From contig NDHX01000004.1 in the NCBI GenBank assembly GCA_013626165.1, positions 64,565 to 128,564 on the forward strand: DNA of 64,000 bases, given 5' to 3'. Each line of letters opens with the position of its first letter. Positions within the stretch are counted from its first letter, which is position 1. The stretch is from Candidatus Velesiimonas alkalicola (GTDB lineage: Bacteria; Omnitrophota; Gorgyraeia; Velesiimonadales; Velesiimonadaceae). The translations under genes were made by a program, and so were the position numbers. Below the pieces are notes generated by a model. That model was given only the letters and a program-made list of their open reading frames with translations, searched no databases and had not been told where the DNA came from. Below are positions 1-64,000 of this stretch, piece by piece.

Positions 1-1
1 A

Positions 2-901
2 GCGGTAAAGATACATTCTGAAACAGTTGTTATTGCAACAAGCGGAAGTTACGGTCTTACCGCAATATTAAGTGCCATACAGGAGGGCAAAAGGATTGCA
101 ATTGCAAACAAAGAACCCATTGTTATGGCTGGCTCTTTAATTATGGAAATGGCCAATAGATGTGGTTCACAGATAATACCGGTTGATTCGGAACACAGTG
201 CAATATTTCAGTGTCTTTCTGCAGGTAAAAAAACAGAGGTTCATAAGATATATCTTACAGGTTCTGGTGGAGCCTTAAGAGGGTATTCAAAAGATAGGAT
301 AGGTTCGGTAGATATTAAAAATGTATTATCACATCCAAAATGGAAAATGGGGAAAAAAATCACCGTTGATTCTGCAACCCTTATGAACAAAGGACTTGAG
401 GTTATTGAGGCAACGCATCTTTTTGATATACCTTCGGATAAAATAGAGGTTCTTATCCATCCGCAAGCTATTGTTCATTCATTTGTAGAGTTTATAGATG
501 GCTCTGTGGTTGCACAGTTGAGTGATACCGATATGAAGATTCCTATCCAGTATGCACTGACATATCCTTTAAGAGAAAAATCTTTTGCAAAATATCTTAA
601 TTTAATAAAGATTAAAAATCTTACATTTGAAAAACCTGATAAAAAACTTTTTCCCTGTCTTGCACTGGGATATAAGGCTGCAAAAATAGGAGGCACACTT
701 CCCTGTGTTATGAGTATTGCTAATGAGGTTGCGGTAGAAAAATTTCTTAAAAGGCAAATAAAATTTATTGATATACCAAAGATTATTTTTAATGTTATGA
801 AAAAACACAGGGTAAAAAAAGTAAAAAGTGTAGAGGATGTTATTGAAAGCGCAGAGTGGGCAAAAAGAGAAGCAAACTCCATCTCCTCTGGCAACTGGTG
901 A
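2..901 (+). CDS. dxr: 1-deoxy-D-xylulose 5-phosphate reductoisomerase, 5'-truncated at window edge
   Basis: Frame is open from base 2 (AVKIHSETVVIATSGSYGLTAILSAIQEG...LANKEPIVMAGSL) into listed ORF 125..901 (SEHSAIFQC, HPQAIVHSFVEFIDGS); typical Dxr central/C-terminal region; conserved dxr-rseP-ispG neighbourhood. Confidence 0.85.
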   Translation, partial: AVKIHSETVVIATSGSYGLTAILSAIQEGKRIAIANKEPIVMAGSLIMEMANRCGSQIIPVDSEHSAIFQCLSAGKKTEVHKIYLTGSGGALRGYSKDRIGSVDIKNVLSHPKWKMGKKITVDSATLMNKGLEVIEATHLFDIPSDKIEVLIHPQAIVHSFVEFIDGSVVAQLSDTDMKIPIQYALTYPLREKSFAKYLNLIKIKNLTFEKPDKKLFPCLALGYKAAKIGGTLPCVMSIANEVAVEKFLKRQIKFIDIPKIIFNVMKKHRVKKVKSVEDVIESAEWAKREANSISSGNW

Positions 902-904
902 CAG

Positions 905-995
905 CTGAAAGCCGTATATCGTATTCCGTATATCGTTAAAAAAACGAAATACAGGTGATAGGCGACGTAATACGGTATACGAAATACGAGTATTT
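905..995. repeat. CCGTAT/ATACGG short-repeat hairpin region (family also at 20956-21032 and 59500-59580)
   Basis: ccgtatatcgtattccgtatatcg ... cgtaatacggtatacgaaatacg. Confidence 0.5.
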
Positions 996-1042
996 GACAT
1001 TTTTTTATATTCTATGGTGCTCTGTCAAATAAATAAAGGTAT

Positions 1043-1123
1043 GATTACACAGATTAGTTTAGATTACACAGATAAAGATTGCTGTCGAAATCTGTGTAAT
1101 CGGATTTAAAAATCTGTGTAATC
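1043..1123. repeat. 80-bp palindromic 'GATTACACAGAT' element, copy 1 (2 direct + 2 inverted 12-mers)
   Basis: gattacacagat x2 then atctgtgtaatc x2; between dxr and rseP. Confidence 0.8.
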
Positions 1124-1167
1124 AATGCAATCCTTATTTTGTTTTCAATGCAGTATAGGAGAGAAAA

Positions 1168-2271
1168 ATGAATGCAGTATTGGACATATTTTTACACTAT
1201 GGCATAGCGGTTATTTTTATGCTCGGTATTCTTATTTTTATACATGAGTTGGGGCATTTTTGGACGGCAAGGCTGTTGAAGGTAAAGGTAGATGAGTTTT
1301 CAATAGGGTTTGGTAAAAGGCTCTTTGTGTATAAAAAAAATAATATTGAATATTCAATACGGCTTATACCGTACGGAGGGTTTGTAAAACTTGCAGGCGG
1401 TGAAACAAGAACTCAATCAGTGCCCAATTACAATGAGTTTCTTGCAAAGCCATTGTGGGTAAAAATTTTGATACTTGTTGCAGGCTCATCTATGAATATG
1501 GTTCTTGCAGTATTTTTGTTTTCAAACATTGCATTTTATACAGGCGTTCCTGATACAAGACCCATAGTAGGAGAAGCAATTGAGGGAAAACCCGCATCTA
1601 TCTCGGGTATAAAACAAAAGGATATTATAGTCCAGATAGATGAAAAAAATATTAAATCCTGGAATGATATGACATCTGTCATAAGAAATTCTAAAGGCGA
1701 AGAATTGAACTTAAAAATAGCAAGAGATGGCAGGGACATCTTCTTACAGGTTACACCTGTTCTTGATAAGGTTCCTGATATGTTTGGGAAGGAACAGGAG
1801 ATATTTTTTATAGGTATTGCGCCGCAGATACAACATTTTAATTTATTGGGAAGCTTAAAAGAAGGCACACGTCAGGCTTATTTCTGGAGCACACTTACAC
1901 TAAAAGGCTTATTCAGGATTATTACGGGTGAGGATAAAGTTTTCAAAGCAATAGGAGGGCCTCTTATGATTGCAGAGGTTACTGCAAGGGCATCAAGAGC
2001 CGGTTTTGCAGCATTCTTTTTTATTATGGCAATAATAAGTATTGCACTTGCAGTAATAAATATGTTTCCCATACCCGGTATTACAGACGGAGGTCATACC
2101 ATAGTGTATCTTTTTGAAAAGGCAATAAATCGCCCCTTAAGTCCGAGGGCATATGAAATTGTAACAAGGATAGGGTTTGCATTTATAATATTTTTAATGT
2201 TCATTGCAACAGCAGCAGATGTATGGAGATTCTGGGGGCAAAGGCTATTTGAATTTTTGATAAAAAAATGA
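1168..2271 (+). CDS. rseP: RIP metalloprotease RseP (site-2 protease, M50 family, single PDZ)
   Basis: HELGHFWTARLL zinc motif, multi-TM, PDZ-like middle, position between dxr and ispG. Confidence 0.85.
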   Translation: MNAVLDIFLHYGIAVIFMLGILIFIHELGHFWTARLLKVKVDEFSIGFGKRLFVYKKNNIEYSIRLIPYGGFVKLAGGETRTQSVPNYNEFLAKPLWVKILILVAGSSMNMVLAVFLFSNIAFYTGVPDTRPIVGEAIEGKPASISGIKQKDIIVQIDEKNIKSWNDMTSVIRNSKGEELNLKIARDGRDIFLQVTPVLDKVPDMFGKEQEIFFIGIAPQIQHFNLLGSLKEGTRQAYFWSTLTLKGLFRIITGEDKVFKAIGGPLMIAEVTARASRAGFAAFFFIMAIISIALAVINMFPIPGITDGGHTIVYLFEKAINRPLSPRAYEIVTRIGFAFIIFLMFIATAADVWRFWGQRLFEFLIKK

Positions 2272-3356
2272 GAAGGAAAACAAGGAAAATATTCTACGGG
2301 GATGTTGCAGTAGGAGGTAATTCTCCTGTAAGTATTCAGTCTATGACAAGGACCGAATTATCAGATGTTCCATCAACATTAAGACAGATTAAATTGCTTA
2401 AAAAAAAAGGTTGCGAAATAGTAAGGATTGCTGTCCCTGATATTGAATCTGTTTCTTATCTTAAAAAGGCTATACCCAAGAGCGTTCTTCCTATTGAGGC
2501 TGACATACATTTTAACTGGAATATTGCAATACTTTGTATACAGGCCGGTGTTCAGGGGATAAGACTAAATCCAGGAAACATATATAGAAAATCTCAAATT
2601 ATTGCAGTTGCAAAACAAGTGGCTGAAAAAAATATTCCAGTAAGAGTTGGACTTAATTCAGGTTCTCTTCCCGTCTGCGCAGGCACACTTTCGGGAAAGA
2701 TGGTAAGATCTGCACTAAACTACATAGATATCTTACAAAAGGCTGGTGTGTGTAATATCATTGTTTCACTTAAATGTTCAGATGTTCAGCAGACTGTTGC
2801 TTCATATAGAGAACTTGCAAAAAAAACAGATATTCCTTTCCATTTAGGAATAACCGCAACAGGTTTTGGAACAGAATCAATTGTAAAATCATCTATCGGT
2901 ATTGGCTCACTGCTTTTAGATGGAATAGGAGATACTATAAGAGTATCTTTTTCAGGAAATCCTGTTGAAGAGGTAAGCACAGGGAAGTATATATTACAGG
3001 CACTGAGAATAAGGAGATTTTTCCCGGAGGTTATTGCCTGTCCGACCTGTGGAAGATGTACAATAGATGTTCCAAGAATTGCAAAACAGGTTTATTCAAA
3101 ATTATCTAATATATCCAATAATTATCCCGGTATTTTAAGTCTCACAGTTGCAGTTATGGGATGTGTTGTGAACGGTCCTGGTGAAGCAAAAAATGCTGAT
3201 GTAGGCATAGCAGGGGGCAAAGGCAAAGGGCTTTTATTTGTGAAAGGAAAGCCTCTGTATAATGTGGAAGAAAAAAAATTGGCAGACACTCTTGTAAAAC
3301 AGGCTATTTCCCTGTCTTTACTTGCGACTGCCGCCCCAAATTGTCGGGACAAGTAA
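2268..3356 (+). CDS. ispG: 4-hydroxy-3-methylbut-2-enyl diphosphate synthase (IspG/GcpE)
   Basis: GcpE-like sequence incl. C-terminal CPTCGRC Fe-S cysteine motif; translationally coupled to rseP. Confidence 0.85.
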   Translation: MRRKTRKIFYGDVAVGGNSPVSIQSMTRTELSDVPSTLRQIKLLKKKGCEIVRIAVPDIESVSYLKKAIPKSVLPIEADIHFNWNIAILCIQAGVQGIRLNPGNIYRKSQIIAVAKQVAEKNIPVRVGLNSGSLPVCAGTLSGKMVRSALNYIDILQKAGVCNIIVSLKCSDVQQTVASYRELAKKTDIPFHLGITATGFGTESIVKSSIGIGSLLLDGIGDTIRVSFSGNPVEEVSTGKYILQALRIRRFFPEVIACPTCGRCTIDVPRIAKQVYSKLSNISNNYPGILSLTVAVMGCVVNGPGEAKNADVGIAGGKGKGLLFVKGKPLYNVEEKKLADTLVKQAISLSLLATAAPNCRDK

Positions 3357-3665
3357 AGTGCCCCCATTACCTTATGATAAGCGATTCGGATTGACACAGA
3401 TACGAGGGTTTGGTAGAATAGTGCCTGCCAATTAGGCGATAAAAAACTGGCGATAAGGCGACAAAAAAACATTTCAATATTCCGCAGACTGAGTTGGGTG
3501 AGTAAATGCTCAGTGAACACCGTTGTCATTGCGAGGGAACGAAAGGTGACCGAAGCAATCTCATGAGATTGCCACGTCGCTGTCGCTTCTCGCAATGACG
3601 GACTTAAGTGAATACTTACTCGGGTGATTTTTGAACTTTATAGAGGGAATGAAGGTAGGTAAGAT

Positions 3666-4637
3666 ATGAAAAAATTATTTATGTTTATTGTATTTGTACT
3701 CACACTTGCAGGTGTTTGCCATTCTTTCTGGATATGGACACCTGAAACAGGCAGGTTTATAAATCCTAAGTATGCTGTAAAAGATTCGCCAAAAGAGCAG
3801 TTTGAATGGGCTATGGAGCTTTATAAAGCAGGGGATTATAAAAGAGCACTATCAGAATTTAGGAAACTTTACAGGATTTATCCTGATTCAATGTATGCAA
3901 GCCAGTCTGGGCTTTATGAAGGAAAATCCCAGGAAGGTTTAGGTAATTACTGGCAGGCATTTAAGGCATACCAAAAAATGATAGAAAAATATCCATATAG
4001 TAAGTCTGTGCCGGTTGCAATAGAAAGGAGTTTCAAGATAGGTGAAATGTTTCTTGAAGGAAAAAAAATAAAAAGATTAGGATTAGAAATATTTCCGTCA
4101 GCAGATGAGACAATACAGATATTTGAAAAAGTAGTGAAAAATGCGCCATTTGGACCATATGGAGCAAAGGCACAGTTTAATTTAGGGGTTGCATATAGCA
4201 GGGCTAGAAGGTTTGCTGAAAGTGGAGAGGCCTTTCTTAAAGTTATTGACAATTATCCGGAGAGTCCACTTGCAGGCGAAGCAAGGATACAGATTGCAAA
4301 AAGTTCACAGATGGCTTCGTTAAGGCCAAAGTATGACCAGACATCAACCAAAAAAGCGATACGAGAGTTCGAAGAGATTTTAAAATTAGGCTCTCAACCG
4401 GAGATCGTGGAAAAGGCTCAACAATCTCTTACTGCATTAAAAGAAAAAAAGGCTGAAAGTCTTTATTTAATTGCACAATTTTATGAAAAGAGACGCTCTG
4501 TTAATGGTGCAAAAATATACTATAAGCAGATACTAAAAAATTATGCTGATACAAACATTGCAGAAAAAGCAAAACAAAGAATGACAGAAATATTCCTTTC
4601 GGGAAAATCCCTGGGGGAAACAGGCTGGGAACAATGA
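3666..4637 (+). CDS. TPR-repeat outer-membrane assembly lipoprotein, BamD/YfiO-like
   Basis: N-terminal signal peptide, TPR-like repeats (YKAGDYKRALSEF..., AQFNLGVAY), precedes LptE-like lipoprotein. Confidence 0.5.
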   Translation: MKKLFMFIVFVLTLAGVCHSFWIWTPETGRFINPKYAVKDSPKEQFEWAMELYKAGDYKRALSEFRKLYRIYPDSMYASQSGLYEGKSQEGLGNYWQAFKAYQKMIEKYPYSKSVPVAIERSFKIGEMFLEGKKIKRLGLEIFPSADETIQIFEKVVKNAPFGPYGAKAQFNLGVAYSRARRFAESGEAFLKVIDNYPESPLAGEARIQIAKSSQMASLRPKYDQTSTKKAIREFEEILKLGSQPEIVEKAQQSLTALKEKKAESLYLIAQFYEKRRSVNGAKIYYKQILKNYADTNIAEKAKQRMTEIFLSGKSLGETGWEQ

Positions 4638-5149
4638 AAAGGTTTTTATTTATATTTGTTTTATTTATCTATGGGTGTGGATATACCACAAGGCCAGGGG
4701 TTGCCCCTGATTTCAAAACCATATACATAGAACCATTTACAAACAGTATAGATATTACATCTGAAAGAACCAACATAAGACACCACAGAACATCCATTGC
4801 AGGTATTGAGGTGCTTGTTACAAAAAACATTGAAGATGTTTTAAAAAGAGATGGAAGGCTGAGGCTTGTAAAAAAAGATCAGGCTGATGTTATAATGACC
4901 GGATCTGTTCTTTCGTTTAACAGAGAGGCCCTCAGATACAATCCAGATGGAACCATAAGAGAATCAAGAATACATATCACAACACAGGTTGCTATTAGAA
5001 CAAAATTAGGTGAAACACTGTGGACTGAAAATATAAGCAACCGATTAGGAAGTACCTTTGCAGGTGCTACAACAGACATTTCTGCGCTGAATAGTGCGAT
5101 ACAAGACCTTTCAATAAAAATAAGAAACCGCCTGCTTGAAGATTGGTAA
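4634..5149 (+). CDS. LPS-assembly lipoprotein LptE-like
   Basis: 171 aa, signal peptide with lipobox-like IYGCGY followed by TTRPG and IYIEPFTN pattern typical of LptE N-terminus. Confidence 0.5.
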   Translation: MKRFLFIFVLFIYGCGYTTRPGVAPDFKTIYIEPFTNSIDITSERTNIRHHRTSIAGIEVLVTKNIEDVLKRDGRLRLVKKDQADVIMTGSVLSFNREALRYNPDGTIRESRIHITTQVAIRTKLGETLWTENISNRLGSTFAGATTDISALNSAIQDLSIKIRNRLLEDW

Positions 5150-5158
5150 TTTAATTTT

Positions 5159-5237
5159 CGGGGCGTGGCTCAGCTTGGTTTAGAGCATCTGCTTTGGGAG
5201 CAGAGGGTCGGCCGTTCGAATCGGCCCGCCCCGACCA
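5159..5237 (+). tRNA. tRNA-Pro (anticodon TGG), CCA encoded
   Basis: cggggcgtggctcagcttgg...; anticodon loop tTTGGGa between stem tctgc/gcaga; T-arm ggtcggccgttcgaatcggcc; acceptor cggggcg/cgccccg. Confidence 0.85.
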
Positions 5238-5256
5238 GCAACGGACAAAGCTCGTC

Positions 5257-5333
<77 letters not shown>

Positions 5334-5375
5334 GAAAACAACAGTTCTGCTTTGCGGTAGGCAGAAACAAAAAAT

Positions 5376-5453
5376 GGTGGGTGTAGCTCAGTTGGATAGA
5401 GCACTGGACTGTGGCTCCTGTTGTCGCGGGTTCAAATCCCGTCACCCACCCCA
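5376..5453 (+). tRNA. tRNA-His (anticodon GTG) with genomically encoded G-1 and CCA
   Basis: Extra 5' G (ggtgggtg...) pairing with discriminator C, the His-specific hallmark; anticodon loop ctGTGgc; one mismatch in anticodon stem. Confidence 0.75.
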
Positions 5454-5464
5454 TTAAAAAGAAG

Positions 5465-5836
5465 ATGGCCAACCCTCTCAAACCTATAAAAGGAAGACCG
5501 ATGGATAGAAAGTCTGCAAGATTCAGTACCAGGCTACCCATACAGTATTATGTAAAAGGGGTGGTCTTGGATATTGGTTTTAAGGATGCGGTCACAACAG
5601 ATTTAAGTTCAACAGGGCTTTCTTTTGAAAACAACAAGCCTATCAGAGAAGGTTCTATTATTGAGATAAAAATTTTTATGCCCGGTTATAAAAAACCCAT
5701 ACAGGTAACAGGAAAAGTCATAAGGACCGATAGATATACCAATATGTTTGTTGTGGCGGTAGCTTTTGAAAAAATAAACCCTGTTGACAAGGAGAAGATA
5801 AATTTCTGGTACTATAAAGATACACTTAAATTATGA
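5465..5836 (+). CDS. PilZ-domain (c-di-GMP binding) protein
   Basis: RKSAR (RxxxR) and DLSSTGLSF (DxSxxG) PilZ motifs; the listed ORF start 5411 lies inside tRNA-His, so ATG at 5465 is preferred. Confidence 0.7.
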   Translation: MANPLKPIKGRPMDRKSARFSTRLPIQYYVKGVVLDIGFKDAVTTDLSSTGLSFENNKPIREGSIIEIKIFMPGYKKPIQVTGKVIRTDRYTNMFVVAVAFEKINPVDKEKINFWYYKDTLKL

Positions 5837-7203
5837 AAAAATATGATATTACAATAATCGGTGCCGGCCCTGGAGGATATATTGCAGCAATAAGAGCGAC
5901 ACAGCTTGGGGGGAGGGTTTGTGTTATAGAAAAAGAGCATTTAGGTGGAACCTGTCTTAACAGAGGATGTATCCCAACAAAAGCACTATTAAAAAGTGCA
6001 GAGTTATTTTATTACATACAGAATGCGGGCTCGTTGGGTATAAAGGTGCAGAATATAACCCCTGATGTCCCTTTAATATTTGAAAGAAAAGAAAAAATTA
6101 TCCAGCAATTAAGAAAAGGGATAGAATCTCTTTTAAAAGCAAAAAAGATAGATGTGATAAAAGGTGTGGGTAAGGTTGTATCTGCCTCACAGGTGCTTGT
6201 GAACGAAGAAGAAAAAATATCTTCTAAGTTTATAATTCTTGCAACGGGTTCCGAATCTTTGGCTTGCCCCGGCATTGAGACAGACGGTAAAAATATACTT
6301 ACAAGCACAGATATTTTAAATACCGCTTCAATACCAAAATCCCTTGTTATTATAGGAGGCGGTGTAATAGGTTGCGAGATGGCTTGCTTTTATTCACAGA
6401 TGGGATCAAAGGTTCATATGATTGAGATGACAGACAGGGCGCTTCCTACGGAGGATATTGAGGTATCAAAAACATTTCTTACTTTTTTGAAAAAAAGAAC
6501 TGTAGAGGTACATCTAAGTACAAAAGTGATTTCCGCCTCCGTTAAAAATAAAGATGAAACAATCGTTAATCTTGAAGGTGGGGACATAATAGCAGAAAAG
6601 GTTCTCGTATGCATAGGGAGAAGGCCCAATTCTGAAAATATAGGTATTGAAGAGATGGGAATTAAAACAGAAAAATCAGGACCGGTAGTTGATGAGTATA
6701 TGAGAACAAATGTTTCAACAATATTTGCAATAGGAGACCTTGCGGGGAAAAGGTATCTTGCTCATACCGCATCGATGGAAGGGATTGTTGCTGTTGAAAA
6801 TGCAGTGGGTAAGGATGGAAGGATGGATTATAGCGTTGTGCCTAACTGCATATTTACATTCCCTGAAATTTCAAGTGTAGGACTTACAGAAGAGCAGGCG
6901 ACTTCTTCGGGTATAGATGCAGAATCTTCAAAGTTTCCGTTTCAGGCACTCGGCAGAGCGGTTGCTTCTTCACAGACACAGGGTTTTGTTAAAATTGTAT
7001 TTGATAAAAAAACCAGAGAGGTTCTCGGTTGTCAGATTATAGGCCCTTGTGCAACAGAACTTATTGCCGAGGTCTCACTTGCAATCCGGATGCAGGCAAC
7101 TGTGAAAGATATTGCAAATACAATCCATGCCCATCCAACATTCTCAGAGGCAATTCAGGAAGCAGCATATGCAAGCCTTGAAGGCGCGCTACACCTGCCG
7201 TAA
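5833..7203 (+). CDS. lpdA: dihydrolipoyl dehydrogenase
   Basis: GAGPGGY FAD motif, redox-active CLNRGCIPTK disulfide, C-terminal HAHPTFSE interface motif. Confidence 0.9.
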   Translation: MKKYDITIIGAGPGGYIAAIRATQLGGRVCVIEKEHLGGTCLNRGCIPTKALLKSAELFYYIQNAGSLGIKVQNITPDVPLIFERKEKIIQQLRKGIESLLKAKKIDVIKGVGKVVSASQVLVNEEEKISSKFIILATGSESLACPGIETDGKNILTSTDILNTASIPKSLVIIGGGVIGCEMACFYSQMGSKVHMIEMTDRALPTEDIEVSKTFLTFLKKRTVEVHLSTKVISASVKNKDETIVNLEGGDIIAEKVLVCIGRRPNSENIGIEEMGIKTEKSGPVVDEYMRTNVSTIFAIGDLAGKRYLAHTASMEGIVAVENAVGKDGRMDYSVVPNCIFTFPEISSVGLTEEQATSSGIDAESSKFPFQALGRAVASSQTQGFVKIVFDKKTREVLGCQIIGPCATELIAEVSLAIRMQATVKDIANTIHAHPTFSEAIQEAAYASLEGALHLP

Positions 7204-7219
7204 CAGTGGTGAAGAGATT

Positions 7220-8668
7220 GTGGAAAATATTTTATTTGAAAAGAGGCTAAAAAAGACAGAAGCATTAAGACAAAAAGGTATCTCACCTTATTCAGGGGGG
7301 TTTAAGAAAAGTCTATCCTGTTGTGAAGCAGAGCAAAAATTTACTGAAGAATTACAGGTAAGCCTTGCAGGAAGACTTATGTCAGTAAGAGCCCATGGGA
7401 AAAGCGTATTTGCAGATATCAAGGATTTAACGGGCAGGATTCAGGTCTATGCAAAGATAGATATATTGGGCGAAAATGAATTTGAAACTTTTAAAGGTTT
7501 AGATATCGGAGATATTATAGGTGTAGAAGGAAAACTTTTTAAGACAAGAACAGGACAGGTTACGGTTGTTATAGAAAGGTTTAAGATTCTTTCAAAATCA
7601 TTGAAGGTATTGCCTGAAAAGTGGCATGGATTAAAAGATACTGAAATAAGATACAGACAGAGATTTCTTGATATTATAATGAATAATGAGGTTCGTTGCA
7701 TATTTGAAAAAAGGTCAAAAATAGTATCATCCATCAGGCAGTACTTGGAGAAACAAGGTTTTATTGAGGTTGAAACTCCTGTATTACAGAGCATACCCGG
7801 TGGTGCCATTGCAAAGCCGTTTATTACGCATCATAATGCACTCGGGACGGATCTATACCTAAGAATTGCACCCGAGCTATACTTAAAAAGACTTCTTATT
7901 GCAGGGTTTGAAAAAGTTTTTGAGATAGGTAAAAATTTCAGGAATGAAGGTATATCCACAAAGCATAATCCTGAGTTCACAATGCTTGAAGCGTATCAGG
8001 CATACTCTGATTATGGCGATATGATGAGTCTTTGTGAAGGTATTATAAAATTTGCTTCAAAAAATGTACTGGGGGCAGAAGAGATTGAATATGAAGGTAA
8101 AAAAATCATTTTATCAGGGCAATGGAAAAGATTAGATTTTTTTGATACATTAAACTGTGTTGCAGGAGAAGATTTATCTAAGAAAAAAGAACAAGAACTA
8201 AGAGAGGTTGCAAAAAAAATAAGGGTTGATGTATCACATACACTGACAAGGGCGAAGATATTAGACGAGCTTTTAAAAAAATGTGTGGGACCTACACTTA
8301 TTCAGCCTACATTTTTTGTGGACTATCCGGTAGAGCTTTCGCCTTTTGCTAAAAGAAAACAGGATAACCCTGTCCTTGTTGAGAGGTTCCAGTTGTTTAT
8401 AGGAGGGCTTGAGGTTGCAAATGCATTCTCTGAACTGAATGACCCGGTGGACCAGAAAAAAAGATTTGAGGAACAGATTCAGGCAAAAGAGAAAGGAGAC
8501 GCTGATGCGCATTTTATGGATGAGGATTTTATCAATGCCCTTGAGTATGGTATGCCGCCTGCAGGAGGACTTGGTATAGGAATTGATAGGCTTATTATGT
8601 TGCTCTGCGGAAAAGACTCTATAAGGGAGGTGATTCTTTTCCCGCAGTTAAAGAAACAAGAAATATGA
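7220..8668 (+). CDS. lysS: lysine--tRNA ligase (class II)
   Basis: Class II LysRS motifs (FRNEG, GGLGIGIDRLIML); ORF 7112 overlaps the lpdA 3' end; GTG at 7220, just after the lpdA stop, gives a canonical N-terminus (ENILFEKRLKKTEALRQKGISPY). Confidence 0.8.
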   Translation: MENILFEKRLKKTEALRQKGISPYSGGFKKSLSCCEAEQKFTEELQVSLAGRLMSVRAHGKSVFADIKDLTGRIQVYAKIDILGENEFETFKGLDIGDIIGVEGKLFKTRTGQVTVVIERFKILSKSLKVLPEKWHGLKDTEIRYRQRFLDIIMNNEVRCIFEKRSKIVSSIRQYLEKQGFIEVETPVLQSIPGGAIAKPFITHHNALGTDLYLRIAPELYLKRLLIAGFEKVFEIGKNFRNEGISTKHNPEFTMLEAYQAYSDYGDMMSLCEGIIKFASKNVLGAEEIEYEGKKIILSGQWKRLDFFDTLNCVAGEDLSKKKEQELREVAKKIRVDVSHTLTRAKILDELLKKCVGPTLIQPTFFVDYPVELSPFAKRKQDNPVLVERFQLFIGGLEVANAFSELNDPVDQKKRFEEQIQAKEKGDADAHFMDEDFINALEYGMPPAGGLGIGIDRLIMLLCGKDSIREVILFPQLKKQEI

Positions 8669-9846
8669 GATATGAGTACTGGATAAGTTACAGGTATCTA
8701 AAAGCAAAAAGACTTGAAAAATTTGTTTCTCTTATCAGTGTTTTTTCAATATTCGGTGTTGCCATAGGGGTAATGGCGTTGATAGTTGTAATAGGAGTGA
8801 TGCGGGGTTTTAGTACCGAATTAAAAAGAAAAATCATCGGGATGAATGCAAGCATAGTGGTAGAGAAACAGGGTGGTATTGAAGATTATGAGAAAATACT
8901 GGAAAAGATAAAAACTATAAAAGATGTTAAAGCCGCATCCCCATATATCATAGGTCAGGCAATGGTAAGGTCAAAGAATAAGGTACTGGGGTGTATCCTA
9001 AAAGGGATAAATATAGACACAGAAATAGAGGTAACAAAAATAAAAGATTATCTAAAACATGGCACACTTTATCTTTCATCCTGGAATGTTATAATCGGCG
9101 AACAGATGGCATCAGTGTTAGGTGTTACGGTTGGGGATCACATTACTATTATATCTCCTGCTGATGGTAGTGAATATGATGTTAAGGTTAGAGGAATATT
9201 TTCAAGCGGAATGTATGAATATGATATTGGTATAATGTTCATTGATATAAAAGATGCGCAAGAGTTTTTTATTACTGGCAATACAGTTTCAGGTATTAGC
9301 ATAAAGGTAGGTGATATATACAGAGCAGGAAAAGTAAAAACAGAAATAGAGCACAGGCTTGGTTTTCCATATTATGCAAGAACCTGGATAGAATCAAATA
9401 AGGCATTATTTTCAGCATTAAGGTTAGAAAGAATAACAATGTTTATCATACTTACACTTATGATAGTTGTTGCCTGTTTTGGTATATTAAGTACACTTAT
9501 TATGACTGTTATGGAAAAGGTTCGTGATATCGGGATACTTAAAGCAATAGGTGCGGCAAATGCTTCCATAAAACTCATATTTACATCCTACGGACTTTTT
9601 ATAGGGACAATTGGCACAGCCTTAGGTTCTTTATCCGGTATAGGTATGTGTCTTCTAATAAAAACAACAAATATTATCAAACTTCCGGGCGATATATACT
9701 ATTTTGAAAAATTACCAGTTCAGATGACTTTTCAAGATATTTTTTTGATAATAGTCTGTGCCTTAATGATAAGCTTTCTTGCAACGCTTTATCCGGCCCA
9801 TCAGGCAGCCCGGCTTAATCCTGTGGAAACACTAAGATATGAATAA
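8665..9846 (+). CDS. lolC: lipoprotein-releasing ABC transporter permease (LolC/LolE, FtsX family)
   Basis: 4-TM FtsX/MacB-type topology with large periplasmic loop; followed by lolD. Confidence 0.8.
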   Translation: MRYEYWISYRYLKAKRLEKFVSLISVFSIFGVAIGVMALIVVIGVMRGFSTELKRKIIGMNASIVVEKQGGIEDYEKILEKIKTIKDVKAASPYIIGQAMVRSKNKVLGCILKGINIDTEIEVTKIKDYLKHGTLYLSSWNVIIGEQMASVLGVTVGDHITIISPADGSEYDVKVRGIFSSGMYEYDIGIMFIDIKDAQEFFITGNTVSGISIKVGDIYRAGKVKTEIEHRLGFPYYARTWIESNKALFSALRLERITMFIILTLMIVVACFGILSTLIMTVMEKVRDIGILKAIGAANASIKLIFTSYGLFIGTIGTALGSLSGIGMCLLIKTTNIIKLPGDIYYFEKLPVQMTFQDIFLIIVCALMISFLATLYPAHQAARLNPVETLRYE

Positions 9847-10510
9847 TATTATCTCTGTAAGGGGTGTAAAAAAAATATACAAAACAGGTGATGAGAATTT
9901 AGAGGTCTTAAAAGGTATAACACTTAATATAATAAAAGCGGATATGGTTTGTATAACAGGGCCCTCAGGCTCGGGCAAGTCAACACTTCTTCATATAATG
10001 GGAGGTCTTGATTGTCCGACGCAAGGTGAGGTTTTTTTAAACAATGAAAACCTGTATCGGATAGGTGAAAAACAAATATCAAAAATAAGAAACAGCAGTT
10101 TGGGTTTTGTATTTCAGTTTTATCATCTTCTTCCTGAATTTACAGCACTTGAAAATGTTGCAATGCCCTGTGTCATAAATGGTGAAAAAAAAGAGTTTGC
10201 TTTTAAGAAGGCAGAAGAAGTTATCAGATACGTAGGGCTTTCAGAAAGGCGCAGACACAGACCATCTGAACTTTCAGGAGGAGAACAACAGAGAGTTGCA
10301 ATAGCAAGGGCAATAATAAATAATCCGCCTGTACTTTTATGCGATGAACCGACAGGGAATCTTCATGCAGATGCCGCACAGGTTGTCTGGACATTGCTTG
10401 AAGACTTAAACATAAGATATAATACGACAATAATATTTGTTACGCACGAAGATTCCCTTGCTAAAAAAGCAAAAAAGATTTTTCATCTGAAAGATGGACA
10501 GATAATATAG
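9839..10510 (+). CDS. lolD: lipoprotein-releasing ABC transporter ATP-binding protein LolD
   Basis: Walker [10 protein letters not shown], signature LSGGEQQR, Walker B LLCDEPT. Confidence 0.85.
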
Positions 10511-10518
10511 GAGAAATA

Positions 10519-11025
10519 ATGTTTTGTCAGGTATGCGGGAAAAAAACTGCAACAGTTCATGTTACTGAAATAATAAATGACAAGCCCAAAGAACAGCATC
10601 TGTGTCAGAACTGTGCGGCAAAAAAAAATATTACATCAGAGGCACTTGCTACACTTCTTGCAGGACTTCTGGATATTGAAAAAACTTTTGAAAAAAAAGA
10701 AGGTGTCTTAATAAAATGTCAGATATGTCATCTTACGCAGGAAGATTTTAGAAAAAAAGGTATGCTTGGATGTTCCAAATGTTATGAGACATTTCAAAAA
10801 ATACTCAGTCCATTATTAAAAAAAATACATGGGGCAGACCAGCATAGGGGCAAGGCACCCTCAGGGGGTGTTGTTCCCACACAAACCATAGAAAATCAGA
10901 TAGCAATGTTAAAAGAAAGGTTAGAAACTGCAATCCAGACAGAACAGTTTGAAGAAGCAGCAAGGATCAGGGACGAAATAAAAACACTTACCCAATCTGT
11001 TAAGTCTAAAGAGCCTGTTGCATAA
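10519..11025 (+). CDS. McsA-like protein: four CxxC zinc ribbons plus C-terminal UvrB/UvrC (UVR) motif
   Basis: CQVC, CQNC, CQIC, CSKC pairs; C-terminal QFEEAARIRDEIKTL UVR motif. Confidence 0.6.
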   Translation: MFCQVCGKKTATVHVTEIINDKPKEQHLCQNCAAKKNITSEALATLLAGLLDIEKTFEKKEGVLIKCQICHLTQEDFRKKGMLGCSKCYETFQKILSPLLKKIHGADQHRGKAPSGGVVPTQTIENQIAMLKERLETAIQTEQFEEAARIRDEIKTLTQSVKSKEPVA

Positions 11026-11067
11026 CCAGAGCACCAGTGCACCAGCGCACCAGTGCACCAGAACACC
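11025..11067. repeat. tandem octamer repeat (ACCAGNGC)x5
   Basis: accagagc accagtgc accagcgc accagtgc accagaac. Confidence 0.85.
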
Positions 11068-11148
11068 CCACCCTCAAAAAAAACAAATAAAAAGTAGTAT
11101 ATTCCAGAAAATTGACAATGTTCTACTTTGGTGGTATGATTATGCAAA

Positions 11149-12015
11149 ATGAAAATAAAAATTTTTGCACCGGCAAAGATAAACCTTTTTTTAAAAATTA
11201 GAAATAAAAGAAAAAACAGTTATTATAACCTTCAAACAGTTTTCCATTCAATAGGATTGTTTGATATAATTACCTTAAAACGAATACAGAAAGGGATAGA
11301 TTTTACAAGTTCAGGTATTAAGTGTCCCGGACTTTCTTCAAATATTGTTGTAAAGGCTGCAAGGATTTTAAAAAAGTGGAATAATGTCCAAAAAGGTGTT
11401 CATATCCATCTTCATAAAAGTATTCCAGTCGGAAGAGGATTGGGGGGCGGTTCATCAGATGCGGCATCTGTTCTTTTGGGTTTAAATACTCTTTGGGGCT
11501 TAAAAATAGATAGAAAAGAACTGATAGGTATAGCAAAAAAATTAGGTGCTGATGTTCCTTTTTTTATAACAGGTTATACCTGTGCTCAAGCAACAGGCAC
11601 AGGCGATATATTGACACCCATAAAAGCTGGTTGTAGTATATGGTATATCTTGCTTGATCCGGGGATAAATATTTCTACAAAAAAAATATTTCAAGAATGG
11701 GATAAACAAAAAAAGAAGGTTCATATAAGAGGAAATTTGTCTGATATTTCTAGTGCGGTTTCTAATGGAGATTTTAAGAGTATCTGTAGATTAATGGGGA
11801 ATGACTTTTTATTCTATATCCATACCAATAGGATAATATATAATGCATATAATTATTTTAAACTTCAAATTTCTAATGTATCCATAACAGGAAGCGGTAG
11901 TTGTTTGTTCACCATATGCAATAACAAACAACAGGCATTAAAAATCTTAAAAAAAATAAAAAAACAATCTTTATATAAAACATATCTTGTAAAAGGATTA
12001 GAAGACAGTAGGTAG
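11149..12015 (+). CDS. ispE: 4-diphosphocytidyl-2-C-methyl-D-erythritol kinase
   Basis: N-terminal APAKINLFLKI motif and GHMP-kinase glycine-rich loop PVGRGLGGGSSDAA. Confidence 0.85.
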   Translation: MKIKIFAPAKINLFLKIRNKRKNSYYNLQTVFHSIGLFDIITLKRIQKGIDFTSSGIKCPGLSSNIVVKAARILKKWNNVQKGVHIHLHKSIPVGRGLGGGSSDAASVLLGLNTLWGLKIDRKELIGIAKKLGADVPFFITGYTCAQATGTGDILTPIKAGCSIWYILLDPGINISTKKIFQEWDKQKKKVHIRGNLSDISSAVSNGDFKSICRLMGNDFLFYIHTNRIIYNAYNYFKLQISNVSITGSGSCLFTICNNKQQALKILKKIKKQSLYKTYLVKGLEDSR

Positions 12016-12037
12016 TAGGTAGTAGGTAGTAGATAGG
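12008..12037. repeat. tandem GTAGGTA heptad repeat
   Basis: gtaggta gtaggta gtaggta gtagata gg. Confidence 0.8.
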
Positions 12038-12044
12038 GGAATGG

Positions 12045-13157
12045 ATGGCGGATAAAATATACAATATTGCTGTTATAGGGGGAGATGGGACAGGACCTGA
12101 GGTTGTACGGGAAGGTAAAAAGGTTCTGGATGCTGTCTGTTCAAGGTTCGGATTTAATCTAAATTATATAGAATATGATTTTGGTGGGGAAAGATATCTA
12201 AAAACAGGGGAGGCGTTTGCGTCTTCTGCAATTGATGACTTAAAAAAAACAGATGCAATATATTTAGGTGCCATAGGACATCCTGATGTAAGGCCCGGCA
12301 TACTTGAAAGGGGCATACTATTAAAAATAAGATTTGAATTGGACCAGTATATAAACATAAGACCCGTAAAACTGTATGATGAGAGATTTACGCCTCTAAA
12401 AGACAAAACTCCGAAAGACATAGATTTTATTGTTGTAAGAGAAAACACAGAGGGACTATATACAGGAATGGGTGGAGTTCAATATAAGGGAACGCAACAG
12501 GAGGTATCAACACAGGTTCATTGCACAACAAGGTTTGGGGCAGAAAGAGCCATAAGATATGCTTTTGAGGTTTGCAAGGCAAGGCATTTAAAGAAGATGT
12601 GGCAGGGGCTCTCTGATGATGAGAAAAAGCAGGGTTTCAAGGGCAAGGTTCATCTTGTTGCAAAAACAAATGTTTTAACCTTTGTTCATGATACCTGGTG
12701 GAGGGCATTTAATGAGGTTGGAGAAAAAAATTATCCCGATATAAAAACAGACTATGCACATGTGGATGCCACAGCAATGTGGCTTGTGAAAAATCCCGAG
12801 TGGTTTGATGTGATTGTAACAGAGAATATGTTTGGAGACATTATAACTGACCTTGGTGCTATGATTCAGGGTGGGATGGGTATCGCAGCCGGCGGCAATA
12901 TAAACCCTAAAGGTATATCTATGTTTGAACCTATAGGTGGTTCTGCGCCAAAATATACCGGTAAAAATATTATAAATCCGCTTGCTGCAATATGTGCAGC
13001 TGGTATGATGCTTGAAAATTTAGGAGAAATCCAATCTGCACAGGCAATAGAAAACTCTGTAATAAAAGTCGTGAGAGAAAAATTAAAAAGTCTTGCAGCA
13101 GGAAAAATGGGATATTCAACAACAGAAGTCGGAGATATGATTGCTAAATTTATTTGA
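12045..13157 (+). CDS. isocitrate/3-isopropylmalate dehydrogenase family protein (LeuB/tartrate dehydrogenase-like)
   Basis: N-terminal [13 protein letters not shown] and overall IDH/IPMDH fold signature. Confidence 0.7.
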
Positions 13158-13777
13158 ATATGCCTCTTATAAAAGATATAATGCTTGCTTCAATTTCTGT
13201 GTTCGTAGCGGTTGATGCCATCGGGGTGCTTCCAATATACATTGGACTTACAGAAGGGTTGTCATCTCAACAGAGAAAGGAACTTCTCAAGAACTCTGTT
13301 CTTACTGCACTTGTGGTAGCATTAGGATTTCTTTTTGCAGGGAAAATCCTTTTGAGTTTTCTCAGAATAACAATTTCAGATTTTATGGTTGCAGGAGGAG
13401 CGGTTCTTTTTATCTTTGCTATGAGGGATCTACTTAAGACAGATGAAAGAAACAGGCATATAACCGATATCCAACCAGGCACCACCAGTGGTACCGGGTT
13501 GGGTGTTGTGCCCATAGGTGTGCCTCTTATCGTGGGCCCTGCTGTTTTAACAACAGTGCTTCTTTGTATAGATGTGTATGGTTATGTTGCTACATTGGTT
13601 GCAGTGCTTTTAAATATCTTTTTTGCAGGGTTTGTATTTCTATCTTCAAGCACAATAATAAGATTTTTAGGTAAGAGCGGGGTAAGAGCAATATCAAAAA
13701 TAGCCAGTCTTTTTCTTGCATCAATTGCTGTTATGCTTATAAGAAGAGGGATTCAAACAATGATAAGGACTCTATAA
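13154..13777 (+). CDS. MarC family (UPF0056) integral membrane protein
   Basis: Six predicted TM segments; MarC-like N-terminus LASISVFVAVDAIGVLPIY. Confidence 0.65.
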   Translation: MNMPLIKDIMLASISVFVAVDAIGVLPIYIGLTEGLSSQQRKELLKNSVLTALVVALGFLFAGKILLSFLRITISDFMVAGGAVLFIFAMRDLLKTDERNRHITDIQPGTTSGTGLGVVPIGVPLIVGPAVLTTVLLCIDVYGYVATLVAVLLNIFFAGFVFLSSSTIIRFLGKSGVRAISKIASLFLASIAVMLIRRGIQTMIRTL

Positions 13778-13793
13778 GAAAAGGAAGAAAAAT

Positions 13794-14150
13794 ATGACAG
13801 ACCTTTTATCGCAGATAAATCAAATATCAGACCCTAAAAATCTGACTGATATTGAAAAAAAACATACACCTGTTATAACAGCGCCTGATTTTATAAAACC
13901 GGAACAACCTATAACAGTTATCATTGAAGTAGGTAGGCTGGCTTCGCATCCAAACGAGATAAATCACTTTATAGGATTCATAGAACTCTACCAGAACGAT
14001 GTTTTTATCGCAAGAGTTGATATGTCCCCTTCCAGAATAAATCCGAAAGTAATATTTGAGATAATACCAAAATATCCTGGAATGTTAAAAGTAATTGCAG
14101 GTTGCAATATTCACGGTGTATGGCAGGCAACAAAAGATTTGACATTGTAG
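13794..14150 (+). CDS. superoxide reductase (neelaredoxin/1Fe-SOR type)
   Basis: EKKHTPVI (EKHVP-like) motif, His ligands and C-terminal CNIHGVW (CNxHGxW) motif. Confidence 0.75.
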   Translation: MTDLLSQINQISDPKNLTDIEKKHTPVITAPDFIKPEQPITVIIEVGRLASHPNEINHFIGFIELYQNDVFIARVDMSPSRINPKVIFEIIPKYPGMLKVIAGCNIHGVWQATKDLTL

Positions 14151-14160
14151 TACTTAAAAA

Positions 14161-14196
14161 GGTGCACCAGCGCACCAGAGCACCAGAGCACCAGGG
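14161..14196. repeat. tandem GCACCAGN repeat block, flanked by a 31-bp direct duplication of the SOR gene 3' end (14128-14158 and 14197-14227)
   Basis: caacaaaagatttgacattgtagtacttaaa occurs twice on either side of the block. Confidence 0.85.
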
Positions 14197-14264
14197 CAAC
14201 AAAAGATTTGACATTGTAGTACTTAAAGAGCGCATTGCATAATTACTCATAGAACTGGTGTTCT

Positions 14265-14365
14265 GGTGTCTGGCGCACTGGTGTCTGGTGCTCTGGTGCT
14301 CTGGTGCCCTGGTGCCCTGGTGCTCTGGTGCCCTGGTGCCCTGGTGCCCTGGTGTCTGGTGCTCT
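14265..14365. repeat. tandem CTGGTG(N)(N) repeat block (~13 units; inverse orientation of GCACCAGN)
   Basis: ctggtgtt ctggtgt ctggcgca ... ctggtgcc ctggtgcc; can pair with block 14161-14196. Confidence 0.85.
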
Positions 14366-14388
14366 AAAAGGCAGGAAGGTGAGTTAAA

Positions 14389-15780
14389 ATGTCTGATCCA
14401 CTGTTAAAGGAATACATAAGTATCTCAGAGATTGTAGGCCCACTGGTCTTGATAGAGGGTGTTGAAGGAGTAAAATACGGGGAGATTGCAAATTTTATTC
14501 TTCCTGATGCTCAGATAAGAACAGGGAAAGTGTTGGAGGTTAGTTATGATAAGGCTCTTGTTCAGGTTTTTGAAGGAACAAGAGGAATGGACATTGGAAC
14601 GAGCAGGATAAGATTTTTAGGAAAAGGTATAACATTTGGTGTCTCTGCTGATATTGTTGGAAGAATATTTGACGGTATGGGAAGACCTAAGGATAAAGGA
14701 AAAAGTCCTATACCAGACAGGCGGGCTGATATAAATGGGAATCCTATAAATCCTCGGTCGCGGGATTATCCTTCAGAATTTATACAAACCGGAATCTCTG
14801 CAATAGACGGACTTAATACACTTGTAAGAGGACAGAAACTTCCGATATTCTCAGGTTCAGGGTTGCCGCATTCCAATATTGCCGCTCAGGTTGCAAGACA
14901 ATCAAAAGTTTTAGATGAACAGGGAAGCTTTGCAGTTGTATTCGGTGCAATAGGTATAACATTTGAAGAAGCAGAGTTTTTTATATCAGACTTTAACCGA
15001 ACAGGTGCCATAGAAAGGGCTGTTCTTTTTATAAATCTTGCAGATGAGCCGGCCATAGAAAGGATTTCAACCCCTCGGATGGCATTAACGACCGCTGAAT
15101 ATTTAGCATTTGAACTTGATATGCATGTTCTTGTAATACTTACAGACATCACATTTTATTGTGAAGCACTAAGAGAAGTGTCTGCTGCAAGAAAGGAGAT
15201 ACCGGGAAGGAGGGGGTATCCGGGCTATCTTTATACAGACCTTGCCACACTGTATGAAAGAGCGGGGCGTTTAAAGGAAAAAAAAGGTTCAATAACACTT
15301 ATCCCTGTTCTTACAATGCCTGATGATGACAAGACACATCCCATACCCGATCTTACAGGTTACATCACAGAAGGACAGATTATGGTAAGCCGTTCTCTTC
15401 ACAGAAAAGGTGTATATCCGCCCATAGATGTGCTTCCCAGTCTTTCCAGATTAAGAGACAAGGGCATAGGAAAGGAAAAGACAAGAGAGGACCATCCGGA
15501 TGTTGCCAACCAACTATTTGCATGCTATGCAAGAGGCAAAGAGGCAAAAGAGCTTGCGATCATACTCGGCGAATCTGCGCTTTCAGATATAGACAAACTG
15601 TACTCTTCTTTTGCGGACGAATTTGAAGAAAAATTTATCCGACAAGGGCAAGATGAAGAAAGAACCATAAGTAAGACACTTGATACAGGATGGAAAATTT
15701 TAAACAAACTTCCCAAGGGAGAATTAAAGCGCATCAGGATAGAGTGTCTTGACAAATATTATAAAGAGTCTGTTGTATAA
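14389..15780 (+). CDS. V/A-type ATPase subunit B-like protein (orphan)
   Basis: Degenerate non-catalytic P-loop region [21 protein letters not shown] typical of V-type B subunits (no GxxxxGK[ST]); no other V-ATPase subunits in window. Confidence 0.7.
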
Positions 15781-15794
15781 TTCCAATAGAACAG

Positions 15795-15894
15795 ACACCA
15801 GTGCACCAGACACCAGGGCACCAGTGCACCTGAGCACCAGAGCACCAGTGCGCCAGACACCAGGGCACCAGACACCAATGCACCAGAACACCAG
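15795..15894. repeat. tandem (A/G)CACCAGN repeat block (~13 units)
   Basis: acaccagt gcaccaga caccaggg caccagtg ... Confidence 0.85.
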
Positions 15895-15980
15895 TTTATA
15901 CCGATGTCTGTTCCCATTCCCATACAACACTCAAATCCCCTTGCCTTTTTAAAAATACATAATAAAATAGTATTTGTAGA

Positions 15981-17108
15981 ATGCCAAAGAATGCAATACT
16001 TGCACTTGAATCGGGTAAGACTTTTGAAGGTTTATCTTTTGGATGTGAAGGTGAAGCCTACGGAGAAGTAGTTTTTAATACAAGCATCACAGGTTATCAG
16101 GAAATTCTTACAGATCCCTCCTATTATGGTCAGATAGTCTGTATGACCTATCCTCTTATCGGTAATTACGGTGTTAATTCAATTGATGTAGAATCGGAAA
16201 AGCCGCAGGTCCAAGGCTTTATAATAAAAGAACTTTCTCTGCTGTCTTCAAACTTTAGACAGGAAAAAACATTACAGGAGTATTTTGTTGAAAATAAGGT
16301 TCTTGGGATACAGGGAATAGATACGAGGGAACTTACCATACACTTGCGCCGTTCAGGCTCAAAAAAAGGGGTTATCTCAACAATAGACCTGAACAGAAAA
16401 AGCCTTATTGAAAAGGCTAAAAAAAGCCCTGGTATTGTGGGAATAGACCTTGTCCAAGAAGTAACCTGTCAGAAGCCTTACACCTGGGAAGAGCCAGTTT
16501 GTGATATAGGAGGTCCTATTGTAAAATCTTTTGAAAAAAAACTTACAGTGGTTGTGCTTGACTGCGGTACAAAAAGAAATATTTTGAGACTGCTTGTAAC
16601 AAGAGGATGCCATACCATTGTTGTTCCAGCTTCTACCGATTATAAACAAATTCAAGATAAAAATCCGGATGGTGTTTTACTTTCAAATGGCCCCGGAGAT
16701 CCTGCGGCTATTCCATATGTGGTAGAGACTGTAAAGAATCTGGTGGGTAAAGTTCCGATATTTGGCATTTGTCTTGGCCATCAGATACTTGGGCTTGCGT
16801 TTGGCGGAAAAACATATAAACTAAAATTTGGACACAGGGGGGCAAATCAGCCTGTGATGAACCTTAAAACAGGAAAAGTTGAAATCACAAGTCAAAATCA
16901 TGGTTTTGCGGTTGATACACAGTCTATTAAAGATAATGATGTGGAACTTACACATATAAATCTTAATGATAAAACATCAGAAGGATTAAGACACAAGAGT
17001 TTACCTGTTTTTTCTGTTCAGTATCATCCCGAGGCCTCTCCGGGCCCTCAGGATTCAAATTATCTGTTTGATGAATTTATAAAATTATGCCTAAAAAAAC
17101 TGATATAA
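15981..17108 (+). CDS. carA: carbamoyl-phosphate synthase small subunit
   Basis: CPSase small-chain N domain plus class I glutamine amidotransferase catalytic Cys (GICLGHQ). Confidence 0.9.
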
Positions 17109-20100
17109 AAAAAGTTCTTCTTATCGGCTCAGGCCCTATTATCATAGGGCAGGCTTGTGAGTTTGATTATTCGGGGACACAGGCCTGCAAGGCACTTCGT
17201 GAAGAAGGTATTAAGGTTGTTCTTATTAATTCAAATCCTGCAACCATTATGACAGACCCTGAATTTGCAGACTCAACATACATAGAGCCCATCACTGCGG
17301 AGTTTGTAGAAAAAATAATAGAAAAAGAAATGCCCGATGCACTTCTTCCAACACTCGGGGGGCAGACCGCTTTAAATGTTTCTGTTCAGGTTGCAGAAAA
17401 AGGTGTGCTTGAAAAATATAATGTAAAAATGATAGGTGCATCTTTGCAGGCTATAAAAAAAGCAGAAGACAGAGACCTTTTCAAGAAAGCAATGAAAAAC
17501 ATAGGACTTGAATTGCCCAAAAGTTCATATGTAAAAAACATTGAAACCGCAAGAGAAGTACTTAAAGAGATAAATCTTCCTGTTGTTATAAGGCCTTCAT
17601 TTACTCTCGGAGGAACAGGTGGAGGAATAGCCTATAATATAGATGAGTTTGAACAGGTTGTAGCCCTTGGGCTTTCTCTTAGTATGAATGGCACAGTACT
17701 TATAGAAGAATCCGTTGCCGGCTGGAAAGAATTTGAACTTGAGGTAATGAGGGATAAAAATGATAATGTTGTAATTATATGTTCTATAGAAAATTTTGAC
17801 CCTATGGGAGTTCATACAGGCGATTCAATTACTGTTGCACCCGCTCAGACGCTTACAGATAAGGAATATCAGAGGATGAGAAATGCAGCAATTGCCTGTA
17901 TAAGAGAGATAGGGGTTGATACAGGAGGTTCAAACATACAATTTGCAATAGATCCCAAAGATGGAAAAATGGTGGTTATAGAAATGAATCCAAGGGTTTC
18001 CCGTTCTTCTGCCTTAGCATCAAAAGCAACAGGATTTCCTATCGCAAAGATTGCTACCAAACTTGCTATCGGATATACGCTTGATGAAATACCGAATGAT
18101 ATAACAAGATACACCCCTGCCAGTTTTGAACCCACCATAGATTATTGTGTTGTAAAAGTCCCAAGGTTCACATTTGAAAAATTCCCCCTGGCGGACCAGA
18201 CACTTACAACACAAATGAAATCTGTCGGGGAAACCATGGCGATAGGAAGAACATTTAAAGAAGCACTGCAAAAGGCTTTAAGAGGACTTGAGATAGGAAG
18301 AAGTGGTCTTGAAATAAAGGGTGAAGATACAGATATTGAAAGAGTTCGCCAAAAACTTTCTATCCCTAATGCAGAAAGGATATTTTATATAAAACAGGCT
18401 ATCTGCCTTGGACTTTCAATAGATGAAATTTATAGCCTTTCCAAAATTGACAGGTGGTTTTTGGCAAACATAAAGGAAATAACAGACATTGAAAACAAAA
18501 TATCACGCCTTAAAATCCGGACAGGGACAAAATTAAAAAATTCTATATCAAGAGAAAACATGCTTCTTGCCAAAAAAAATGGTTTCAGTGACAGACAGAT
18601 CGCAAAAATTATTGGTTCTAGTGGTGAATTAAATATAAGACGCTTAAGAAAGTCACAGAAAATAAAACCGGTTTATAAACTTGTGGATACCTGTGCCGCC
18701 GAGTTTGAGGCATATACCCCTTATTATTATTCTACATATGAGACAGAGGATGAGGTAAGAGTTTCGGATAAGAAAAAAATAATGATACTCGGAGGAGGAC
18801 CCAACAGGATAGGGCAGGGGATAGAATTTGATTATTGCTGTGTTCATGCATCATTTGCTTTAAAGGAACTCGGGTATGAAATTATAATGGTAAATTCAAA
18901 CCCTGAAACGGTTTCAACCGATTATGATATATCCGATAAACTTTATTTTGAACCTCTTACATTTGAAGATGTAATGAATATATATGAAAAGGAAAAGCCG
19001 GATGGCATGATTGTTCAGTTTGGAGGACAAACGCCCCTGAACCTTACATTATCTCTTGCAAAAGCAAAGGTCCACATACTTGGTACACCTGCAGACTCTA
19101 TAGATATAGCGGAAGATAGAAAAAAATTCAGAAGGTTTCTTAATAAATTAAACCTACTACAACCTGAGAATAAGACCGCAACAACTTTGGTTGAGGCAAT
19201 CCGTGTTGCAAAAAAAATCGGATACCCTGTTCTGATAAGACCTTCTTATGTTCTTGGCGGAAGGGCTATGGAGATTGTGTATGACGATGAACAGATTCGT
19301 GAATATATGAAAAAAGCCATTGATGTATCTGATGAAAAGCCTGTACTTATAGATAAATTTCTTGAGGATGCAATAGAGGTAGATGTGGATATGGTAGGAG
19401 ATGGAAAAAATTTCTGTATAGGAGGTATACTTGAACATATTGAAGATGCAGGTGTTCATTCAGGGGATGCTGCAATGGTTTTGCCCCCACACACATTGGC
19501 AGATGAGATAATAAATAAAATAACAGGTGCGACATATGTAATGGCAAGGGCGCTCTGTATCAAAGGACTTATGAATGTTCAGTTTGCAGTCAAGGGAGAT
19601 ATGGTGTATGTACTTGAAGTTAATCCGAGGGCATCCAGAACAGTTCCGTTTGTATCAAAAGCAATAGGTATTCCTCTTGCAAAAATTGCAGCAAAAATTA
19701 TGGTAGGCAAAACATTAAAAGAATCGGGGTTTTCCCAAGGAAAACAAATGGATTATTTTTGCGTGAAAGAAACTGTATTCCCGTTCACAAAGTTCAGGGG
19801 AGTTGATATACTTCTTGGGCCCGAGATGCGTTCAACGGGTGAAGTGATGGGAATCAATAAAAATTTTGGAAAAGCATTCCTTAAATCACAAATTGCAGCA
19901 GGACAGAAAATTCCTTCAACAGGCACAGTATTTATAAGCGTAAGCAACAGAGACAAACGTGACATACCCGCAGTTGCAAGAAGATTTTATGATATGGGGT
20001 TTAAAATTGTTTCAACGGCTGGAACAGCAAAGGTATTAAAAAATGCAAATATACCTGTTCAAGAAATCTGGAAGGTTCAGGAAGGAAGACCCAATGTTCT

Positions 20101-20350
20101 TGATTTGATGAAAAATAACCAGATACATCTTGTTGTAAATACACCGTCGGGTAAAATACCGAGGAACCATGAGGCTATGATAAGGTCTCTTGCTGTGACA
20201 TTAGGGATTCCCACATTTACAACAGTTGCAGGTGCATCGGCTTGTGCCTCTGGTATATATGAGACAAGAAACACTGTTGCAGATGTTTGTTCTTTGCAAG
20301 AATATTACCTGTTGAACTCTCGCAGACAGAGACAGGCAGGTAAAATGTGA
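17087..20350 (+). CDS. carB: carbamoyl-phosphate synthase large subunit
   Basis: 1087 aa, duplicated ATP-grasp halves, MGS-like C-terminal domain. Confidence 0.9.
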
Positions 20351-20955
20351 AAGTCTCTAAACTGTTCATTAAAACAATCTGTGTAGGTCCTCTTGGAACA
20401 AACTGTTATTTGGTTGCAGATAAAGAAACAGGACAGGCAATAATTATTGACCCGGGCTCAGATGCAGATGTAATAAAAAAACAAGTCTTAAACTTAAAAC
20501 TGTCCGTTATTGCCATTGTCAATACACATGGACATATAGACCATATTGGAGCAAACCCTGAGTTTGATTATCCCGTATGGATTCACAAAGATGATGCGCA
20601 GTGTTTAACAGACTCAGATTCAAACCTTTCATATTCTTTCCTCGGTTCATTTTTTCGGTCAAGAAAACCATCTAAGATTCTTGAAGATGAAGATATTATA
20701 AGTGTTGGTAGCATAAATTTAAAATGCATACACACGCCTGGACATACACCAGGAAGTATGTGTCTTTATACAGAAGGAAGTCTGTTCAGCGGCGATACAC
20801 TTTTTAAGAAAGGGGTGGGCAGAACAGACCTGCTGGGCGGTTCACAAAAGCAATTAGAAATCTCTATAAGAGAAAAACTTTTTGTTTTATCAGGGCAAAC
20901 CATTGTTTGGCCAGGACATGGAGAACCCACAACGATAGCAGATGAGATGGAATAA
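20347..20955 (+). CDS. MBL-fold metallo-hydrolase (glyoxalase II-like)
   Basis: HGHIDHIG metal-binding motif and downstream His/Asp ligands. Confidence 0.7.
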
Positions 20956-21095
20956 GGAACCCGTATTCTGCTATCCGTATGTTGTCGCCCGTTTTTTACA
21001 GAATACAGAATATGGAATACAGACGACGGTTTTTATTATGAGATACTGGCAGAGAACTGGTAATATCAAAATTTTTGCAACAGGTTCCATAAATT

Positions 21096-21677
21096 ATGTT
21101 TAAAAATCTTGCAAATATTCTTACTTTGTTAAGAATTGTGTGTGCATTTTTTTTTATATGGTTTGTTCTAAAACAGACCCTTTTTTTTAATTTTCTTGCT
21201 ATGTGTATTTTTATTATAGCGGGTATTTCTGATTATTTAGATGGTTTTATTGCAAGAAGGACCAATGCAATCAGCGGTTTTGGAAAATTGCTTGACCCTG
21301 TGGCAGATAAAATTTTTGTACTTGGAGCATTTATTTCATTTGTCAGGCTTTCTATAGTTCCGGTCTGGGTAGTTGTAGTAATAATATTCAGAGAACTTTT
21401 AGTAACTGGTTTAAGAGTTTTTGCCGCGTACAATGGAAAACTTATACCAGCAGAAATTTCAGGTAAACATAAAACAGCCTGGCAGATGGGAGTTATTTTC
21501 TTTATACTGTTATGGCTTTTATTGGATTCTGTCCACTACAATAATGTCAAGGGCTTTTTACAAAGTTATGAATGGTTTTTTAAAGGCTGCGTAAGCATAC
21601 TTATGTTTATTGTTCTTGTAATTACTTTATGGTCGGGATGGAAATTCCTGTGGAATAATAAAGAAATTATAGGATGA
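21096..21677 (+). CDS. pgsA: CDP-diacylglycerol--glycerol-3-phosphate 3-phosphatidyltransferase
   Basis: CDP-alcohol phosphatidyltransferase motif DYLDGFIARR...GKLLDPVADK. Confidence 0.8.
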   Translation: MFKNLANILTLLRIVCAFFFIWFVLKQTLFFNFLAMCIFIIAGISDYLDGFIARRTNAISGFGKLLDPVADKIFVLGAFISFVRLSIVPVWVVVVIIFRELLVTGLRVFAAYNGKLIPAEISGKHKTAWQMGVIFFILLWLLLDSVHYNNVKGFLQSYEWFFKGCVSILMFIVLVITLWSGWKFLWNNKEIIG

Positions 21678-22156
21678 AAAAACTTGCGCATCTTTTTTCA
21701 ACAGTATTTTTTGCAGGATATATTCCGTTTGCTCCCGGAACTTTTGCAAGTTTAATAGGACTTTTATTTGTATATACTCTGTCAAATATCTCTGTTTTAG
21801 TCTACTTTATCATAGGTTTATTTATATTTTTTATAGGTTTTCTTTCAATAGACTTGTCTTTAAAAGATTTAAAAACAGATGACCCAAAGCAGATTGTTAT
21901 AGATGAGGTAATGGGAATATACATAACATTTTTTGCGGTTAAGAAAACATTGCCTATACTTTGTATCGGATTTTTACTTTTTAGATTTTTTGATATAACA
22001 AAGGTGTTTTATATTAAAAAATTACAAAAAATTCAAGGCACAATGGGTATAATAATTGATGATATAGTATCGGGTTTGCTTGCAAACATAATTCTTAATA
22101 TCATAAGTATTGACCTTTGTATAAATGATAAATGGGGTCAACTCTATTTTCTCTAA
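21674..22156 (+). CDS. pgpA: phosphatidylglycerophosphatase A
   Basis: PgpA-like N-terminus FFAGYIPFAPGTFASL; coupled to pgsA. Confidence 0.75.
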   Translation: MKKLAHLFSTVFFAGYIPFAPGTFASLIGLLFVYTLSNISVLVYFIIGLFIFFIGFLSIDLSLKDLKTDDPKQIVIDEVMGIYITFFAVKKTLPILCIGFLLFRFFDITKVFYIKKLQKIQGTMGIIIDDIVSGLLANIILNIISIDLCINDKWGQLYFL

Positions 22157-22270
22157 AAAACCAATGTAGTATTATTAAAAAAAGAAAATAGAGTTGACCC
22201 CATTTATCCCCCAGTTGCCTGCTCTTATGGAATTATGCAACGGGCTCATAACATTAAAGAAGAGTGTGCT

Positions 22271-23731
22271 ATGTCAAAAGAATGGACAGGGACTATTGAA
22301 AGAATAGATGAATACAGATGGCGTATTCCAAAGACATACAAATCTAAGATGCGTGTTGATGGCATAATATATGCAAATGAACATCTTATAGGACAGATTA
22401 AGAAAGATTTTGCACCTGAACAGGTTGCAAATGTTGCAACACTGCCGGGGATAGTAAAAGCATCACTTGCCATGCCAGATATACACTGGGGGTATGGTTT
22501 TGCCATAGGAGGAGTTGCCGCTACCGACCCTTCTGAAGAGGGTGTGGTATCCCCCGGAGGCGTGGGCTACGATATAAACTGCGGCGTGCGGCTTGTCAGA
22601 ACAGATTTAAAGGTAGAAGATATCAAACCTAAATTAAAAGAGCTCACTTTAAGTCTTTATCATAAAATCCCTGCTGGTGTGGGTTCAAGCGGCAATATCA
22701 GGGTCACATCACAGGAAGAAAAAAAGATACTTTTAAAAGGCGCAAGGTGGGCCATTGAACAGGGTTACGGGATAGAACAGGACCTTGAATGTACAGAAGA
22801 AAAAGGACAGATGCAGGGTGCGGACCCGGGTGCGGTTTCAGAAAGAGCATATGAAAGAGGAAAAAAACAGTCCGGCACACTTGGCTCAGGCAACCATTTT
22901 ATTGAAGTGCAGGAAGTAGAAGAAATATATGATGAGCAAAAAGCGTTCACCTTTGGCATATTCAAAGGGCAGGCAGTTGTAATGATACACTCAGGTTCAA
23001 GGGGACTTGGGCACCAGATATGTGAGGACTATGTCCGAAAACTTATGCCCTGCCTTTCTAAATACAACATATATATTCCTGACAGGCAACTGGTATGTGC
23101 TCCTGTCCAATCACCCGAGGGGCTTGAATATCTTTCTGCAATGAAATGTGCCGCAAACTATGCCTGGGGAAACAGGCAGTGTCTTATGCATCTTGTTAGA
23201 ATTACATTTGAAAAATTTTTTAAAACAGGATGGGAAAAATTGGGTATGTATCTCATATATGATATTGCACATAACATAGCAAAGTTTGAAAAACATAATA
23301 TAGATGGGAAAGAAAAAACACTTTGTGTTCATAGAAAAGGCGCAACAAGAGCCTTTCCGTCAGGCCACATAGATGTTCCTCAAAAGTATAAAGATGCAGG
23401 ACAACCGGTTATAATACCGGGGGATATGGGAAGAAACTCATACCTTCTTGCTGGAACTATCGGTGCAATGGAAAATACATTTGGCAGCACCTGTCATGGT
23501 GCAGGAAGGTGCCTTTCAAGAGCAGCCGCAATAAAAATGGCAAAAGGCGTATCTATTGCAAAAGAGTTAGAACAGAAAGGCATATATGTGTTTTCAAGCG
23601 GAAGAGAAACCCTTGCAGAAGAGGCGCCATCTGCATATAAGGATGTTAATGAGGTCGTGGATGTTGCCCACAATGCAGGGATTGCCAAAAAAGTTGCAAG
23701 AATGCGTCCATTGGGTGTGGTAAAAGGATGA
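22271..23731 (+). CDS. rtcB: RNA-splicing ligase RtcB
   Basis: RtcB metal-binding His/Cys motifs (GSGNHF, HNIA, CHGAGR); start moved to ATG 22271 (MSKEWTG). Confidence 0.85.
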   Translation: MSKEWTGTIERIDEYRWRIPKTYKSKMRVDGIIYANEHLIGQIKKDFAPEQVANVATLPGIVKASLAMPDIHWGYGFAIGGVAATDPSEEGVVSPGGVGYDINCGVRLVRTDLKVEDIKPKLKELTLSLYHKIPAGVGSSGNIRVTSQEEKKILLKGARWAIEQGYGIEQDLECTEEKGQMQGADPGAVSERAYERGKKQSGTLGSGNHFIEVQEVEEIYDEQKAFTFGIFKGQAVVMIHSGSRGLGHQICEDYVRKLMPCLSKYNIYIPDRQLVCAPVQSPEGLEYLSAMKCAANYAWGNRQCLMHLVRITFEKFFKTGWEKLGMYLIYDIAHNIAKFEKHNIDGKEKTLCVHRKGATRAFPSGHIDVPQKYKDAGQPVIIPGDMGRNSYLLAGTIGAMENTFGSTCHGAGRCLSRAAAIKMAKGVSIAKELEQKGIYVFSSGRETLAEEAPSAYKDVNEVVDVAHNAGIAKKVARMRPLGVVKG

Positions 23732-24474
23732 AAGCAATTGCAGTTGATACCTCCGGTGCTTTATTGATAGGCTCTGTGTTTGAAGATGATAAAATTATTG
23801 CAGGAATACAGATAAAAGGATTCAAGCATTCACAGAATCTTGTTTCTACGGTCCAAGAACTTTTATCAAGGGTTAAAACTGATATAATAGATATTGATAT
23901 AATATGTATTGGTATAGGGCCTGGTTCATTTACAGGATTAAGGGTAGGAATAAGCACTGTAAAAGGGCTTTCGTTGGTAAAAAATTTCAACATAATACCT
24001 TTGTGCAGTTTAAGCCCTGTTGCTTACAACGCGCTGTATTTTCAAGGAAATATATGGGTTGCAGTAGATGCAAAAAAACAATCTGTATATGTCCGAAAGT
24101 TTTATTCAGGTGGAAAAGGTAAAATAAAAACAATGACTCTTCCAAAACTTTTAAGGGCTGATCATTTTTTAAAGATTTTAAACAAATCTGAACTTATTAT
24201 TGGCGATGCTATTTCTGTATATGGAAAAATTTTTCAGGATATTGCTATGATATGCAAAAATGAAAATCTATGGTATCCAAGTATTACAGGGTTATCAATA
24301 TATGCAATGGAGATGGTAAAAAGAGGCAGGTTTATAAGTTCTGATAAGATTCTTCCCCGCTATCTATTTGCAAAAAACGTGCAGGTAAGACCGCAGAGAG
24401 CATCAGAGCACCAGAATACCAGTGCACCAGTGCTCTATCCTAAAGCACAGCAAGGGATAAAAGAGCGGGGTTAA
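23728..24474 (+). CDS. tsaB: tRNA threonylcarbamoyladenosine biosynthesis protein TsaB (YeaZ)
   Basis: IAVDTSG and GPGSFTGLRVG motifs; the C-terminal ~25 aa is read through a GCACCAGN repeat block and is probably not native. Confidence 0.7.
   Translation: MKAIAVDTSGALLIGSVFEDDKIIAGIQIKGFKHSQNLVSTVQELLSRVKTDIIDIDIICIGIGPGSFTGLRVGISTVKGLSLVKNFNIIPLCSLSPVAYNALYFQGNIWVAVDAKKQSVYVRKFYSGGKGKIKTMTLPKLLRADHFLKILNKSELIIGDAISVYGKIFQDIAMICKNENLWYPSITGLSIYAMEMVKRGRFISSDKILPRYLFAKNVQVRPQRASEHQNTSAPVLYPKAQQGIKERG
24401..24434. repeat. short GCACCAGN repeat block overlapping the tsaB 3' end
   Basis: catcagagcaccagaataccagtgcaccagtgc. Confidence 0.7.
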
Positions 24475-24476
24475 AG

Positions 24477-25136
24477 ATGAACAAAATTGAAAAGATATAT
24501 TTTAGTTTGTTAAAAAAATATGGAAAACCGCAAGGACAGTGGTCATTATGGTGTAAAAGACCAAAAACATTAGAAGAAAAGGAGAGGATAATTATAGAAT
24601 CTATCCTTACACAGAGAGCAAACTGGAACAATGTTCAGATGGCTATTGAAAACCTAAAAAGGGGAAATGTATCTTCTCTTAAAAAAATTCGGATAACAAG
24701 TATGGTAAAAATTGCACTTCTTATAAAACCATCCGGTTTTTATCAACAAAAATCAGAACGGCTTAAAAGAACAGCAGATTTTTTTATCAGCAGGTATAAA
24801 GACATTGAAGAGGCATCAAAAGTGGAGTTATCTATTTTGAGAAAAGAACTTTTATCCTTAAACGGAATTGGAGATGAAACAGCAGATGATATTCTTCTTT
24901 ACGCTCTTGAAAAACCATCCTTTGTTATAGATGAATATACAAGAAGGCTTGTTTTAAAAGAAAAAATAACCGATACAAGGTCATATAAAAATCTTCAGGA
25001 ACTATTCGAGACAAATCTGAAATCAGTGGCGCGGCGGTATCAGGGTTATGAGGGGAAAGAGTATGTGATATACCAGGACTTCCATGCCCTGATTGTAATA
25101 GACGGCAAGGAATCCTTAAAAAATTTCTTGTTATAA
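24477..25136 (+). CDS. HhH-GPD superfamily DNA glycosylase (endonuclease III-like, no Fe-S cluster)
   Basis: Helix-hairpin-helix plus Gly/Asp motif LNGIGDETADDILLYAL. Confidence 0.55.
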   Translation: MNKIEKIYFSLLKKYGKPQGQWSLWCKRPKTLEEKERIIIESILTQRANWNNVQMAIENLKRGNVSSLKKIRITSMVKIALLIKPSGFYQQKSERLKRTADFFISRYKDIEEASKVELSILRKELLSLNGIGDETADDILLYALEKPSFVIDEYTRRLVLKEKITDTRSYKNLQELFETNLKSVARRYQGYEGKEYVIYQDFHALIVIDGKESLKNFLL

Positions 25137-25212
25137 CGAGGAGATAGTATAGAATAGAGATATTCCCCGCCCGACGGCGGGCGGAAACGGATGGTATAAA
25201 AAAGAGACTTGT

Positions 25213-26028
25213 ATGATAAATATTGGAATAGTTGGATGTGGTGCCATAGGAAAAACACTTGCAAAGGAGATTCTCAAAAAATTTTCTTCTATCAATATAT
25301 CCTGCCTGTATGACAAAGATTTGGAAAAGTCTAAAAAACTTCTTGAATTGTTCCCATCCATAAAACCTGAAATTTCAAATAGTATTTCCAATCTTGTTAA
25401 AAAAAGTGATTTTATTATAGAATCTGCAAGCCTTTATTGTGTAAAAGAGATAGCGGATATTTGTTTAAGAGAGAAAAAAGGACTTCTTGTGATGAGCGTG
25501 GGTGCGTTTGTTTTATATCCGGAAATAATTGAATATTTTAAAAAAGCAAACCTTGTGCTTCTTATTCCAAGTGGCGCAATATGCGGGCTTGATGGAATAA
25601 AGGCAGGCTGTTTTGGAAATATCTATTCTGCAACACTTACTACAAAAAAGCCCCCTGAAGGGCTTAAAGGCGCTCCCTATTTGGAAAAGATGAAAATTTC
25701 TCTTGACAACCTTATAGAAAAGAAAATATTATTTAATGGTAGTGTGAGAGAAGCAATACAGGGTTTTCCTGAAAATATAAATGTTGCATCTGTACTAAGT
25801 CTTGCAGCAGGACTAGGACCTGATAAAACAAAGGTTAAGATAGTAGCGGTTCCTGGCTTAAAAAGAAATATACATCAGATAGAAGTTGAAGGAGATTTCG
25901 GAAAGATTTTTACAGTAACAGAAAATATTCCATCAAAGGAAAATCCAAAAACCAGTTTTCTTGCCATACTTTCGGCCCTCTGCTGTCTACAACAGGGATT
26001 GATGGGTACAGTGAAGATTGGAACATAA
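25213..26028 (+). CDS. aspartate dehydrogenase-like NAD(P)-binding protein (NadX-like)
   Basis: N-terminal Rossmann IGIVGCGAIG; length and architecture resemble L-aspartate dehydrogenase. Confidence 0.45.
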   Translation: MINIGIVGCGAIGKTLAKEILKKFSSINISCLYDKDLEKSKKLLELFPSIKPEISNSISNLVKKSDFIIESASLYCVKEIADICLREKKGLLVMSVGAFVLYPEIIEYFKKANLVLLIPSGAICGLDGIKAGCFGNIYSATLTTKKPPEGLKGAPYLEKMKISLDNLIEKKILFNGSVREAIQGFPENINVASVLSLAAGLGPDKTKVKIVAVPGLKRNIHQIEVEGDFGKIFTVTENIPSKENPKTSFLAILSALCCLQQGLMGTVKIGT

Positions 26029-26066
26029 TATAAATAAAACTGGCAACAGGTGACAGGAATAAGAGA

Positions 26067-26097
26067 GGAGGTAGTAGGTAGTAGATAGGAGGTAGGG
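26067..26097. repeat. GTAGGTA-type heptad repeat
   Basis: ggaggtagtaggtagtagataggaggtaggg. Confidence 0.7.
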
Positions 26098-26102
26098 AAA
26101 AA

Positions 26103-26150
26103 TACCCTCCTTTTATAAAAAAAGGGGGGAGGGGGTTATCTTTTAATTTG
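26103..26150 (+). terminator. candidate rho-independent terminator after the nadX-like gene
   Basis: ccctcc-loop-ggaggg hairpin followed by ttatcttttaattt. Confidence 0.35.
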
Positions 26151-26362
26151 GAATTTGGATTTTGGGATTTGATATTCGGGTACCCTGTGGATGTGGTGCT
26201 TATTTGTATCTTTTTGACTCGCCCCTGCCTATCAGCAGACAGGGCTCGGTGAGCGACAGTGTGTGGCGGGGAATCTGGTTCTTGAAAGATTTTAAGATTT
26301 TTTCAACATTTTCAAATTATTATTGAGTATATGTGTTTGAGGTTGAAAGGAGGTGATAGAAG

Positions 26363-26611
26363 ATGGCAGAGAAAGTTCAGAAAGTGGGTATAAAAAGAGA
26401 GTCGGGTTATATGTATTATCTTGATAAAGACGGTGATATTGCGATGGTAAAGATGGCAAGAGCCGGCGAAAGGAAAGGAAGCCCAAAGAAGGTTGAAAAA
26501 ACAGGCATAAAAAAGGAAGAGGGGTACCTTTATTTTATTGATAGGCAGGGTGATATTGCAAGGGCAAAGATGGTAAGAGGTGGGAAAAAAAAGAAGGCAA
26601 AAAAGAGATAG
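26363..26611 (+). CDS. small lysine-rich protein with internal tandem duplication, function unknown
   Basis: Two ~36-aa repeats (GIKRESGYMYYLDKDGDIAMVKMAR / GIKKEEGYLYFIDRQGDIARAKMVR), strong RBS aaggaggtgatagaagATG, basic C-terminus KKKKAKKR. Confidence 0.5.
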   Translation: MAEKVQKVGIKRESGYMYYLDKDGDIAMVKMARAGERKGSPKKVEKTGIKKEEGYLYFIDRQGDIARAKMVRGGKKKKAKKR

Positions 26612-26689
26612 ACCTAAGAGCCCTCAGCGGCAAAAAAGGCTTTCCGATGTTATGCATTGGGAAGCCTTTTTTGTTATAATATTACAGAT

Positions 26690-29212
26690 ATGCAGAACGG
26701 TGATATTGTTATTATTGGTGCAAAACAGCATAACTTAAAAGATATATCTGTTAAGATTCCTAAAAATAAGTTTGTTGTTATAACGGGTGTTTCTGGTTCC
26801 GGAAAATCTTCCCTTGCCTTTGATACTATATATGCAGAAGGACAGAGAAGGTATGCACAGAGTCTTTCTACATATGCCAGACAGTTTATAGAACAGATTG
26901 AAAGACCAAATGTTGATTATATTTCAGGACTTTCTCCTTCTATTGCAATAGAACAGAGAACATCTTTCGGGGGTATCCGTTCAACTGTCGGCACACAATC
27001 CGGTATTTATGATTATGTAAGGCTTCTTTTTGCAAGAATAGGTACCCCTTATTGCCCTGAATGTAAAAAACCTATCACATTTCAAACACATCAGCACATA
27101 CTTGAAAAAATTTTAGAGGATTTTAAAAGTGAGCCCGTGTATGTTCTTTCCCCTGTGATAAGAGGTAGAAAAGGAGAACATGTCGCTTTATTAGAACAAT
27201 TAAGAATGCAGGGTTTTGCAAAGGTATTTGTAGACAGCAGTATAAAAGACCTTACCCCCATTCCAAAAATTGATAAAAAAAAGTTGCATAATATATCTGT
27301 TGTTGTTGACCAACTGACCGTAAATCCCGCATATACTTATATTGTCCAAAGGCTTTCGTCAAGTATTCAAACTGCAATCAGGTTATCAGAAGGACTTGTG
27401 AATATTGCATCCATTTCAGATATAAAAAATCAGACTGCATTCAGCCAGTTAAATGCTTGCCCTGGATGCGGTTTTAGTTTTCCCGAAATAGAGCCCAGAA
27501 CATTCTCATTTAATAGTTCTTATGGTGCCTGCAGAGCCTGTCAGGGGACCGGACTTACAATTGAGGAAGAGGTAAACAATGAACAAATAAAAGAATATAA
27601 GTTTTGTCCTGATTGTAAGGGTGCACGGCTTAAGTCGTCCGCTTTAAATATTTATGTGGGTGGAAAAAATATCAAAGAGATTTGTGAAGTATCGGTTGAA
27701 GAACTGTTAAAAACCCTTTCTCATATACAACTTGATAAAAGAGAGCGTCTGATAGGTTTTCAAATTATAAAAGAGATACAAAAAAGGCTTTCATTTTTGA
27801 AAGATGTGGGGCTGGGGTATCTAACACTGGGAAGAAATGGCACTACACTTGCAGGCGGAGAGGCACAGAGAATAAGGATTGCCTCACAGATAGGCTCCCA
27901 ACTTATAGGGGTTCTCTATATTCTTGATGAACCCAGTATAGGCCTTCACCACAGGGATAATAAGATGCTGTTAACTGCGCTGTCAAATCTAAGGGATATG
28001 GGCAATACTGTAATTGTTGTAGAACATGATGAAGATACAATGAGAAAGGCTGATTTTATTGTTGATTTAGGTTTTGGTGCGGGTATATATGGAGGAAATG
28101 TTGTTGCAACAGGTACGGCTGAACAGATAAAAATGGTTAAAGATTCCTTAACCGGACAGTATCTATCTGGTGCAAAAAAGATACCGATGCCTGAAAAAAG
28201 AAGAAGTTTTGATAAAACTATTACATTATCAGGTGCAACACACAATAATTTAAAGAATATAACCGCAAATTTTCCATTGAGTGTTTTTTGTTGTATAACC
28301 GGTGTATCCGGCAGTGGTAAAAGTTCACTTGTTATGGAAACACTATATCCTGCTGTTTGTCATAAATTAGGCTTAAAAAGAGGCACTGCTGGCAGATACA
28401 AAGAGATAAAAGGTTTTCAAGATATAGACAGGGTTCAAATCATAGACCAGAAACCGATAGGAAAAACACCCCGCTCAAATCCAGCCACATATACAGGACT
28501 TTTTACAGGTGTAAGAAATCTTTTCAGTCAATTGCCGGATTCAAGGGCAGGGGGATTTAAATCCGGGAGGTTTAGTTTTAATGTGAAAGGCGGAAGGTGC
28601 GAAGAATGCACAGGCAAAGGAGTAAAAAGAATTGGTATGCAATTCTTGCCCGATGTATATGTAACCTGTGATACCTGCAGAGGCACAAGATATAATGAAC
28701 AGACACTATGTGTAAGATTTAAGGGACTTTCAATAAGCGATGTATTAAATTTAACCGTTGATGAGGCAATAAATGTATTCTCTGCAATTCCCAGTATAAG
28801 GTTTAAACTTTCTATTTTAAAAAATGTTGGACTTGGATACATCCATCTGGGGCAGGGTGCCGCGACACTTTCAGGAGGAGAGGCGCAGAGACTAAAAATA
28901 TCTGCTGAATTGTCAAGAAAACAGACGGGCAGAACACTTATTATTATGGATGAACCGACCGTAGGGCTTCATTCTTATGATATACAAAGTCTGCTTGATA
29001 TTATAAACAGGCTCGTCTTAATGGGTAATACTGTTATAGTTATAGAGCATAATTTAGATGTGATAAAAGCAGCAGACTATATCATTGATCTTGGACCTGA
29101 ATCAGCAAATAAAGGAGGAAGTATAGTTGTTGAAGGAACACCTGAAGACGTGGTATTATGTAAAAATTCGTATACAGCAAAGGTGTTAAAGATACGGGAT
29201 GTTTTAAAATGA
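26690..29212 (+). CDS. uvrA: excinuclease ABC subunit A (shortened)
   Basis: Two ABC ATPase modules (GVSGSGKSSLAFDT; CITGVSGSGKSSL), LSGGEAQR signatures, zinc-finger cysteines; start set to ATG 26690 (MQNGDIVIIGAKQHNLK). Confidence 0.85.
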   Translation: MQNGDIVIIGAKQHNLKDISVKIPKNKFVVITGVSGSGKSSLAFDTIYAEGQRRYAQSLSTYARQFIEQIERPNVDYISGLSPSIAIEQRTSFGGIRSTVGTQSGIYDYVRLLFARIGTPYCPECKKPITFQTHQHILEKILEDFKSEPVYVLSPVIRGRKGEHVALLEQLRMQGFAKVFVDSSIKDLTPIPKIDKKKLHNISVVVDQLTVNPAYTYIVQRLSSSIQTAIRLSEGLVNIASISDIKNQTAFSQLNACPGCGFSFPEIEPRTFSFNSSYGACRACQGTGLTIEEEVNNEQIKEYKFCPDCKGARLKSSALNIYVGGKNIKEICEVSVEELLKTLSHIQLDKRERLIGFQIIKEIQKRLSFLKDVGLGYLTLGRNGTTLAGGEAQRIRIASQIGSQLIGVLYILDEPSIGLHHRDNKMLLTALSNLRDMGNTVIVVEHDEDTMRKADFIVDLGFGAGIYGGNVVATGTAEQIKMVKDSLTGQYLSGAKKIPMPEKRRSFDKTITLSGATHNNLKNITANFPLSVFCCITGVSGSGKSSLVMETLYPAVCHKLGLKRGTAGRYKEIKGFQDIDRVQIIDQKPIGKTPRSNPATYTGLFTGVRNLFSQLPDSRAGGFKSGRFSFNVKGGRCEECTGKGVKRIGMQFLPDVYVTCDTCRGTRYNEQTLCVRFKGLSISDVLNLTVDEAINVFSAIPSIRFKLSILKNVGLGYIHLGQGAATLSGGEAQRLKISAELSRKQTGRTLIIMDEPTVGLHSYDIQSLLDIINRLVLMGNTVIVIEHNLDVIKAADYIIDLGPESANKGGSIVVEGTPEDVVLCKNSYTAKVLKIRDVLK

Positions 29213-30174
29213 GAAAATTTGTTGATGTTGTAAAGATACACATATTTTCCGGAAAAGGCGGGGATGGGTGTAACAGTAGATACAGAGATAAATATTTAAG
29301 ACAGGGAAAACCTGATGGAGGAGACGGCGGAAAAGGCGGGGATGTTACACTTGTTGCAGATAGAAATGTTCAGACACTTCTTGACTTTCTTTTCCATAGC
29401 CAATACAGTGCAAAGAAGGGCTTAAATGGAGGAAGCAAAAACAAAAAAGGAAAAAACGGAGAGCCTCTGGTATTAAGGGTTCCGCAGGGCACCGTTGTAA
29501 AAGATGTGCAGACAAACGAAATTATAGCAGATATTATAGAAGAAGGGCAAGCCCTTACGGTTGCAGAAGGCGGAAGAGGGGGAACAGGGAACGCAAGGAT
29601 GAGATGTGCAACAAAAGGAGAACAAGGGGTTGAACGGTTTCTTATTCTTGAACTTCACTTAATAGCGGATATAGGAATTATTGGATTTCCAAATGCCGGT
29701 AAATCTTCTCTTATTTCAACATTAAGTAATGCAAAACCGAAGATTGCGGATTTTCCTTTTACTACACTGTCTCCTGTACTTGGGAAAATGGGATTCACAG
29801 ACCATTTGCAATTAACAATAGCAGAGATACCTGGCATTATTGAAGAAGCACACAAAGGAAAGGGATTGGGGCTTGATTTTTTAAGACATGCATTAAGAAC
29901 AAAAATGCTTGTCCACCTTCTTGATATAAGTGATAATCCGTTTGACCACTACTGTATTCTGAACAGAGAAATAAAACACTATGGCAAAGGGTTAGATAAA
30001 ATACCTCAAATAGCGGTTGCAAATAAAATGGATTTACAAAGATCAGAAGAAAATCTTAAAGTATTGAAAAAAAAGATAGCAGATGTTCTTCCAATTTCTT
30101 GTGTTACAGGAGAAGGAATTGAAGAACTGAAAAACAGAATAAAACAAGTCTATGAGAAAAAGATATCTTCATAA
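29209..30174 (+). CDS. obg: GTPase Obg/CgtA
   Basis: Glycine-rich Obg fold GGDGGKGGDV; G1 motif GFPNAGKSS. Confidence 0.85.
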   Translation: MRKFVDVVKIHIFSGKGGDGCNSRYRDKYLRQGKPDGGDGGKGGDVTLVADRNVQTLLDFLFHSQYSAKKGLNGGSKNKKGKNGEPLVLRVPQGTVVKDVQTNEIIADIIEEGQALTVAEGGRGGTGNARMRCATKGEQGVERFLILELHLIADIGIIGFPNAGKSSLISTLSNAKPKIADFPFTTLSPVLGKMGFTDHLQLTIAEIPGIIEEAHKGKGLGLDFLRHALRTKMLVHLLDISDNPFDHYCILNREIKHYGKGLDKIPQIAVANKMDLQRSEENLKVLKKKIADVLPISCVTGEGIEELKNRIKQVYEKKISS

Positions 30175-31276
30175 TATAAAAAGAGTTGTTGTAAAGGTTG
30201 GGACAAGTGTACTTTCACAAGAAGGGACAGGGCTTTCAATAGACTATATTGAAAGATTTGTCCAGCAGATAGTTGATATTAAAAACAATAATAAAGAGGT
30301 TGTGCTTGTTTCATCAGGAGCAATTGCTGCTGGCATGAACACACTGGGTTTTTCAAAAAGGCCGGTGTCTTTACCCGAACTTCAAGCCTGTGCTGCCATA
30401 GGACAGGGAAAAATGATGAAAATGTATGAAGATATATTCAGCAGCAAAAACTTTCATTCTGCACAGGTTCTTATCACAAGAGAGGATTTAAGGTCAAGAC
30501 AGAGATATTTGAATTCCAGAAATACATTATGGACACTGTTAAGGTATAATATCGTTCCTATTGTCAATGAAAATGACACGGTTGCAGTTGATGAGATAAA
30601 GTTTGGAGATAATGATATGCTTTCTTCTCTTGTATCAATACTTGTTGAGGCAGACCTTCTTATAATACTTTCAAATGTGAACGGATTATATACAAAAAAC
30701 CCTGAACAAAAAGATGCACAGAGAATAAATATTATTGAAAGAATAGACGAGAAGATACAGGATTTTGCCAAAGGGACAAAAAGAGCCACAAGCGTCGGGG
30801 GTATGACTACCAAGATTAAGGCCGCAAAGGTTGCAACAAGCGCTGGTATTCCTGTTATTATTGCCAATGGAAGTGAAAAAGATATATTACAAAGGGTTGT
30901 TTCAGCAGCAGATGTCGGAACACTTTTTATTCCTTCACCTGCGTGTGAGGGTTCAAAAAAAAGATGGCTTTTGTTTAGCGCACATCCGGTAGGTTCCGTA
31001 ATTATTGATGATGGAGCAAAAGATGTACTGCTCAAAAAGGGTAAAAGTCTTCTTCCTTCTGGCATATTAAGTGTAGCAGGCAGGTTTGATGCAGGTAGAG
31101 TCGTAAAGATATTAGACAAAAACAATAGCCAGATAGGAATAGGCATTGTTAGTTATTCATCGGATGCAATTGAAAAAATAAAAGGAGCACGAACAGACAG
31201 GATAGAACAAATACTGGGCTGGACATCTGGCGATGAGATTATACACAGGGATAATATGGGAATACTGAGGCCTTAA
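30152..31276 (+). CDS. proB: glutamate 5-kinase (with PUA domain)
   Basis: Amino-acid kinase fold; proBA arrangement. Confidence 0.8.
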   Translation: MRKRYLHNIKRVVVKVGTSVLSQEGTGLSIDYIERFVQQIVDIKNNNKEVVLVSSGAIAAGMNTLGFSKRPVSLPELQACAAIGQGKMMKMYEDIFSSKNFHSAQVLITREDLRSRQRYLNSRNTLWTLLRYNIVPIVNENDTVAVDEIKFGDNDMLSSLVSILVEADLLIILSNVNGLYTKNPEQKDAQRINIIERIDEKIQDFAKGTKRATSVGGMTTKIKAAKVATSAGIPVIIANGSEKDILQRVVSAADVGTLFIPSPACEGSKKRWLLFSAHPVGSVIIDDGAKDVLLKKGKSLLPSGILSVAGRFDAGRVVKILDKNNSQIGIGIVSYSSDAIEKIKGARTDRIEQILGWTSGDEIIHRDNMGILRP

Positions 31277-31460
31277 AATTTCAAACACCAGGCATCACAC
31301 CCAGGGGGTGCCCGAAGATACAAATTTCAAATAAATGTCAAATGACAGATGGCAAATGTCGGATGACAAATGACAAAGTTTGTAATTTAAAATTTGAAAA
31401 TTGATTATTGTTTGGAAATTCGGGCACTCTTTGGGTGTGGAATTTGTAACAGGGGTGGAT

Positions 31461-32714
31461 ATGGATATAGAAAAATATGTTTTTGATGTTGTCCAAAAAG
31501 CAAAACAGGCATCTATCGCTCTTGGGATTCTGCCAACAGAGAAAAAAAATTCTGCACTATGTTTCATAGTAGATGAGATTTCAAAATCATCTTCAAAAAT
31601 TTTAGATGCAAATAAAAAAGATATAAATACTTGTATAAAACTTAAAAAGCCTCCTGCATTTATTGAGAGACTTAAACTGGATAAGAAAACTATTGATTCA
31701 ATGTGTGGCGCACTTATTGATATACAAAAACTTAATGACCCTGTCGGTAATATTGAAAATATAAAAAGAATGCCCAACGGATTGTTGATAGGAAAGATGC
31801 ATGTCCCGATAGGAGTTGTGCTTATAATATACGAATCAAGGCCGAATGTTACAAGTGATGCAGCAGGACTGTGCCTTAAAAGTGGGAATGCTTGTATATT
31901 AAAAGGCGGGAAGGAATCTATAAATACAAACATTGCAATTGATGAAAGTTTAAGAAAAGGACTTAAAAAAGCAGGGATAGATGAGAGTGCAGTACAGGTT
32001 GTAAGAACATTTGACAGAGAAGCAGTTGATATATTGTTAAAGCAAAACAGGTATATAGACCTTGTTATTCCAAGGGGCGGAGAGGGGCTTATAGAAGAGG
32101 TTATACAAAAGTCCCGCATACCTATTATAAAACATTATAAGGGTGTTTGTAATATATTTGTTGACATAACAGCAGATATACAGAAGTCTTGTAAAATAAT
32201 CTATAATGCAAAGGTCCAAAGACCCGGTGTTTGTAATGCTGTAGAATGTGTATTGATTCACAAAGATATTGCAAATGTTATTCTGCCGGATCTTTCAGAA
32301 CTTCTGTTCACTGCTGGAGTAGAAATAAAAGGATGCGACAAAACTTGCAGTCTTGTTCCAAAGGCAAAAAAAGCTGTGCAGGGTGATTGGGGGAAAGAGT
32401 TCCTTGACCTTATACTTGCCGTTCGTATAGTTGATTCAATTGATGAAGCAATAAAATATATAAGACGGTACGGGTCCTCTCATTCAGATGCAATCCTTAC
32501 AGAAAACTATACGAATGCAATGAAATTTATAAGAGAAGTTGATTCAGCCTGTGTATATGTCAACTCCTCTACCAGATTTACAGATGGTGGACAGTTTGGA
32601 ATGGGTGCCGAGATTGGTATATCAACGGACAAGATTCACGCCAGAGGACCTATGGGACTTGAAGAGATGACCTCTTACAAATATATAATATTAGGGGAGG
32701 GGCAGATAAGGTAA
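31461..32714 (+). CDS. proA: gamma-glutamyl phosphate reductase
   Basis: Aldehyde dehydrogenase-like; ATG 31461 (MDIEKYVFDV) preferred over upstream extension 31401. Confidence 0.8.
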   Translation: MDIEKYVFDVVQKAKQASIALGILPTEKKNSALCFIVDEISKSSSKILDANKKDINTCIKLKKPPAFIERLKLDKKTIDSMCGALIDIQKLNDPVGNIENIKRMPNGLLIGKMHVPIGVVLIIYESRPNVTSDAAGLCLKSGNACILKGGKESINTNIAIDESLRKGLKKAGIDESAVQVVRTFDREAVDILLKQNRYIDLVIPRGGEGLIEEVIQKSRIPIIKHYKGVCNIFVDITADIQKSCKIIYNAKVQRPGVCNAVECVLIHKDIANVILPDLSELLFTAGVEIKGCDKTCSLVPKAKKAVQGDWGKEFLDLILAVRIVDSIDEAIKYIRRYGSSHSDAILTENYTNAMKFIREVDSACVYVNSSTRFTDGGQFGMGAEIGISTDKIHARGPMGLEEMTSYKYIILGEGQIR

Positions 32715-32841
32715 AAATAGGTGTCGAGGTATCGGAAGATATAAAACACAGGTGACAGGTGCTCTGGTGCTTCGGAGACTGGTTTTTCGGTTACCAGTCT
32801 CTAGTGAGTCTGTCACCTCGTTACTTATCAAGAGTAGGTAT

Positions 32842-33429
32842 ATGAGAATAGGCATACTTGGGGGGACCTTTAATCCAATTCATATCGGGCATCTTGTTCT
32901 TGCAGAAGAAGCAAAAGAATCCTTAAAACTTGATAGGGTTATATTCATACCTGCTTTTATGCCGCCTCATAAAAATAGTTCAAGCATTATCAACCCTGAT
33001 GACAGACTTCAGATGGTCTGTCTTGCTGTACAGGGGAATGATGCATTTGAAGTAAGTGATATAGAGATAAGAAAACAAAGGATGTCATATTCGGTATATA
33101 CATTAAGAGATTTACACAAGCAGTATGGGAAAGGCACAGGCTTTTTTTTAATAACAGGTTCTGATTCACTTGGAGAATTGACTTCCTGGAAAAATATACA
33201 GGAGGTATTTCGCATGTCTCAGTTTGTTGTTGCCAGTAGACCCGGTTTTCCTGTTAAAGATGTTCCAAGTCAGATAAAGGTTGTTTTAATAACCCCCCTT
33301 GAAATATCTTCAACACAGATAAGAAGAAAAATAAGAGAAGGTCATTCTATAAGGTATCTTGTTCCTGATCCGGTAAGAGGATATATACTTGAAAAAGGTT
33401 TGTACAGAGATAAAAATCCTGGAAAATAA
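32842..33429 (+). CDS. nadD: nicotinate-nucleotide adenylyltransferase
   Basis: MRIGILGGTFNPIHIGHL (HxGH nucleotidyltransferase motif); the upstream 30 aa of ORF 32752 is read from repeat DNA. Confidence 0.8.
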   Translation: MRIGILGGTFNPIHIGHLVLAEEAKESLKLDRVIFIPAFMPPHKNSSSIINPDDRLQMVCLAVQGNDAFEVSDIEIRKQRMSYSVYTLRDLHKQYGKGTGFFLITGSDSLGELTSWKNIQEVFRMSQFVVASRPGFPVKDVPSQIKVVLITPLEISSTQIRRKIREGHSIRYLVPDPVRGYILEKGLYRDKNPGK

Positions 33430-35734
33430 ACTTAATGATTTTAATTTAGAGTCAAGAACATCGGCTTTAAAAGAATTATCCGAAAAAGTAAAATCAGGTA
33501 AGATACATGTAAGACCGGTAAGACAGGCCACAAATATGCATTTTCATACTTTTTTTTCATATAATTTATTAGGCTGGTCTCCTCTAAGGGTGGCATGGGA
33601 GTCTTATAAAAAAGGATTTCTAACATCCGGGATTGTTGATTTTGATGTGCTTGATGGAATGGAAGAATTTCTATGTGCAGGTGAAATATTAGGATTAAAA
33701 TCAGAGGTAGGACTTGAAACAAGAGTATTTATAAAAGAATGGGGACAGAAGGTTATAAACTCACCCTACGAACCTGGCATATTTTATCTTATGGGAACCG
33801 GTTTCTGGAAATTGCCTAAGAAAAATAGCAATCTAGAAAACACACTTATAAAATTAAGGACAACGGCAAGACAGAGGAATATACAGGTAGTTAAAAAAGT
33901 AAATGAATATTTAAAAAATGTACGGGTTGATTATGAAAAAGATGTTATACCCCTTACTCCTTCCGGCAATGCAACAGAAAGACATATTGTATGTGCATAT
34001 GATATAAAAACAAGACAATGTTTCCCTGATACAGGTAAACTATGTAGGTTCTGGTCAGATGTATTCAAAAAAGATATAAATATAATTAAGTCTTTGATGA
34101 AAGATAAACCGGCATTTTATGAGGTTATTCGTTTCAATCTTATGAAATATGGGGGCCCCGCCTATATAAAACCCGACACTGGTTCTTTTTCAACCATTGA
34201 AGAGGTTATAGAAATGATAACAGGATGCGAGGCTGTTCCGACCGCAACCTGGCTTGATGGAACAAGTGAGGCAGAAAAAAAGCCGGAAAATTTTCTTTCA
34301 CTTCTTATGCAAAAAGGTATAGAGATTGTAAATATTATTCCGGATAGAAACTGGAATATAAAAAATAAGAAAGAGCAAAATAGAAAAGTTAAGAACCTTT
34401 ACATGTTTCTTGATACTGCAATAAAAATGAATATACCTGTTATTATCGGAACAGAGATGAATAAACAGGGACAGCCTGTAGAAGATAATTTGGGCACCTT
34501 TGAACTTTCGCCTTATGCCCAATATTTTATTCAATCTTCTTTGGTGCTTACGGGACATACTATTTTGGCAAGATACCTAAACCGGTCTATTACCAGCAGG
34601 TGGGCAAAGGAAAGATTTGGAAAAGATAAAAAAAAGAGAAATGTATTTTATGCTGGTATTGGAAAAAAATATTCACTCGGAGAAAAAGAAGACAAAATGA
34701 AAGCCGCAATATTTCTTGGACCCGGAAAAATGGAGGTTAAAAATATCTCAGATCCTAAACCAAAAAAAGGCGAGGTTTTGCTTAACATAAAGGCCTGTGC
34801 AGTATGCGGAACAGATGTGCGGATATTTTATCATGGGCAGAAGAATGTTGTTCCACCGCGGATAACAGGGCATGAGATAGCGGGTATTGTTGAGGATGTC
34901 GGAGAGGAAGTAAAAAATGTAAAAGCGGGAACTCCTGTAACAACCGTTACTTCTGTTGGGTGTGGAGATTGTAAATATTGTTCAAAAGGCAATGTCAATC
35001 TTTGTCCTGAAACAAGGGCAATCGGTTATTTCTGGGACGGTGGTTTTGCAGAAAAGATGATAATTCCAGCAGAGGCTATCTCACAGAATTCTCTTATAAA
35101 ACTTTCCAAAGGTATGGATTTTGATGTTGCGTCTCTTATAGAGCCTTTTTCCTGTTGTATAAACGGACAGGATTACTTAAACATACAGGAAGGGGATAGT
35201 GTTGTTGTTTTTGGTTCTGGTCCTATCGGATGTATGCATATCGCACTTGCAAAAGCACAAGGCGTAGATTCTGTATATCTTATAGATGTATCTGACGAAA
35301 GACTTTCTATGAGTAAGCCTTTTGGTGTGGATATATGTATAAACAGCACCAGAGAAGATCCTGTAAAAAGGATACTTGAACTTACACAGGGACAGGGAGC
35401 CGATTGTATCATAACAGCCTGTCCTGCTGGCATTGCACAGGAACAGGCATTACAGATGGCTTCAAAAAAGGGGAGGATAAGTTTTTTTGGCGGGCTTCCA
35501 AAAGACAATCCTTATATAAAATTTGATTCAAACCTTATACACTACAGGGAAATATCTGTTTTCGGCGCTTTTGCATCTCACAGGGAACAGTTTGTAAGGG
35601 CGCTGGAATTTATTAAATCAGGTAAAATAAAAGCAAATGATTTTATAACACACCGTTTTTCGCTTGAAGATATAACAAAGGCTATAGAAACAGTAAAGAC
35701 AGGAAAATCGCTCAAAGCAGTAATTGTAATGTAA
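33389..35734 (+). CDS. fusion protein: N-terminal PHP-like metal-dependent phosphoesterase domain, C-terminal Zn-dependent medium-chain alcohol/polyol dehydrogenase
   Basis: PHP-like start NMHFHTFFSYN; alternative start ATG 33536; from ~aa 437 MKAAIFLGPGK...CAVCGTDV...GHEIAGIV (MDR Zn-ADH) with no intervening stop. Confidence 0.55.
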   Translation: MKKVCTEIKILENKLNDFNLESRTSALKELSEKVKSGKIHVRPVRQATNMHFHTFFSYNLLGWSPLRVAWESYKKGFLTSGIVDFDVLDGMEEFLCAGEILGLKSEVGLETRVFIKEWGQKVINSPYEPGIFYLMGTGFWKLPKKNSNLENTLIKLRTTARQRNIQVVKKVNEYLKNVRVDYEKDVIPLTPSGNATERHIVCAYDIKTRQCFPDTGKLCRFWSDVFKKDINIIKSLMKDKPAFYEVIRFNLMKYGGPAYIKPDTGSFSTIEEVIEMITGCEAVPTATWLDGTSEAEKKPENFLSLLMQKGIEIVNIIPDRNWNIKNKKEQNRKVKNLYMFLDTAIKMNIPVIIGTEMNKQGQPVEDNLGTFELSPYAQYFIQSSLVLTGHTILARYLNRSITSRWAKERFGKDKKKRNVFYAGIGKKYSLGEKEDKMKAAIFLGPGKMEVKNISDPKPKKGEVLLNIKACAVCGTDVRIFYHGQKNVVPPRITGHEIAGIVEDVGEEVKNVKAGTPVTTVTSVGCGDCKYCSKGNVNLCPETRAIGYFWDGGFAEKMIIPAEAISQNSLIKLSKGMDFDVASLIEPFSCCINGQDYLNIQEGDSVVVFGSGPIGCMHIALAKAQGVDSVYLIDVSDERLSMSKPFGVDICINSTREDPVKRILELTQGQGADCIITACPAGIAQEQALQMASKKGRISFFGGLPKDNPYIKFDSNLIHYREISVFGAFASHREQFVRALEFIKSGKIKANDFITHRFSLEDITKAIETVKTGKSLKAVIVM

Positions 35735-35755
35735 CAAGGCAACTGGTGACTGATT

Positions 35756-37438
35756 ATGATTTCATCCAAAATTAATCTGAATAACCCTGAACTTCGAGAA
35801 ATAAAAAACTCATTGGTTATAAGTCACCAGATGTTTTTATCTAGTTTAAGGAAATATTATATCAATAAGATTTCTGCCTGGTTTTACACACAGGAGCAAA
35901 AACAGTGGCTAAAAAATACTATCAAAGAGCAAAATTCCAAGCAGTGGGATATACTAACCACAGATTGTGAAAGGATAATGTCTTCTGATTTAAAGAATCC
36001 CCTTGTGGTTTCTATCCTGCCATTTTCTCGCGTGTACTATTTAGAGTCCGATATCAGATACTTAAAATTTATAAAAAAATATTTGCAAGCATTTATCAAT
36101 ATTGAGCAGGATAAGAATATATTGTTATTCACTGCAAGGTTATGTGAAGCGGTTGATTTGTTTTATCTCTTATTGGAGGATAAACAGTGGACAGATGATG
36201 AATTTGAACATCTAATAGAATTTATTTATACAAGTTTCCAATCTTTATTTAATCACTTATCCTGTGATGGTTCATTTAATAATTTTAAGGCCGCATCAAC
36301 ACTACTTTACATATCTTCTTATTTCTCTGAATTTCAGGGCTCACATAAAAAGATCAGATCTACCCTACCTGTGGTTGAAGGCTTTGTGTTAGACAATATT
36401 CTTACAGATGGTTTTAGTAAAGATACTGATACATCTTCAATTGTGGACATCTTAAATGAGATTATAAAGATTCGGTCTCTCTTTTTTTTAAGAACTAAAT
36501 TTAGTCCACAGTTTATAAACAGGCTTGAAAAGGCTTCATCTGCACTTGCAAATGTAATAATGCCGGACAAAACAATTCTCTATAATTCAAAAGGACTAAA
36601 CAATGAACAGATATATTCTGTTGTGCAAAAGGTCAGACTCATAATTGGCAAGAAGCCAATCTTTGATTATAAAAAATTAGATATAGACTGTGCATTTAGT
36701 TTCGGTAAAAAATATATAAATCAGACAGATACAGATAAAATATCATCCCAGAAATCGGCTGTTTCATTTCCTTACACCGGTCTATATATACAAAGGGCAG
36801 TGCACCATAAAAATATAAACACACTTTGTGTAAGAACAAAAAAACAGCCCGGTTTTGACATGTTTTTATCGGAAAAACCTGTGATACAGAATCAGGAACT
36901 TTTTGAAAAAAACAGTATGTGTAGCGTTGACCTGTGGGCGGTCGGGAAAAAAAGAAGGATGCTTCGTATAACAGGCGAAAATTCAAGAAGCAAAACCTTT
37001 CTTCTTGAACAGGACAGATACTGGATTGTTGCCGACTCGTTAATGGGAATAAAAGATAAGGAATTAATTGTCAAATATAAAATAAAAATCGCAAAGATTG
37101 TGTGGAATAAGGAAAGGGGGTTAGCATCTGTGAGGCTTGAAAACGGAACAGGTCTTATAATCTGTCCTGTATCAAATGTTTGTCTTGATATCAGTATTTT
37201 TAACAGCGGGGATAGTTCAGAGATGGTTTTAAGAGCACCTTCAGAAGAAAAAAATCAGGGTGGTTGTCATTTGGTATGTGTTTTTTATCCATCAGAAACT
37301 GAAAGGGATATAAACCTCAAAGTAAGAAGCACATGGACAGAGTATGGACCGTCTGCAATAACAGTATTCAGAGAAAAAATTACTGATTCTATTCCTTTTA
37401 GGATGTTTGTCCAGGGTGAGGAAGGAAAGAAAAGATGA
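35756..37438 (+). CDS. hypothetical 560-aa cytoplasmic protein (possibly heparinase II/III-like fold)
   Basis: Long ORF with good coding character, no signal peptide, no motif I can name confidently. Confidence 0.4.
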   Translation: MISSKINLNNPELREIKNSLVISHQMFLSSLRKYYINKISAWFYTQEQKQWLKNTIKEQNSKQWDILTTDCERIMSSDLKNPLVVSILPFSRVYYLESDIRYLKFIKKYLQAFINIEQDKNILLFTARLCEAVDLFYLLLEDKQWTDDEFEHLIEFIYTSFQSLFNHLSCDGSFNNFKAASTLLYISSYFSEFQGSHKKIRSTLPVVEGFVLDNILTDGFSKDTDTSSIVDILNEIIKIRSLFFLRTKFSPQFINRLEKASSALANVIMPDKTILYNSKGLNNEQIYSVVQKVRLIIGKKPIFDYKKLDIDCAFSFGKKYINQTDTDKISSQKSAVSFPYTGLYIQRAVHHKNINTLCVRTKKQPGFDMFLSEKPVIQNQELFEKNSMCSVDLWAVGKKRRMLRITGENSRSKTFLLEQDRYWIVADSLMGIKDKELIVKYKIKIAKIVWNKERGLASVRLENGTGLIICPVSNVCLDISIFNSGDSSEMVLRAPSEEKNQGGCHLVCVFYPSETERDINLKVRSTWTEYGPSAITVFREKITDSIPFRMFVQGEEGKKR

Positions 37439-37571
37439 CACCTTAAACACCTTAAAGATCTCTACGACTAAAATATAATATCTTCTCAATGGCAATTGGT
37501 TATTTATCTGGTTATTTAGTTATTTAGATAACCAAACCATTAAACAACCAGATAACTACATGGAGTAAAAT

Positions 37572-38345
37572 ATGCTTATAGGTTGCAGTACATTTTGTGT
37601 AGATTCGGGGATTCCACTTATAGAAAAATTAAGGATAATAAAGGATGCGGGCTTTCCATTTATTGGTATATGTGCCGAGGACCTGCCCGATGTTGCAGAT
37701 ATATCATCTGTTATAAAAGCAGTCTCTGAGATAAAGATAAGTATATCATCCTGCCATTGTCCGACCATACTTGATATGAAAGATGATGTAGGGCAGACGG
37801 TTGATTCACTTTATAATGAACTTGCAACAGCCGTTGCCATCGGATGTAAGTTTTTTGTCATATCATTTGAAAGCGGAGGAGCACAGGAACAGTCAGAATA
37901 CGCGCACAGTATTCTTGTGAAACTACTTCCAATTGCTCATGCACACAAGGTTATCATCGGTATAGAAAATACTGATTTTGAACATATACAAAATATTGCA
38001 AGTGTAATAGCAAATATAAATTCTCCTTTTGTAAGGTCAGTTTTCAATATAGGGAATTGCACAAATAACGGCGGGAATTTAAATCCAGAATGTTCAGCAC
38101 AGGCTATAGATATACTCGGTAGATCTATAATAGAGATCCATGTATCAGATGCAGATAAAGAGCAATCACATCTTATCCCGGGAAAGGGTCAGACTTTATG
38201 GGTAAAACTTGGTATTGCAATATTAAGAACAAAATACAGGGGATATTGGATGCTTGAATACAAGAATAAAGAACCGGCTCTAACACTGTCTGAGGGCATG
38301 GATTTTATATACAAATTTACAGGAAGACAAAGAGTGGTAATGTAG
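37572..38345 (+). CDS. sugar phosphate isomerase/epimerase (xylose isomerase-like TIM barrel)
   Basis: Family-typical alternating beta/alpha pattern and conserved Glu/His (IGIENT, EIHVSD). Confidence 0.5.
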   Translation: MLIGCSTFCVDSGIPLIEKLRIIKDAGFPFIGICAEDLPDVADISSVIKAVSEIKISISSCHCPTILDMKDDVGQTVDSLYNELATAVAIGCKFFVISFESGGAQEQSEYAHSILVKLLPIAHAHKVIIGIENTDFEHIQNIASVIANINSPFVRSVFNIGNCTNNGGNLNPECSAQAIDILGRSIIEIHVSDADKEQSHLIPGKGQTLWVKLGIAILRTKYRGYWMLEYKNKEPALTLSEGMDFIYKFTGRQRVVM

Positions 38346-38443
38346 AAGATAGGTAACTGATGGCTGGTTGAAAATTCAGGTCCATCCTCAACAGTCCATA
38401 GTCTACAGTTTATGGACCACAAAATAAAGGGGAAAACAACATA

Positions 38444-40441
38444 TTGAGTAATCTTGTAATAGTAGAATCTCCTGCAAAGGCTAAAACCATAGGGAAGTTT
38501 CTTGGGACAAACTATACCGTCAAAGCATCTATGGGACATGTTATAGATTTGCCGGGCAACAGAATGGGAATAGAAATAAGTAATGAAAAAATAGGAGAAC
38601 CTGAATATGTAGTAATAAAAGGGAAAAAAACCGTGCTTACAGAATTAAAAAAAATTGCGAAAAATTCAAATGTATATATTGCAACAGATCCAGACAGAGA
38701 AGGTGAGGCAATAGGCTGGCATATCTTAAATTACATTAAGGCTGAAAATCCCAGGAGAATACTTTTATATGAAATAACAAAAGAAGCCGTTCAATATGCA
38801 ATCGAACATCCATCCTTGATAGACAATAATAAGGTTCAGTCCCAGCAGGCAAGAAGAATACTTGACAGGGTTGTTGGCTACTCAATAAGTCCGATATTGT
38901 GGAAAAAAGTGGGCAGGGGTTTAAGCGCAGGCAGGGTCCAATCTGTTGCAGTGCGGATTATTGTTGAAAGAGATAGGCAGATAAGGGCATTTGTTTCGGA
39001 AGAATACTGGACAATAGATGCTATATTTTCTAAATTAAACAATGAGGTATTTACTTCTCGTCTTGATAGAATACAGGATGAGAAAATAAACATTAAAACA
39101 AAACAACAGGCAGATGGTATTATCGCCAGAATTAAAGGGTGTAAAAAATTTTCTGTATCTGATATAAAAATTACAGAAAAAAAGAAAAATCCATCCCCTC
39201 CTTTTATAACAAGTCAATTACAGCAGGTAGCATTTAATAAATTTCATTTTCCTGCTATAAAAACTATAAAGATTGCACAGACACTTTATGAAGGGCTTCA
39301 GATAGGCAGCAAGGAACAGGCTGGACTTATTACATACATCAGAACAGACTCTGTTAGGTGTTCAGAATCAGCAATCAAAGATGTAAGAAAATTTATTGGG
39401 GAAAAGTATGGAGATGGGTTGTGTCCCGAATCGCCCAACAGATATAAATCAAAAAAAACCGCACAGGAAGCACACGAGGCAATCCGCCCGACATCTGTTT
39501 ATAGGACACCCGATGATATAAAGCAAAACCTAACAGAAGAGCAATTTAAAATCTATGAACTTATATGGCAGAAATTTGTTGCAAGTCAGATGAGTCCTGC
39601 TATATTTTCTCAAATAAGAATTGAAATTACAGGTATAAACAATCAGGACAAATTTCTTTTTGTCTCAACTGGTTCTGTGCCTGTGTTTTTAGGTTTCCTT
39701 TCCGTTTATCAGGAGGCTGACAAACGGGGATTGGAAGAAAAAAGTGAAGGTGAAATAAAAATCCCATCTTTTACAAAAAATGAACAGGTTGAATTGAAAG
39801 AGTTAAAATCGGGTCAGCATTTTACGCAACCGCCGCCCCATTATACAGATGCAAGCCTTATAAAAGCACTTGAAGAAAAAGGTATAGGAAGGCCATCTAC
39901 ATATGCGGGCATACTTCAAGTAATCGTTAATAGGGGGTATGTGAAGAGAGAAAAGGGGGCACTTCTTGCAACAGAGATAGGAGAAATAGTTACCGATATG
40001 CTTATAAAATCTTTTCCCAATATTTTAGATGTTAAGTTCACAGCACAGATAGAAGATGAGCTTGACATCATTGAGCAAGGTAAAACAAAGTGGGATGCAG
40101 TTATCTTAAATTTTTACAGGCCGTTTAAGATTTCTCTTGATAATGCCGGGAGAGATATGCAAAACTTTAAAAAAATAGAAGTGAAAACCGATAAAAAGTG
40201 TGAAAAGTGCCAAAGCCCAATGGTTATAAAATGGGGAAGAAATGGTAGATTTATTGCCTGTTCGGCATACCCGTCTTGTAAAAATACAAAGTCCATAGGA
40301 ACAGGTGTGAAGTGTCCGTCACAAGACTGTGGGGGCGAACTTGTAGAAAGAAGAGCAAGGAAAAAAGGAGCAAGGCTCTTCTACGGTTGTTCAAGGTATC
40401 CCGAATGTAAATTTGTCACCTCATATTTGAAAAAAATATGA
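38444..40441 (+). CDS. topA: DNA topoisomerase I
   Basis: TOPRIM start LVIVESPAKAKTIGKFLG, active-site Tyr region, C-terminal Cys4 zinc ribbons. Confidence 0.9.
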   Translation: MSNLVIVESPAKAKTIGKFLGTNYTVKASMGHVIDLPGNRMGIEISNEKIGEPEYVVIKGKKTVLTELKKIAKNSNVYIATDPDREGEAIGWHILNYIKAENPRRILLYEITKEAVQYAIEHPSLIDNNKVQSQQARRILDRVVGYSISPILWKKVGRGLSAGRVQSVAVRIIVERDRQIRAFVSEEYWTIDAIFSKLNNEVFTSRLDRIQDEKINIKTKQQADGIIARIKGCKKFSVSDIKITEKKKNPSPPFITSQLQQVAFNKFHFPAIKTIKIAQTLYEGLQIGSKEQAGLITYIRTDSVRCSESAIKDVRKFIGEKYGDGLCPESPNRYKSKKTAQEAHEAIRPTSVYRTPDDIKQNLTEEQFKIYELIWQKFVASQMSPAIFSQIRIEITGINNQDKFLFVSTGSVPVFLGFLSVYQEADKRGLEEKSEGEIKIPSFTKNEQVELKELKSGQHFTQPPPHYTDASLIKALEEKGIGRPSTYAGILQVIVNRGYVKREKGALLATEIGEIVTDMLIKSFPNILDVKFTAQIEDELDIIEQGKTKWDAVILNFYRPFKISLDNAGRDMQNFKKIEVKTDKKCEKCQSPMVIKWGRNGRFIACSAYPSCKNTKSIGTGVKCPSQDCGGELVERRARKKGARLFYGCSRYPECKFVTSYLKKI

Positions 40442-42384
40442 TATTTCATCTCAAAAGTCCATACAAACCTGTTAGTGATCAGCCCTCTGCTATTTATTTC
40501 CTGTCAGATGGTATTAAAAAAAATATAAGATATCAGACACTGCTTGGCGCAACCGGCACAGGAAAAACATTTACCATTGCAAATGTAATCTCTAATATTG
40601 ATAAACCCGTCCTTGTAATATCACACAACAAAACACTTGCCGCACAATTATACAGAGAGTTCAAAGATTTTTTCCCCAGCAATGCAGTAGAATACTTCAT
40701 AAGTTATTATGATTATTACCAGCCCGAAGCATATATCCCGCAGACAGACACATATATTGAAAAAGACGCAACCATAAACGAAGAAATAGACAGACTTCGT
40801 CTTAAAGCAACAAGCAGCCTTATTACAAGAAGAGATGTGATTGTTGTTGCAAGCGTTTCCTGTATATATAACCTCGGTGAACCTTCCGAGTATGAGGGAG
40901 CACACTTAAATATAAGCGTCGGACAGACTATACCGATGGAGGATATTTTAAAAGAGTTTGTTAGTCTTCGCTATAACAGAGACGAAACAGGGTTTAAGAG
41001 AGGTATTTTTAGGGTAAGAGGGGATGTTGTTGAAATTTTTCCGTCATATGAGGAAACCCCTTTCAGGATAGAATTTTTTGGCAACAGAATAAAAAAGATT
41101 TCTCTTATAAAAACAGACGGGGCCTTTGTTTCAAACCTTGAAAAACTTTTTCTTTATCCAGCAAAACATTTTGTTGTATCACAAAATAGATTTCAAGATG
41201 CCCTTGACTCTATAAGAGAGGAACTTAAAAAAAGAGTAAAAGAACTTTTATCTGCGGGTAAAGAAATGGAGGCAAACAGGTTAAAAACAAGAACAGAATT
41301 TGATATTCAGATGCTTGAAGAAGCAGGGGTCTGTAATGGCATAGAAAACTATTCTAGACATTTTTCCCGCCGTCCAGCAGGAAGCCGTTCCTATGCGCTT
41401 CTTGATTATTTTCCAAAAGATTTTCTTACCATTATTGATGAATCACATGTTACAATCCCTCAGATTCGGGGAATGTATAATGCAGATAAATCAAGGAAAC
41501 AAACACTCGTTGATTTTGGTTTCAGACTTCCGTCCTGTATGGATAACAGGCCATTAAAATTTGAAGAATGGGATATGCTTACACCTCAATGTATATTTAT
41601 GTCTGCAACCCCCGGTGGATATGAACTGACGAAAAGTTTAGATAGAATTATTGAGCAAATTATAAGACCCACGGGACTTGTTGACCCAAAGATAGAGGTT
41701 CGCCCGATAAAAGGACAGATAGACGATATTATAAAAGAATGTAAAAACAGGATAAAAAAAGAACAAAGGGTGCTTATAACAACACTTACAAAAAAAATGG
41801 CAGAAGAATTGTCCAGGTACCTTGAAGAAATGGGTATAAAGGCAAGATATATACATTCCGATTTAAATGCATTTGAAAGAGTTGGCATCCTGAAAGATTT
41901 GAGGCTCAGAAACATAGATGTGCTTGTAGGAGTGAATCTTTTAAGAGAAGGGCTTGACCTTCCGGAGGTTTCTCTTGTTGCTGTTTTTGATGCTGATAAA
42001 GAGGGGTTCTTAAGGTCAAAAACCTCGCTGATACAGGTTTCTGGAAGAGCCGCAAGAAATATTGACGGAAGCGTTATACTGTATGCCGATACAATCACCG
42101 ATTCAATGAAAGAGGCATCAAAAGAATCGGAAAGAAGAAGAGTTGTGCAGATACGATATAATAAGCAACACAATATAAAACCGAAAACAATCCAGAAGGC
42201 GGTTAAAAATTATCTTGACACCTATGAGAAAAACCAGATCTCAAAGGTGACAGATAACATAGCCTACTACAAGGAAAAAAATATACAAAAACTTGAAGCA
42301 GAAATGAAAAGGACTGCAAGAGAACTAAACTTTGAAAAAGCAGCTTTGATAAGAGATAGAATAAAACAATTAAAAAAAGTTTGA
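40438..42384 (+). CDS. uvrB: excinuclease ABC subunit B
   Basis: Helicase motifs (GATGTGKT), C-terminal UVR motif ALIRDRIKQLKK. Confidence 0.9.
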   Translation: MIFHLKSPYKPVSDQPSAIYFLSDGIKKNIRYQTLLGATGTGKTFTIANVISNIDKPVLVISHNKTLAAQLYREFKDFFPSNAVEYFISYYDYYQPEAYIPQTDTYIEKDATINEEIDRLRLKATSSLITRRDVIVVASVSCIYNLGEPSEYEGAHLNISVGQTIPMEDILKEFVSLRYNRDETGFKRGIFRVRGDVVEIFPSYEETPFRIEFFGNRIKKISLIKTDGAFVSNLEKLFLYPAKHFVVSQNRFQDALDSIREELKKRVKELLSAGKEMEANRLKTRTEFDIQMLEEAGVCNGIENYSRHFSRRPAGSRSYALLDYFPKDFLTIIDESHVTIPQIRGMYNADKSRKQTLVDFGFRLPSCMDNRPLKFEEWDMLTPQCIFMSATPGGYELTKSLDRIIEQIIRPTGLVDPKIEVRPIKGQIDDIIKECKNRIKKEQRVLITTLTKKMAEELSRYLEEMGIKARYIHSDLNAFERVGILKDLRLRNIDVLVGVNLLREGLDLPEVSLVAVFDADKEGFLRSKTSLIQVSGRAARNIDGSVILYADTITDSMKEASKESERRRVVQIRYNKQHNIKPKTIQKAVKNYLDTYEKNQISKVTDNIAYYKEKNIQKLEAEMKRTARELNFEKAALIRDRIKQLKKV

Positions 42385-42506
42385 CAATAAAAGAAGTGCA
42401 AAATAAAACGAGAAAATAAAACTATTGAAGAAAGTTATGTCATTGTCGTACAAGTAGATTTCCGCACGGAGTTATTTAGGGTCTGCTGAAAAACTCATCA
42501 GACCCT

Positions 42507-42588
42507 GATTCCACAGATTAAAAAGCAGATTACACAGATTAAAACCCGATGACAAAATCGGTGTAATCTTTCAAAAATCTGTGTAATC
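42507..42588. repeat. 'GATTACACAGAT' element, copy 2
   Basis: Shares ...gtgtaatctttcaaaaatctgtgtaatca with copy 3; downstream of uvrB. Confidence 0.8.
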
Positions 42589-43120
42589 AGGGCTTACTGA
42601 AAAATTTACATCTGTCAAAAGTGCAAGGTTTTTACATAAAAAGAACAAAAAATCGTGCACTTTTAGCGCTATTTTTGTGGTTTAAATCGCTTAATTTCCG
42701 TCGTAGTATCCAAATTTTTAGCATTTTTCAGTAAGCCCTATTTATTAAGTTAGAAAAGAAACAATGCTTATTGTGGCGGTAATGTATCTTGACAGAAATT
42801 TTCAGTTACCATTGGCGGCAAATGTCAGATGGCAGCAGGTGAGATCTTACGCTCCTTTATCTTTTGGAGCTATAGCTATTTCCAAAAGAAGTTAGATGCG
42901 GATGAAGTATTTAGGTTAGCTATGCCAAAGAACAAACAGCTTAGGTTAAACTATGCTGTTACAGGGTAAAAAGACTAAATTTGCCAAAGTTTAGCTGTAC
43001 ATTAAGTTCGTATAATATGCAACAAAAGGTCGATATTATACATTCAATTCGTATAGAAACGAGTTATATGAAATTGCTTTTAATTTGAGAATTATAAAAT
43101 AAAATTGGAGGAATGGAAAA

Positions 43121-43315
43121 ATGGACGTGAAAGAATTAATCGCCAAGGAGATAGAAAATGTTCCTGAGCCCTATCTCATGGAGATACTGGATTTTATCCG
43201 ATTTTTAGAGACTAAGGCTTTGGAACAAAAGATGGAACTTGCATTAGCAAGTGAAGCGTCTCTTAAAAAAGATTGGCTGAAGCCTGAGGAGGATGAAGCA
43301 TGGAAAGATTTGTAA
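43121..43315 (+). CDS. DUF2281-like antitoxin
   Basis: 64 aa, EILDFIRFLETK motif, overlaps downstream toxin gene by 16 nt. Confidence 0.6.
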   Translation: MDVKELIAKEIENVPEPYLMEILDFIRFLETKALEQKMELALASEASLKKDWLKPEEDEAWKDL

Positions 43316-43632
43316 AAGGGGATGTAGTAGTCGTTCCTTTCCCTTTCTCAGATTTAACCCGAGCTAAAAGACGACCGGCTTTGGTAATCGCAGAGTTAGA
43401 AGGTAATGATCTGATTCTTTGCCAGATAACCAGTCAGTCTATTAGAGACAGATACGCAGTTTTAATTGACAAGAATGATTTTGAAACCGGGACGCTTAGG
43501 CGAAAAAGTAATGTGCGACCTAACCGCATATTCACAGCAGATCGTCACATCATCCTGTATCGAGTTGGTCATCTTAAACCTAAAAAGATCGATCAGATAA
43601 TTGAGAGGATAGTATCTATCCTTCGGCAATAA
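43300..43632 (+). CDS. MazF/PemK-family type II toxin endoribonuclease
   Basis: GDVVVVPFPFSDLTRAKRRPALVI PemK/MazF signature. Confidence 0.75.
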   Translation: MERFVKGDVVVVPFPFSDLTRAKRRPALVIAELEGNDLILCQITSQSIRDRYAVLIDKNDFETGTLRRKSNVRPNRIFTADRHIILYRVGHLKPKKIDQIIERIVSILRQ

Positions 43633-43645
43633 ATATGCAACTTCC

Positions 43646-43740
43646 GATAACAGAGCGTATCTGGCTTCGGCTTACGCCTCCGCCCAAATCCCCCTTCGGA
43701 GAACTTCAGATACGCTCGAAACGTTATATGAAATGGCGGT
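43646..43740 (+). repeat. attC-like palindrome 1 (ATAACA-GAGCGTATCTG...CAGATACGCTC-GAAAC-GTTATAT, plus right arm ATGAAATGGCGGT)
   Basis: Begins 14 bp after the toxin stop; inner 11-bp inverted boxes; unequal spacers (1 nt vs 5 nt) next to the AAC/GTT ends. Confidence 0.55.
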
Positions 43741-43746
43741 TCCAAA

Positions 43747-44904
43747 ATGAATGAAGAAAGGAAAACCATGAAAACAAATAATACCCGACAATTAACATTA
43801 GAAAGTTTAGAGGCTATTCCGCTTACTTATGGTTCAATTATTCTAAATAAAGAGATGTTTATTCAAGTTTTGGTTGAGACTAAAACTCTACAGGATTTAA
43901 TTTCTCTTAAGAACAAACTAATTGTATTAAAAGATATTATAACTAATCATAAAAAGGACCAAGAAGGCATATTAAATATTGACGCTAATGGAGATACGGT
44001 CTCCTTACGCAGAGATGTTCTAACTTCTGAATTAAATCAAATCCTTGAGTCGCAAACAGTTGAAAGAGCTAAGTACTATTTAAAAAGATTGGAAAATGGA
44101 GTCCAAAAAGTTAAGACAAGTAAAATCAACGACATAAATCTTTTAAGGTGGAAAGAATATGATGATATTATTACCGATAGCCTTTGGGTATTAGATAAGA
44201 GGGATACTTCAGGTGTCCATCTTGGTTGGTATTGGGGAAATTTCATCCCACAGATTCCGCATCAGACCCTGATAAGATATACCAAAAAAGGAGATTGGGT
44301 TTTAGATGCATTTGTGGGAAGTGGAACGACCTTGATTGAGTGCCGAAGATTGGGTAGAAACGGAATAGGAATAGAATTAAACCAAGAAGTGGCACGAGAA
44401 GCAAAGAAATTGATTGAAAAGGAACAAAATAAAGATAATGTAGTTAGTGAAGTAATAATTGGGGACAGTAGGACGATGAATATAGAAGAAATTTTGACAA
44501 AGCACAAAATTAATCAAGTTCAACTTCTTATTATGCATCCTCCGTACCATAATATTATTAAGTTTTCAAAAGATGAAAAAGACCTTTCGAACGCAAAAAA
44601 TACTGAAGAATTTTTGAAAATGTTTGGGGAGGTGATAAATAATGCAACTCCATACTTAGAAAAAGAGCGGTACTTTGCTTTAGTTATTGGCGATAAGTAT
44701 TCTAAAGGTGAATGGATACCTTTAGGATTTTATTGTATGAATGAAGTATTAAAAAGAGGCTATTTATTAAAAAGTATAATTGTTAAAAACTTTGAAGAAA
44801 CGCGAGGCAAGAGAAATCAACAAGAACTTTGGAGATATAGGGCGTTAGTAGGTGGATTTTATATTTTTAAGCATGAATATATAATGTTATTTAAGAAAAA
44901 ATAG
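43747..44904 (+). CDS. DNA methyltransferase (N6-adenine/N4-cytosine type)
   Basis: FIPQIPHQT (motif X-like), VLDAFVGSGTT (motif I), IMHPPY (motif IV) about 65 aa apart; better RBS before ATG 43768. Confidence 0.75.
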   Translation: MNEERKTMKTNNTRQLTLESLEAIPLTYGSIILNKEMFIQVLVETKTLQDLISLKNKLIVLKDIITNHKKDQEGILNIDANGDTVSLRRDVLTSELNQILESQTVERAKYYLKRLENGVQKVKTSKINDINLLRWKEYDDIITDSLWVLDKRDTSGVHLGWYWGNFIPQIPHQTLIRYTKKGDWVLDAFVGSGTTLIECRRLGRNGIGIELNQEVAREAKKLIEKEQNKDNVVSEVIIGDSRTMNIEEILTKHKINQVQLLIMHPPYHNIIKFSKDEKDLSNAKNTEEFLKMFGEVINNATPYLEKERYFALVIGDKYSKGEWIPLGFYCMNEVLKRGYLLKSIIVKNFEETRGKRNQQELWRYRALVGGFYIFKHEYIMLFKKK

Positions 44905-44915
44905 GAGATAAAACT

Positions 44916-45749
44916 ATGCCATTATTAAGTCAAAAAGAAGTCTTAAATTTAAAACTCAGTTGTATTCCTTTACCGCAGTTAAAACTACCTGCTCTAAACT
45001 TAGGAATAAACAATACAGGTTCAGCAACAGAGATTATTAAAAGAGTTTTGGATAAAGGGGTAGACGAAAAAGTAATACAGAGATTCATAAAACAAAAATA
45101 TAATGAAAGAATCCAGGAACGGAGGGAGGTTATTTCTGATGAGGACTTAAAAAAAGAATTGTTAAAAGTCCAAACCTTTTCTTGGGGCGTGGTTCAAGGG
45201 CAGTTAGATCAGAAAATACAGGCTGAATATGTGAGAAGAATTGTAAGATATGAAGACCTGCTAAATAATGTCAGGGCGAAACTTCACGAAGATGTGACTA
45301 AATATGTAATTTGTACTTGGTTTAATCATTGGACAACTGTGTTAATAGAAGAACATATAAGCACTCACAAGAGGGTGATCCCCACTATTAAAAATATAAA
45401 AGGAATTGATATTTTCTTTGATGGACAGCCATTTGACTTAAAAGTGACCTACCTTCCTCGTGAATATAATCCCTCTGATGCTATAAAAAATCCTACTGAT
45501 TTAGCTGTCTGGCTATATGAAAATCAGGGTGCTCAAAGATTTGGGGCTGACAATCGGTTATTTGTTGTATTGTTGGATAAAGATAACACTGAAAGAAGTT
45601 GGGAATTAAAAAGAGATTTTACTTTAGTATTCCAAAAGATTGATAATTTCTTTGATAGAGAGACGGTGTCAAAGAAAGACGAGATTGTTTTCACTTTTGG
45701 CAGAAAAACATATACAGCAGTTACAAAGGTTTTGATAATAACAAAATGA
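44916..45749 (+). CDS. putative restriction endonuclease partner (PD-(D/E)xK-like)
   Basis: Immediately downstream of the MTase (12-bp gap, RBS ggag); candidate catalytic pattern EEH...GIDIFFDGQPFDLK (D-x9-DLK). Confidence 0.45.
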   Translation: MPLLSQKEVLNLKLSCIPLPQLKLPALNLGINNTGSATEIIKRVLDKGVDEKVIQRFIKQKYNERIQERREVISDEDLKKELLKVQTFSWGVVQGQLDQKIQAEYVRRIVRYEDLLNNVRAKLHEDVTKYVICTWFNHWTTVLIEEHISTHKRVIPTIKNIKGIDIFFDGQPFDLKVTYLPREYNPSDAIKNPTDLAVWLYENQGAQRFGADNRLFVVLLDKDNTERSWELKRDFTLVFQKIDNFFDRETVSKKDEIVFTFGRKTYTAVTKVLIITK

Positions 45750-45750
45750 G

Positions 45751-45869
45751 ACCGCCACTTCATATAACACAGCATAAAAGGTTCGTGCCTTCGGCACTCA
45801 CCCAAATCCTTCGCTATCGCTCAGGACTTCTTTTATGCTGGAAACGTTATATGAAATTCGGCTTGGCGG
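45751..45869 (+). repeat. attC-like palindrome 2 (arms ACCGCCACTTCAT / ATGAAATTCGGCTTGGCGG; ATAACA-CAGCATAAAAG...CTTTTATGCTG-GAAAC-GTTATAT)
   Basis: Same ends and central ttcgtgccttcggcac...cccaaat segment as sites 1 and 3, with a different but perfectly complementary inner 11-bp box pair. Confidence 0.55.
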
Positions 45870-45914
45870 ACGGATAACAAAATTAATGAAAACAAAAACA
45901 TATAGGTGGATGTG

Positions 45915-47327
45915 ATGAAAACGCTTTACGAGGCAAAACAAGAAACTTTGTTTGGGGAAAGGACCATCGAGCAAAAATACTTAGAATTAATCAATAACGA
46001 GCATAACATCTCTAAAGGAGTTGAAGTTTTAGATAAAATTGATTGGGACTTTAAAGATTTTACGACTCAGTATCTTACACATACGTTTCATTCTTACCCC
46101 GCAAGGTTTATACCTCAAATACCTCTGACTTTCATCAAATTATTTACAAAAGAGAAAGAAACTGTCTTAGACCCAATGTGCGGTTGTGGAACAACATTGG
46201 TAGAGGCTTTTTTAAATAATCGAAATTCTATTGGGAATGACTTTAACCCACTTGCAACCCTAATAACCAAAGTAAAAACCACTCTAATTGATGAAAACGA
46301 GTTCAGATATTTTAATAAAAAATTGGCAGTTATGAAGCGATATTTAGATTTGGATTATAGAAGAGTTGATGAAAGAATTAATAATCTGCCTAACAGAAAG
46401 GTAAGCAAGATATTCAACAGGGTTGTAATCTCAAAATTAGAAAGCATCCGTGAAACTCTATTAGAGGTAAAAGAAGAAGGACATAATGACTTATTTGATT
46501 TTGGAAGAGTTGCTTTATCATCAACAATATGGTCATTGGTAGAAAATGGTAATGGAATTGATGTTGATGATGTGTTTCTGAAAAAAGTAAAATCTATGCA
46601 GAATGACCTAAATAGGATGGCTAAGATTATTAGGACTGTTCCGGTTGTAAGAGTAATTTGTGGCGATGCAAGAAAATTAGAGGTTGAAACAGCCTCAATA
46701 AACTTAATAGTAACTTCTCCTCCTTATGTAAATGCGTTGGATTATTATAGAGCCCATATGTATAACATGCTTTGGCTTGGAATGGATTTTGACTTGTTTA
46801 GAAAACATGAGATCGGTGGGCATTCCCATTTCATTATCAATAGATTTAGACTACTTTCAGAATATTTAGGTGATATGCTCCGTTCAATGATAGAGATGAA
46901 TAGAGTTTTGAAAAAAGATAAAACATGCGTAATTGTAGTAGGGAACTCCAGTTTGGAGTATGAACTGATTGAAAGTCATAATTTTTTTGCAGAAATGGGT
47001 GAAAAGATAGGATTTAAGCCAATAAAAACAATTTTTAGGAATATTGATAAAACAAGGAAATACACAAGTGCAGATATAGGGAAAATTGATGATGAATATA
47101 TCCTTGTAATGCAAAAGGTAGATGATACCAATATTTCTGCAGATGATGATAATTTTGTTTCCGATGTTGTGCAAGAGCAGATGTTAGGATTTAAAGAGCA
47201 AATAAAGAAATGTCAAGGCACTTCCATTAGGAGTAGAAAACCAACAAATGAGAGACTATTGAAGAATGTTGATAAGATTAGTGAGGCAATAGAAACGATA
47301 TCTGAAGACACAAAAATAAAGAGGTAA
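45915..47327 (+). CDS. DNA methyltransferase (N6-adenine/N4-cytosine type), paralog of 43747
   Basis: HSYPARFIPQIP (motif X-like), VLDPMCGCGTT (motif I), IVTSPPY (motif IV) about 170 aa apart; RBS aggtgga before ATG 45915. Confidence 0.75.
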   Translation: MKTLYEAKQETLFGERTIEQKYLELINNEHNISKGVEVLDKIDWDFKDFTTQYLTHTFHSYPARFIPQIPLTFIKLFTKEKETVLDPMCGCGTTLVEAFLNNRNSIGNDFNPLATLITKVKTTLIDENEFRYFNKKLAVMKRYLDLDYRRVDERINNLPNRKVSKIFNRVVISKLESIRETLLEVKEEGHNDLFDFGRVALSSTIWSLVENGNGIDVDDVFLKKVKSMQNDLNRMAKIIRTVPVVRVICGDARKLEVETASINLIVTSPPYVNALDYYRAHMYNMLWLGMDFDLFRKHEIGGHSHFIINRFRLLSEYLGDMLRSMIEMNRVLKKDKTCVIVVGNSSLEYELIESHNFFAEMGEKIGFKPIKTIFRNIDKTRKYTSADIGKIDDEYILVMQKVDDTNISADDDNFVSDVVQEQMLGFKEQIKKCQGTSIRSRKPTNERLLKNVDKISEAIETISEDTKIKR

Positions 47328-47332
47328 GAAAC

Positions 47333-48307
47333 ATGAAAGAATTTATTAGCAAAATAATATACTCAATTCTCACAGGGCAAGATTATAGGGCCTATGTTCT
47401 TGCTACAATAAATAAAAGATTCATTGATAAAGCGCAAGAACTGATTTCCGAAGTGTTTGAGCACAAACGAAGAGGTGATAATTGGCTTGAAAAACTTTTA
47501 GAAGACACTTTCAAAAAGAAGGGGAAAGAGAACAAATTTAAACTTCTGTGGTTTGGCGGTTTAAATGATAAGACTGTAAAGAATATGACAGGCGGGACAT
47601 CTACAAAGGAAGTATGTTTGGATTTAGGTAGGAAGAACATAGAAGCATTGAAAATATTGCTAAAAGAATTTGATAGTAGTGAGAACTTATATCAACTCAG
47701 AATAATAATCCGGAAAGGTAAAGAACAAGTTGAATTAGACGAAGTTGAAAGTATATTTTTCGTTAATATTATCTCAGCAATGAAACTAACAATTCAAGGA
47801 GGAGCTTGGAGTGAAGTGGGAAAGAAAACCGAAAAAGGTTTACTCTTTGTGATATTTCGATTACTGAAAATTCCAGAAGATAACTATATTTTAACAACTG
47901 CGGAAATGAAGAAAAAAGGACTGGTTGAGAACAGAGAAATCGATGCCATAGTTTTCAGTAAGAACAAAGAGCCTCTAACTATTGAGTTAAAACTACTTGG
48001 AATCGGAAATCCCGAAATAGGTGACGAGGCACTTGCCAGAAAAGTAAGTTTATTTCTGATAGATAGGTTGACAGAGATGATGAAGGAAGAATCTGAAAAA
48101 ATAGGAATTAAAGTAATTGAATTTAGACAAGAAAATTCTCTAATGGAGATGTACAAGTTTTTCAAATCGAAAAATGTGAGTTGTAGTCCGCCCGAAAAAA
48201 TGACACCAAACGAATTAGAAGACGAAATAAATGGAATAATGAAAGAGTGGAGAGAAGAATCAGAAGATTTAGCTGTAATTAAAAAATTAAGGGAGTGGAC
48301 AAAATGA
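47333..48307 (+). CDS. putative restriction endonuclease partner (PD-(D/E)xK-like)
   Basis: 5 bp after the MTase stop; candidate motif EIDAIVFSKNKEPLTIELK (D-x13-ELK). Confidence 0.45.
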   Translation: MKEFISKIIYSILTGQDYRAYVLATINKRFIDKAQELISEVFEHKRRGDNWLEKLLEDTFKKKGKENKFKLLWFGGLNDKTVKNMTGGTSTKEVCLDLGRKNIEALKILLKEFDSSENLYQLRIIIRKGKEQVELDEVESIFFVNIISAMKLTIQGGAWSEVGKKTEKGLLFVIFRLLKIPEDNYILTTAEMKKKGLVENREIDAIVFSKNKEPLTIELKLLGIGNPEIGDEALARKVSLFLIDRLTEMMKEESEKIGIKVIEFRQENSLMEMYKFFKSKNVSCSPPEKMTPNELEDEINGIMKEWREESEDLAVIKKLREWTK

Positions 48308-48309
48308 TT

Positions 48310-48459
48310 ACCGCCAAGCCGAATCTTGCGGAAACCTTCGGTTTCCTTGCCTCGCCTTCGGCTCGGTCATATAACAGAGCGTATCTGGCTTCGTGCCTTC
48401 GGCACTCTGCCCAAATTGCTCGCTTCGCTCGCAACTTCAGATACGCTCAACCGTTATAC
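48310..48459 (+). repeat. attC-like palindrome 3 (left arm ACCGCCAAGCCGAAT, 45-bp insert, ATAACA-GAGCGTATCTG...CAGATACGCTC-AACC-GTTATAC)
   Basis: Core boxes identical to site 1; no conserved right arm beyond GTTATAC, consistent with being the last site of the array. Confidence 0.55.
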
Positions 48460-48829
48460 GCAATAATTTTTAAAAGTTAAAGAAACGACCCAAAAATTTT
48501 TTGTGAGATTTTTTAGGCAAACGGGCAAAAATTCCTGGTGGGGATGACACTCAAACCCCCTTCCTTTTTGCCCGCCTGCTTTCCGCCGAAGGCGGAATGG
48601 GGTGGAAAAGCGTTTCCGCAATTCCTGCGTCAGCAGGAAGGCAAAACAGAAAAATTTTCTTTTCCTTATTTGAAAAATAGTGGCGAGTGATTAAAAAACC
48701 TATTCCCTTGCAAAAATAACAGTCAAAAAAGGACCAACAGCAAGAATGTACTTATCAAACCTTTTAAGAGAAACAAAAAAACAACAAACAGAAAAATATC
48801 CAGAATAGAACTAATAATTCTCCCTTCCC

Positions 48830-49007
48830 GCCGTGCAGGGATAACGCGTGTATCGTTCAAAACCAGAATGCCCTCGTTCTGAAAATAATCCTCTATATTA
48901 CTGAAAATGTCTTCTTCTGCTATCTTCTTTTTTTTGTCAGGCACTATCAAACAGGCTTTTTCTTTCTCCTTGAGGGGTATTGGGCTATCAACTCCTTCGG
49001 CAGGCAA
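48830..49007 (-). pseudogene. queA: queA N-terminal fragment (S-adenosylmethionine:tRNA ribosyltransferase-isomerase remnant, ~60 aa)
   Basis: SPIPLKEKEKACLIV...NEGILVLNDTRVIPARREG matches the QueA N-terminal region (LVFNNTRVIPARLFG in E. coli); similarity ends abruptly, the rest of the ORF is low-complexity, and no remainder of queA is in the window. Confidence 0.6.
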
Positions 49008-49028
49008 TACTTAAAAAACTTCTGCATC

Positions 49029-50738
49029 TTATGATTTCTTTTCAAATACAATAATTGTGGGATTAAGATATATCAAATCTTCAGGGAGAACTTTCGTCCT
49101 AAAAACAAATGCGAGAAACTGTGGGAATTTTTGAAAAGTTTTTCTCTCTTCGTAAAGTTTTGAACCCCTGAACTCTTCCCAGAAGGCAACACGTTCCTGC
49201 TGTAACTTCAATGGATATGGAGGAAAGGGTGCCTGAAAGGATGAAAGGATAAAATAATCCGGTTTCGTTCCTTCCACTCTCTTAAAATCGTATCCTGTAA
49301 CCACAACATTGTATCTCTGGTAATCAAAAGGGGGCATCTGGAACTGCCACGGCACCTCAGCCACTCCGATACTGCTTCCCGCAGGTATATTCTCCTTAAT
49401 CCACACACCTGCTTCAGTTCTGATATTCTCTCTTATAAAAAGCATCTTGTAACTCATCCCGTAAACAAAAGTCCATAATGCTACAAAAATAAAAACTACT
49501 GATAAAAATTTTTTATTTGCAGGGTACAGTCTTTCGTAAAGCCTGAACCATCCAATACTGCCCATAATAACCAGTGATGGAATCGCAGGCAAGATATACC
49601 TGGCAAAGTTTTTTGCAAAAAGAGAAATAAAAACAAAAAAGAAAACCGTCCATGACAGAAGTAAAACAGTTATTTTTCTCTGATACGTATTTTGTTTTTT
49701 TAACAAAATTACAGCACTTAACATACCTGCTAAACAGAAAAAAAATAAAGGCATTCCCATTCCATAGAATAAAGATTTTAGATAAAACATACCGCTGAAT
49801 GCCTGTTCAGTATGCTGTCCCAATTCAATCAGAGGAGCGGGAAAAGTAAGGAAAAAATACGGATTGGTAACAAAAAACATAATAAAAAATCCTGTAAACG
49901 TAAGACATACTCCCTTGATAAAATTTTTCCAGTTGTTATAAATTAAAGCCATTCCAAGTAAGGGAATAAAAAATGCAACAAGGAAAGTAATCTTTGTCCC
50001 GCAGGCAAGCCCTGCAAATATACCTGCAAAAAATACTCTTCTGAATGAAAATCTCTCCATAAAAAGGACCGTTGTAAAAAGACAAGCCATTATCCAAAAT
50101 ACCCCCGGGATGTCAACATACATATAGAGCGAATTAAGCAGCATTAACGGAGCAAACAAGAGCAGCAAGGCACCTGTAAGGGACTGCCATTTCCGGGAAG
50201 CAAGTTTTGCAAGTAAAAAATAAACCAACAGAATAATACCCACACCGTAAAAAGTTGTTATAACCCTGCCGACAATATAAAACTTTGCTATCTCTTGTGG
50301 ATTTAAAAAATAATAACTTATGTCCGGTACTACGGTGATAACCTTTAATTTAGACAAAAGAAAAATCAGCCCACCCACAGGGTACAGATACGCTCCTCCC
50401 ACTGTAAATTGATGTGGATTAAAATTAAACTCCCCTGGTTTCATCGTAGAAAGGCTCTTAATTATAAAATACTCGTCAGGGTGATAACTACGGATAGGGT
50501 TATACTTGGAACGGGGTAGTTTACGTTCGGTTTCTTCCGGGTGCTGAACCAGATGGGCACCCATCCCCTTCCATGACTCTTCCAGGGGATATTTTTTTAA
50601 TGCATCTATATGTTCTATAACATTTTTCCCATCAGTGAAATAGAGACGATTTAATTTTACAGAAGGTAACCCCCAGTAAATTCCCGAAAATTTAATTAAA
50701 AGTGCAATTATACCGATTAGTATGTATTTATGTTTCAT
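49029..50738 (-). CDS. polytopic membrane glycosyltransferase, family 39/83-like (ArnT/PMT-type)
   Basis: 569 aa with >10 predicted TM helices and an N-terminal loop typical of polyprenyl-phosphate-sugar dependent GT-C enzymes. Confidence 0.6.
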   Translation of the reverse strand: MKHKYILIGIIALLIKFSGIYWGLPSVKLNRLYFTDGKNVIEHIDALKKYPLEESWKGMGAHLVQHPEETERKLPRSKYNPIRSYHPDEYFIIKSLSTMKPGEFNFNPHQFTVGGAYLYPVGGLIFLLSKLKVITVVPDISYYFLNPQEIAKFYIVGRVITTFYGVGIILLVYFLLAKLASRKWQSLTGALLLLFAPLMLLNSLYMYVDIPGVFWIMACLFTTVLFMERFSFRRVFFAGIFAGLACGTKITFLVAFFIPLLGMALIYNNWKNFIKGVCLTFTGFFIMFFVTNPYFFLTFPAPLIELGQHTEQAFSGMFYLKSLFYGMGMPLFFFCLAGMLSAVILLKKQNTYQRKITVLLLSWTVFFFVFISLFAKNFARYILPAIPSLVIMGSIGWFRLYERLYPANKKFLSVVFIFVALWTFVYGMSYKMLFIRENIRTEAGVWIKENIPAGSSIGVAEVPWQFQMPPFDYQRYNVVVTGYDFKRVEGTKPDYFILSSFQAPFPPYPLKLQQERVAFWEEFRGSKLYEERKTFQKFPQFLAFVFRTKVLPEDLIYLNPTIIVFEKKS

Positions 50739-50764
50739 TGTAAAATATTATATATTATCTGTTT

Positions 50765-52135
50765 TTATTTTTTAAATTCTATTACTTCACATAAAGAAAT
50801 AAAAAAGGGCAAGTTGAAAGGCAGGTTTTTTCTGTTTATGCATTTTAAATTTACTTCTTTAATGATTCTTTGGGGGGTGAAAGAATTTATATGGTCTGGT
50901 ACCTTTACTGGCCTTCTCCCTAAAAAAAATCTTCCTATTGTCCACAATTTTTCATTGGGAAAAGTAATTATTAATATACCTCCTTTTTTAAGAATCCTTT
51001 TCATCTCCCGAATAGCCTTTCCATGCTCTAATATATGTTCCAAAACCTCAGTGCATATTATTACATCAAAACTTTCATCCTGAAAATCTTTTAAACATAA
51101 AATATTTCCTTCCATAAATCTGGCTGAAGGACAACGCTGAATTGCCTTTTCCAATGCAATTTTGGTTATATCCACCCCAAAAAAAACATTTTTTTGATTA
51201 TTACATAACATTTTACTTATTAAATGACCTTCACCACATCCTGCATCTAATATTCTAAGCCCTTCTTGTTTGGGAATTAATTTTAATATGGTATTTAATC
51301 TATTATTATGTATAAACCTGACCATTAAATTGGTGCTGTTATATAAATTATCCATATGGTCTTCGGGCATGAATATAGAATTATTTTTTCTAAAATCTCT
51401 ATTTCTTTTTATCTTACATTCCTTTTGATACAAAATGTTTATCTTGCAAATAGAATACAGCATCTTAAAAGGCTCCCTGAAAATTGTTACTTTACTTTGA
51501 AGAGAATTTGACCATGTAATAGAAACTTCTTTTATTTTACAGTATTTTTTGACAGCCCTGTAGAGGATTTCCACATCAAAGGCAAAGCCTTTCGTTTTCA
51601 GTTCACTGAAAAGCACTTTTCCAACTTCTTTCTTGAACAACTTAAACCCGCACTGGGTGTCTTTGAAGTTTTTCATTATTATAAGTCTGACAAGATACGG
51701 AAACATTTTTCCGATGTGCCTTCTGCACCAGGGTTGTGGAACAACTATTTTTGAATCTGGCAAGCCTCTGGAACCAATGGCAATGTCATACCCCTTGTCT
51801 ATTGCTTTTTTCAGTTTCTCAAACTCTTCTATGGGCGTTGATAAATCCGCATCGGAGAAAAGTATTATGTCTCCTTTTGCATTAAGAACCCCCTCTTTAA
51901 CCGCTGCCCCTTTCCCTCTATTTTTGGGAAAGCAGATTAAAGATATGCGGTTATTTCTTTCTCCTGCTTTCTTAATAATCTCTGATGTTCTATCCTTGCT
52001 TCCGTCATCAACAACAATAATTTCATAAGAATATCTATTCTTTAAATATTCCACTATTGTAGATAAGGTCTTTTCAATTTTGTCTGCCTCGTTATAAGCA
52101 GGAATAACAACACTTAAAAATATATCATCTGCCAT
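50765..52135 (-). CDS. fusion: GT2 polyprenyl-phosphate glycosyltransferase (ArnC/DPM1-like) + class I SAM-dependent methyltransferase
   Basis: N-terminal VVIPAYNE...DDGSKDRT...SDADLSTP...QCGFKLF (GT2); C-terminal ILDAGCGEGHL...ICTEVLEHI...LKKGGILIITFP (SAM MTase). Confidence 0.7.
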   Translation of the reverse strand: MADDIFLSVVIPAYNEADKIEKTLSTIVEYLKNRYSYEIIVVDDGSKDRTSEIIKKAGERNNRISLICFPKNRGKGAAVKEGVLNAKGDIILFSDADLSTPIEEFEKLKKAIDKGYDIAIGSRGLPDSKIVVPQPWCRRHIGKMFPYLVRLIIMKNFKDTQCGFKLFKKEVGKVLFSELKTKGFAFDVEILYRAVKKYCKIKEVSITWSNSLQSKVTIFREPFKMLYSICKINILYQKECKIKRNRDFRKNNSIFMPEDHMDNLYNSTNLMVRFIHNNRLNTILKLIPKQEGLRILDAGCGEGHLISKMLCNNQKNVFFGVDITKIALEKAIQRCPSARFMEGNILCLKDFQDESFDVIICTEVLEHILEHGKAIREMKRILKKGGILIITFPNEKLWTIGRFFLGRRPVKVPDHINSFTPQRIIKEVNLKCINRKNLPFNLPFFISLCEVIEFKK

Positions 52136-52154
52136 TTTTATATTTCTCTATTTA

Positions 52155-53348
52155 TCATTTTTCTCTGTTGGTAATTTCTTTAATAAAACAAATCCCTGCT
52201 GCTGCATATAGATGGATATATGGCATTATGGGAAGTCTGTATCTTATAGAACCAAGAATAATTGTATGTAAAAGGGTAAAGAATAGAATGGGAAACCAGA
52301 TGGGAAATAAGTCTTTAAATTTATTTTTTGTTTTCCAAAAACCCATTATTGCACATATATACACCGGAACCGTCCACAAAAAACTTATTATCCTAAATTT
52401 TAAGTCCTGATAATCTTTTGCACGTGGAACAACAGCCCAGAACCTTTTTTGTTTTTCAACTGCTAACCTTAGAACTTTTCCGGGGTTATTTATTATAAAC
52501 TCTTTTGCTCGCATTTTACAATAATTGTCCCGCTCTATCTCGTCTTTTATCTGATAAATATATTGAATACCTGGAATGTTGTTCTGACCGGCACCACCTG
52601 TGGCATTGGGATTGTTGGATTCTAAAAGTATAATGCCTCCTCCCGTTGCAATGATAAATCTGTTGTAACGGATATAGTTCCTGATAATCCAGGGTGATAA
52701 CCCTGCTCCTGCTACAAGTAAGACAATAATATAATAGTATGTTTTAGTTCTGTGGACCAAACCCCTGCAAATAGATATCAGGATAAGTGCAAAACCAAGA
52801 TATAAAAGCACTGGTTTTATTAAAACACCTGCTGCAAAAAGTATTCCACAGACCAGAGCAATTATCATAGATGATGGTCTGCTTAAAAGTATGAGACATA
52901 ATATAAATCCTAACAGTACTGTTATAAATACTGTTTCTGTAAGTAAAAGCCCGCAAAAAAATATTAAAAAAGGATCCCAACAGTATAAAAAACCTGCAAT
53001 AATTCCTACATCTTTACTGATAATTTTAGAGCCTATTTTATAAAGAATAAAAGCCGACACACAGTCAAGGATAGACTGAACAATCCATACGATCTTAAAA
53101 CTATGGCCAAAAATAAAATAAACTGCCGAAAGAAAAAAAGGATACGCAGGTGCAGTAGCTATTGTGGGATATCCCTTACCTTCTAATATACTAAGGCCAA
53201 GGGCATCATAACGGTAAGAGTCAGGGAATTTTAAGTCTTCTTTTAGTGTAATTACATATCCTATTCTTAAAAATAGCCCGATAAGAATTATGTAAAAGAT
53301 AATATTTTTTGGTTTTATTCTATTACAGTTCCGGAGAGTCATAATCAA
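52155..53348 (-). CDS. polytopic membrane glycosyltransferase, family 39/83-like (second copy)
   Basis: 397 aa, multi-TM, GT-C-like. Confidence 0.5.
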   Translation of the reverse strand: MIMTLRNCNRIKPKNIIFYIILIGLFLRIGYVITLKEDLKFPDSYRYDALGLSILEGKGYPTIATAPAYPFFLSAVYFIFGHSFKIVWIVQSILDCVSAFILYKIGSKIISKDVGIIAGFLYCWDPFLIFFCGLLLTETVFITVLLGFILCLILLSRPSSMIIALVCGILFAAGVLIKPVLLYLGFALILISICRGLVHRTKTYYYIIVLLVAGAGLSPWIIRNYIRYNRFIIATGGGIILLESNNPNATGGAGQNNIPGIQYIYQIKDEIERDNYCKMRAKEFIINNPGKVLRLAVEKQKRFWAVVPRAKDYQDLKFRIISFLWTVPVYICAIMGFWKTKNKFKDLFPIWFPILFFTLLHTIILGSIRYRLPIMPYIHLYAAAGICFIKEITNREK

Positions 53349-54495
53349 ATGAGGATAATTTATTCCTTTTCCTTTCTTCTAAAAAATCAATGTATAAAGA
53401 TTCAATACTATCAACCATCTTTTCAATGGTATAATTTTTTTCTATAAATTCTTTTGCATTTCTTCCCATCTCAGGAATCATCTGTGGGTTGTTAAGTAAT
53501 CTTTCAATCGCATCCGCAAGTGCAACAGGATTGGCTGATGGAACAAGCAGTCCTGTTTTGTTGTCCTGTATAAGTTCAAGAATCCCCCCTACGTTTGTTG
53601 CAATAATCGGCTTTTTAAGTGCCATAGCCTCCATTACAGAAACAGGCAATCCCTCCCACAAAGAAGAAAGCACAAATATGTCCGATGCACCGAGAAGATG
53701 GACGATATCATCTCTGAACCCCAATAAAAAAACATCTTTTTCAATCTTTAAATTTCTTATTCCTTTTTCAAGAAAACCTCTTAAAGCTCCTTCGCCTACA
53801 ATTATAGCCTTTGGCTTTGGGGATACTAAACCCCTATCTTTTATAATTTTCATTGCTTTTAAAAGAAAAATCTGCCCTTTTGGTTTTCTTAAATTTCCGA
53901 TATTGATAAGAAGAGGTGTATTGTGATGTATCCCAATAGAATCTCTTATATCTATTCCTATACCCTTAAACTCATACTGTTTTATATCTATTCCGTTGGG
54001 AATATATAGAAGTTTTTCTTTTTTATGTTTTTCCCTGCAAAGCATTGTATTATAAACTGCCAAACTATTGCAGATAATTGCATCACATAAAAAACCGGTA
54101 TACCTGTCAAGAAAAATATGGTACCACTTCTTCCATTCATCTGTGCTTCTTTGACTATTTATAATGAGCGGAATTTTTGTGTGAATTCTAATAATGCGAG
54201 ACAGGATGTTTGAATGGAAAAGATATGAGTGAAGAATCTGAATTTTATTTTGTTTAAGAAATCTTTTTAGATAAAAATATGCTCTTATCGCCCCAAAAAT
54301 ATTTTTAACATTTAAGCATTCTGACTTAAACCCCATTTTTTTTACAATATCTGCAAGGGGTCCTCCTGGTTTAAGACACATAAAAAAAATATTAAATTTA
54401 GTTCTGTCTGCTTTTTTTAAAAACTCTATCAGTATCTTTTCTGTCCCACCGATGCGTGAATCAGTAGTTAAAATAAGAACATTAATATTTTTCAT
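53323..54495 (-). CDS. glycosyltransferase family 4
   Basis: GT-B fold with EGLPVSVMEAMALKKPIIATNVGG (E-x7-E region). Confidence 0.75.
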   Translation of the reverse strand: MKNINVLILTTDSRIGGTEKILIEFLKKADRTKFNIFFMCLKPGGPLADIVKKMGFKSECLNVKNIFGAIRAYFYLKRFLKQNKIQILHSYLFHSNILSRIIRIHTKIPLIINSQRSTDEWKKWYHIFLDRYTGFLCDAIICNSLAVYNTMLCREKHKKEKLLYIPNGIDIKQYEFKGIGIDIRDSIGIHHNTPLLINIGNLRKPKGQIFLLKAMKIIKDRGLVSPKPKAIIVGEGALRGFLEKGIRNLKIEKDVFLLGFRDDIVHLLGASDIFVLSSLWEGLPVSVMEAMALKKPIIATNVGGILELIQDNKTGLLVPSANPVALADAIERLLNNPQMIPEMGRNAKEFIEKNYTIEKMVDSIESLYIDFLEERKRNKLSSFDYDSPEL

Positions 54496-54619
54496 TTTTT
54501 ATAATATTAGGTCGTTGAAAAAGTTATCAACGGTCCTGATTGCACCAATTTTAAAAAACGAGGACACAGATAACATCGTCGGAACTTAACCTGTGTACTC
54601 TTGTTTTTAATCTGTATAA

Positions 54620-55474
54620 TCAAAAATTGTGAGGGGATTTTTCAACAACCTCAATATATGAAGATAGTGCATCTGCCCATCTCCGTAATTTAAGCCCTAT
54701 TTTTTGAAGATAAATGCTTTTTGATGCAACAGACATCCCTCTGTCTGCCGGAAGATTAAAAAAAGATGATAAAACAGGTATAACCTTAACATCAGAATGG
54801 AGTATCTTAACTATCTGTTTTGCCATTTCATATCTTGAACATATACCATCGTTGGTTATATGATAAATTCCGAATCTGTCGGTTTTAATCAAGGCTCTTA
54901 TTGCTTCTACCAAATCAAATGTATATGTGGGGCTCCCCCTTAAATCATCAACAGCTTTTATTGTTTTTTCTCCTTTTTTTATCTGTGAAACAATTTTACC
55001 TACAAACTTTTTATCTTTTGTCCCTCCTCCAAAAAGCCAGCAGGTTCTTACAATATAAAACCTTTCAAGCATAGACCGAATTATCTTTTCACCTTCAATC
55101 TTTGTCTTACCATAAAAATTTACAGGGTTAGGAATATCTTCTTCGGTATAAAATTCTTTCTTACCGTCAAACACCTCTGTTGTGCTTATAAAGACAGGTA
55201 TTGTATTATATTTTTTACAGGCAATAGCAATATTTTCTGTTCCTTGTATGTTGTATCTTCTTGCCAACCCCTGTTCTTTTTCGCATCTGTCAACATCGGT
55301 CATTGCCGCAAGATGAATAACAAAATCGGGTTTTATTTTTTCAAAAACATCCCGCACATTTTTTTTATCTGTAATATCTAGGCTTTTTCTGTCCGTGGGG
55401 AAAATCTCGCCCTTATCAAAAATAACAGAACAATAACTTCCAACCACACCCTGTGAACCGGTTATAAGTATCAT
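54620..55474 (-). CDS. rmlD: dTDP-4-dehydrorhamnose reductase
   Basis: Short-chain reductase with YGKTK catalytic motif; context with rmlABC. Confidence 0.65.
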   Translation of the reverse strand: MILITGSQGVVGSYCSVIFDKGEIFPTDRKSLDITDKKNVRDVFEKIKPDFVIHLAAMTDVDRCEKEQGLARRYNIQGTENIAIACKKYNTIPVFISTTEVFDGKKEFYTEEDIPNPVNFYGKTKIEGEKIIRSMLERFYIVRTCWLFGGGTKDKKFVGKIVSQIKKGEKTIKAVDDLRGSPTYTFDLVEAIRALIKTDRFGIYHITNDGICSRYEMAKQIVKILHSDVKVIPVLSSFFNLPADRGMSVASKSIYLQKIGLKLRRWADALSSYIEVVEKSPHNF

Positions 55475-55527
55475 TTTTTCATCCTCCAGCTCTTGTGAGC
55501 TCAGGGCTTCAGTTCATCCGCCAATTT

Positions 55528-56460
55528 TTAGAGTCCGTGAGCGTACCACTCTATTGTTTTTATTAAACCTTCTTCAAAATCTACTCTTGGTTTCCAGCCA
55601 AGAGATTTAATTTTCCCTGCATCTACAGCATACCTTCTATCATGTCCGGGCCTATCCTGGACAAATTCAATACAATCTTTGGTTTTATTCATTGCTTTAA
55701 GAATTTTAGAACACAGTTCAAAATTTGTCATTTCTATACCGGATGCAACGTTATAGGTTTGACCATCTTCCCCCTTGTGTAAAACAAGGTCTATCGCAGA
55801 GCAGTTATCCTCAACATATAACCAGTCTCTGATATTAAGCCCATCGCCATAGAGTGGAACTTTTTTATTTTTAAGTATATTTGTTATAAAAAGCGGTATT
55901 ATTTTTTCAGGGTACTGGCAGGAACCATAATTATTAGAACTTCTTGTTATAACTATCGGCATCTTATATGTTTTGAAATATGAAATACATATGATGTCTG
56001 CTGATGCCTTGCTTGCAGAATACGGACTTGAAGGATTTAAGAGAGATTTTTCTGTAAAAACTCCTTTTTCAATACTTCCATAAACCTCATCTGTGCTTAT
56101 TTGTAAAAATTTTTTTACATCTAATTCTTTGCCTATCTCAAGAAGACTGTGTGTTCCTATAATGTTTGTTCTTATAAAAGATGCGGTATCATTTATTGAA
56201 CGGTCCACATGGCTTTCTGCTGCAAAATTCAAGACTGCACTGCACCCTTGCATTGCTCTTTTTACGATATCGCAATCGCATATATCACCTTTTATAAATT
56301 TATACCTCGGGTTATGCTCTATATCTTTCAAATTATCAAGATTACCTGCATATGTTAAAAGGTCTAAGTTGACAATTTCATCTTCACGGTGTTGTTTTAT
56401 ATAATACTTTATAAAATTACTCCCGATAAAGCCAGCCCCGCCTGTAATAAGTACTCTCAT
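55528..56460 (-). CDS. rmlB: dTDP-glucose 4,6-dehydratase
   Basis: MRVLITGGAGFIGSNF, STDEVYG, YSASKASAD motifs. Confidence 0.8.
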   Translation of the reverse strand: MRVLITGGAGFIGSNFIKYYIKQHREDEIVNLDLLTYAGNLDNLKDIEHNPRYKFIKGDICDCDIVKRAMQGCSAVLNFAAESHVDRSINDTASFIRTNIIGTHSLLEIGKELDVKKFLQISTDEVYGSIEKGVFTEKSLLNPSSPYSASKASADIICISYFKTYKMPIVITRSSNNYGSCQYPEKIIPLFITNILKNKKVPLYGDGLNIRDWLYVEDNCSAIDLVLHKGEDGQTYNVASGIEMTNFELCSKILKAMNKTKDCIEFVQDRPGHDRRYAVDAGKIKSLGWKPRVDFEEGLIKTIEWYAHGL

Positions 56461-56471
56461 TTTTTGCCCCC

Positions 56472-57263
56472 CTAAAACCCGTAGTTCGTAACCCGTTCTC
56501 TGTTTCCTGTTATTTTGTCACCTGTCACCTGTCGCCTTTGTTTTTTTGCCACTAAACTGTTTGCCATTAAAAGCGAATCAAATGTGCCTGCATCCGTCCA
56601 CCAGCACTTCATAATATCATATTCCATCTGATGCCATTCAATATACTGGTTGTTGACATCTGTTATCTCCAGTTCTTTTCTCTCAGATGGTTTTAATTTT
56701 TTTATAATTTCAAAGACCTTGCTATCATACATATATATACCTGTAACTGCATAATCAGAAACAAAATGTTTTGGCTTCTCTACAATTCTTATGAGCTTTT
56801 TGCCTTGTAGTTTTGCGACACCGAATCTATCGGCATCCTTTACCTTCTTTAAAATAATTCTTGCCCCTTGCCTTTGATTGGCAAAATGTTGAACGCTTTC
56901 ACTTATACTTCCACCTATGATATTATCTCCTAACACAACAACTAATTTATTACTTCCTGCTCCGAAATGTTCAGCAAGCCCAAGCGCCTCTGCAATTCCA
57001 CCCTCTTTTTTTTGATATGTGTAGTTTAAGTGTTTAAGCCCAAACCCTTTTCCATCCCCAAGTAGCCTTAAAAAATCTCCGGCATTACTCCCCCCCGTTA
57101 CAATCATAATATCTTTTATTCCTGCATCAACAAGCATCTGTATAGGATAATATATCATCGGTTTATTAAACACTGGCAAAAGATGTTTGTTTGTAACAGA
57201 TGTCAATGGATAAAGCCTTAAGCCTAAGCCTCCTGCAAGAACAATCCCTTTCATATCAGCCAT
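56472..57263 (-). CDS. rmlA: glucose-1-phosphate thymidylyltransferase-like sugar nucleotidyltransferase
   Basis: MKGIVLAGGLGLRLYPLT...KHLLPVFNKPMIYYP. Confidence 0.7.
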   Translation of the reverse strand: MADMKGIVLAGGLGLRLYPLTSVTNKHLLPVFNKPMIYYPIQMLVDAGIKDIMIVTGGSNAGDFLRLLGDGKGFGLKHLNYTYQKKEGGIAEALGLAEHFGAGSNKLVVVLGDNIIGGSISESVQHFANQRQGARIILKKVKDADRFGVAKLQGKKLIRIVEKPKHFVSDYAVTGIYMYDSKVFEIIKKLKPSERKELEITDVNNQYIEWHQMEYDIMKCWWTDAGTFDSLLMANSLVAKKQRRQVTGDKITGNRERVTNYGF

Positions 57264-57723
57264 CTATCTCTTCCCAGTCGTAGTCTATATCCTTACTATG
57301 GGGTTTAACTCTATACTCATCGGGTTGTTGATAGTTATACAACATATCCGGAACATTTATAACTATTGATTCTTCTTTACCAATACACTTTAAACCATGT
57401 AGAATACCTGGGGGAATTTGAACAAGTAATGGATTATATACTCCTATGCAATACTCAGATATTGTCCCTTTTGTTACGGAACCTTCCCTATTATCATAAA
57501 GAGCAAGAATAACCATCCCGCTTACACAGGTCATACTATCCGTCTGTTTCTTGTGATAATGCCATGCTTTTACAACCCCCGGAAGAACAGTGGTAATATA
57601 CACCTGACCGAACCCTTTATAAAGAACATCATCGCACCTTAAAATTTCCATCAGCCTTCCTCTTTTATCAGGTATGATATTTAACCGTTTTGTTTGGACG
57701 CCTTCTATGTTTTTCATAACCAC
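57256..57723 (-). CDS. rmlC: dTDP-4-dehydrorhamnose 3,5-epimerase (cupin)
   Basis: RmlC-like cupin; completes the rmlABCD set. Confidence 0.7.
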   Translation of the reverse strand: MVMKNIEGVQTKRLNIIPDKRGRLMEILRCDDVLYKGFGQVYITTVLPGVVKAWHYHKKQTDSMTCVSGMVILALYDNREGSVTKGTISEYCIGVYNPLLVQIPPGILHGLKCIGKEESIVINVPDMLYNYQQPDEYRVKPHSKDIDYDWEEIDG

Positions 57724-57734
57724 TCCGAATCAAT

Positions 57735-58472
57735 TTATCTTACGCCGATTACTTCATCGTCATTTGTAGGAACAATCTCCTTACCGGGTTGCACAATTAA
57801 AAAATCTTTATCATAATTGTCGTCTATTAATTTTCTTAAAATATTAGAATCGCCTTTTAGCTCTTCCCATTCCCATTTTTTTTTATCTGCCATCTTTTTT
57901 GAAAATTTTCTATAATCGGGCGCCTCTCCCAAATCAAGGCTTATATATGCAATCTTTTTGTAGTTTTTCCCGGGGTCGAGCATCTCCCACAGATACCTGC
58001 CATTTTCTTCTCCATATTGTTTTACATAATCTTCCAATGTTAACGGCAGGTTTGCAACCTCTTTAGGCCCTAATTGCCGGGTTTCCTCTCCTCCTCTTTC
58101 AATCCATCCTGTTGTATGAAAATATGTTCCCGTGTTGTTAAAAAAATACTCTTTATATCTTTTTCTTGAGCCAAGAAAAAGTGTAATGCAGTCATGCGCC
58201 TTCGGAACAACTATCGGAATATTCCCTGCCTTTAATCCTACTATGCCATTGTTGCAGAGAGCATAGCCCAAGACAATATTACGATACTTTTTTTCATCAA
58301 CCTTGTCTATCTCGCTTTGCAGTATCTGACGCATCTTCTCTCCGCCTAAATCATGCAGACCCTTGGGCATAAATATCACATCAAACACCTCTTCGGAAGA
58401 TGATAAGAGGGCGCAAATCTCCCTAAAAAATATTTCACAAACTATTAAATAACTTCTTCTTTGCATCTTCAA
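57735..58472 (-). CDS. hypothetical protein (possibly DUF1638-like)
   Basis: 245 aa, no TM; motif LGYALCNNGIVGL...PKAHDCITLFLG. Confidence 0.35.
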   Translation of the reverse strand: MKMQRRSYLIVCEIFFREICALLSSSEEVFDVIFMPKGLHDLGGEKMRQILQSEIDKVDEKKYRNIVLGYALCNNGIVGLKAGNIPIVVPKAHDCITLFLGSRKRYKEYFFNNTGTYFHTTGWIERGGEETRQLGPKEVANLPLTLEDYVKQYGEENGRYLWEMLDPGKNYKKIAYISLDLGEAPDYRKFSKKMADKKKWEWEELKGDSNILRKLIDDNYDKDFLIVQPGKEIVPTNDDEVIGVR

Positions 58473-59496
58473 TACACCTTCCCATTAACTGTCCGCATCC
58501 GGCCTGCACTTGCGCACCCTGACTTGCTCTTACTGTTACAGGTATTTTGTGTTTTTTTAATATTTTTGTAAACTCATGCATTGATTTTTTTGACGATTTT
58601 TTAAATCCGAGACCTTCTGTTTTATTATACTCTATAAGATTTACCTTACAGAGTATGCCGGAAATAATCTTTGAAAGCAGTATCGCATCTTTTATCCTGT
58701 CATTAACATTTTTTAAAGATACATATTCAAATGTTATCTGTCTGTTCGTTTTTTTTATATATTCCCTGCAGGTTAAGATAAGTTTTTTTAACGGATACTT
58801 TTTATTTAAAGGAACAAGTTCGGTTCTTAAATTATTGTCCGCCGAATGTAAGGATATTGCAAGTTCTATCTGCATATCTTCATCTGCCAATTTTTCTATT
58901 CCTTCTATGACCCCTGCTGTTGAAATCGTTATTCTACGTGCTCCTATCTTTCCTGCCTCAGGATGATTAAATATTTTTATGGATTTTATTACATTTTCAT
59001 AATTTAACAAAGGCTCACCCATCCCCATAAATACAATGTGTGATGCAAAAAACCCCTCCGGAGGCGTAATCAAAAACTGACCTACAATTTCAGAAGTTGT
59101 AAGATTCCTTATAAAACCCATCTGCCCGCTTGCACAGAATTTACATCTTACCGGACATCCAGATTGTGTGGATATGCAAACAGCGCCATAATTTCTTCTG
59201 GGAAGCCATACTGATTCAGTAAACCCTCCATCCTGCATCTCTAAAAGCCTTTTACAGGTTCCATCGTTTGAAGATACATCTGCAACAACTTTAAGGGAGA
59301 ATATTTTAAATCCGTCAGTCAGCACCTTTCTTAAATCAACAGAGATGTTTGTCATTAAATTAAAATCAAATATTCTTTTTTTATATATCCAGTTCAGAAC
59401 CTGTTCTGCCCTGTATTTATCAAATCCCCTCTGTGAAATTTTATTCTGAAACTCCTCCGGCAAAAAATCAGTTATATATTTTATCTGTTGTGTCAT
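58435..59496 (-). CDS. rlmN: 23S rRNA/tRNA adenine-C2 methyltransferase RlmN (radical SAM)
   Basis: CxxxCxxC radical SAM motif GCPVRCKFCASG and RlmN N-terminal domain. Confidence 0.85.
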   Translation of the reverse strand: MTQQIKYITDFLPEEFQNKISQRGFDKYRAEQVLNWIYKKRIFDFNLMTNISVDLRKVLTDGFKIFSLKVVADVSSNDGTCKRLLEMQDGGFTESVWLPRRNYGAVCISTQSGCPVRCKFCASGQMGFIRNLTTSEIVGQFLITPPEGFFASHIVFMGMGEPLLNYENVIKSIKIFNHPEAGKIGARRITISTAGVIEGIEKLADEDMQIELAISLHSADNNLRTELVPLNKKYPLKKLILTCREYIKKTNRQITFEYVSLKNVNDRIKDAILLSKIISGILCKVNLIEYNKTEGLGFKKSSKKSMHEFTKILKKHKIPVTVRASQGAQVQAGCGQLMGRCIEDAKKKLFNSL

Positions 59497-59597
59497 AAAA
59501 TCCCATCATTTGTAGTCCATCGCCCGTAGTCTGTATTCTGTTGTCCGTCACCCGTATTCCGTATTTCGTTTTTTTACGGTATACAATATACGGCCTT

Positions 59598-59623
59598 TGG
59601 AGCTGGTGATCGGAAATTGAACC
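59598..59623 (-). repeat. partial direct duplicate of the tRNA-Thr 3' end (acceptor plus T-arm, ~26 nt)
   Basis: tggagctggtgatcggaaattgaacc vs tRNA tggagctggtgatcggatttgaacc, ~120 bp downstream of the intact tRNA. Confidence 0.6.
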
Positions 59624-59746
59624 ATCGCTTACGCTCTTTAAGGGAAAACCAATGTTTTTCCCTTAATATTCCCTTTCCTTTTAAAACACAGGGGAAAACT
59701 AACCTTTTCCCCTGAGACCCCTTTGGTGGTTCAAATCCTTTATTTT

Positions 59747-59821
59747 TGGAGCTGGTGATCGGATTTGAACCGATGGCCAGCGGTTTACGAAACCGCTGCT
59801 CTACCACTGAGCTACACCAGC
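59747..59821 (-). tRNA. tRNA-Thr (anticodon CGT), CCA encoded
   Basis: Reverse complement gctggtgtagctcagtggtagagcagcggtttcgtaaaccgctggccatcggttcaaatccgatcaccagctcca; anticodon loop ttCGTaa. Confidence 0.8.
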
Positions 59822-60057
59822 ACAGAAACTTAAAGATAATTCGCCCTCTATCTTCTACACCATAACCAGTATTGTATAATATCAAGAAGATACAATCAAT
59901 AATGCCATTTAGGAATTGAAGGCAAATGCTAAATTCGTCAAAAACTATGTATTTTTAATTCTTGAATGACAACCAAAAAAACTACTTGACAAATTAAATT
60001 GAATATATTAAACTAATCTAACAAATAAAGGTATATCTAAATAATTTTTGAGACAGT

Positions 60058-60552
60058 ATGGAAAATAAAAAGAATAAAAAGTTAAGTTCAAATATGGAAG
60101 ATTATTTGGAGGCTGTCGCTGTGCTTAAGAAGAAGAACGGTGTTGCCAGGGCAGGGGGTATTAGCAATCTTTTAAATGTAAAGGCTTCAAGCGTAACCAG
60201 TGCCTTGAACACACTTGCCAAAAGCGGATTCGTTCTCCATGAAAGATATGGCTATGTTGAACTTACCAAGAAAGGGAAAGAATTATCTCATCATATTCAG
60301 AAACAGCATGATATACTAACTAAGTTTTTAACCGATGTTTTAAGTGTAGATTCCACCATAGCTATAGAAGATGCCTGTAAGATGGAGCACACCCTAAGCC
60401 CGCAAACCTTCCAGAAGTTAACAGAGTTTATAAAATTTGTAGCAATCCGCCCCGATGGTCAAAGGCCCGAGTGGTTAAAAAGTTTAGACTATTACCTTAA
60501 AACAGGAAAGCGGCTCAGGTGTAAAATAAAAAAGATAAAACAAGGACTTTAA
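60058..60552 (+). CDS. DtxR/MntR-family metal-dependent transcriptional repressor
   Basis: N-terminal wHTH MEDYLEAVAVL and metal-binding/dimerisation region. Confidence 0.7.
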   Translation: MENKKNKKLSSNMEDYLEAVAVLKKKNGVARAGGISNLLNVKASSVTSALNTLAKSGFVLHERYGYVELTKKGKELSHHIQKQHDILTKFLTDVLSVDSTIAIEDACKMEHTLSPQTFQKLTEFIKFVAIRPDGQRPEWLKSLDYYLKTGKRLRCKIKKIKQGL

Positions 60553-60647
60553 AGAAGATAATTTTTTAATGTAAAAGTTAGAAATATCTAACATAGTTAT
60601 ATATCTAAAACAAATAGGGCTTCACAAAATTCGTTTAAGCCCTATTG

Positions 60648-60728
60648 ATTACATTGATTAAAATTCAGATTACACAGATTAAATGCCGTCGAGACCATCT
60701 GTGTAATCTTTCAAAAATCTGTGTAATC
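60648..60728. repeat. 'GATTACACAGAT' element, copy 3, flanked by 15-bp inverted repeats agggcttcacaaaat / attttgtgaagggct
   Basis: Between dtxR-family gene and feoA. Confidence 0.8.
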
Positions 60729-60786
60729 AACAGCCCTGAGCTAATTTTGTGAAGGGCTGTCTAAAACAAATGAAAGGAGGGGTAAA

Positions 60787-61020
60787 GTGGGAGAAAAGAT
60801 ATTACGAGAATTGAAACCAAAGGAGTCAGGTAAGGTAAAAAAGATCTATGGCGAGGGAGTGCTTCATAAGAGGCTTCTGGATATGGGTATCGTTAAAGGC
60901 ACAACAATAGAAGTTACTAAGGTTGCCCCCTTAGGTGATCCTATAGATATAAAGATAAGGGGATATCATTTATCCTTGCGAAAAGAAGAAGCGGCTCAAA
61001 TTTCTGTGGAGGTAGATTAA
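60787..61020 (+). CDS. feoA: ferrous iron transport protein A
   Basis: 77-aa SH3-like FeoA (LRELKPGESGKVKKI...). Confidence 0.8.
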   Translation: MGEKILRELKPKESGKVKKIYGEGVLHKRLLDMGIVKGTTIEVTKVAPLGDPIDIKIRGYHLSLRKEEAAQISVEVD

Positions 61021-61022
61021 AT

Positions 61023-61247
61023 ATGCACAGGTTAACTCAGGCTAGAACGAACGTTAACTTGATATTCGCCTCTCTTGAAGGAGGACGGGGCGCCATGCAG
61101 CGGCTTACGGATATGGGATTGATTCCGGGAGAACGGTTAAGAGTGTTGCATAACTCTGGGTACGGTCCTGTTACTGTGCTTATAAAAGGAGCGAAGGTCG
61201 CCTTAGGGCATGGCCTGGCATCTAAAATTATAGTTAAGGAGGAATAA
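61023..61247 (+). CDS. feoA: ferrous iron transport protein A (second copy)
   Basis: 74-aa FeoA-like (LTDMGLIPGERLRVLHN). Confidence 0.75.
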   Translation: MHRLTQARTNVNLIFASLEGGRGAMQRLTDMGLIPGERLRVLHNSGYGPVTVLIKGAKVALGHGLASKIIVKEE

Positions 61248-61250
61248 AAA

Positions 61251-63338
61251 ATGAGGAATAAAAAATTTACTATTGCACTTGCCGGTAATCCTAATTCTGG
61301 CAAATCGACAATCTTTAATAATTTAACCGGCGCGCATCAGCATGTTGGTAACTATCCGGGCGTAACTGTGGAAAAAAAAGAAGGAAAGCTGAATTTTCAA
61401 GATTATGAGATAAATGTCGTGGACCTTCCAGGTACGTATAGCTTGTCAGCTTATTCTGAGGACGAAATTGTAGCCAGGGATTTTATTATTAAGGAGAAAC
61501 CCGATGTAATCGTAGATATCGTTGATTCCTCCAACTTAGAAAGAAACCTTTACCTTGCCACACAGTTGATGGAATTAGAGATTCCCTTGGTTTTGGCAAT
61601 GAATATGAACGATATGGCAGAGAAAAAGGGTCAGGATGTGAATTATACAAAACTATCTGATTTGTTGGGGGTAGATATCGTTCCGACCGTCGGCAATAAG
61701 AATACAGGCACAAAGGAGCTTCTGGAGACCATTGTTAAGGTGTATGAAGGAAAAGTCAAAACAAAAGGAGTATATATCAACTATGGCCCGGAAATTCGTG
61801 AGGAGATGAATAAGTTAGAGCAGATAGTCAAAAAGGATAAAGCATTGATTGAACAATACCCGTGGCGTTGGCTCATTATTAAGATGTTGGAAAACGATTC
61901 GTCAGTCTTAAATATTGTCAGCAAATCTTCTATTGCTCAGGAAGCCATAGCCCAAAACGATAATAGCAGGCGTCACTTACAGTTACATTTCGCAGATTCT
62001 CCGGAGACCATAATAGCCGATAGACGCTACGGATTTATAAGCGGCGCATGCACTGAAGCATTAAAGCCATCGTCTATAGAAAAACGGCATGATTTATCAG
62101 ACAGAATAGATACGGTTATCTTAAACAGGATGGTAGGTATTCCTATTTTTGCTCTGGTTATGTATGCCATTTTCAAGTTTACTTTTACTTTTTCCGAACC
62201 GGTTGTTGGTTTGTTTGAAACATTCTTTGAAAAGGCTGGAGAATTTGCTGCCAAAGTTATCCCTGAAGGACTAACGCAATCTTTTGTCGTTGACGGACTA
62301 ATCGGCGGTCTTGGCGGTGTTTTAGGTTTTTTCCCATTGGTACTATTTATGTTCTTTGCCATAGCATTTTTTGAAGACACAGGTTATATGGCACGGGCGG
62401 CATTTGTTATGGATAAACTACTGAGTAAGTTTGGCCTTCACGGAAAGTCGTTTTTGCCGATGATGATATCAACAAACGGTTGCGCCGTGCCGGGTATCAT
62501 GGCATCCCGAACGCTTGATAATAAAAAAGATAGATTAATCACTATGATGGTTACGCCGTTTATGATCTGCGGGGCTAAACTTCCTGTATTTGCTTTGTTC
62601 ATTGGAGCATTCTTCGCTCCGGAACTTGGGGCTAATATGATGTTCTTGATGTATGCTTTAAGCGTTATGATCGCCTTTGGCTCGGCATGGGTGTTTAAGA
62701 AGTTTGTTTTTAAAGGTGAAACCTCGCACTTTGTCATGGAACTTCCGCCTTACCGCGTACCGACAATCCAGGGTTTATTATTAAAAATGTGGGAAAGAGG
62801 TTGGCTTTATATAAAAAAGGCCGGGACAATCCTACTCCTGGTTTCCATAATTCTTTGGGCTGGTTTTACTTTCCCGCAGATGGAACCTGAACAAGGGATG
62901 AGTGAGGAAGCGGCTGCTTCGGCTCAGATGGAGCAGAGTTATGCTGGTAGAACAGGCAAGTTTGTCGAGCCTGTTGTTAAGCCGTTGGGGTTGGATTGGC
63001 GGGGAGGTGTTGCGCTTATGGCAGGAGTTGTGGCAAAAGAGGTTGTAGTGGGCGCTATGGGGACAATCTATAGTTTAGGCGAGGTTGACCCGGAAGAAGC
63101 CGAGCCGTTGAGGGAAGCCTTGCAAAAAGATCCGACATGGAATCCATTGAACGCCCTGGCCTTCATGATGTTCTGCCTTATTTATCTGCCTTGTTTTGTC
63201 GCGATGGCTGTTTTTTACCGTGAATCAGGTTCTAGCTTAAAATGGACACTATTCTTGGTCTTTTGGACAACGGTTATGGCCTGGGGAGCTTCGTTTATTG
63301 TGTATCAGGGTGGAAGATTGTTGGGTTTTGGCGGATAA
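61251..63338 (+). CDS. feoB: ferrous iron transporter B
   Basis: N-terminal G-domain IALAGNPNSGKSTIFN, polytopic C-terminal permease. Confidence 0.9.
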   Translation: MRNKKFTIALAGNPNSGKSTIFNNLTGAHQHVGNYPGVTVEKKEGKLNFQDYEINVVDLPGTYSLSAYSEDEIVARDFIIKEKPDVIVDIVDSSNLERNLYLATQLMELEIPLVLAMNMNDMAEKKGQDVNYTKLSDLLGVDIVPTVGNKNTGTKELLETIVKVYEGKVKTKGVYINYGPEIREEMNKLEQIVKKDKALIEQYPWRWLIIKMLENDSSVLNIVSKSSIAQEAIAQNDNSRRHLQLHFADSPETIIADRRYGFISGACTEALKPSSIEKRHDLSDRIDTVILNRMVGIPIFALVMYAIFKFTFTFSEPVVGLFETFFEKAGEFAAKVIPEGLTQSFVVDGLIGGLGGVLGFFPLVLFMFFAIAFFEDTGYMARAAFVMDKLLSKFGLHGKSFLPMMISTNGCAVPGIMASRTLDNKKDRLITMMVTPFMICGAKLPVFALFIGAFFAPELGANMMFLMYALSVMIAFGSAWVFKKFVFKGETSHFVMELPPYRVPTIQGLLLKMWERGWLYIKKAGTILLLVSIILWAGFTFPQMEPEQGMSEEAAASAQMEQSYAGRTGKFVEPVVKPLGLDWRGGVALMAGVVAKEVVVGAMGTIYSLGEVDPEEAEPLREALQKDPTWNPLNALAFMMFCLIYLPCFVAMAVFYRESGSSLKWTLFLVFWTTVMAWGASFIVYQGGRLLGFGG

Positions 63339-63339
63339 G

Positions 63340-63498
63340 ATGGAAAAGGTTATTGTGCTGGTAATGGTTTTCATAAGTATAGGGCTTCTTATATGGTATA
63401 TTGTCAGAACTTTTAAGGATAAAGGTTCATGTTGTGGCTGCGAAAGAGCTAACAATTGTGATAAGGCAAATATAGATGTTGAAAATGAAGATAGATAA
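63340..63498 (+). CDS. FeoB-associated Cys-rich small membrane protein
   Basis: One TM (VIVLVMVFISIGLLIWYIV) followed by GSCCGCERANNCDK; ATG overlaps the feoB stop. Confidence 0.55.
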   Translation: MEKVIVLVMVFISIGLLIWYIVRTFKDKGSCCGCERANNCDKANIDVENEDR

Positions 63499-63524
63499 AG
63501 GTTAGGACGGGTTTAGGAGTAATC

Positions 63525-64000
63525 ATGTCACGTAAAATAGATTTTTCCATAAAAGGGATGACCTGTGAAGATTGTGCCGGGAAACTGGAGGGACACCTTA
63601 AGGGACTCGGCGGCATTGAGGAGGCATTAGTAAGCTTCACCCTTAGCAAGGCGGTCATAAAATATAACCCTGAGGTTATTGAACCAGTCACTATAAAACA
63701 CATCATTTCTTCTTATGGCTATACTGCCACATCTGCTGAAGGCAGCATTGGCGCTGCCTTTGAGCCCAGGCATATAGAGACGGTCCGCGTTGTTGCCGTT
63801 GGCCTGTTGCTTGCCTTTGCCTGGATTATGCCGAGGATGCTCCCGATGCCGGCTGTGTTGACCGACTCTGTGACGCTGCTGGCTATCATAGTTGGTGGCT
63901 ATTCCATTGCTTCAAAGGCGATAAAGGCCCTCCTTCAAAAGAGTCTCAACATTGATCTCCTGGTGATTATTGCGGCCTCAGCGGCTGTTGCCATAGGAGA
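63525..64000 (+). CDS. heavy-metal translocating P-type ATPase, 3'-truncated by window edge
   Basis: N-terminal HMA domain GMTCEDCA then first TM segments; not in ORF track because it runs off the window. Confidence 0.75.
   Translation, partial: MSRKIDFSIKGMTCEDCAGKLEGHLKGLGGIEEALVSFTLSKAVIKYNPEVIEPVTIKHIISSYGYTATSAEGSIGAAFEPRHIETVRVVAVGLLLAFAWIMPRMLPMPAVLTDSVTLLAIIVGGYSIASKAIKALLQKSLNIDLLVIIAASAAVAIG

Follow-up and report, generated by a model that had tools for sequence, protein, structure and literature searches.

What kind of element is a palindrome of about 80 bp, built from repeated 12-mers, that stands several times between protein-coding genes of one bacterium? The window studied here, which is the whole analysed stretch of 64,000 nucleotides (64 kb), comes from the candidate division NPL-UPA2 bacterium Unc8, whose genome is approximately 1 Mb. 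In the original prediction, made from the letters alone, three copies of the palindrome were described, and three readings were offered: a miniature mobile element, a structured RNA, or a four-site operator for a regulator.

Copies of the palindrome in the window

The family was named after the palindrome 'GATTACACAGAT'. Its unit reads TGATTACACAGATT twice, then approximately 16 nt, and then AATCTGTGTAATCA twice, and the cores in the window are 83–86 bp long (Table 1). The three predicted copies were found at their places and, by Pfam assignment, beside the genes that had been named for them, but a fourth, decayed copy has to be added. The layout of two direct and two inverted 12-mers was also correct, although it is exact throughout only in copy 1, which reads TGATTACACAGATT-6 nt-GATTACACAGAT-16 nt-ATCTGTGTAATC-9 nt-AATCTGTGTAATCA and ends 44 nt before the ATG of rseP (1168). 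The 12-mers with one mismatch in copy 2 are GATTCCACAGAT and ATCGGTGTAATC, and the 12-mer with two mismatches in copy 3 is GATTACATTGAT. The decay of the copies is graded, from the perfect copy 1 to copy 4, whose terminal TCA (54620–54622) provides the rmlD ORF on the minus strand (54620–55474) with its TGA stop codon. The identical 3' half of copies 2 and 3 is real and 29 nt long, and this 29-mer was also found in an Elusimicrobia MAG (L016).

When up to two mismatches were allowed, 19 matches to the 12-mer were observed in the window, compared with 6.2 ± 2.2 expected, and none of 100 shuffles reached 19. Exact matches numbered 9, compared with approximately 0.015 expected as estimated from composition. 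Chance is no explanation for these numbers. Each of the four copies has protein-coding genes on both sides, and no rRNA is present in the window. Two related assemblies have runs of N at the element, with N-gaps exactly at copy 1.

Table 1. Coordinates of the four palindromic copies and of the features around them in the window
Feature	Position	Sequence or description
Copy 1, left extension of subfamily	1024..1041	GTCAAATAAATAAAGGTA; also next to the corresponding element of a Planctomycetia MAG (L031), by alignment
Copy 1, core	1042..1124	spacer between dxr and rseP
Copy 1, 12-mers	1043-1054 (+), 1062-1073 (+), 1090-1101 (-), 1112-1123 (-)	all four exact
Copy 1, right extension of subfamily	1125..1149	ATGCAATCCTTATTTTGTTTTCAAT; likewise conserved in L031
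Copy 2 composite, left direct repeat	42473..42478	TATTTA; putative target-site duplication
Copy 2 composite, terminal hairpin / inverted-repeat end	42479..42505	GGGTCTGCTGAAAAACTCATCAGACCC
Copy 2, core	42506..42589	downstream of uvrB (40438-42384)
Copy 2, 12-mers	42507, 42528, 42557 (-), 42577 (-)	1 mismatch, exact, 1 mismatch, exact
Copy 2 composite, nested module	42590..42738	149 bp; bounded by inverted repeats GGGCTTACTGAAAAAT / ATTTTTCAGTAAGCCC
Inverted repeats of the module	42590-42605 / 42723-42738	16 nt each
Copy 2 composite, right direct repeat	42739..42744	TATTTA
Copy 4, flanking hairpin	54510..54536	GGTCGTTGAAAAAGTTATCAACGGTCC
Copy 4, core (decayed)	54537..54622	between rmlD and a GT4 glycosyltransferase gene
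Copy 4, 12-mers	54538, 54560, 54589, 54610	GATTGCACCAAT (3 mismatches), GAGGACACAGAT (2), ACCTGTGTACTC (2), ATCTGTATAATC (1)
Copy 3 composite, left direct repeat	60604..60615	TCTAAAACAAAT, 12 bp
Copy 3 composite, left terminal hairpin	60616..60643	AGGGCTT-CACAAAATTCGTTT-AAGCCCT
Copy 3, core	60646..60729	spacer between dtxR and feoA
Copy 3, 12-mers	60647, 60668, 60697 (-), 60717 (-)	2 mismatches, then three exact
Copy 3 composite, right terminal hairpin	60731..60759	CAGCCCT-GAGCTAATTTTGTGA-AGGGCTG
Copy 3 composite, right direct repeat	60760..60771	TCTAAAACAAAT; next come the ribosome-binding site of feoA and its GTG start (60787)

Composites and direct repeats

The search of the flanks for target-site duplications, which had been proposed as a check, gave direct repeats around copies 2 and 3 (Table 1), and no duplication was found around copy 1. 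The inverted repeats around copy 3 had been called perfect over 15 bp; they match at 13 of 15 positions (AGGGCTTCACAAAAT against the reverse complement AGCCCTTCACAAAAT), and the difference is a three-pair stem that is flipped rather than mismatched. The right loop of the copy 3 hairpins mirrors the left loop, and pairing is preserved in the flipped right stem. The predicted inverted-repeat pair beside copy 2 was confirmed. It bounds a 149-bp module nested in the copy 2 composite, which ends on the right with the module's outer arm; the same module arrangement occurs in the Elusimicrobia MAG, where the equivalent composite is flanked by two copies of TAATTA. The flanking hairpin of copy 4 is of the 'GTTGAAAAA' type, as in a composite family of Deltaproteobacteria MAGs.

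The composites are 144–260 bp long. Gene-less composites at unrelated loci were 90–100% identical, with 120-bp flanks at the random level, and two of them in one genome (L062 and L095) were 100% identical with different flanking repeats. These gene-less composites were recently copied to new sites in other genomes. In a hairpin-anchored flank comparison with mismatched pairs as the null, direct repeats of at least 5 bp were present at 5 of 11 units, compared with 2.7% of mismatched pairs; an automatic TIR/TSD finder that extends only exact matches, which is too strict here, returned no duplication. The duplications are not uniform in length (4–6, 8 and 12 bp), and they lie outside the flanking hairpins, not at the 12-mers. 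More than three copies and signatures in their flanks were thus found, the reverse of what had been named as grounds against a mobile element.

The elements have four features of a MITE: they are short and non-coding, have terminal inverted repeats and target-site duplications, and occur as near-identical copies at unrelated sites. The arms of the core are the inverted 12-mer pairs, to which the composites add hairpin-forming inverted ends. The longer form with the same repeats encodes a PD-(D/E)XK nuclease, and no transposase family was recurrent near the elements in approximately 1 Mb of flanks from 120 loci. An apparent enrichment of UvrA near the elements was spurious, as the cluster consisted of ABC ATPase paralogues.

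A nuclease gene between the same repeats

The same 12-mer unit was found at more than 120 loci, which by their labels represent more than 15 phylum-level groups. At two of these loci (L118 and L048), an ORF of 121–122 aa fills the space that separates the direct pair from the inverted pair, and it was assigned with E-values of 1e-31 to 5e-34 to PF13366 and of 3e-33 to 3e-36 to TIGR04256. This ORF class is the PD-(D/E)XK "GxxExxY" protein, in which D67, E77 and K79 are invariant. As an independent test, 80 metagenomic loci were selected by protein similarity only. At least one inverted 12-mer starts 3–26 nt past the ORF at all 80 loci, and at least one direct 12-mer lies upstream at 76, two of the other four having no upstream sequence. 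A 12-mer in the wrong orientation occurred once among the 80 loci. The repeats are linked to the nuclease gene.

The gap between the arms is bimodal, being 13–25 nt in 57 units and 341–420 nt in 79. The window copies fall into the gene-less class because only 16–17 nt separate their arms, and neither a GxxExxY gene nor similarity to one was found within the window. Of the 97 intervals that exceed 60 nt, 83 showed GxxExxY similarity; for the other 14, this comparison by similarity did not indicate a second cargo. The stop codon and ribosome-binding site of the ORF are built into the repeats. The cassettes occupy junctions such as rpsK–rpsD, pstB–phoU and histidine kinase–response regulator, and the downstream gene has the orientation of the cassette in 69 of 70 cases.

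The profile of a single GxxExxY/PDDEXK_3 subfamily matches 17,277 clusters at 50% identity. According to a survey of the superfamily, the function of GxxExxY/PDDEXK_3 proteins is unknown, and they were transferred between divisions multiple times (PMC3424549). Sequence relatives were not found in the PDB, the AlphaFold model was mediocre (pLDDT 69) and had no Foldseek neighbours at E ≤ 0.001, and PADLOC gave no match to defence genes. The only PHROGs match was a weak Cas4-like one for a classical GxxExxY member. Phages are no obvious vector, since only 3 matches were obtained in 2.9 million viral contigs.

Conservation of the 12-mers

Selection was tested on 26 unique orthologous sequences in which the cassette lies between rpsK and rpsD. 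Pairwise identity was 87–97% in the 12-mers, 64–73% in the spacers and 63–65% at third codon positions, and the three codon positions of the GxxExxY gene were 88%, 93% and 65% identical, respectively. The distances of cassette and rpsD correlate (r = 0.48, Mantel p = 0.0005), and no target duplication was seen around this gene-bearing cassette. Purifying selection acts on both the GxxExxY protein and the 12-mers.

Only position 9 of the 12-mer is free. Sites in the same orientation are 21–22 bp apart in 311 of 445 cases, and the 12-mer is not palindromic and has no dyad. Known motifs, namely the DnaA, Pho, LexA and CodY boxes and the IHF site, do not fit it. The 'classical' GxxExxY genes have arrays of the C[AG]CA[AG]AG type at 6 of 7 loci, and four-helix-bundle PF05635 ("IVS protein") genes inside operons have GTGGTC[AG] arrays in the same direct array–ORF–inverted array layout. 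The repeats track the protein family, not the host.

Discussion

We believe, with a probability of roughly 0.7, that the palindromes are non-autonomous derivatives resembling MITEs and REPINs, whose 12-mers are putative protein recognition sites. Their descent from the GxxExxY cassette family, as gene-less members, is very likely. Among the three readings offered at the outset, the miniature mobile element was the best supported, by the inverted hairpin ends, the direct repeats and the 90–100% identical units elsewhere. The original interpretation is partly supported; what its author could not see is that the palindromes are the gene-less form of a nuclease cassette.

A full cassette consists of one to six direct copies of (T)GATTACACnGAT(T), a promoter-less GxxExxY ORF of approximately 122 aa and one to four inverted copies, and it is placed within host operons in the orientation of the adjoining genes. 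The short form has no ORF, and approximately 16 nt lie between its direct and inverted pairs. Inverted ends that form hairpins often cap a core on either side, and in the proposed mechanism the capped composite as a whole would travel and produce short target-site duplications. The 12-mers would be sequence-specific protein-binding sites, most likely for the GxxExxY protein of the cassette itself, which may act in cis when the cassette is complete and in trans when it lacks the gene, and this binding would serve the persistence or movement of the element. Such binding is inferred from the co-occurrence and co-variation of protein and repeats in the compared sequences. As a tentative proposal, to which we give somewhat less than even credence, the nuclease would bind the 12-mers and either mobilise or maintain the element. 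The element may be tolerated between operon genes because it brings no promoter or terminator, and it could even provide its neighbours with a stop codon or a ribosome-binding context.

PD-(D/E)XK enzymes hydrolyse DNA, and we know of none that performs strand transfer. The duplications lie outside the hairpins, and a separate transposase may therefore move the composites. The rpsK–rpsD cassette is stably inherited and has no target duplication, which is more in keeping with a maintained resident than with an active transposon. Since a nuclease is absent from the four-helix-bundle cassettes, the architecture cannot in general depend on nuclease activity.

The same arrangement could also work in RNA. 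PF05635 was first found inside intervening sequences of 23S rRNA. In an RNA-level reading that resembles these sequences, the cassette and its gene-less form would be co-transcribed with the host operon, and their arms would pair into a long stem, which is cut by RNase III or the GxxExxY protein or stabilises the mRNA segments beside it. The palindrome would then be mainly an intercistronic processing or stability element, and a mobile origin would be compatible with this. The position within operons in the orientation of the downstream gene, the stop codon and ribosome-binding site in the repeats, and the layout shared with PF05635 genes speak for it, as do strong folds (-25 to -36 kcal/mol, z -6 to -9.5) and flanking hairpins that retain pairing through flipped or compensated stems. 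The structured RNA of the original prediction is physically plausible, but the covariance analysis that had been proposed as a check showed no covariation of the facing arms at the one variable position: only 10 of 102 informative inner pairs match, which is no better than permutation. A mere stem would not fix 11 of 12 positions across phyla; the spacers between the 12-mers are not complementary, because A prevails in both arms along one strand; and decayed copies in the window pair poorly (copy 4, z = -3). Rfam 15 gave no match at or near the elements, at the gathering threshold or at E ≤ 5, nor in nine gene-bearing relatives. We regard an RNA-level element as unlikely to be the principal explanation, and hairpin RNA as a plausible secondary reading that does not exclude the others. 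An ordinary MITE, in which a conventional transposase (e.g., an IS5-like DDE enzyme) recognises the outer hairpins and carries the 12-mer core and the GxxExxY gene as passengers, would account for the duplications outside the hairpins, most of which are of a 4–6 bp YTAN type (GTTAAC, GCTAA, TTAG), and for identical copies at different loci. The ends read AGGCTGTTGAAAAAG and may resemble the IS903 end, GGCTTTGTTGAATAAATC. We nevertheless consider this explanation improbable, as no recurrent transposase family was found in the approximately 1 Mb of flanks sampled, the hairpin-end motif adjoins 12-mer cores exclusively in the sampled loci, and the hairpin stems differ wholly among lineages while the 12-mers are constant. 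Moreover, one DDE enzyme would not give duplications of such different lengths, and the 12-mers are under selection even in vertically inherited cassettes.

The last reading, in which a transcription factor of the host binds a four-site operator, as in metal regulation at dtxR–feoA, takes its appeal from the place of copy 3, the 21–22 bp phasing of the sites and the many half-elements 6–45 nt upstream of a start codon. It is highly improbable. The downstream genes are functionally unrelated housekeeping and other genes in many phyla (rseP, recJ, hisS, proS, pstA, obg, serA, a TonB receptor and others), the 12-mer lacks palindromic symmetry, the window copies range from perfect to decayed, and target duplications accompany the element as it moves. 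Around copies 1 and 3, scans for promoters and terminators gave no match within the elements, and the sites are not overlapped by a sigma-70-like promoter. The idea of a mobile promoter was dropped because TGTAAT in the 12-mer is without the key A that a -10 box has at its second position.

The preferred reading, a gene-less derivative of a nuclease cassette, has its closest parallels in known systems of repeats. As in REPIN–RAYT systems, short repeats form inverted doublets in a palindromic non-coding unit that is dispersed between genes, one small enzyme gene stands between inverted copies of these repeats, action in trans on the gene-less units is presumed, and the gene is retained stably and vertically. 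However, the flanked gene here encodes a PD-(D/E)XK nuclease (PF13366/TIGR04256) instead of an IS200/IS605-type HUH/Y1 transposase; single REP hairpins are replaced by iterated non-palindromic 12-mers at 21–22 bp phasing, which span more than 15 phyla instead of one lineage; and the composites have target duplications. Bacterial MITEs such as Correia/NEMIS, RUP, ERIC and Nezha are likewise small and without coding capacity, have inverted ends and target-site duplications, and are present in many intergenic copies that are co-transcribed with their neighbours, with a longer gene-bearing relative that has the same ends. Here, however, the longer relative has no recognised transposase, the duplication length is not uniform, and the internal 12-mers are conserved whereas the extreme hairpin ends vary by lineage.

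Intervening sequences of 23S rRNA, some of which carry a PF05635 S23p ORF, resemble the present elements in having a small ORF or none between stem-forming inverted repeats, in occurring in gene-bearing and gene-less sizes, and in being inserted into a transcribed unit without disrupting it; the PF05635 genes examined here also lie in operons, each with a direct array before the ORF and an inverted array after it. The window copies differ in lying between protein-coding genes, in the nuclease cargo of their family and in their repeat motif. The free-standing homing endonuclease genes of phages (Seg/Mob, 'intronless homing') are also small promoter-less nuclease genes that persist between conserved genes of an operon on the same strand, but they have no iterated inverted repeats or gene-less palindromic derivatives, and they have one cognate site in place of the many insertion sites seen here. 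Integron cassettes share the promoter-less single ORF with read-through transcription and, in attC, an imperfect inverted-repeat site that folds as a hairpin. In contrast, the present cassettes have no integrase, attI or cassette array, have repeats on both sides of the ORF, and are single and scattered among housekeeping operons.

The literature searched, on the 12-mer, the classical repeats, GxxExxY/PF13366 and PDDEXK proteins with inverted repeats, gave no account of the link between repeats and nuclease gene, and the Unc8 genome paper does not mention repeats. The cassette family with GATTACACnGAT flanks is defined in the present work. For the GxxExxY family, its tie to a strongly selected DNA motif and gene-less derivatives gives a working hypothesis, in which protein and repeats together make up an element resident in essential operons. 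Intergenic repeats of a common class that breaks MAG assemblies receive a name, and the 12-mer offers a simple marker of horizontal exchange among uncultured phyla. The architecture shared with four-helix-bundle genes ties the finding to an old question, the nature of the rRNA intervening sequences. We speculate, more tentatively than on nuclease binding, that GxxExxY cassettes and the parallel four-helix-bundle cassettes form an undescribed class of operon-dwelling elements, each a single small ORF with repeats specific to its protein family, direct upstream and inverted downstream. The encoded protein would recognise these repeats and thereby drive maintenance or spread, a PD-(D/E)XK nuclease would in the GxxExxY case stand in place of a DDE or HUH transposase, and the gene-less palindromes would be the non-autonomous members. 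If this is true, such elements would be present across most bacterial phyla, and the existence of two large protein families would be accounted for.

Palindromic Elements in the Window

The three copies of the palindrome described in the original prediction were all found, together with a decayed fourth, and their coordinates are listed below. With up to two mismatches allowed, 19 sites of the 12-mer lie in the window against 6.2 ± 2.2 expected, and 19 was reached in 0 of 100 shuffles. The unit common to the copies is TGATTACACAGATT, 6–9 nt, GATTACACAGAT, 16–17 nt, ATCTGTGTAATC, 8–10 nt, AATCTGTGTAATCA. The placement of the three copies (between dxr and rseP, downstream of uvrB, and between dtxR and feoA) was confirmed by Pfam, and copy 4 lies between rmlD and a GT4 glycosyltransferase gene. 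The inverted-repeat pair noted beside copy 2 is real, but the 15-bp pair around copy 3, described as perfect, matches at 13 of 15 positions. Scans found no sigma-70-like promoter and no intrinsic terminator within the window elements.

In two draft assemblies with identical RseP, N runs lie exactly over copy 1, where the short-read assembly is broken by the repeat. Copy 2 is followed downstream by a small toxin–antitoxin-like pair, in which a 64-aa DUF2281 protein overlaps a PemK/MazF-like toxin (110 aa). The window is from candidate division NPL-UPA2 bacterium Unc8 ('bacterium Unc6'), recovered from a serpentinising spring as a MAG of ~1 Mb, and repeats are unmentioned in its genome paper (PMC6305446).

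Coordinates of the repeat elements and associated features (window positions unless a sampled locus, L, is named)
Feature	Position	Description
Copy 1 core	1042-1124	four 12-mers, all exact
Copy 2 core	42506-42589	two 12-mers exact, two with one mismatch
Copy 3 core	60646-60729	three 12-mers exact, one with two mismatches
Copy 4 core, decayed	54537-54622	exposed by two-mismatch 12-mer search
rmlD stop in copy 4	54620-54622	TGA of TGATTACA
Copy 2 composite	42479-42738	260 bp, TATTTA on both sides
Nested 149-bp module	42590-42738; L016 3790-3940	beside copy 2; 16-nt inverted ends GGGCTTACTGAAAAAT
Copy 3 composite	60616-60759	12-bp duplication TCTAAAACAAAT on flanks
DUF2281 and toxin genes	43121-43632	
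N runs over copy 1	L121 2733-2950; L122 2713-2970	
Tiny GC-rich hairpin	L016 4030-4075; L069 ~4990-5030; L074 ~2810-2840	CCTGCCTGTCGGCAGACAGG-like, in element loops
Dispersed hairpin repeat	L065 2650-2740; L088 800-890	GTCATTCC[CT]G...GGGAATGAC type
PF05635 loci	L229 480-1010; L230 480-1090	'23S rRNA IVS protein'/bAvd-like
Unrelated element	14128-14367	
Tandem 8-mers of unrelated element	14164-14196	four GCACCAG[ACG]
Inverted units of unrelated element	14255-14367	~14 CTGGTG[CT][CT]
Direct repeat, ~31 bp	~14129; ~14198	CAACAAAAGATTTGACATTGTAGTACTTAAA
Inverted repeat, perfect, 26 nt	22127-22208	GATAAATGGGGTCAACTCTATTTTCT / complement, 30-nt loop

A Nuclease Gene between the Repeats

Two loci from other genomes, one in Chitinophagales (L118) and one in a delta-proteobacterial MAG (L048), have 350–450 bp between the direct and inverted pairs, and the interval is one ORF of 121–122 aa that matches PF13366 PDDEXK_3 and TIGR04256 'GxxExxY protein' (E 1e-31 to 3e-36). 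The catalytic D...ExK residues are invariant. The gene was also found in L079 and decayed remnants of it in L106 and L038, all three repeat-flanked, and a weak remnant-like match in L013 is without a 12-mer within 250 nt.

To counter sampling bias, 80 metagenomic loci were collected by protein similarity alone. The inverted 12-mers begin 3–26 nt past the ORF in 80/80 loci, and the direct 12-mers lie no more than 160 nt upstream in 76/80, two of the other four having no upstream sequence. The opposite orientation was seen once, and the 12-mers number 1–6 upstream and 1–4 downstream. The TAA stop of the ORF falls within the extended repeat (TTT-TAATCTGTGTAATC), and in gene-bearing cassettes the ribosome-binding site comes after the last upstream repeat.

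The gap from the last direct to the first inverted site is bimodal, 13–25 nt or 341–420 nt, which places the window palindromes in the gene-less class. Of the 97 intervals exceeding 60 nt, 83 had GxxExxY similarity; in the remaining 14 a second cargo was not apparent, ORF content being left aside. A tblastn search of the whole 64 kb returned no GxxExxY similarity. We believe, with a probability of roughly 85%, that the window element is derived from a GxxExxY cassette and lacks its gene.

Gene-bearing cassettes are located within operons on the strand of their neighbours: 69 of 70 downstream genes and 46 of 60 upstream genes are co-oriented with them. The junctions at which they recur are rpsK–rpsD, pstB–phoU, and histidine kinase–response regulator, and the context of one protein, P0042, is always rpsM-rpsK-[GxxExxY]-rpsD-rpoA. 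In 22/494 arrays (for example L051, L174, L183, and L196-L199), a host ORF of 80 codons or more lying upstream ends on the TGA of the terminal TGATTACA, such as rmlD at copy 4, rpsK in L051, and histidine kinases at several loci. Many relatives of about 260–280 aa, including the proteins P0248, P0256, and P0258, have two GxxExxY domains in tandem.

Distribution and Mobility

The pattern GTGTAATC-N5-12-AATCTGTGTAATCA was scanned across bacteria and archaea, each species represented by one genome, and at least 120 loci matched, compared with a chance expectation of about one by our own estimate. By record titles, the matches listed cover more than 15 phylum-level groups, with ~30 Deltaproteobacteria, ~20 Omnitrophota, 16 Elusimicrobia, 10 Bacteroidota, 9 Planctomycetes, and 7 Nitrospirae, as well as Patescibacteria, Atribacterota, WOR-3/Stahlbacteria, Desantisbacteria, Aerophobetes, and others; these are depositors' MAG labels, and some contigs, such as L021 (labelled Nanoarchaeia), may be mis-binned. 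The L021 contig carries two composites 96–99% identical to those of groundwater 'Deltaproteobacteria' MAGs, which points to mis-binning or a very recent transfer. Among the matches listed, the commonest layout, in 45 clusters, is a direct pair of sites followed by an inverted pair, and 58 clusters have a pair in one orientation only; the neighbours are unrelated housekeeping genes, with no recurring transposase family beside the elements.

About half of the element ends are abutted, at offset 0–1, by a hairpin with variable stems and T-rich outward loops; the hairpin-end motif was not found away from cores in the sampled loci. One composite family, with four sites between two hairpins and a length of 139 bp, occurs in several groundwater MAGs. 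Its copies share 90–100% identity, while the 120 bp on either side match at the random level, and two copies of one genome (L062 and L095) share 100% identity but differ in their flanking repeats. When flanks were checked for target-site duplications, direct repeats of 5 bp or more, mostly YTAN-like, were present at 5/11 groundwater-type units versus 2.7% of mismatched pairs. These comparisons show that gene-less composites have moved recently in other genomes.

The copy 2 composite, including its nested module, recurs in an Elusimicrobia MAG (L016), flanked there by TAATTA; the module keeps its position and part of its sequence and contains a AAAGTGCA...TGCACTTT inverted repeat. The extended flanks of copy 1 are also present around an element of a Planctomycetia MAG, and no duplication was found at copy 1. 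The tiny hairpin, inserted in element loops of three different MAGs, looks like a further nested mini-repeat, and the dispersed hairpin repeat is nested between direct and inverted pairs.

Selection on the Repeat and the Protein

Mean pairwise identity was calculated for 26 unique orthologous rpsK–cassette–rpsD sequences. The 12-mers were 87–97% identical, the spacers 64–73%, and third codon positions of GxxExxY and rpsD 63–65%; codon positions 1, 2, and 3 of GxxExxY were 88, 93, and 65% identical, respectively. Cassette distances in this set correlate with rpsD distances (r = 0.48, Mantel p = 0.0005). On these alignments, the rpsK–rpsD cassette is vertically inherited in its lineage, with purifying selection acting on both the GxxExxY protein and the 12-mers.

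Over 411 and 542 sites, all 12-mer positions except position 9 are >90% conserved, a value somewhat inflated by the two mismatches tolerated in the site search, and the flanks are A-rich. Same-orientation sites are spaced 21–22 bp apart in 311/445 cases. At position 9, covariation between the facing arms is absent (10/102 informative inner pairs match, no better than permutation). The elements fold strongly, as expected for any palindrome, with nothing to indicate that pairing is the target of selection. The conservation, the spacing, and the absent arm covariation fit a reading of the 12-mers as arrays of putative independent, sequence-specific protein-binding sites.

The Repeat Follows the Protein Family

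'Classical' GxxExxY genes, found in Ignavibacterium, Chloroflexi, Saprospiraceae, Bacteroidales/Bacteroidia, and an ANME-related archaeon, carry different short-repeat arrays, C[AG]CA[AG]AG (e.g. ACGCAGAGA / TCTCTGCGT), at 6/7 loci (L206, L209, L210, L212, L217, and L218). The simplest loci have this repeat direct upstream and inverted downstream, and in L217 (the ANME-related archaeon) and L218 (Bacteroidia) the gene stands between whole gene-less palindromic units. The core CACAGA is common to the classical repeat and the 12-mer.

Four-helix-bundle PF05635 genes were used as a potential falsifier, since the same repeats there would have excluded the nuclease as reader. These genes have the same layout within operons (E1alpha–E1beta; ddl–beta-lactamase) with co-oriented neighbours, and the architecture is thus not tied to nuclease activity. 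Their repeat differs, with GTGGTC[AG] heptamer arrays upstream and inverted arrays downstream, which supports repeat recognition that would be family-specific. Across these loci, the repeat tracks the protein family and not the host.

Two other repeat elements were seen in the window. The unrelated element directly upstream of a gene starting at 14389 has the same layout, with ~55 nt between its tandem and inverted units and the ~31-bp direct repeat bracketing the tandem array, and may represent a cassette without a gene that belongs to a different repeat family. The perfect inverted repeat lies between two plus-strand ORFs.

Relation to Known Systems

In layout the elements are nearest to REPIN–RAYT and MITE/IS pairs, and in lifestyle to rRNA intervening sequences and free-standing homing endonuclease genes. 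However, the cassette has neither the HUH transposase of REPIN–RAYT systems nor a recognised transposase as in MITE/IS pairs, the elements are not in rRNA, and there is no single homing site. The simple model in which the GxxExxY nuclease is itself the transposase is weakened, because the duplications lie outside the hairpins and not at the 12-mers, their length is variable, the rpsK–rpsD cassette is stably inherited, and parallel four-helix-bundle cassettes do without a nuclease. The literature search found no description of the repeats or of a nuclease–repeat association, although its coverage was incomplete and an earlier description is possible. PF13366 has been listed as a family whose function is unknown and which has been transferred between divisions multiple times (PMC3424549). 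From the sequence patterns, we infer that the cassette protein binds the 12-mers, and this binding would underlie the persistence or spread of the element.

Follow-up and report, generated by a model that had tools for sequence, protein, structure and literature searches.

An orphan, integrase-less cassette array in Candidatus Velesiimonas alkalicola that probably belongs to an integron-like recombination system

Introduction

Sedentary chromosomal integrons and CALINs are the closest described systems with which a chromosomal cassette array can be compared (Cury et al. 2016, PMC4889954; archaeal integrons, Ghaly et al. 2022, PMC9668308). Here, we analyze an array within a 64-kb window (the whole stretch of DNA analyzed, 64,000 nucleotides). 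As in integrons, the cassettes are co-oriented and mostly promoterless, the R′ arm's distal half forms their start, and each is closed by an imperfect palindrome whose cores are AAC...GTT. The predicted folded strand is likewise the bottom one, the integrase of complete relatives is divergent and adjoins attI, the cargo is rich in toxin-antitoxin (TA), restriction-modification, GNAT, NUDIX and methyltransferase genes, and integrase-less arrays are common. Unlike those of integrons, the sites have an L stem without extrahelical bases, a 1 × 4–5-nt spacer, a conserved three-way junction (CCCAAAT/ACTTC) and an R stem of up to ~18–24 bp, and they score as noise with a proxy attC model; the recombinase of relatives lacks the IntI-defining domain, and attI has a conserved sequence of its own.

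Xer-dependent modules, namely pdif modules and IMEX elements, combine a simple Xer-like tyrosine recombinase with small gene modules lying between recombination sites; pdif sites alternate in orientation and are double-stranded XerC/XerD sites of 28 bp. The arrays described here share the simple Xer-like tyrosine recombinase and the small modules bounded by recombination sites, but their sites are ~90 nt long, folded, uniform in orientation and built of covarying stems. The array-linked recombinases resemble VchIntIA/IntI4 (PDB 2a3v), which they match on both sides of its insertion, and have an IntI-like ...SPL ending. They also pass the family cut-off for archaeal XerA (PDB 4a8e, 5hxy; NF040815), yet unlike XerA at its single dif site they adjoin multi-site cassette arrays with an attI. 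We consider it likely that the locus is an orphan, a cassette array without an integrase, and that it belongs to an integron-like system of site-specific recombination that differs from canonical integrons in both its site and its integrase.

Results

The array comprises three gene units, each terminated by a co-oriented imperfect palindrome of ~85–91 nt, with S1 and S2 2.1 kb apart, S2 and S3 2.6 kb apart and every gene on the + strand (Table 1). Its architecture is that of a CALIN, with at least two co-oriented sites <4 kb apart, co-oriented ORFs and no integrase nearby. A simpler fourth site lies upstream of the first unit. The 64-kb window holds no further copies of the motif outside the array's three and no recombinase genes or remnants, and positions 42385–43120 contain no ORF of ≥60 aa. 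On the lack of a recombinase gene and of such an ORF, on the places of the three palindromes and on the cargo (here a DUF2281 antitoxin with PemK/MazF, an N6_N4 methyltransferase with a 277-aa protein, and an N6_N4 methyltransferase with CfrBI), our analysis agrees with the first-pass annotation of the sequence. Two of its details needed correction: the upstream junction, GTTATATGAAAT, lies at 43063–43074 rather than 43083, and the last site, described as missing its right arm, has an R′ arm (GTTATAC) and lacks only the extended GGCGG arm.

Table 1. Positions of the array's features within the window
Feature	Position	Strand	Details
attI-type region	42998..43075	+	core TTCGTATAGAAACGAGTTAT 43048-43067; putative crossover GTT, G at 43063
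Cassette 1, TA module with its own site S1	43064..43723	+	Pfam matches
DUF2281-type antitoxin (cassette 1)	43121-43315	+	Pfam
PemK/MazF toxin (cassette 1)	43300-43632	+	Pfam
Site S1	43647..43729	+	R′′ ATAAC 43647-43651; box 43653-43663; box′ 43707-43717; spacer GAAAC; R′ GTTATAT 43723-43729
Cassette 2 with site S2	43724..45846	+	methyltransferase and 277-aa protein
Start of cassette 2	43723..43740	+	complementary to the cassette's own end, 45751-45768
N6/N4 DNA methyltransferase (cassette 2)	43747-44904	+	family match
277-aa protein, presumed endonuclease (cassette 2)	44916-45749	+	without family match
Site S2	45764..45852	+	box CAGCATAAAAG 45770-45780; G of GTT at 45846
Cassette 3 with site S3	45847..48453	+	methyltransferase and CfrBI restriction endonuclease
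Start of cassette 3, ATTCGGCTTGGCGG	45856..45869	+	complementary to 48311-48324 near the cassette's own end
N6/N4 DNA methyltransferase (cassette 3)	45906-47327	+	family match
CfrBI-family restriction endonuclease (cassette 3)	47333-48307	+	RE_CfrBI, E 3e-108
Two extra small hairpins (cassette 3)	48330-48366	+	between the endonuclease gene and S3
Site S3, the array's last	48371..48459	+	box as in S1; G of GTT at 48453

All three sites follow one plan, ATAAC-A-(11-nt box)-...CCCAAAT...ACTTC-(complementary box)-GAAAC/AACC-GTTATAY. The sequence bears out the earlier reading that S1 and S3 have a common box (GAGCGTATCTG) and that S2 has a different but still complementary pair, as well as the unequal spacers of 1 and 4–5 nt, which give an asymmetric internal loop when folded. 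The asymmetry is confined to that loop, and the 11-bp L stem is a clean helix. Across the family, AAC and GTT are near-invariant (142–147 of 149 sites); compared with RYYYAAC/GTTRRRY, the window's (T)ATAAC and GTTATAY cores deviate at one R position, and some family members read ATCTAAC. A profile built from 150 sites of other genomes only finds S1–S3 at 54–61 bits (E 3e-15 to 3e-17), with 61.1 bits for S1 (E 2.6e-17), 56.1 for S2 and 54.3 for S3, and the S2 box type is present in 8 of those 150 sites. The shared 18-mer was absent from all shuffles. The boxes covary, with double changes in 8 of 11 box pairs and 89% of cells paired, compared with 22–39% when slid, and the observed covariation score was reached in none of 500 shuffles. 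No Rfam 15 family matched the region at gathering thresholds or at E ≤10.

The bottom DNA strand is predicted to be the folded one. Its fold energies are −16.6 versus −15.0 kcal/mol for the top strand at S1, −19.4 versus −14.8 at S2 and −20.8 versus −16.6 at S3, and it is the stabler strand in 211 of 229 sites (Wilcoxon p 4e-36), an energy edge partly due to loop parameters (GAA versus TTC loops). Non-Watson-Crick cells are G.T on the bottom strand only in 286 cases (141 minus the invariant pair) and on the top strand in 56. The first-pass annotation had proposed folding the bottom strands to look for the extrahelical-base pattern of attC sites; the strand preference emerged, but the extrahelical bases are missing from the L stem. 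The single-stranded, folded sites would be the substrates for recombination.

The sites belong to a large family with the same array architecture. A loose pattern search of IMG/VR returned true family members, and a tighter pattern applied to genome contigs gave at least 120 blocks from bacterial and archaeal MAGs of many phyla. Every one of the at least 120 blocks listed has model matches, and viral contigs also match; among the matches listed, model R1 places 165 + 72 sites in 120 blocks. In the multi-site loci (≥2 sites) among those listed matches, all sites share one strand in 71 of 71 cases, sites are a median of 856 nt apart, and co-orientation extends to 94.5% of ORF residues. Neither the window nor these 71 loci contain copies scattered in non-cassette contexts, the finding that the first-pass annotation had named as counting against its reading. 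The cargo is diverse and integron-like, with DNA and SAM methyltransferases, NUDIX, GNAT, GmrSD, TIR and PIN families, and amounts to 134 families in 145 ORFs among the matches listed. A few box types recur across phyla, making linkage inference harder. No description of this system was found in the searchable literature.

The ends of the cassettes are complementary to each other, as would be expected if the units were inserted as circles. Such pairing had been noted earlier and extends over 18 nt at 94% in cassette 2 and 14 of 14 nt in cassette 3. For cassette 3 it is kept in an Atribacteria MAG contig (L098), where the changes are G.T on the bottom strand only. Family-wide, 28 of 111 comparisons of a cassette's start with its own end (25%) score ≥10 for complementarity, compared with 3.5% both for the two flanks of one site and for random pairs. 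Cassettes also recur as units elsewhere. The TA cassette has a relative in metagenome array L182 (8748–9425, 88.5% nucleotide identity) with a different upstream site, and the homology begins exactly at 43063, the G of the upstream GTT, and stops just past the cassette's own site. Homologs of the cassette 2 methyltransferase are found in other arrays (L102, 63% aa identity, and L182), and homologs of the 277-aa protein in L106 and L063. Cassette 3 is present in its entirety in L098 (172–2560, minus strand; 87% nucleotide and 87–89% aa identity), flanked by two sites of that array.

The region preceding cassette 1, which had been called an attI-like junction, corresponds to the conserved attI of related elements that have a recombinase: over 78 nt it shares 86% identity with the recombinase-adjacent region of L162, with 80.5% for L161 and 77% for L169. 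The window's region has TTCGTATA-like motifs, two of them in direct and one in inverted orientation. In eleven relatives (L161, L162, L164–L167, L169–L172 and L072), the attI core lies 90–142 nt upstream of the start of a divergent recombinase gene. The window retains this attI, and its recombinase gene is gone. At the family level, attI is the point at which cassettes turn over between related genomes: L244 and L246 are syntenic (65–82% identity) over a stretch that runs from attI past the recombinase gene into its flanking genes, and cassette content switches exactly at attI, with different cassettes beyond it. At our locus, all contigs carrying the window's cassettes in the available metagenomes are colinear with the window, and no recombination events were observed among them; the array looks static in these data.

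Recombinase, attI and array are linked in the relatives. Among 20 metagenome loci whose enzyme is ≥45% identical to that of L072, sites are present in 15, always upstream and divergent, and the remaining 5 have <900 nt of upstream sequence. The best solved relative of the array-linked enzyme is VchIntIA (2a3v; E 7e-43), but residues 178–240 of IntI4 are matched by only 20 residues, with ~43 absent. The enzymes match TIGR02249 in two stretches at 215–233 bits, compared with a cut-off of 265, and pass the cut-off of NF040815, and NCBI names them 'site-specific tyrosine recombinase/integron integrase'. They form a clade of IntI-like tyrosine recombinases without the IntI-specific domain.

Discussion

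How far the integron comparison can be carried depends on the sites and on the enzyme. An ordinary CALIN would consist of clustered canonical attC sites and depend on a canonical IntI, extra domain included, encoded elsewhere in the genome. Such clusters are common (PMC9668308), and several features would suit one: the terminal arms fit the canonical cores reasonably well, (T)ATAAC fitting RYYYAAC and GTTATAY fitting GTTRRRY bar one position, with ATCTAAC in some family members; among the archaeal attCs that Ghaly et al. tested, one reads GTATAAC...GTTATAC (PMC9668308, data S9); and integrons show the same orientation with respect to ORFs and the same bottom-strand bias. We nevertheless consider this reading unlikely. 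A classical attC proxy (R2, made from nine archaeal attCs and attCaadA7, and standing in for IntegronFinder's model without being identical with it) gives S3 9.1 and S2 8.7 bits (E ~1, like random matches), does not list S1 and has no match in 251 kb containing >100 family sites, yet in a search of equal size it detects the independent dfrA1 attC at 23.2 bits (E 8e-5). The clean L stem with its 1 × 4–5-nt central spacer, the conserved sequence in the site interior (CCCAAAT, ACTTC) and the tight linkage of such arrays to a recombinase without the IntI-specific domain also argue against it. One family member does lie 3 kb from a true IntI-type gene, on Heimdallarchaeota contig L052, but Ghaly et al. 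entered that contig as an In0 with no attC (PMC9668308), and none of 12 other archaeal accession prefixes of family loci occurs as a contig accession in their tables. The first-pass annotation was thus right in its attC-like sites, attI-like junction and missing integrase, and 'integron-like' stands; 'integron' or 'CALIN' in the strict sense does not follow, because the proxy attC scores are noise and the linked recombinase is not a canonical IntI.

Two readings would dispense with cassette recombination. That the palindromes are RNA-level signals or generic repeats (REP/BIME-like, mRNA-stabilizing hairpins, terminators or RNase III sites) would fit their position at the 3′ ends of gene units, the C(UUCG)G-type loops of the sense strand, a classic stable RNA motif, and the occurrence of palindromes between short genes in phage-like contigs. 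We regard it as highly improbable: Rfam is blank, T-runs are absent and zero sites were called terminator-like, and both wobble pairs and fold energies favor the antisense strand rather than the mRNA. Moreover, cassette starts pair with the far end of their own cassette, at a distance of 2 kb, and not with the local flank, the sites are strictly linked to a recombinase gene and attI, and the window has just three copies, all within the array. The sites might otherwise be the ends or targets of another single-stranded DNA element (IS200/IS605-type, RAYT/REP or a MITE in an ATAAC|GTTAT palindrome). The relevant form is indeed a folded bottom strand, removal of the site body leaves the perfect palindrome ATAACGTTAT, some homology blocks stop exactly at AAC+1, as though the body had been inserted separately, and unrelated genomes have a few body types in common. 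This reading seems the least probable to us, as no HUH/TnpA-type gene was noticed in the arrays examined, where the recurrent neighbor is a tyrosine recombinase, and the arrays are strictly co-oriented with their genes. Against REP, BIME and MITE alike, stems vary by compensatory change instead of being near-identical copies, and orientation is uniform in every array among the matches listed.

We therefore return to an integron-like array. We propose that each cassette (the TA module, the methyltransferase with a presumed endonuclease, and the methyltransferase with the CfrBI endonuclease) closes with a ~90-nt site whose bottom strand, when single-stranded, would fold into a terminal ATAAC/GTTAT stem, a 1 × 4–5-nt asymmetric loop, an 11-bp stem that is free in sequence but complementary, and a small three-way junction in which ATTTGGG and GAAGT are conserved. 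The divergent tyrosine recombinase of complete relatives, close to IntI in sequence and encoded ~100 nt from the attI-type site, would catalyze the reaction, presumably exchanging strands at or near G|TT of the R′ arm, a cleavage point placed from sequence boundaries. Where homology between arrays breaks off, it does so at the R′′ AAC in about one-fourth of the blocks (10, versus at least 24 at R′), so that a site body is not always inherited along with the gene upstream of it. Cassettes would therefore enter attI as circles and could excise between sites, and the window's array would be mobile only if a recombinase were supplied in trans.

Whether the locus is moreover an orphan of an undescribed, very widespread second integron-like lineage seems to us evenly balanced. 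Such a lineage would span Patescibacteria, many other uncultivated bacterial phyla, diverse Archaea and viral contigs, and would combine folded single-stranded sites without extrahelical bases, an IntI relative without the IntI-specific domain and its own conserved attI, overlooked by standard integron finders. If so, this lineage could be a sister of canonical integrons or could preserve their ancestral state.

An integron-like cassette array that has probably lost its integrase

The best description of the locus is that of an orphan array: an attI and three cassettes remain, without the integrase, from an integron-like system whose sites and integrase both set it apart from canonical integrons. 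Three imperfect palindromes (S1 to S3) proposed in the first-pass annotation were borne out, together with their architecture, on reading positions 42300-49200, and the repeat finder also recovered their common parts. All have the layout ATAAC-A-[11-nt box]-...CCCAAAT...ACTTC-[complementary box]-GAAAC or AACC-GTTATAY, and each closes one gene unit (table). The six array ORFs are all intact. By Pfam, topA and uvrB flank the array on one side and a PMT-type glycosyltransferase gene, on the other strand, on the other side; an integron-like array would account for the presence of a TA module and two R-M systems between uvrB and the glycosyltransferase gene. The stretch at 42385-43120 indeed holds no ORF of 60 aa or more, and the upstream junction GTTATATGAAAT, first placed at 43083, is present but lies at 43063-43074. 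The site motif has no further copy elsewhere in the 64-kb window. None of S1 to S3 was called a terminator, a promoter/terminator scan was uninformative (28 promoter-like sites versus 22 expected), and Rfam gave no family match in the array region at gathering thresholds or at E <=10.

Positions of array features in the window and in related loci
Feature	Location	Strand	Description
attI core	window 43048-43067		TTCGTATAGAAACGAGTTAT, motif common to recombinase-bearing loci
Cassette 1 genes			DUF2281 antitoxin, PemK/MazF toxin (Pfam)
S1	window 43647-43729	+	imperfect palindrome
Cassette 2 genes			N6_N4 DNA methyltransferase, 277-aa protein without family match (Pfam)
S2	window 45764-45852	+	imperfect palindrome
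Cassette 3 genes			N6_N4 methyltransferase, CfrBI-family endonuclease (E 3e-108; Pfam)
S3	window 48371-48459	+	imperfect palindrome
Start of cassette 2 and its complement	window 43723-43740, 45751-45768		18 nt, 94% complementary (repeat finder)
14-nt pair	window 45856-45869, 48311-48324		perfect complementarity
Two small hairpins before S3	window 48330-48366
Hairpin in S2-like site	L098, about 325-368	reverse complement	43 nt, between second box and GTT
MITE-like insert	window 42479-42738		260 nt
Its terminal inverted repeats	window 42584-42605, 42723-42744		among others
Partial MITE copies	window 60646-60729, 1042-1124, 54535-54622; L012 1933-2004		MITE positions 28-111 (window copies)
Viral array	L021 1624-3744	-	IMG/VR contig
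Viral array	L033 3494-5613	-	IMG/VR contig
Viral array	L034 9573-10505	+	IMG/VR contig
Second-subtype recombinase	L098 6326-7138	-
Second-subtype recombinase	L112 148-1194
Second-subtype recombinase	L096 3960-4787
Second-subtype recombinase	L115 5203-7602
Second-subtype recombinase	L185 10001-10804
IntI-type gene	L052 2-1309		extra domain present
Family site	L052 4412-4514		31 bits

A site family in bacteria, archaea and viruses

A loose pattern drawn from S1 to S3 matched 26 IMG/VR contigs, about nine of which are clear relatives with different, self-complementary boxes. About 10 were chance hits, and five viral contigs (L017, L019, L020, L024 and L035) share a common conserved phage sequence, ...AAAAGGCATCCCAAATTCCTAAATGGCCTG...GACTTCTAGGATTAGAGATGCCCGTTATA..., that matches the loose pattern and is unrelated to the family. 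Run on a collection of species-representative genomes, a tightened pattern matched at least 120 blocks; the hosts among the matches listed include Patescibacteria, Omnitrophota, WOR-3, Atribacteria, Caldiserica, Spirochaetia, Dehalococcoidia and other bacteria, as well as Methanophagales (ANME-1), Altiarchaeales, Bathyarchaeota, Aenigmatarchaeota, Heimdallarchaeota and other archaea. A covariance model trained on S1 to S3 plus six viral sites found 165 + 72 sites in the 120 blocks listed, every one of which was positive. Because the window sites were part of this model, we built a separate sequence profile from 150 sites, all from other genomes, and it scored S1, S2 and S3 at 61, 56 and 54 bits (E 3e-17 to 3e-15).

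Wherever the blocks listed contain two or more sites found by the covariance model, all of them lie on one strand (71/71 loci). Neighbouring sites stand a median of 856 nt apart (interquartile range 560-1507). Of the residues encoded by the intervening ORFs, 94.5% are on the site's top strand, and a sample of 145 such ORFs represents 134 Pfam families, among them SAM/DNA methyltransferases, NUDIX, GNAT, GmrSD, TIR and PIN. In orientation, spacing and cargo, this make-up is that of integron cassette arrays.

A handful of 11-nt box types are shared by unrelated genomes, bacterial as well as archaeal (CAGCATAAAAG in 8 of the 150 sites aligned from loci L041-L120, GCGGATAAAAG in 7, GAGCGTATCTG and AGGGATATACG in 6 each), and the box centre is nearly always TA. 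Family arrays are also found in viral contigs, and in one (L021) about 10 sites stand merely 150-400 nt apart. The genes near the viral arrays look phage-like (DnaB, amidase, PD-(D/E)XK nuclease, IstB-like loader and a 776-aa protein bearing LAGLIDADG/intein).

The sites fold better as bottom-strand DNA

Pairing of the boxes is supported by two-sided changes at 8 of 11 box pairs in the seed alignment; 89% of box cells are paired, compared with 22-39% when the partner is slid, and no shuffle reached the observed covariation. In 145 of 149 sites, the basal pair of the second hairpin reads A.C on the top strand and hence G.T on the bottom one. Mismatches that form a wobble pair on just one of the strands number 286 for the bottom and 56 for the top, or 141 and 56 once this invariant pair is set aside. 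Bottom-strand folding had been suggested as a check at the outset, and with DNA parameters the bottom strand was the more stable in 211 of 229 sites, S1, S2 and S3 among them (mean -17.7 versus -15.1 kcal/mol; Wilcoxon p 4e-36). Because the top strand carries the genes, mRNA is not the folded form, and the simplest reading of these models is that folded single-stranded bottom DNA would be the relevant form of the sites.

The first of the small hairpins before S3 is also kept in the Atribacteria MAG locus L098, with compensatory changes (GGAAACC/GGTTTCC against GGTTGC/GCAACC). An S2-like site of that locus has a hairpin of its own (table).

A linked tyrosine recombinase and its attI

One type of tyrosine recombinase was present in 10 of the 120 genome blocks listed, and in loci L072, L073 and L042 it is encoded divergently, directly upstream of the first site. 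These recombinases fall in NCBIfam NF040815 ('site-specific tyrosine recombinase/integron integrase') at 226-238 bits (cut-off 220); the integron-integrase model TIGR02249 matches them in two stretches, below its cut-off, and their best solved relative is VchIntIA (2a3v, E 7e-43). In the split alignment, only 20 recombinase residues stand opposite IntI4 residues 178-240, and the IntI-specific domain is therefore missing. We scanned metagenome contigs with the recombinase alignment and searched the best 80 loci with the covariance model. Sites were found in 15 of the 20 loci whose recombinase is at least 45% identical to the L072 protein, in all 15 upstream of its gene and on the other strand; in the remaining five, the upstream sequence is <900 nt long. 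Those of the best 80 loci below about 40% identity to the L072 protein contained no sites by this model. Relatives at an E of 1e-30 or better number >6,000 proteins, with source names such as XerD, integrase and 'integron integrase'. The array-linked recombinase is the putative catalyst of cassette recombination.

The attI core lies 90-142 nt upstream of the recombinase start with 1-5 mismatches, pointing away from the recombinase, and occurs in 10 of the 12 closest recombinase loci (L161, L162, L164-L167, L169-L172) as well as in L072. Positions 42998-43075 of the window are 86% identical to the corresponding L162 region, and the aligned attI regions contain TTCGTATA as two direct copies and one inverted copy. 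Two further loci, L244 and L246, share synteny over attI, the recombinase and five more genes (65-82% identity); beyond attI, on the other side, their cassettes are unrelated, a difference that amounts to turnover of cassettes where insertion is predicted. The window retains no trace of the recombinase gene or of its promoter region of roughly 90 nt. Searches by tblastn with six array-linked recombinases found no remnant in the whole window or in the spacer 42385-43075, with or without the MITE-like insert; a weak recombinase match at 29209-30174 proved to be an Obg GTPase.

Some recombinases of the same NCBIfam family form a second subtype, marked by an extension at the N terminus (FPYN..I..IK.I.G.RWH...K.W). 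They are encoded inside arrays or co-oriented with them, in some loci between two sites as if themselves cassettes.

Cassettes as circular permutations

The complementarity noted earlier between the start and the end of a cassette generalises across the family. We scored three types of pair for local complementarity, in each case outside the 12 conserved bases GTTATAYGMAAT: when a cassette's start was paired with the stretch just before its own site, 28 of 111 cassettes (25%) scored at least 10, compared with 3.5% both for the two flanks of one site and for random pairs. A circle inserted by crossover within the R' arm (GTTATAY), where cleavage is predicted to fall, would leave such complementarity behind. 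The circular form of cassette 3, for example, would join ...ATAAC-(S3 body)-AACCG to TTATATGAAATTCGGCTTGGCGG.

Cassette 3 recurs at 87% nucleotide identity between two sites of the L098 array, where its start/end pairing is kept through two changes that give G.T pairs on the bottom strand alone. A metagenome array (L182) holds the TA cassette at 88.5% identity, with homology running from the first base of the upstream GTT (window 43063) to just past S1; the upstream site in L182 differs from that of the window and is full-length. The box upstream of cassette 3 is the same in L098, which might suggest that a site travels with the genes downstream of it. We set this reading aside because box types recur in unrelated genomes, because most homology blocks between arrays end after the downstream R' (at least 24 of them 5-11 nt after its G), and because the TA homology starts at the upstream GTT. 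Ten blocks end one base after the AAC of R'' (ATAAC), and this, together with the recurrence of box types, suggests that site bodies are sometimes exchanged apart from the flanking genes.

Comparison with canonical integrons

Integrons are defined by attC sites and by IntI, whose extra domain reads extrahelical bases. The system described here resembles them in its ATAAC/GTTAT ends, orientation, bottom-strand bias, attI/integrase layout and cargo, and the integron-like reading of the first-pass annotation is supported by the family arrays, the strand bias, the circular-permutation signature and the attI/recombinase linkage. Unlike classical attCs, the sites have an L stem that is a clean 11-bp helix free of extrahelical bases, a spacer of 1 x 4-5 nt, a conserved interior and an extended R stem, and unlike IntI, the linked recombinase has no IntI-specific domain. 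In the VchIntIA-VCR structure of MacDonald et al. from 2006, extrahelical bases are reportedly bound by that domain, and the missing bases fit with the missing domain.

A proxy model of classical attCs, combining attCaadA7 with nine archaeal attCs taken from Ghaly et al. (PMC9668308, data S9), matched nothing at E <=10 in 251 kb holding >100 family sites. With filters off, S3 and S2 scored 9.1 and 8.7 bits (E about 1), the level of random matches, compared with 23.2 bits (E 8e-5) for the independent attC of dfrA1 from a class 1 integron in a search of the same size. Conversely, our covariance model gave classical attCs 11-14 bits. Surveys using IntI and attC models place integrons in about 1% of archaeal genomes (PMC9668308). 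The Heimdallarchaeota contig NJBF01000069.1 (L052), an In0 (IntI, no attC) in Ghaly et al. (PMC9668308), has one family site by the covariance model. Its IntI-type gene appears disrupted near the 3' end, and the family site is 3 kb downstream. Twelve other archaeal accession prefixes from site loci do not appear as contig accessions in the tables of Ghaly et al., where those genomes may have been dropped on other grounds. No prior description of the site or recombinase class was found in the accessible open-access literature, outside which most subscription journals lie.

Integron logic, with an integrase by attI, folded bottom-strand sites and circularly permuted cassettes, would recur with a different site design and an integrase lacking the defining domain. 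This variant is abundant, with at least 120 genome blocks matched, all of those listed being positive, and >6,000 recombinase relatives. If confirmed, it would widen the known reach of cassette-based gene capture to include CPR bacteria, DPANN, other archaea and phages, and offer a natural comparison for the origin of the IntI extra domain and of extrahelical-base recognition. Cross-domain sharing of defence cassettes would also become traceable; an Atribacteria MAG and a bacterium of candidate phylum NPL-UPA2 have the CfrBI R-M cassette in common at 87% identity.

State of the locus

The uvrB gene and the cassettes also occur in metagenomes BBPD-BBPG and in MAG GCA_003574845.1, 'NPL-UPA2 bacterium Unc8' from serpentinising springs according to a preprint (10.1101/2025.09.26.678891). 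Comparison of related genomes had been suggested as a way to find presence/absence variants of single cassettes; all available contigs carrying the window's cassettes are colinear with it, and exact-protein look-ups for other contexts returned colinear contigs and no rearranged variant, so the array looks static. The PMT protein had no record on exact-protein look-up. Many contigs break inside sites or at the attI GTT, as repeats would cause.

The MITE-like insert is missing from the otherwise identical MAG contig NDHY01000004.1 (L010), and its edge is a breakpoint in several metagenome contigs; there are partial copies elsewhere in the window and one in L012. L010 matches the window from 40203 onwards only. 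Its upstream part (1-9765) carries other genes (purK, PFOR subunits and others), a mismatch that indicates either rearrangement or chimeric assembly, and topA is there reduced to a 73-aa zinc-ribbon fragment.

Follow-up and report, generated by a model that had tools for sequence, protein, structure and literature searches.

The 64,000-nucleotide stretch analyzed here (the window) carries, at positions 45915 to 48307, a methyltransferase gene (M3) followed by a second gene (R3), which an initial annotation took for a methyltransferase/nuclease pair. This locus raises three questions: whether the two genes make up an intact restriction-modification (R-M) system, what delimits them, and whether they share an origin with the methyltransferase (M2) and its partner (partner 2) in the preceding cassette 2. 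Our analysis indicates that the unit carrying M3 and R3, cassette 3, is very probably an intact, orthodox Type II R-M system packaged as one integron-type cassette. The most notable trait of this otherwise ordinary R-M pair is that it is an apparently mobile integron-type cassette, present also in several other bacterial phyla.

Genes and Layout of Cassette 3

Two long intact ORFs were found on the + strand, and both were placed in families by profile searches, in agreement with the proposed pair. The features of the cassette are as follows.

45847..48453, + strand: cassette 3 unit, about 2.6 kb, from the TT of the attC2 R' box to the G of the attC3 R' box, carrying M3 and R3
45904..45909, + strand: Shine-Dalgarno sequence of M3, AGGTGG, 5 nt upstream of the ATG at 45915 (sequence read)
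45915..47327, + strand: M3, DNA methyltransferase of the N6_N4 superfamily (PF01555), 470 aa (profile matches and motifs)
47319..47325, + strand: Shine-Dalgarno sequence of R3, AAGAGGT, overlapping the final codons and the stop of M3
47333..48307, + strand: R3, predicted CfrBI-family (PF09516) Type II restriction endonuclease, 324 aa (profile matches and model)

M3 and R3 lie on the same strand in the order M then R, and the gap between them is 5 nt. For M3, the ATG at 45915 gives a protein of 470 aa and the upstream GTG at 45906 one of 473 aa. Since AGGTGG sits 5 nt before the ATG, the ATG start is favored; a protein 100 % identical to M3 (P0121) was also annotated by NCBI as 470 aa. A 473-aa methyltransferase had been placed at 45915. 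The ORF is real, but the length of 473 aa belongs to the GTG start.

Cassette 3 contains neither a gene for a controller (C) protein nor a CCWWGG site. A promoter and terminator scan gave nothing beyond chance, and this includes the region upstream of M3. No match was obtained in an Rfam scan of 42-49.5 kb.

Motifs and Class of the M3 Methyltransferase

The match of M3 to PF01555 falls into two permuted pieces and scores 77.8 bits (E=1.5e-21; Pfam cut-off, 26.7); that to PADLOC MTase_II has E=1e-43. Positions 1-126 of PF01555 correspond to M3 residues 265-430, and the AdoMet-binding end of the profile corresponds to the N-terminus of M3. In the 473-aa numbering, which is used for all M3 motif positions, motif X/I spans residues 68-97, with FIPQIP at 68 and DPMCGCGTT (motif I) at 89-97, and motif IV (SPPY) is located at 271-274. 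DPMCGCGTT and SPPY are invariant in the alignment of the M3 family. The distance from motif I to SPPY, previously given as about 170 aa and called alpha-like, was measured as about 178 aa. Judged by these motifs, M3 is of the alpha-type order (X/I, insert, IV), and the insert at about residues 115-250, between motifs I and IV, would be the target-recognition region. The alpha and beta class names of methyltransferases reportedly go back to Malone, Blumenthal and Cheng in 1995.

A C-terminal extension of about 200 aa had also been ascribed to M3. Most of this segment is the catalytic half of the fold. Because residues 265-430 match the catalytic half of PF01555 and distant homologues stop at about residue 404-409, only about 65-70 aa of M3 are truly additional. 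This tail begins at about residue 403 in the alignment, is conserved and acidic/basic, and has no match in Pfam or the PDB. As a candidate target-recognition domain the tail was rejected, since in the alpha architecture that region is situated between motifs I and IV.

Several homologues of M3 are named cytosine-N4-specific by JGI. Since M3 in addition carries SPPY as motif IV, and the prototype M.CfrBI is an m4C enzyme, M3 is probably an N4-cytosine DNA methyltransferase.

R3 Belongs to the CfrBI Family

R3 had been described as a protein without an obvious family. Our search revealed a full-length member of PF09516 (RE_CfrBI): the match covers profile positions 1-257 of 257 and scores 361.3 bits (E=3.3e-108) against a gathering cut-off of 25. 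PADLOC REase_II was matched with E=2.8e-43, and close homologues of R3 carry the NCBI name "CfrBI family restriction endonuclease". The motif D204-x13-E218-L-K220 is present. The D-x13-ELK sequence, earlier picked out as a PD-(D/E)xK candidate, corresponds to the catalytic motif of the CfrBI family. Among 63 diverse relatives (19-81 % identity), D204 is found in 63/63, position 218 is E in 58 and D in 5 (together 63/63), K220 is found in 54/63 and E167 in 59/63. D204, E218 and K220 of the PD-(D/E)xK motif are the predicted catalytic residues of R3, and E167 is probably another.

The structure of R3 was predicted with AlphaFold2, and the model (pLDDT 91.7) belongs to the PD-(D/E)xK fold class. 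D204 precedes strand 205-208 directly and E218/K220 are within strand 214-220, so that these residues are placed at or on adjacent strands. The best solved folds for the model in a Foldseek search of the PDB were BsoBI (prob 0.99), AvaII and EcoO109I, all of which are PD-(D/E)xK restriction enzymes. Since these matches are below the threshold, they support the fold class of R3, not a family link. Sequence and fold searches of the PDB gave no solved structure at E<=0.001 for R3. When the single sequence and a 63-sequence profile were used as queries against the PDB, nothing meaningful was obtained, the one match being a de novo helical protein. A structure of the CfrBI family was found in the searched PDB copy neither by sequence nor by fold. 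R3 is about 20-30 % identical to most PF09516 representatives; therefore, its specificity is not readable from family membership.

Integrity of the Pair and Proposed Mode of Action

Both genes are under purifying selection: against three orthologue pairs, dN/dS was 0.06-0.20 over M3 and R3. The M3 core had values of 0.06-0.11 and the M3 tail 0.13-0.20; R3 had about 0.1. The lengths also match the family mode (324 aa for R3; 468-473 aa for the M3 homologues). M3 is intact and full length, with its catalytic motifs kept and a dN/dS of about 0.1, and does not look like the pseudogene that the initial annotation had named as a case to be checked.

A different view of the locus is that it has decayed or been domesticated, with M3 as an orphan or regulatory methyltransferase beside an inactive R3, or the reverse. 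The absence of a detected promoter would suit this view, as would the behavior of CCWWGG, which is not strongly avoided in the window: 15 sites were observed, as compared with 28.8 expected from base composition and 20.6 from a Markov model, and much of this difference reflects general CTAG avoidance. However, neither ORF is truncated, M3 and R3 retain all catalytic residues, dN/dS is about 0.1 for both genes, and the tight M-R linkage is kept in 5/5 independent contexts. We therefore regard decay or domestication as very unlikely. Site avoidance was dropped as a test of CCWWGG specificity, since so weak a depletion says little and the general avoidance of CTAG and of palindromes confounds it.

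As an intact R-M system, the pair is predicted to be enzymatically active as follows. Using AdoMet, M3 would methylate a short palindromic sequence of the host DNA, most likely at the N4 of a cytosine. Unmethylated copies of this sequence would be cut by R3 in a Mg2+-dependent manner, and this cleavage would restrict incoming phage or plasmid DNA. Since the order is M then R, the gap is 5 nt and the ribosome-binding site of R3 lies inside the end of M3, M3 would be made before R3 or together with it, possibly through translational coupling. The recognition sequence may not be that of CfrBI. A PF09516 member 30 % identical to R3 pairs with a beta-order methyltransferase, not with one of the M3 type. 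Because the methyltransferase here is of the alpha type and bears a tail, in contrast to the beta-order enzyme of that distant family member, the R3 clade may differ from CCWWGG in specificity.

attC-Like Sites Delimit the Cassettes

M3 and R3 form the last cassette of an array of three, the others being a toxin-antitoxin cassette (DUF2281 antitoxin and PemK/MazF toxin) and cassette 2 (putative R-M). In "bacterium Unc6", the array lies between uvrB and a glycosyltransferase operon (PMT-type glycosyltransferase). Three homologous imperfect palindromes of 85-91 nt, within the length range of attC sites (about 55-140 nt) and all in the same orientation, are located 3' of MazF, partner 2 and R3, and the placement of the pair in a cassette array is upheld by these hairpins, which delimit the cassettes. 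The sites and associated elements are as follows.

43063: orphan R' box GTTATATGAAATTGC, opening the toxin-antitoxin cassette
43645..43729, + strand: attC1, closing the toxin-antitoxin cassette (repeat families D4 and D9, fold, covariance model)
45762..45852, + strand: attC2, closing cassette 2; its R' box GTTATAT at 45846-45852 marks the start of cassette 3
48311..48324, + strand: CCGCCAAGCCGAAT, just after the R3 stop, the reverse complement of ATTCGGCTTGGCGG at 45856-45869 (5' end of the cassette)
48369..48459, + strand: attC3, closing cassette 3 (alignment to attC1 and attC2, fold, covariance model)

attC3 consists of the R'' box ATATAAC, the L'' box GAGCGTATCTG, a variable loop, the L' box CAGATACGCTC, a spacer and the R' box GTTATAC. 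Its bottom strand folds with -21.5 kcal/mol (z=-3.9), and it scores 113 bits with the covariance model; the bottom strand of attC2 folds with -23.7 kcal/mol (z=-7.5). The bottom strands of the sites fold better than the top strands, and the spacer between the R and L stems is asymmetric and unpaired (4-5 nt versus 0-1 nt). The R boxes, ATATAAC/GTTATAT (GTTATAC in attC3), agree with the RYYYAAC/GTTRRRY consensus at 6/7 positions, and an Ignavibacteria-like copy (L004) has GTTAGGG. The L box of attC2 shows compensatory changes relative to attC1 and attC3 (CAGCATAAAAG/CTTTTATGCTG). The predicted L stems are fully paired, with only the spacer asymmetric and no extrahelical bases evident; in attC sites, such bases on the bottom strand govern which strand is chosen.

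Covariation was analyzed in 10 sites. Little or no variation is seen in the UAAC/GUUA pairs. Pairing was observed in 89 % of the cells and in 93 % of those of the L stem, with compensatory double changes in 9 of the 12 L-stem pairs, in an alignment that is biased towards the structure because it was fitted to the model. Values as high as these came up in 0 of 500 shuffles, and pairing in slid controls was about 40 %.

Complementarity was also found between the two ends of the cassette. The pair CCGCCAAGCCGAAT/ATTCGGCTTGGCGG is conserved in L004, and cassette 2 has a like end-to-end complementarity (inverted repeat I8, 18 nt, 94 %). That the start of a cassette complements its own 3' end is expected after a crossover between the G and the TT of a circular cassette.

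No integron integrase was found: among 20 window ORFs of 248-569 aa, all array neighbors included, there were 0 tyrosine recombinases and only housekeeping genes. The 64-kb window yielded no integrase, no attI and no Pc promoter, which makes the array CALIN-like (CALIN, cluster of attC sites lacking integrase). Cassette 3 would have been moved by an integrase.

The R-M pair might be real and the hairpins nevertheless be REP sequences, MITE-like elements or terminators, in which case the locus would be an ordinary defence island. The lack of an integrase among the ORFs scanned, the fit of the R boxes at only 6/7 positions and the L stem without extrahelical bases are what such elements could show. 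However, 3/3 sites are in the same orientation at the 3' ends of ORFs, the R box is kept in sequence whereas the L box is kept in structure through compensatory changes, the unpaired spacer is asymmetric with the bottom strand being more stable, and the first bases of each cassette complement its 3' end. In addition, the element is not dispersed, as the covariance model finds only these 3 sites in the 64-kb window. Further evidence on this point comes from other genomes.

The Same Cassette in Other Genomes

The M3-R3 unit was detected in Unc6, Atribacteria, WOR-3, Calescibacterium and Ignavibacteria-like contigs with 79-87 % nucleotide identity. Within the same range of identity, it is also present on 775-796-kb contigs labelled Nitrososphaeria archaeon by NCBI. 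The synteny M then R is conserved: the gap is likewise 5-6 nt in L001, L004 and L006 (Nitrososphaeria archaeon; Ignavibacteria-like), and 1 nt in the Atribacteria copy (L007).

The limits of the homology were compared with the predicted cassette boundaries. With the Ignavibacteria-like copies L004-L006, blastn homology sets in at 45841; the R' box follows 5 nt later, at 45846. The homology to L007 extends to 48464, the end of attC3, and over the initial 26 nt (45845-45870) this copy matches the cassette with 100 % identity. Overall, the DNA homology between phyla (79-87 %) sets in no more than a few nt from the R' box, and its other limit is either the attC site or the R3 stop codon.

M3-R3 is found beside attC-like sites in Atribacteria, WOR-3 and Ignavibacteria-like contigs. 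By the covariance model, which was built from the three sites of the array, such sites flank or follow the pair in L007, L008 and L004-L006. In L007, the cassette is situated between two other attC-like sites, in an array of four. The search with the attC model gave no matches at the archaeal copy L001, two other R-M copies and the homologues of cassette 2; a WOR-3 copy, L010, likewise has no detectable site. The sites missing at L001, L010 and the M2-partner 2 copies would suit REP, MITE-like or terminator hairpins. Against these stand the breakpoints of homology, which coincide with the R' box or lie a few nt from it, as well as the same cassette inside the different array of L007. With the structural evidence given above, these results make such elements unlikely. 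Identification of the hairpins as attC-like sites that delimit cassettes is, taken jointly with the R-M reading of the pair, highly probable.

A wider interpretation is that M3-R3 is one cassette circulating across very distant lineages, that the sites represent a previously undescribed attC class with extended complementarity of the cassette ends, and that the specificity of the R3 clade may differ from CCWWGG. We put this combination forward tentatively and consider it less likely to be right than wrong.

Cassettes 2 and 3 Are Not Closely Related Pairs

The two pairs had been interpreted as paralogous M/R modules that diversified within the array. According to this idea, cassettes 2 and 3 descend from a common ancestor through re-spacing of motifs and divergence of the partners. 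M2 has FIPQIP at 166, DAFVGSGTT at 187 and HPPY at 264, so that about 77 aa separate its motif I from its motif IV. FIPQIP is thus identical in M2 and M3, both enzymes carry a GxGTT motif and share 45 % identity over 51 aa, both pairs have the methyltransferase first and the partner after a short gap, and the cassettes are adjacent and carry homologous attC sites. All these features speak for paralogy. The FxGxGTT reported for both enzymes holds for M2, whereas in M3 (DPMCGCGTT) M replaces F.

However, the pairwise alignment suggested by the initial annotation did not favor a common origin. M2 and M3 share a 51-aa block with 45 % identity (E=2e-10), and beyond this AdoMet-binding block there is only a weak match at motif IV (E=7e-4). 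The block is a feature of the superfamily. FIPQIP is indeed common to M2 and M3, but it is not unusual; it is the subgroup version of a conserved segment before motif I, has HPAPFPLELA as its counterpart in the solved methylase 2zie, and occurs identically in a distant methyltransferase of a Rhizobium plasmid (29 % identical). The partners are unrelated. Partner 2 showed no similarity to R3 (best E=5) and, in contrast to R3 with its PF09516 membership, matched no Pfam, NCBIfam, PADLOC or PHROG family. For partner 2, of which the model was mediocre (pLDDT 72.7), nothing significant was matched by fold or by sequence, so calling it a nuclease would be a guess.

Moreover, each pair has its own orthologues, 78-100 % identical, on unrelated contigs with different genomic contexts in other phyla, those of M3-R3 being found also in archaea. 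M2-partner 2 occurs without M3-R3 in WOR-3 and Ignavibacteriae, and M3-R3 occurs without M2-partner 2 in other genomes. Paralogy by diversification in the array therefore appears very improbable. Because the shared methyltransferase block is small, the partners are unrelated and the orthologues are separate, the comparison points to two independently acquired cassettes, and the sequence data favor separation of M2 and M3 over a placement as sisters.

Significance and Comparison with Known Systems

As an R-M system, M3-R3 is a routine annotation, a CfrBI-family Type II pair, and it does not challenge current understanding. It is a clean and checkable case of a complete two-gene defence system in one integron-type cassette from uncultured candidate phyla, with sequence-level evidence that the same cassette is reused in other arrays and phyla. 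E167, D204, E218 and K220, together with the high-confidence model of R3, are direct targets for mutagenesis in a family for which we found no solved structure. The R3 clade is also a possible source of a Type IIP enzyme that is thermostable or novel in specificity.

CfrBI, from the Citrobacter freundii plasmid pZE8, is a StyI isoschizomer that cuts C^CWWGG unless the outer cytosine carries m4C (PMC6556831). M.CfrBI is about 42 kDa and R.CfrBI about 40 kDa (PMC6556831). The CfrBI genes are divergent, and their shared promoter contains a CfrBI site through whose methylation they are regulated. Like CfrBI, R3 is a member of PF09516, over the full profile, and both are two-gene Type II systems; SPPY and the JGI names given to M3 homologues would suit an N4-cytosine enzyme such as M.CfrBI. 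In contrast to the divergent, methylation-regulated CfrBI genes, M3 and R3 are in tandem, 5 nt apart, with no CCWWGG in the cassette. The proteins also differ in size, M3 having 470 aa (about 55 kDa by our own estimate) and R3 324 aa. A tblastn search of 72,556 plasmids with R3 gave nothing, and CfrBI of pZE8 was not recovered. Thus, R3 is not a close relative of the plasmid-borne enterobacterial copies.

The R3 model resembles BsoBI (PDB 1dc1; prob 0.99, TM 0.45-0.46 over 330 columns), and in both proteins a mainly helical N-terminal half leads into a PD-(D/E)xK core, but the identity is 14 % and the Foldseek E of 0.018 is not significant. The cut geometry of BsoBI, C^YCGRG, resembles C^CWWGG. 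BsoBI and related PD-(D/E)xK Type IIP enzymes produce 4-nt 5' overhangs. M3 resembles alpha-type PF01555 methyltransferases, an example being encoded on the Halorubrum lacusprofundi plasmid pHLAC01. Their motifs likewise run X/I, insert, SPPY, and their identity to M3 is 24-30 % over M3 residues ~36-409. In contrast to M3, these enzymes do not possess the tail of about 65 aa, and they pair with endonucleases of the MvaI/BcnI family.

Integron cassettes that carry R-M systems, XbaI among them, have been described before (PMC10661359; bioRxiv 10.1101/2024.07.02.601686). Cassette 3 differs from the known integron defence cassettes in that no integrase, attI or Pc is seen in the 64-kb window, the hosts are uncultured candidate phyla, and the sites have no obvious extrahelical bases. 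It is nevertheless like the XbaI R-M cassette and the "defence biobanks" of sedentary chromosomal integrons, as a compact two-gene defence system placed between attC-like sites, beside a toxin-antitoxin cassette.

Gene arrangement of cassette 3

The third cassette of the array encodes a methyltransferase (M3) and a nuclease (R3), and we conclude that this pair is a CfrBI-family Type II restriction-modification system on an integron-type cassette. The features are as follows.

Features of the cassette array
43063-48459: array of three gene sets (DUF2281/PemK toxin-antitoxin; M2-partner 2; M3-R3)
43063: orphan R' box
43645-43729: attC-like hairpin closing the toxin-antitoxin cassette (attC1)
43747-44904: M2, methyltransferase of cassette 2
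44916-45749: partner 2, 277 aa, cassette 2
45762-45852: attC-like hairpin closing cassette 2 (attC2)
45906/45915-47327, + strand: M3 ORF (GTG at 45906, ATG at 45915)
47333-48307, + strand: R3 ORF, back-to-back with M3
48369-48459: attC-like hairpin closing cassette 3 (attC3)

The initial annotation had placed the two ORFs largely correctly, and every motif that it quoted for M3, M2 and R3 is present. Its M3 start at 45915 is the ATG, whereas its length of 473 aa belongs to the GTG-extended ORF. The ATG, preceded at 5 nt by an AGGTGG Shine-Dalgarno sequence, gives 470 aa, and a 100 % identical NCBI protein from 'bacterium Unc6' (locus B9J78_02860) is also 470 aa long. The gap between the genes is 5 nt, and the R3 Shine-Dalgarno sequence (AAGAGGT) overlaps the end of M3. 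Purifying selection is strong on M3 and R3 alike (dN/dS ~0.1).

The attC-like sites

The cassettes in the array are real integron-type cassettes. A homologous imperfect palindrome of 85-91 nt lies 3' of each of the three gene sets, and consists of R'' (ATATAAC), L'' (GAGCGTATCTG), a variable loop, L' (CAGATACGCTC), a spacer and R' (GTTATAT). The R and L stems are parted by an asymmetric unpaired spacer, the L box of attC2 is fully compensatory, and no extrahelical bases were obvious in the sites. The bottom strand folds better (-17.1, -23.7 and -21.5 kcal/mol) than the top strand (-15.0, -18.8 and -17.4 kcal/mol). With a covariance model of the three sites, only those three matches were detected in the 64-kb window. 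Elsewhere, the same model matched sites around M3-R3: four flank the pair in L007 (an Atribacteria contig), two follow R3 in a WOR-3 contig (L008), and one lies directly after R3 in Ignavibacteria-like contigs (L004-L006). In an alignment of ten sites, which was itself fitted to the covariance model, 89 % of cells pair, double compensatory changes occur at 9 of the 12 L-stem pairs, and the UAAC/GUUA core shows little or no variation. The observed score was not reached in any of 500 shuffles, and slid controls paired at ~40 %.

The start of each cassette after G|TTATAT is complementary to the 3' end of the same cassette, as expected if the cassettes go through a circular form. In cassette 2 the complementarity covers 18 nt at 94 % (inverted repeat I8); in cassette 3, ATTCGGCTTGGCGG (45856-45869) pairs with CCGCCAAGCCGAAT (48311-48324). 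At the nucleotide level, cassette 3 is homologous to sequences from other phyla (79-87 %) from position 45841 (5 nt 5' of the R' box) as far as either the R3 stop codon or the end of attC3.

Between the R3-proximal complementary segment and the R'' box of attC3, a GC-rich insert of ~45 nt (48324-48367) with small CTTCGG-loop hairpins was observed. The insert is also conserved in L007 (Atribacteria) and L004 (Ignavibacteria-like).

R3 belongs to the CfrBI family

R3 had been described as having no obvious family. It matches Pfam PF09516 ("CfrBI restriction endonuclease") over 257 of 257 profile positions (E=3.3e-108, 361 bits; gathering score, 25 bits), and that description is therefore wrong. 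A PADLOC Type II REase model also matches R3 (2.8e-43), and several proteins 76-83 % identical to R3 carry the NCBI name "CfrBI family restriction endonuclease". Only 176 relatives were found when 1.84 billion cluster representatives were searched exhaustively. For 63 of these, which are 19-81 % identical to R3, conservation was analyzed in an alignment. In the motif D204-x13-E218-L-K220, all 63 sequences have D204, 58 have E at position 218 and five have D, and 54 keep K220; E167, R19 and a GxGNPE motif after ExK are likewise conserved. Thus, the D-x13-ELK noted initially is the PD-(D/E)xK catalytic motif of the PF09516 family, and the functional guess of a methyltransferase with a PD-(D/E)xK nuclease was right.

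An AlphaFold2 model of R3 from the 63-relative alignment was confident (mean pLDDT 91.7, pTM 0.86). In the model, strand 205-208 begins right after D204, E218 and K220 are on strand 214-220, and E167 lies within the long preceding helix. A Foldseek search of the model against PDB gave no match at E<=0.001. The top ranks included BsoBI (probability 0.99, TM 0.45-0.46), Card1, AvaII and EcoO109I, and this result is consistent with a PD-(D/E)xK restriction enzyme. No solved structure of the CfrBI family turned up in PDB sequence and fold searches with R3.

M3 is a permuted methyltransferase

M3 possesses FIPQIP at position 68, DPMCGCGTT at 89-97 and SPPY at 271-274 (473-aa numbering). PF01555 (N6_N4_Mtase) matches it at 77.8 bits. 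The match is split in two, and the order of the pieces is permuted with respect to the beta-order profile: profile positions 1-126, the motif IV half, correspond to M3 residues 265-430, and the AdoMet-binding end corresponds to the N-terminal FIPQIP-to-GxGTT block. The order is X/I, an insert of ~178 aa and then IV, which is the alpha architecture in the nomenclature of Malone, Blumenthal and Cheng. FIPQIP is not unusual, contrary to what had been supposed: its counterpart in the solved methylase 2zie is HPAPFPLELA, and the identical hexapeptide occurs in a Rhizobium plasmid enzyme 29 % identical to M3. From the motif IV SPPY, the JGI name "cytosine-N4-specific" on M3 homologues and the m4C chemistry of M.CfrBI (PMC6556831), we infer that M3 methylates cytosine at N4.

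The ~200-aa C-terminal extension reported for M3 was a misreading, because most of that stretch is the catalytic half of the fold; only a tail of ~65-70 aa is truly extra. Distant homologues (24-30 % identity) stop at about residue 404-409, among them a Halorubrum enzyme whose gene adjoins an MvaI/BcnI-family nuclease. The tail is acidic/basic; close family members conserve it, a relative at 40 % identity has a shorter version, and more distant ones lack it. It gave no match in Pfam or PDB, and is under purifying selection (dN/dS 0.13-0.20, compared with 0.06-0.11 for the core). A target-recognition domain in the tail was rejected, since that domain sits between motifs I and IV here.

Comparison of cassettes 2 and 3

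The initial annotation regarded the two pairs as paralogous products of diversification. M2 possesses FIPQIP at 166, DAFVGSGTT at 187 and HPPY at 264 and, apart from a weak match at motif IV, is alignable with M3 only over a 51-aa block (E=2e-10, 45 % identity). R3 and partner 2 show no similarity (best E=5). Thus, paralogous diversification is wrong. Both pairs have highly conserved orthologues of their own in other lineages, and the contigs and neighbourhoods differ: M3-R3 in a Nitrososphaeria archaeon, Ignavibacteria/Lentimicrobium-like genomes, Atribacteria, WOR-3 and Calescibacterium, and M2-partner 2 in WOR-3 and Ignavibacteriae. The simplest reading is two independent acquisitions.

M2 has an N-terminal domain, X/I, and then IV just 77 aa on; its HPPY is an uncommon motif IV variant, and one PADLOC Type II methyltransferase model (PDLC03351) matches it very strongly (E=2e-145). 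Partner 2 probably represents a family of Type II endonucleases not yet catalogued. It gave no family match in Pfam, NCBIfam, PADLOC or PHROG. Among the best 120 of its >1000 homologues (78-100 % identical), all source-assigned names are "hypothetical" or "uncharacterized", and several bacterial phyla are represented among those with a taxon name. Partner 2 always lies directly 3' of an M2-type methyltransferase. E145, D165 and D174-L-K176 are candidates for its catalytic residues. Modelling with AlphaFold2 was only moderately confident (pLDDT 72.7) and gave no significant PDB fold match, with hints of an N-terminal SAP-like motif and of scattered PD-(D/E)xK nucleases.

Flanking region and wider context

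The array lies between uvrB (upstream) and a PMT-type glycosyltransferase gene (downstream). No integrase was found among the 20 ORFs of plausible size scanned in the window, all of which are housekeeping genes. Thus, the array is CALIN-like, or the integrase lies outside the window. Genes are on the + strand up to 48.3 kb and on the - strand at 49.0-59.5 kb, with the array exactly at the switch point, and the cumulative GC skew peaks at about 48000-49000. Between uvrB and the first cassette is a 680-nt non-coding stretch (42385-43062) with repeated GGGYYTRCTGAAAAA units and nested inverted repeats (42503-42519/42576-42592 at 94 %; 42584-42605/42723-42744 at 91 %). It contains no ORF >=60 aa and no Rfam match, and could harbour a MITE, a small RNA, or the promoter or attI of the array.

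Restriction-modification systems in integron cassettes, such as XbaI, are already documented, Type II and IV being the more prevalent restriction systems there (PMC10661359; bioRxiv 10.1101/2024.07.02.601686). The main value of M3-R3 is a well-delimited, widely travelled cassette with a nuclease family for which no solved structure was found. In L007 (1-6000), the M3-R3 cassette is in a different attC array, beside cassettes for a 431-aa ATPase-like and a 303-aa coiled-coil protein. In L004 (6634-10975), a 1569-aa NB-ARC protein is encoded directly downstream of M3-R3. Both contexts look like defence islands.

Proposed mechanism and comparison with CfrBI

In the host DNA, M3 would methylate a short target, probably at N4 of cytosine, and R3, probably a homodimeric, Mg2+-dependent PD-(D/E)xK enzyme, would cut incoming DNA at unmethylated copies of that target. 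Synthesis of M3 before or together with R3 would be favoured by the gene order (M then R), the short gap and the position of the R3 Shine-Dalgarno sequence within M3.

Strong avoidance was seen for many palindromic hexamers in the window. ACTAGT, CCTAGG, GCTAGC, CTCGAG, GTCGAC and CGATCG have no copy, GAATTC has 3 copies where 13.6-21 would be expected, and CTGCAG has 7 (19 expected under a Markov model). The pattern points to a general avoidance of CTAG and CG, with other restriction-modification pressures possibly acting on the genome.

A relative of R3 at 45 % identity is paired with an M3-type enzyme. At another locus (L013, 519-2860), the partner of a distant CfrBI-family nuclease, 30 % identical to R3, is a 457-aa methyltransferase. 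In this methyltransferase, N-terminal HEAT repeats are fused to an N6_N4 domain of beta order, where SPPY precedes motif I. Thus, the CfrBI nuclease family partners with methyltransferases of different permutation classes.

For R3, CCWWGG is only a candidate recognition site taken from the CfrBI prototype; R3 shares 20-30 % identity with most members of the family, and CCWWGG is only weakly depleted in the window (15 observed, 20.6-28.8 expected). Cassette 3 contains neither a C protein nor a CCWWGG site, in contrast to the CfrBI prototype, whose genes are divergent and methylation-regulated.
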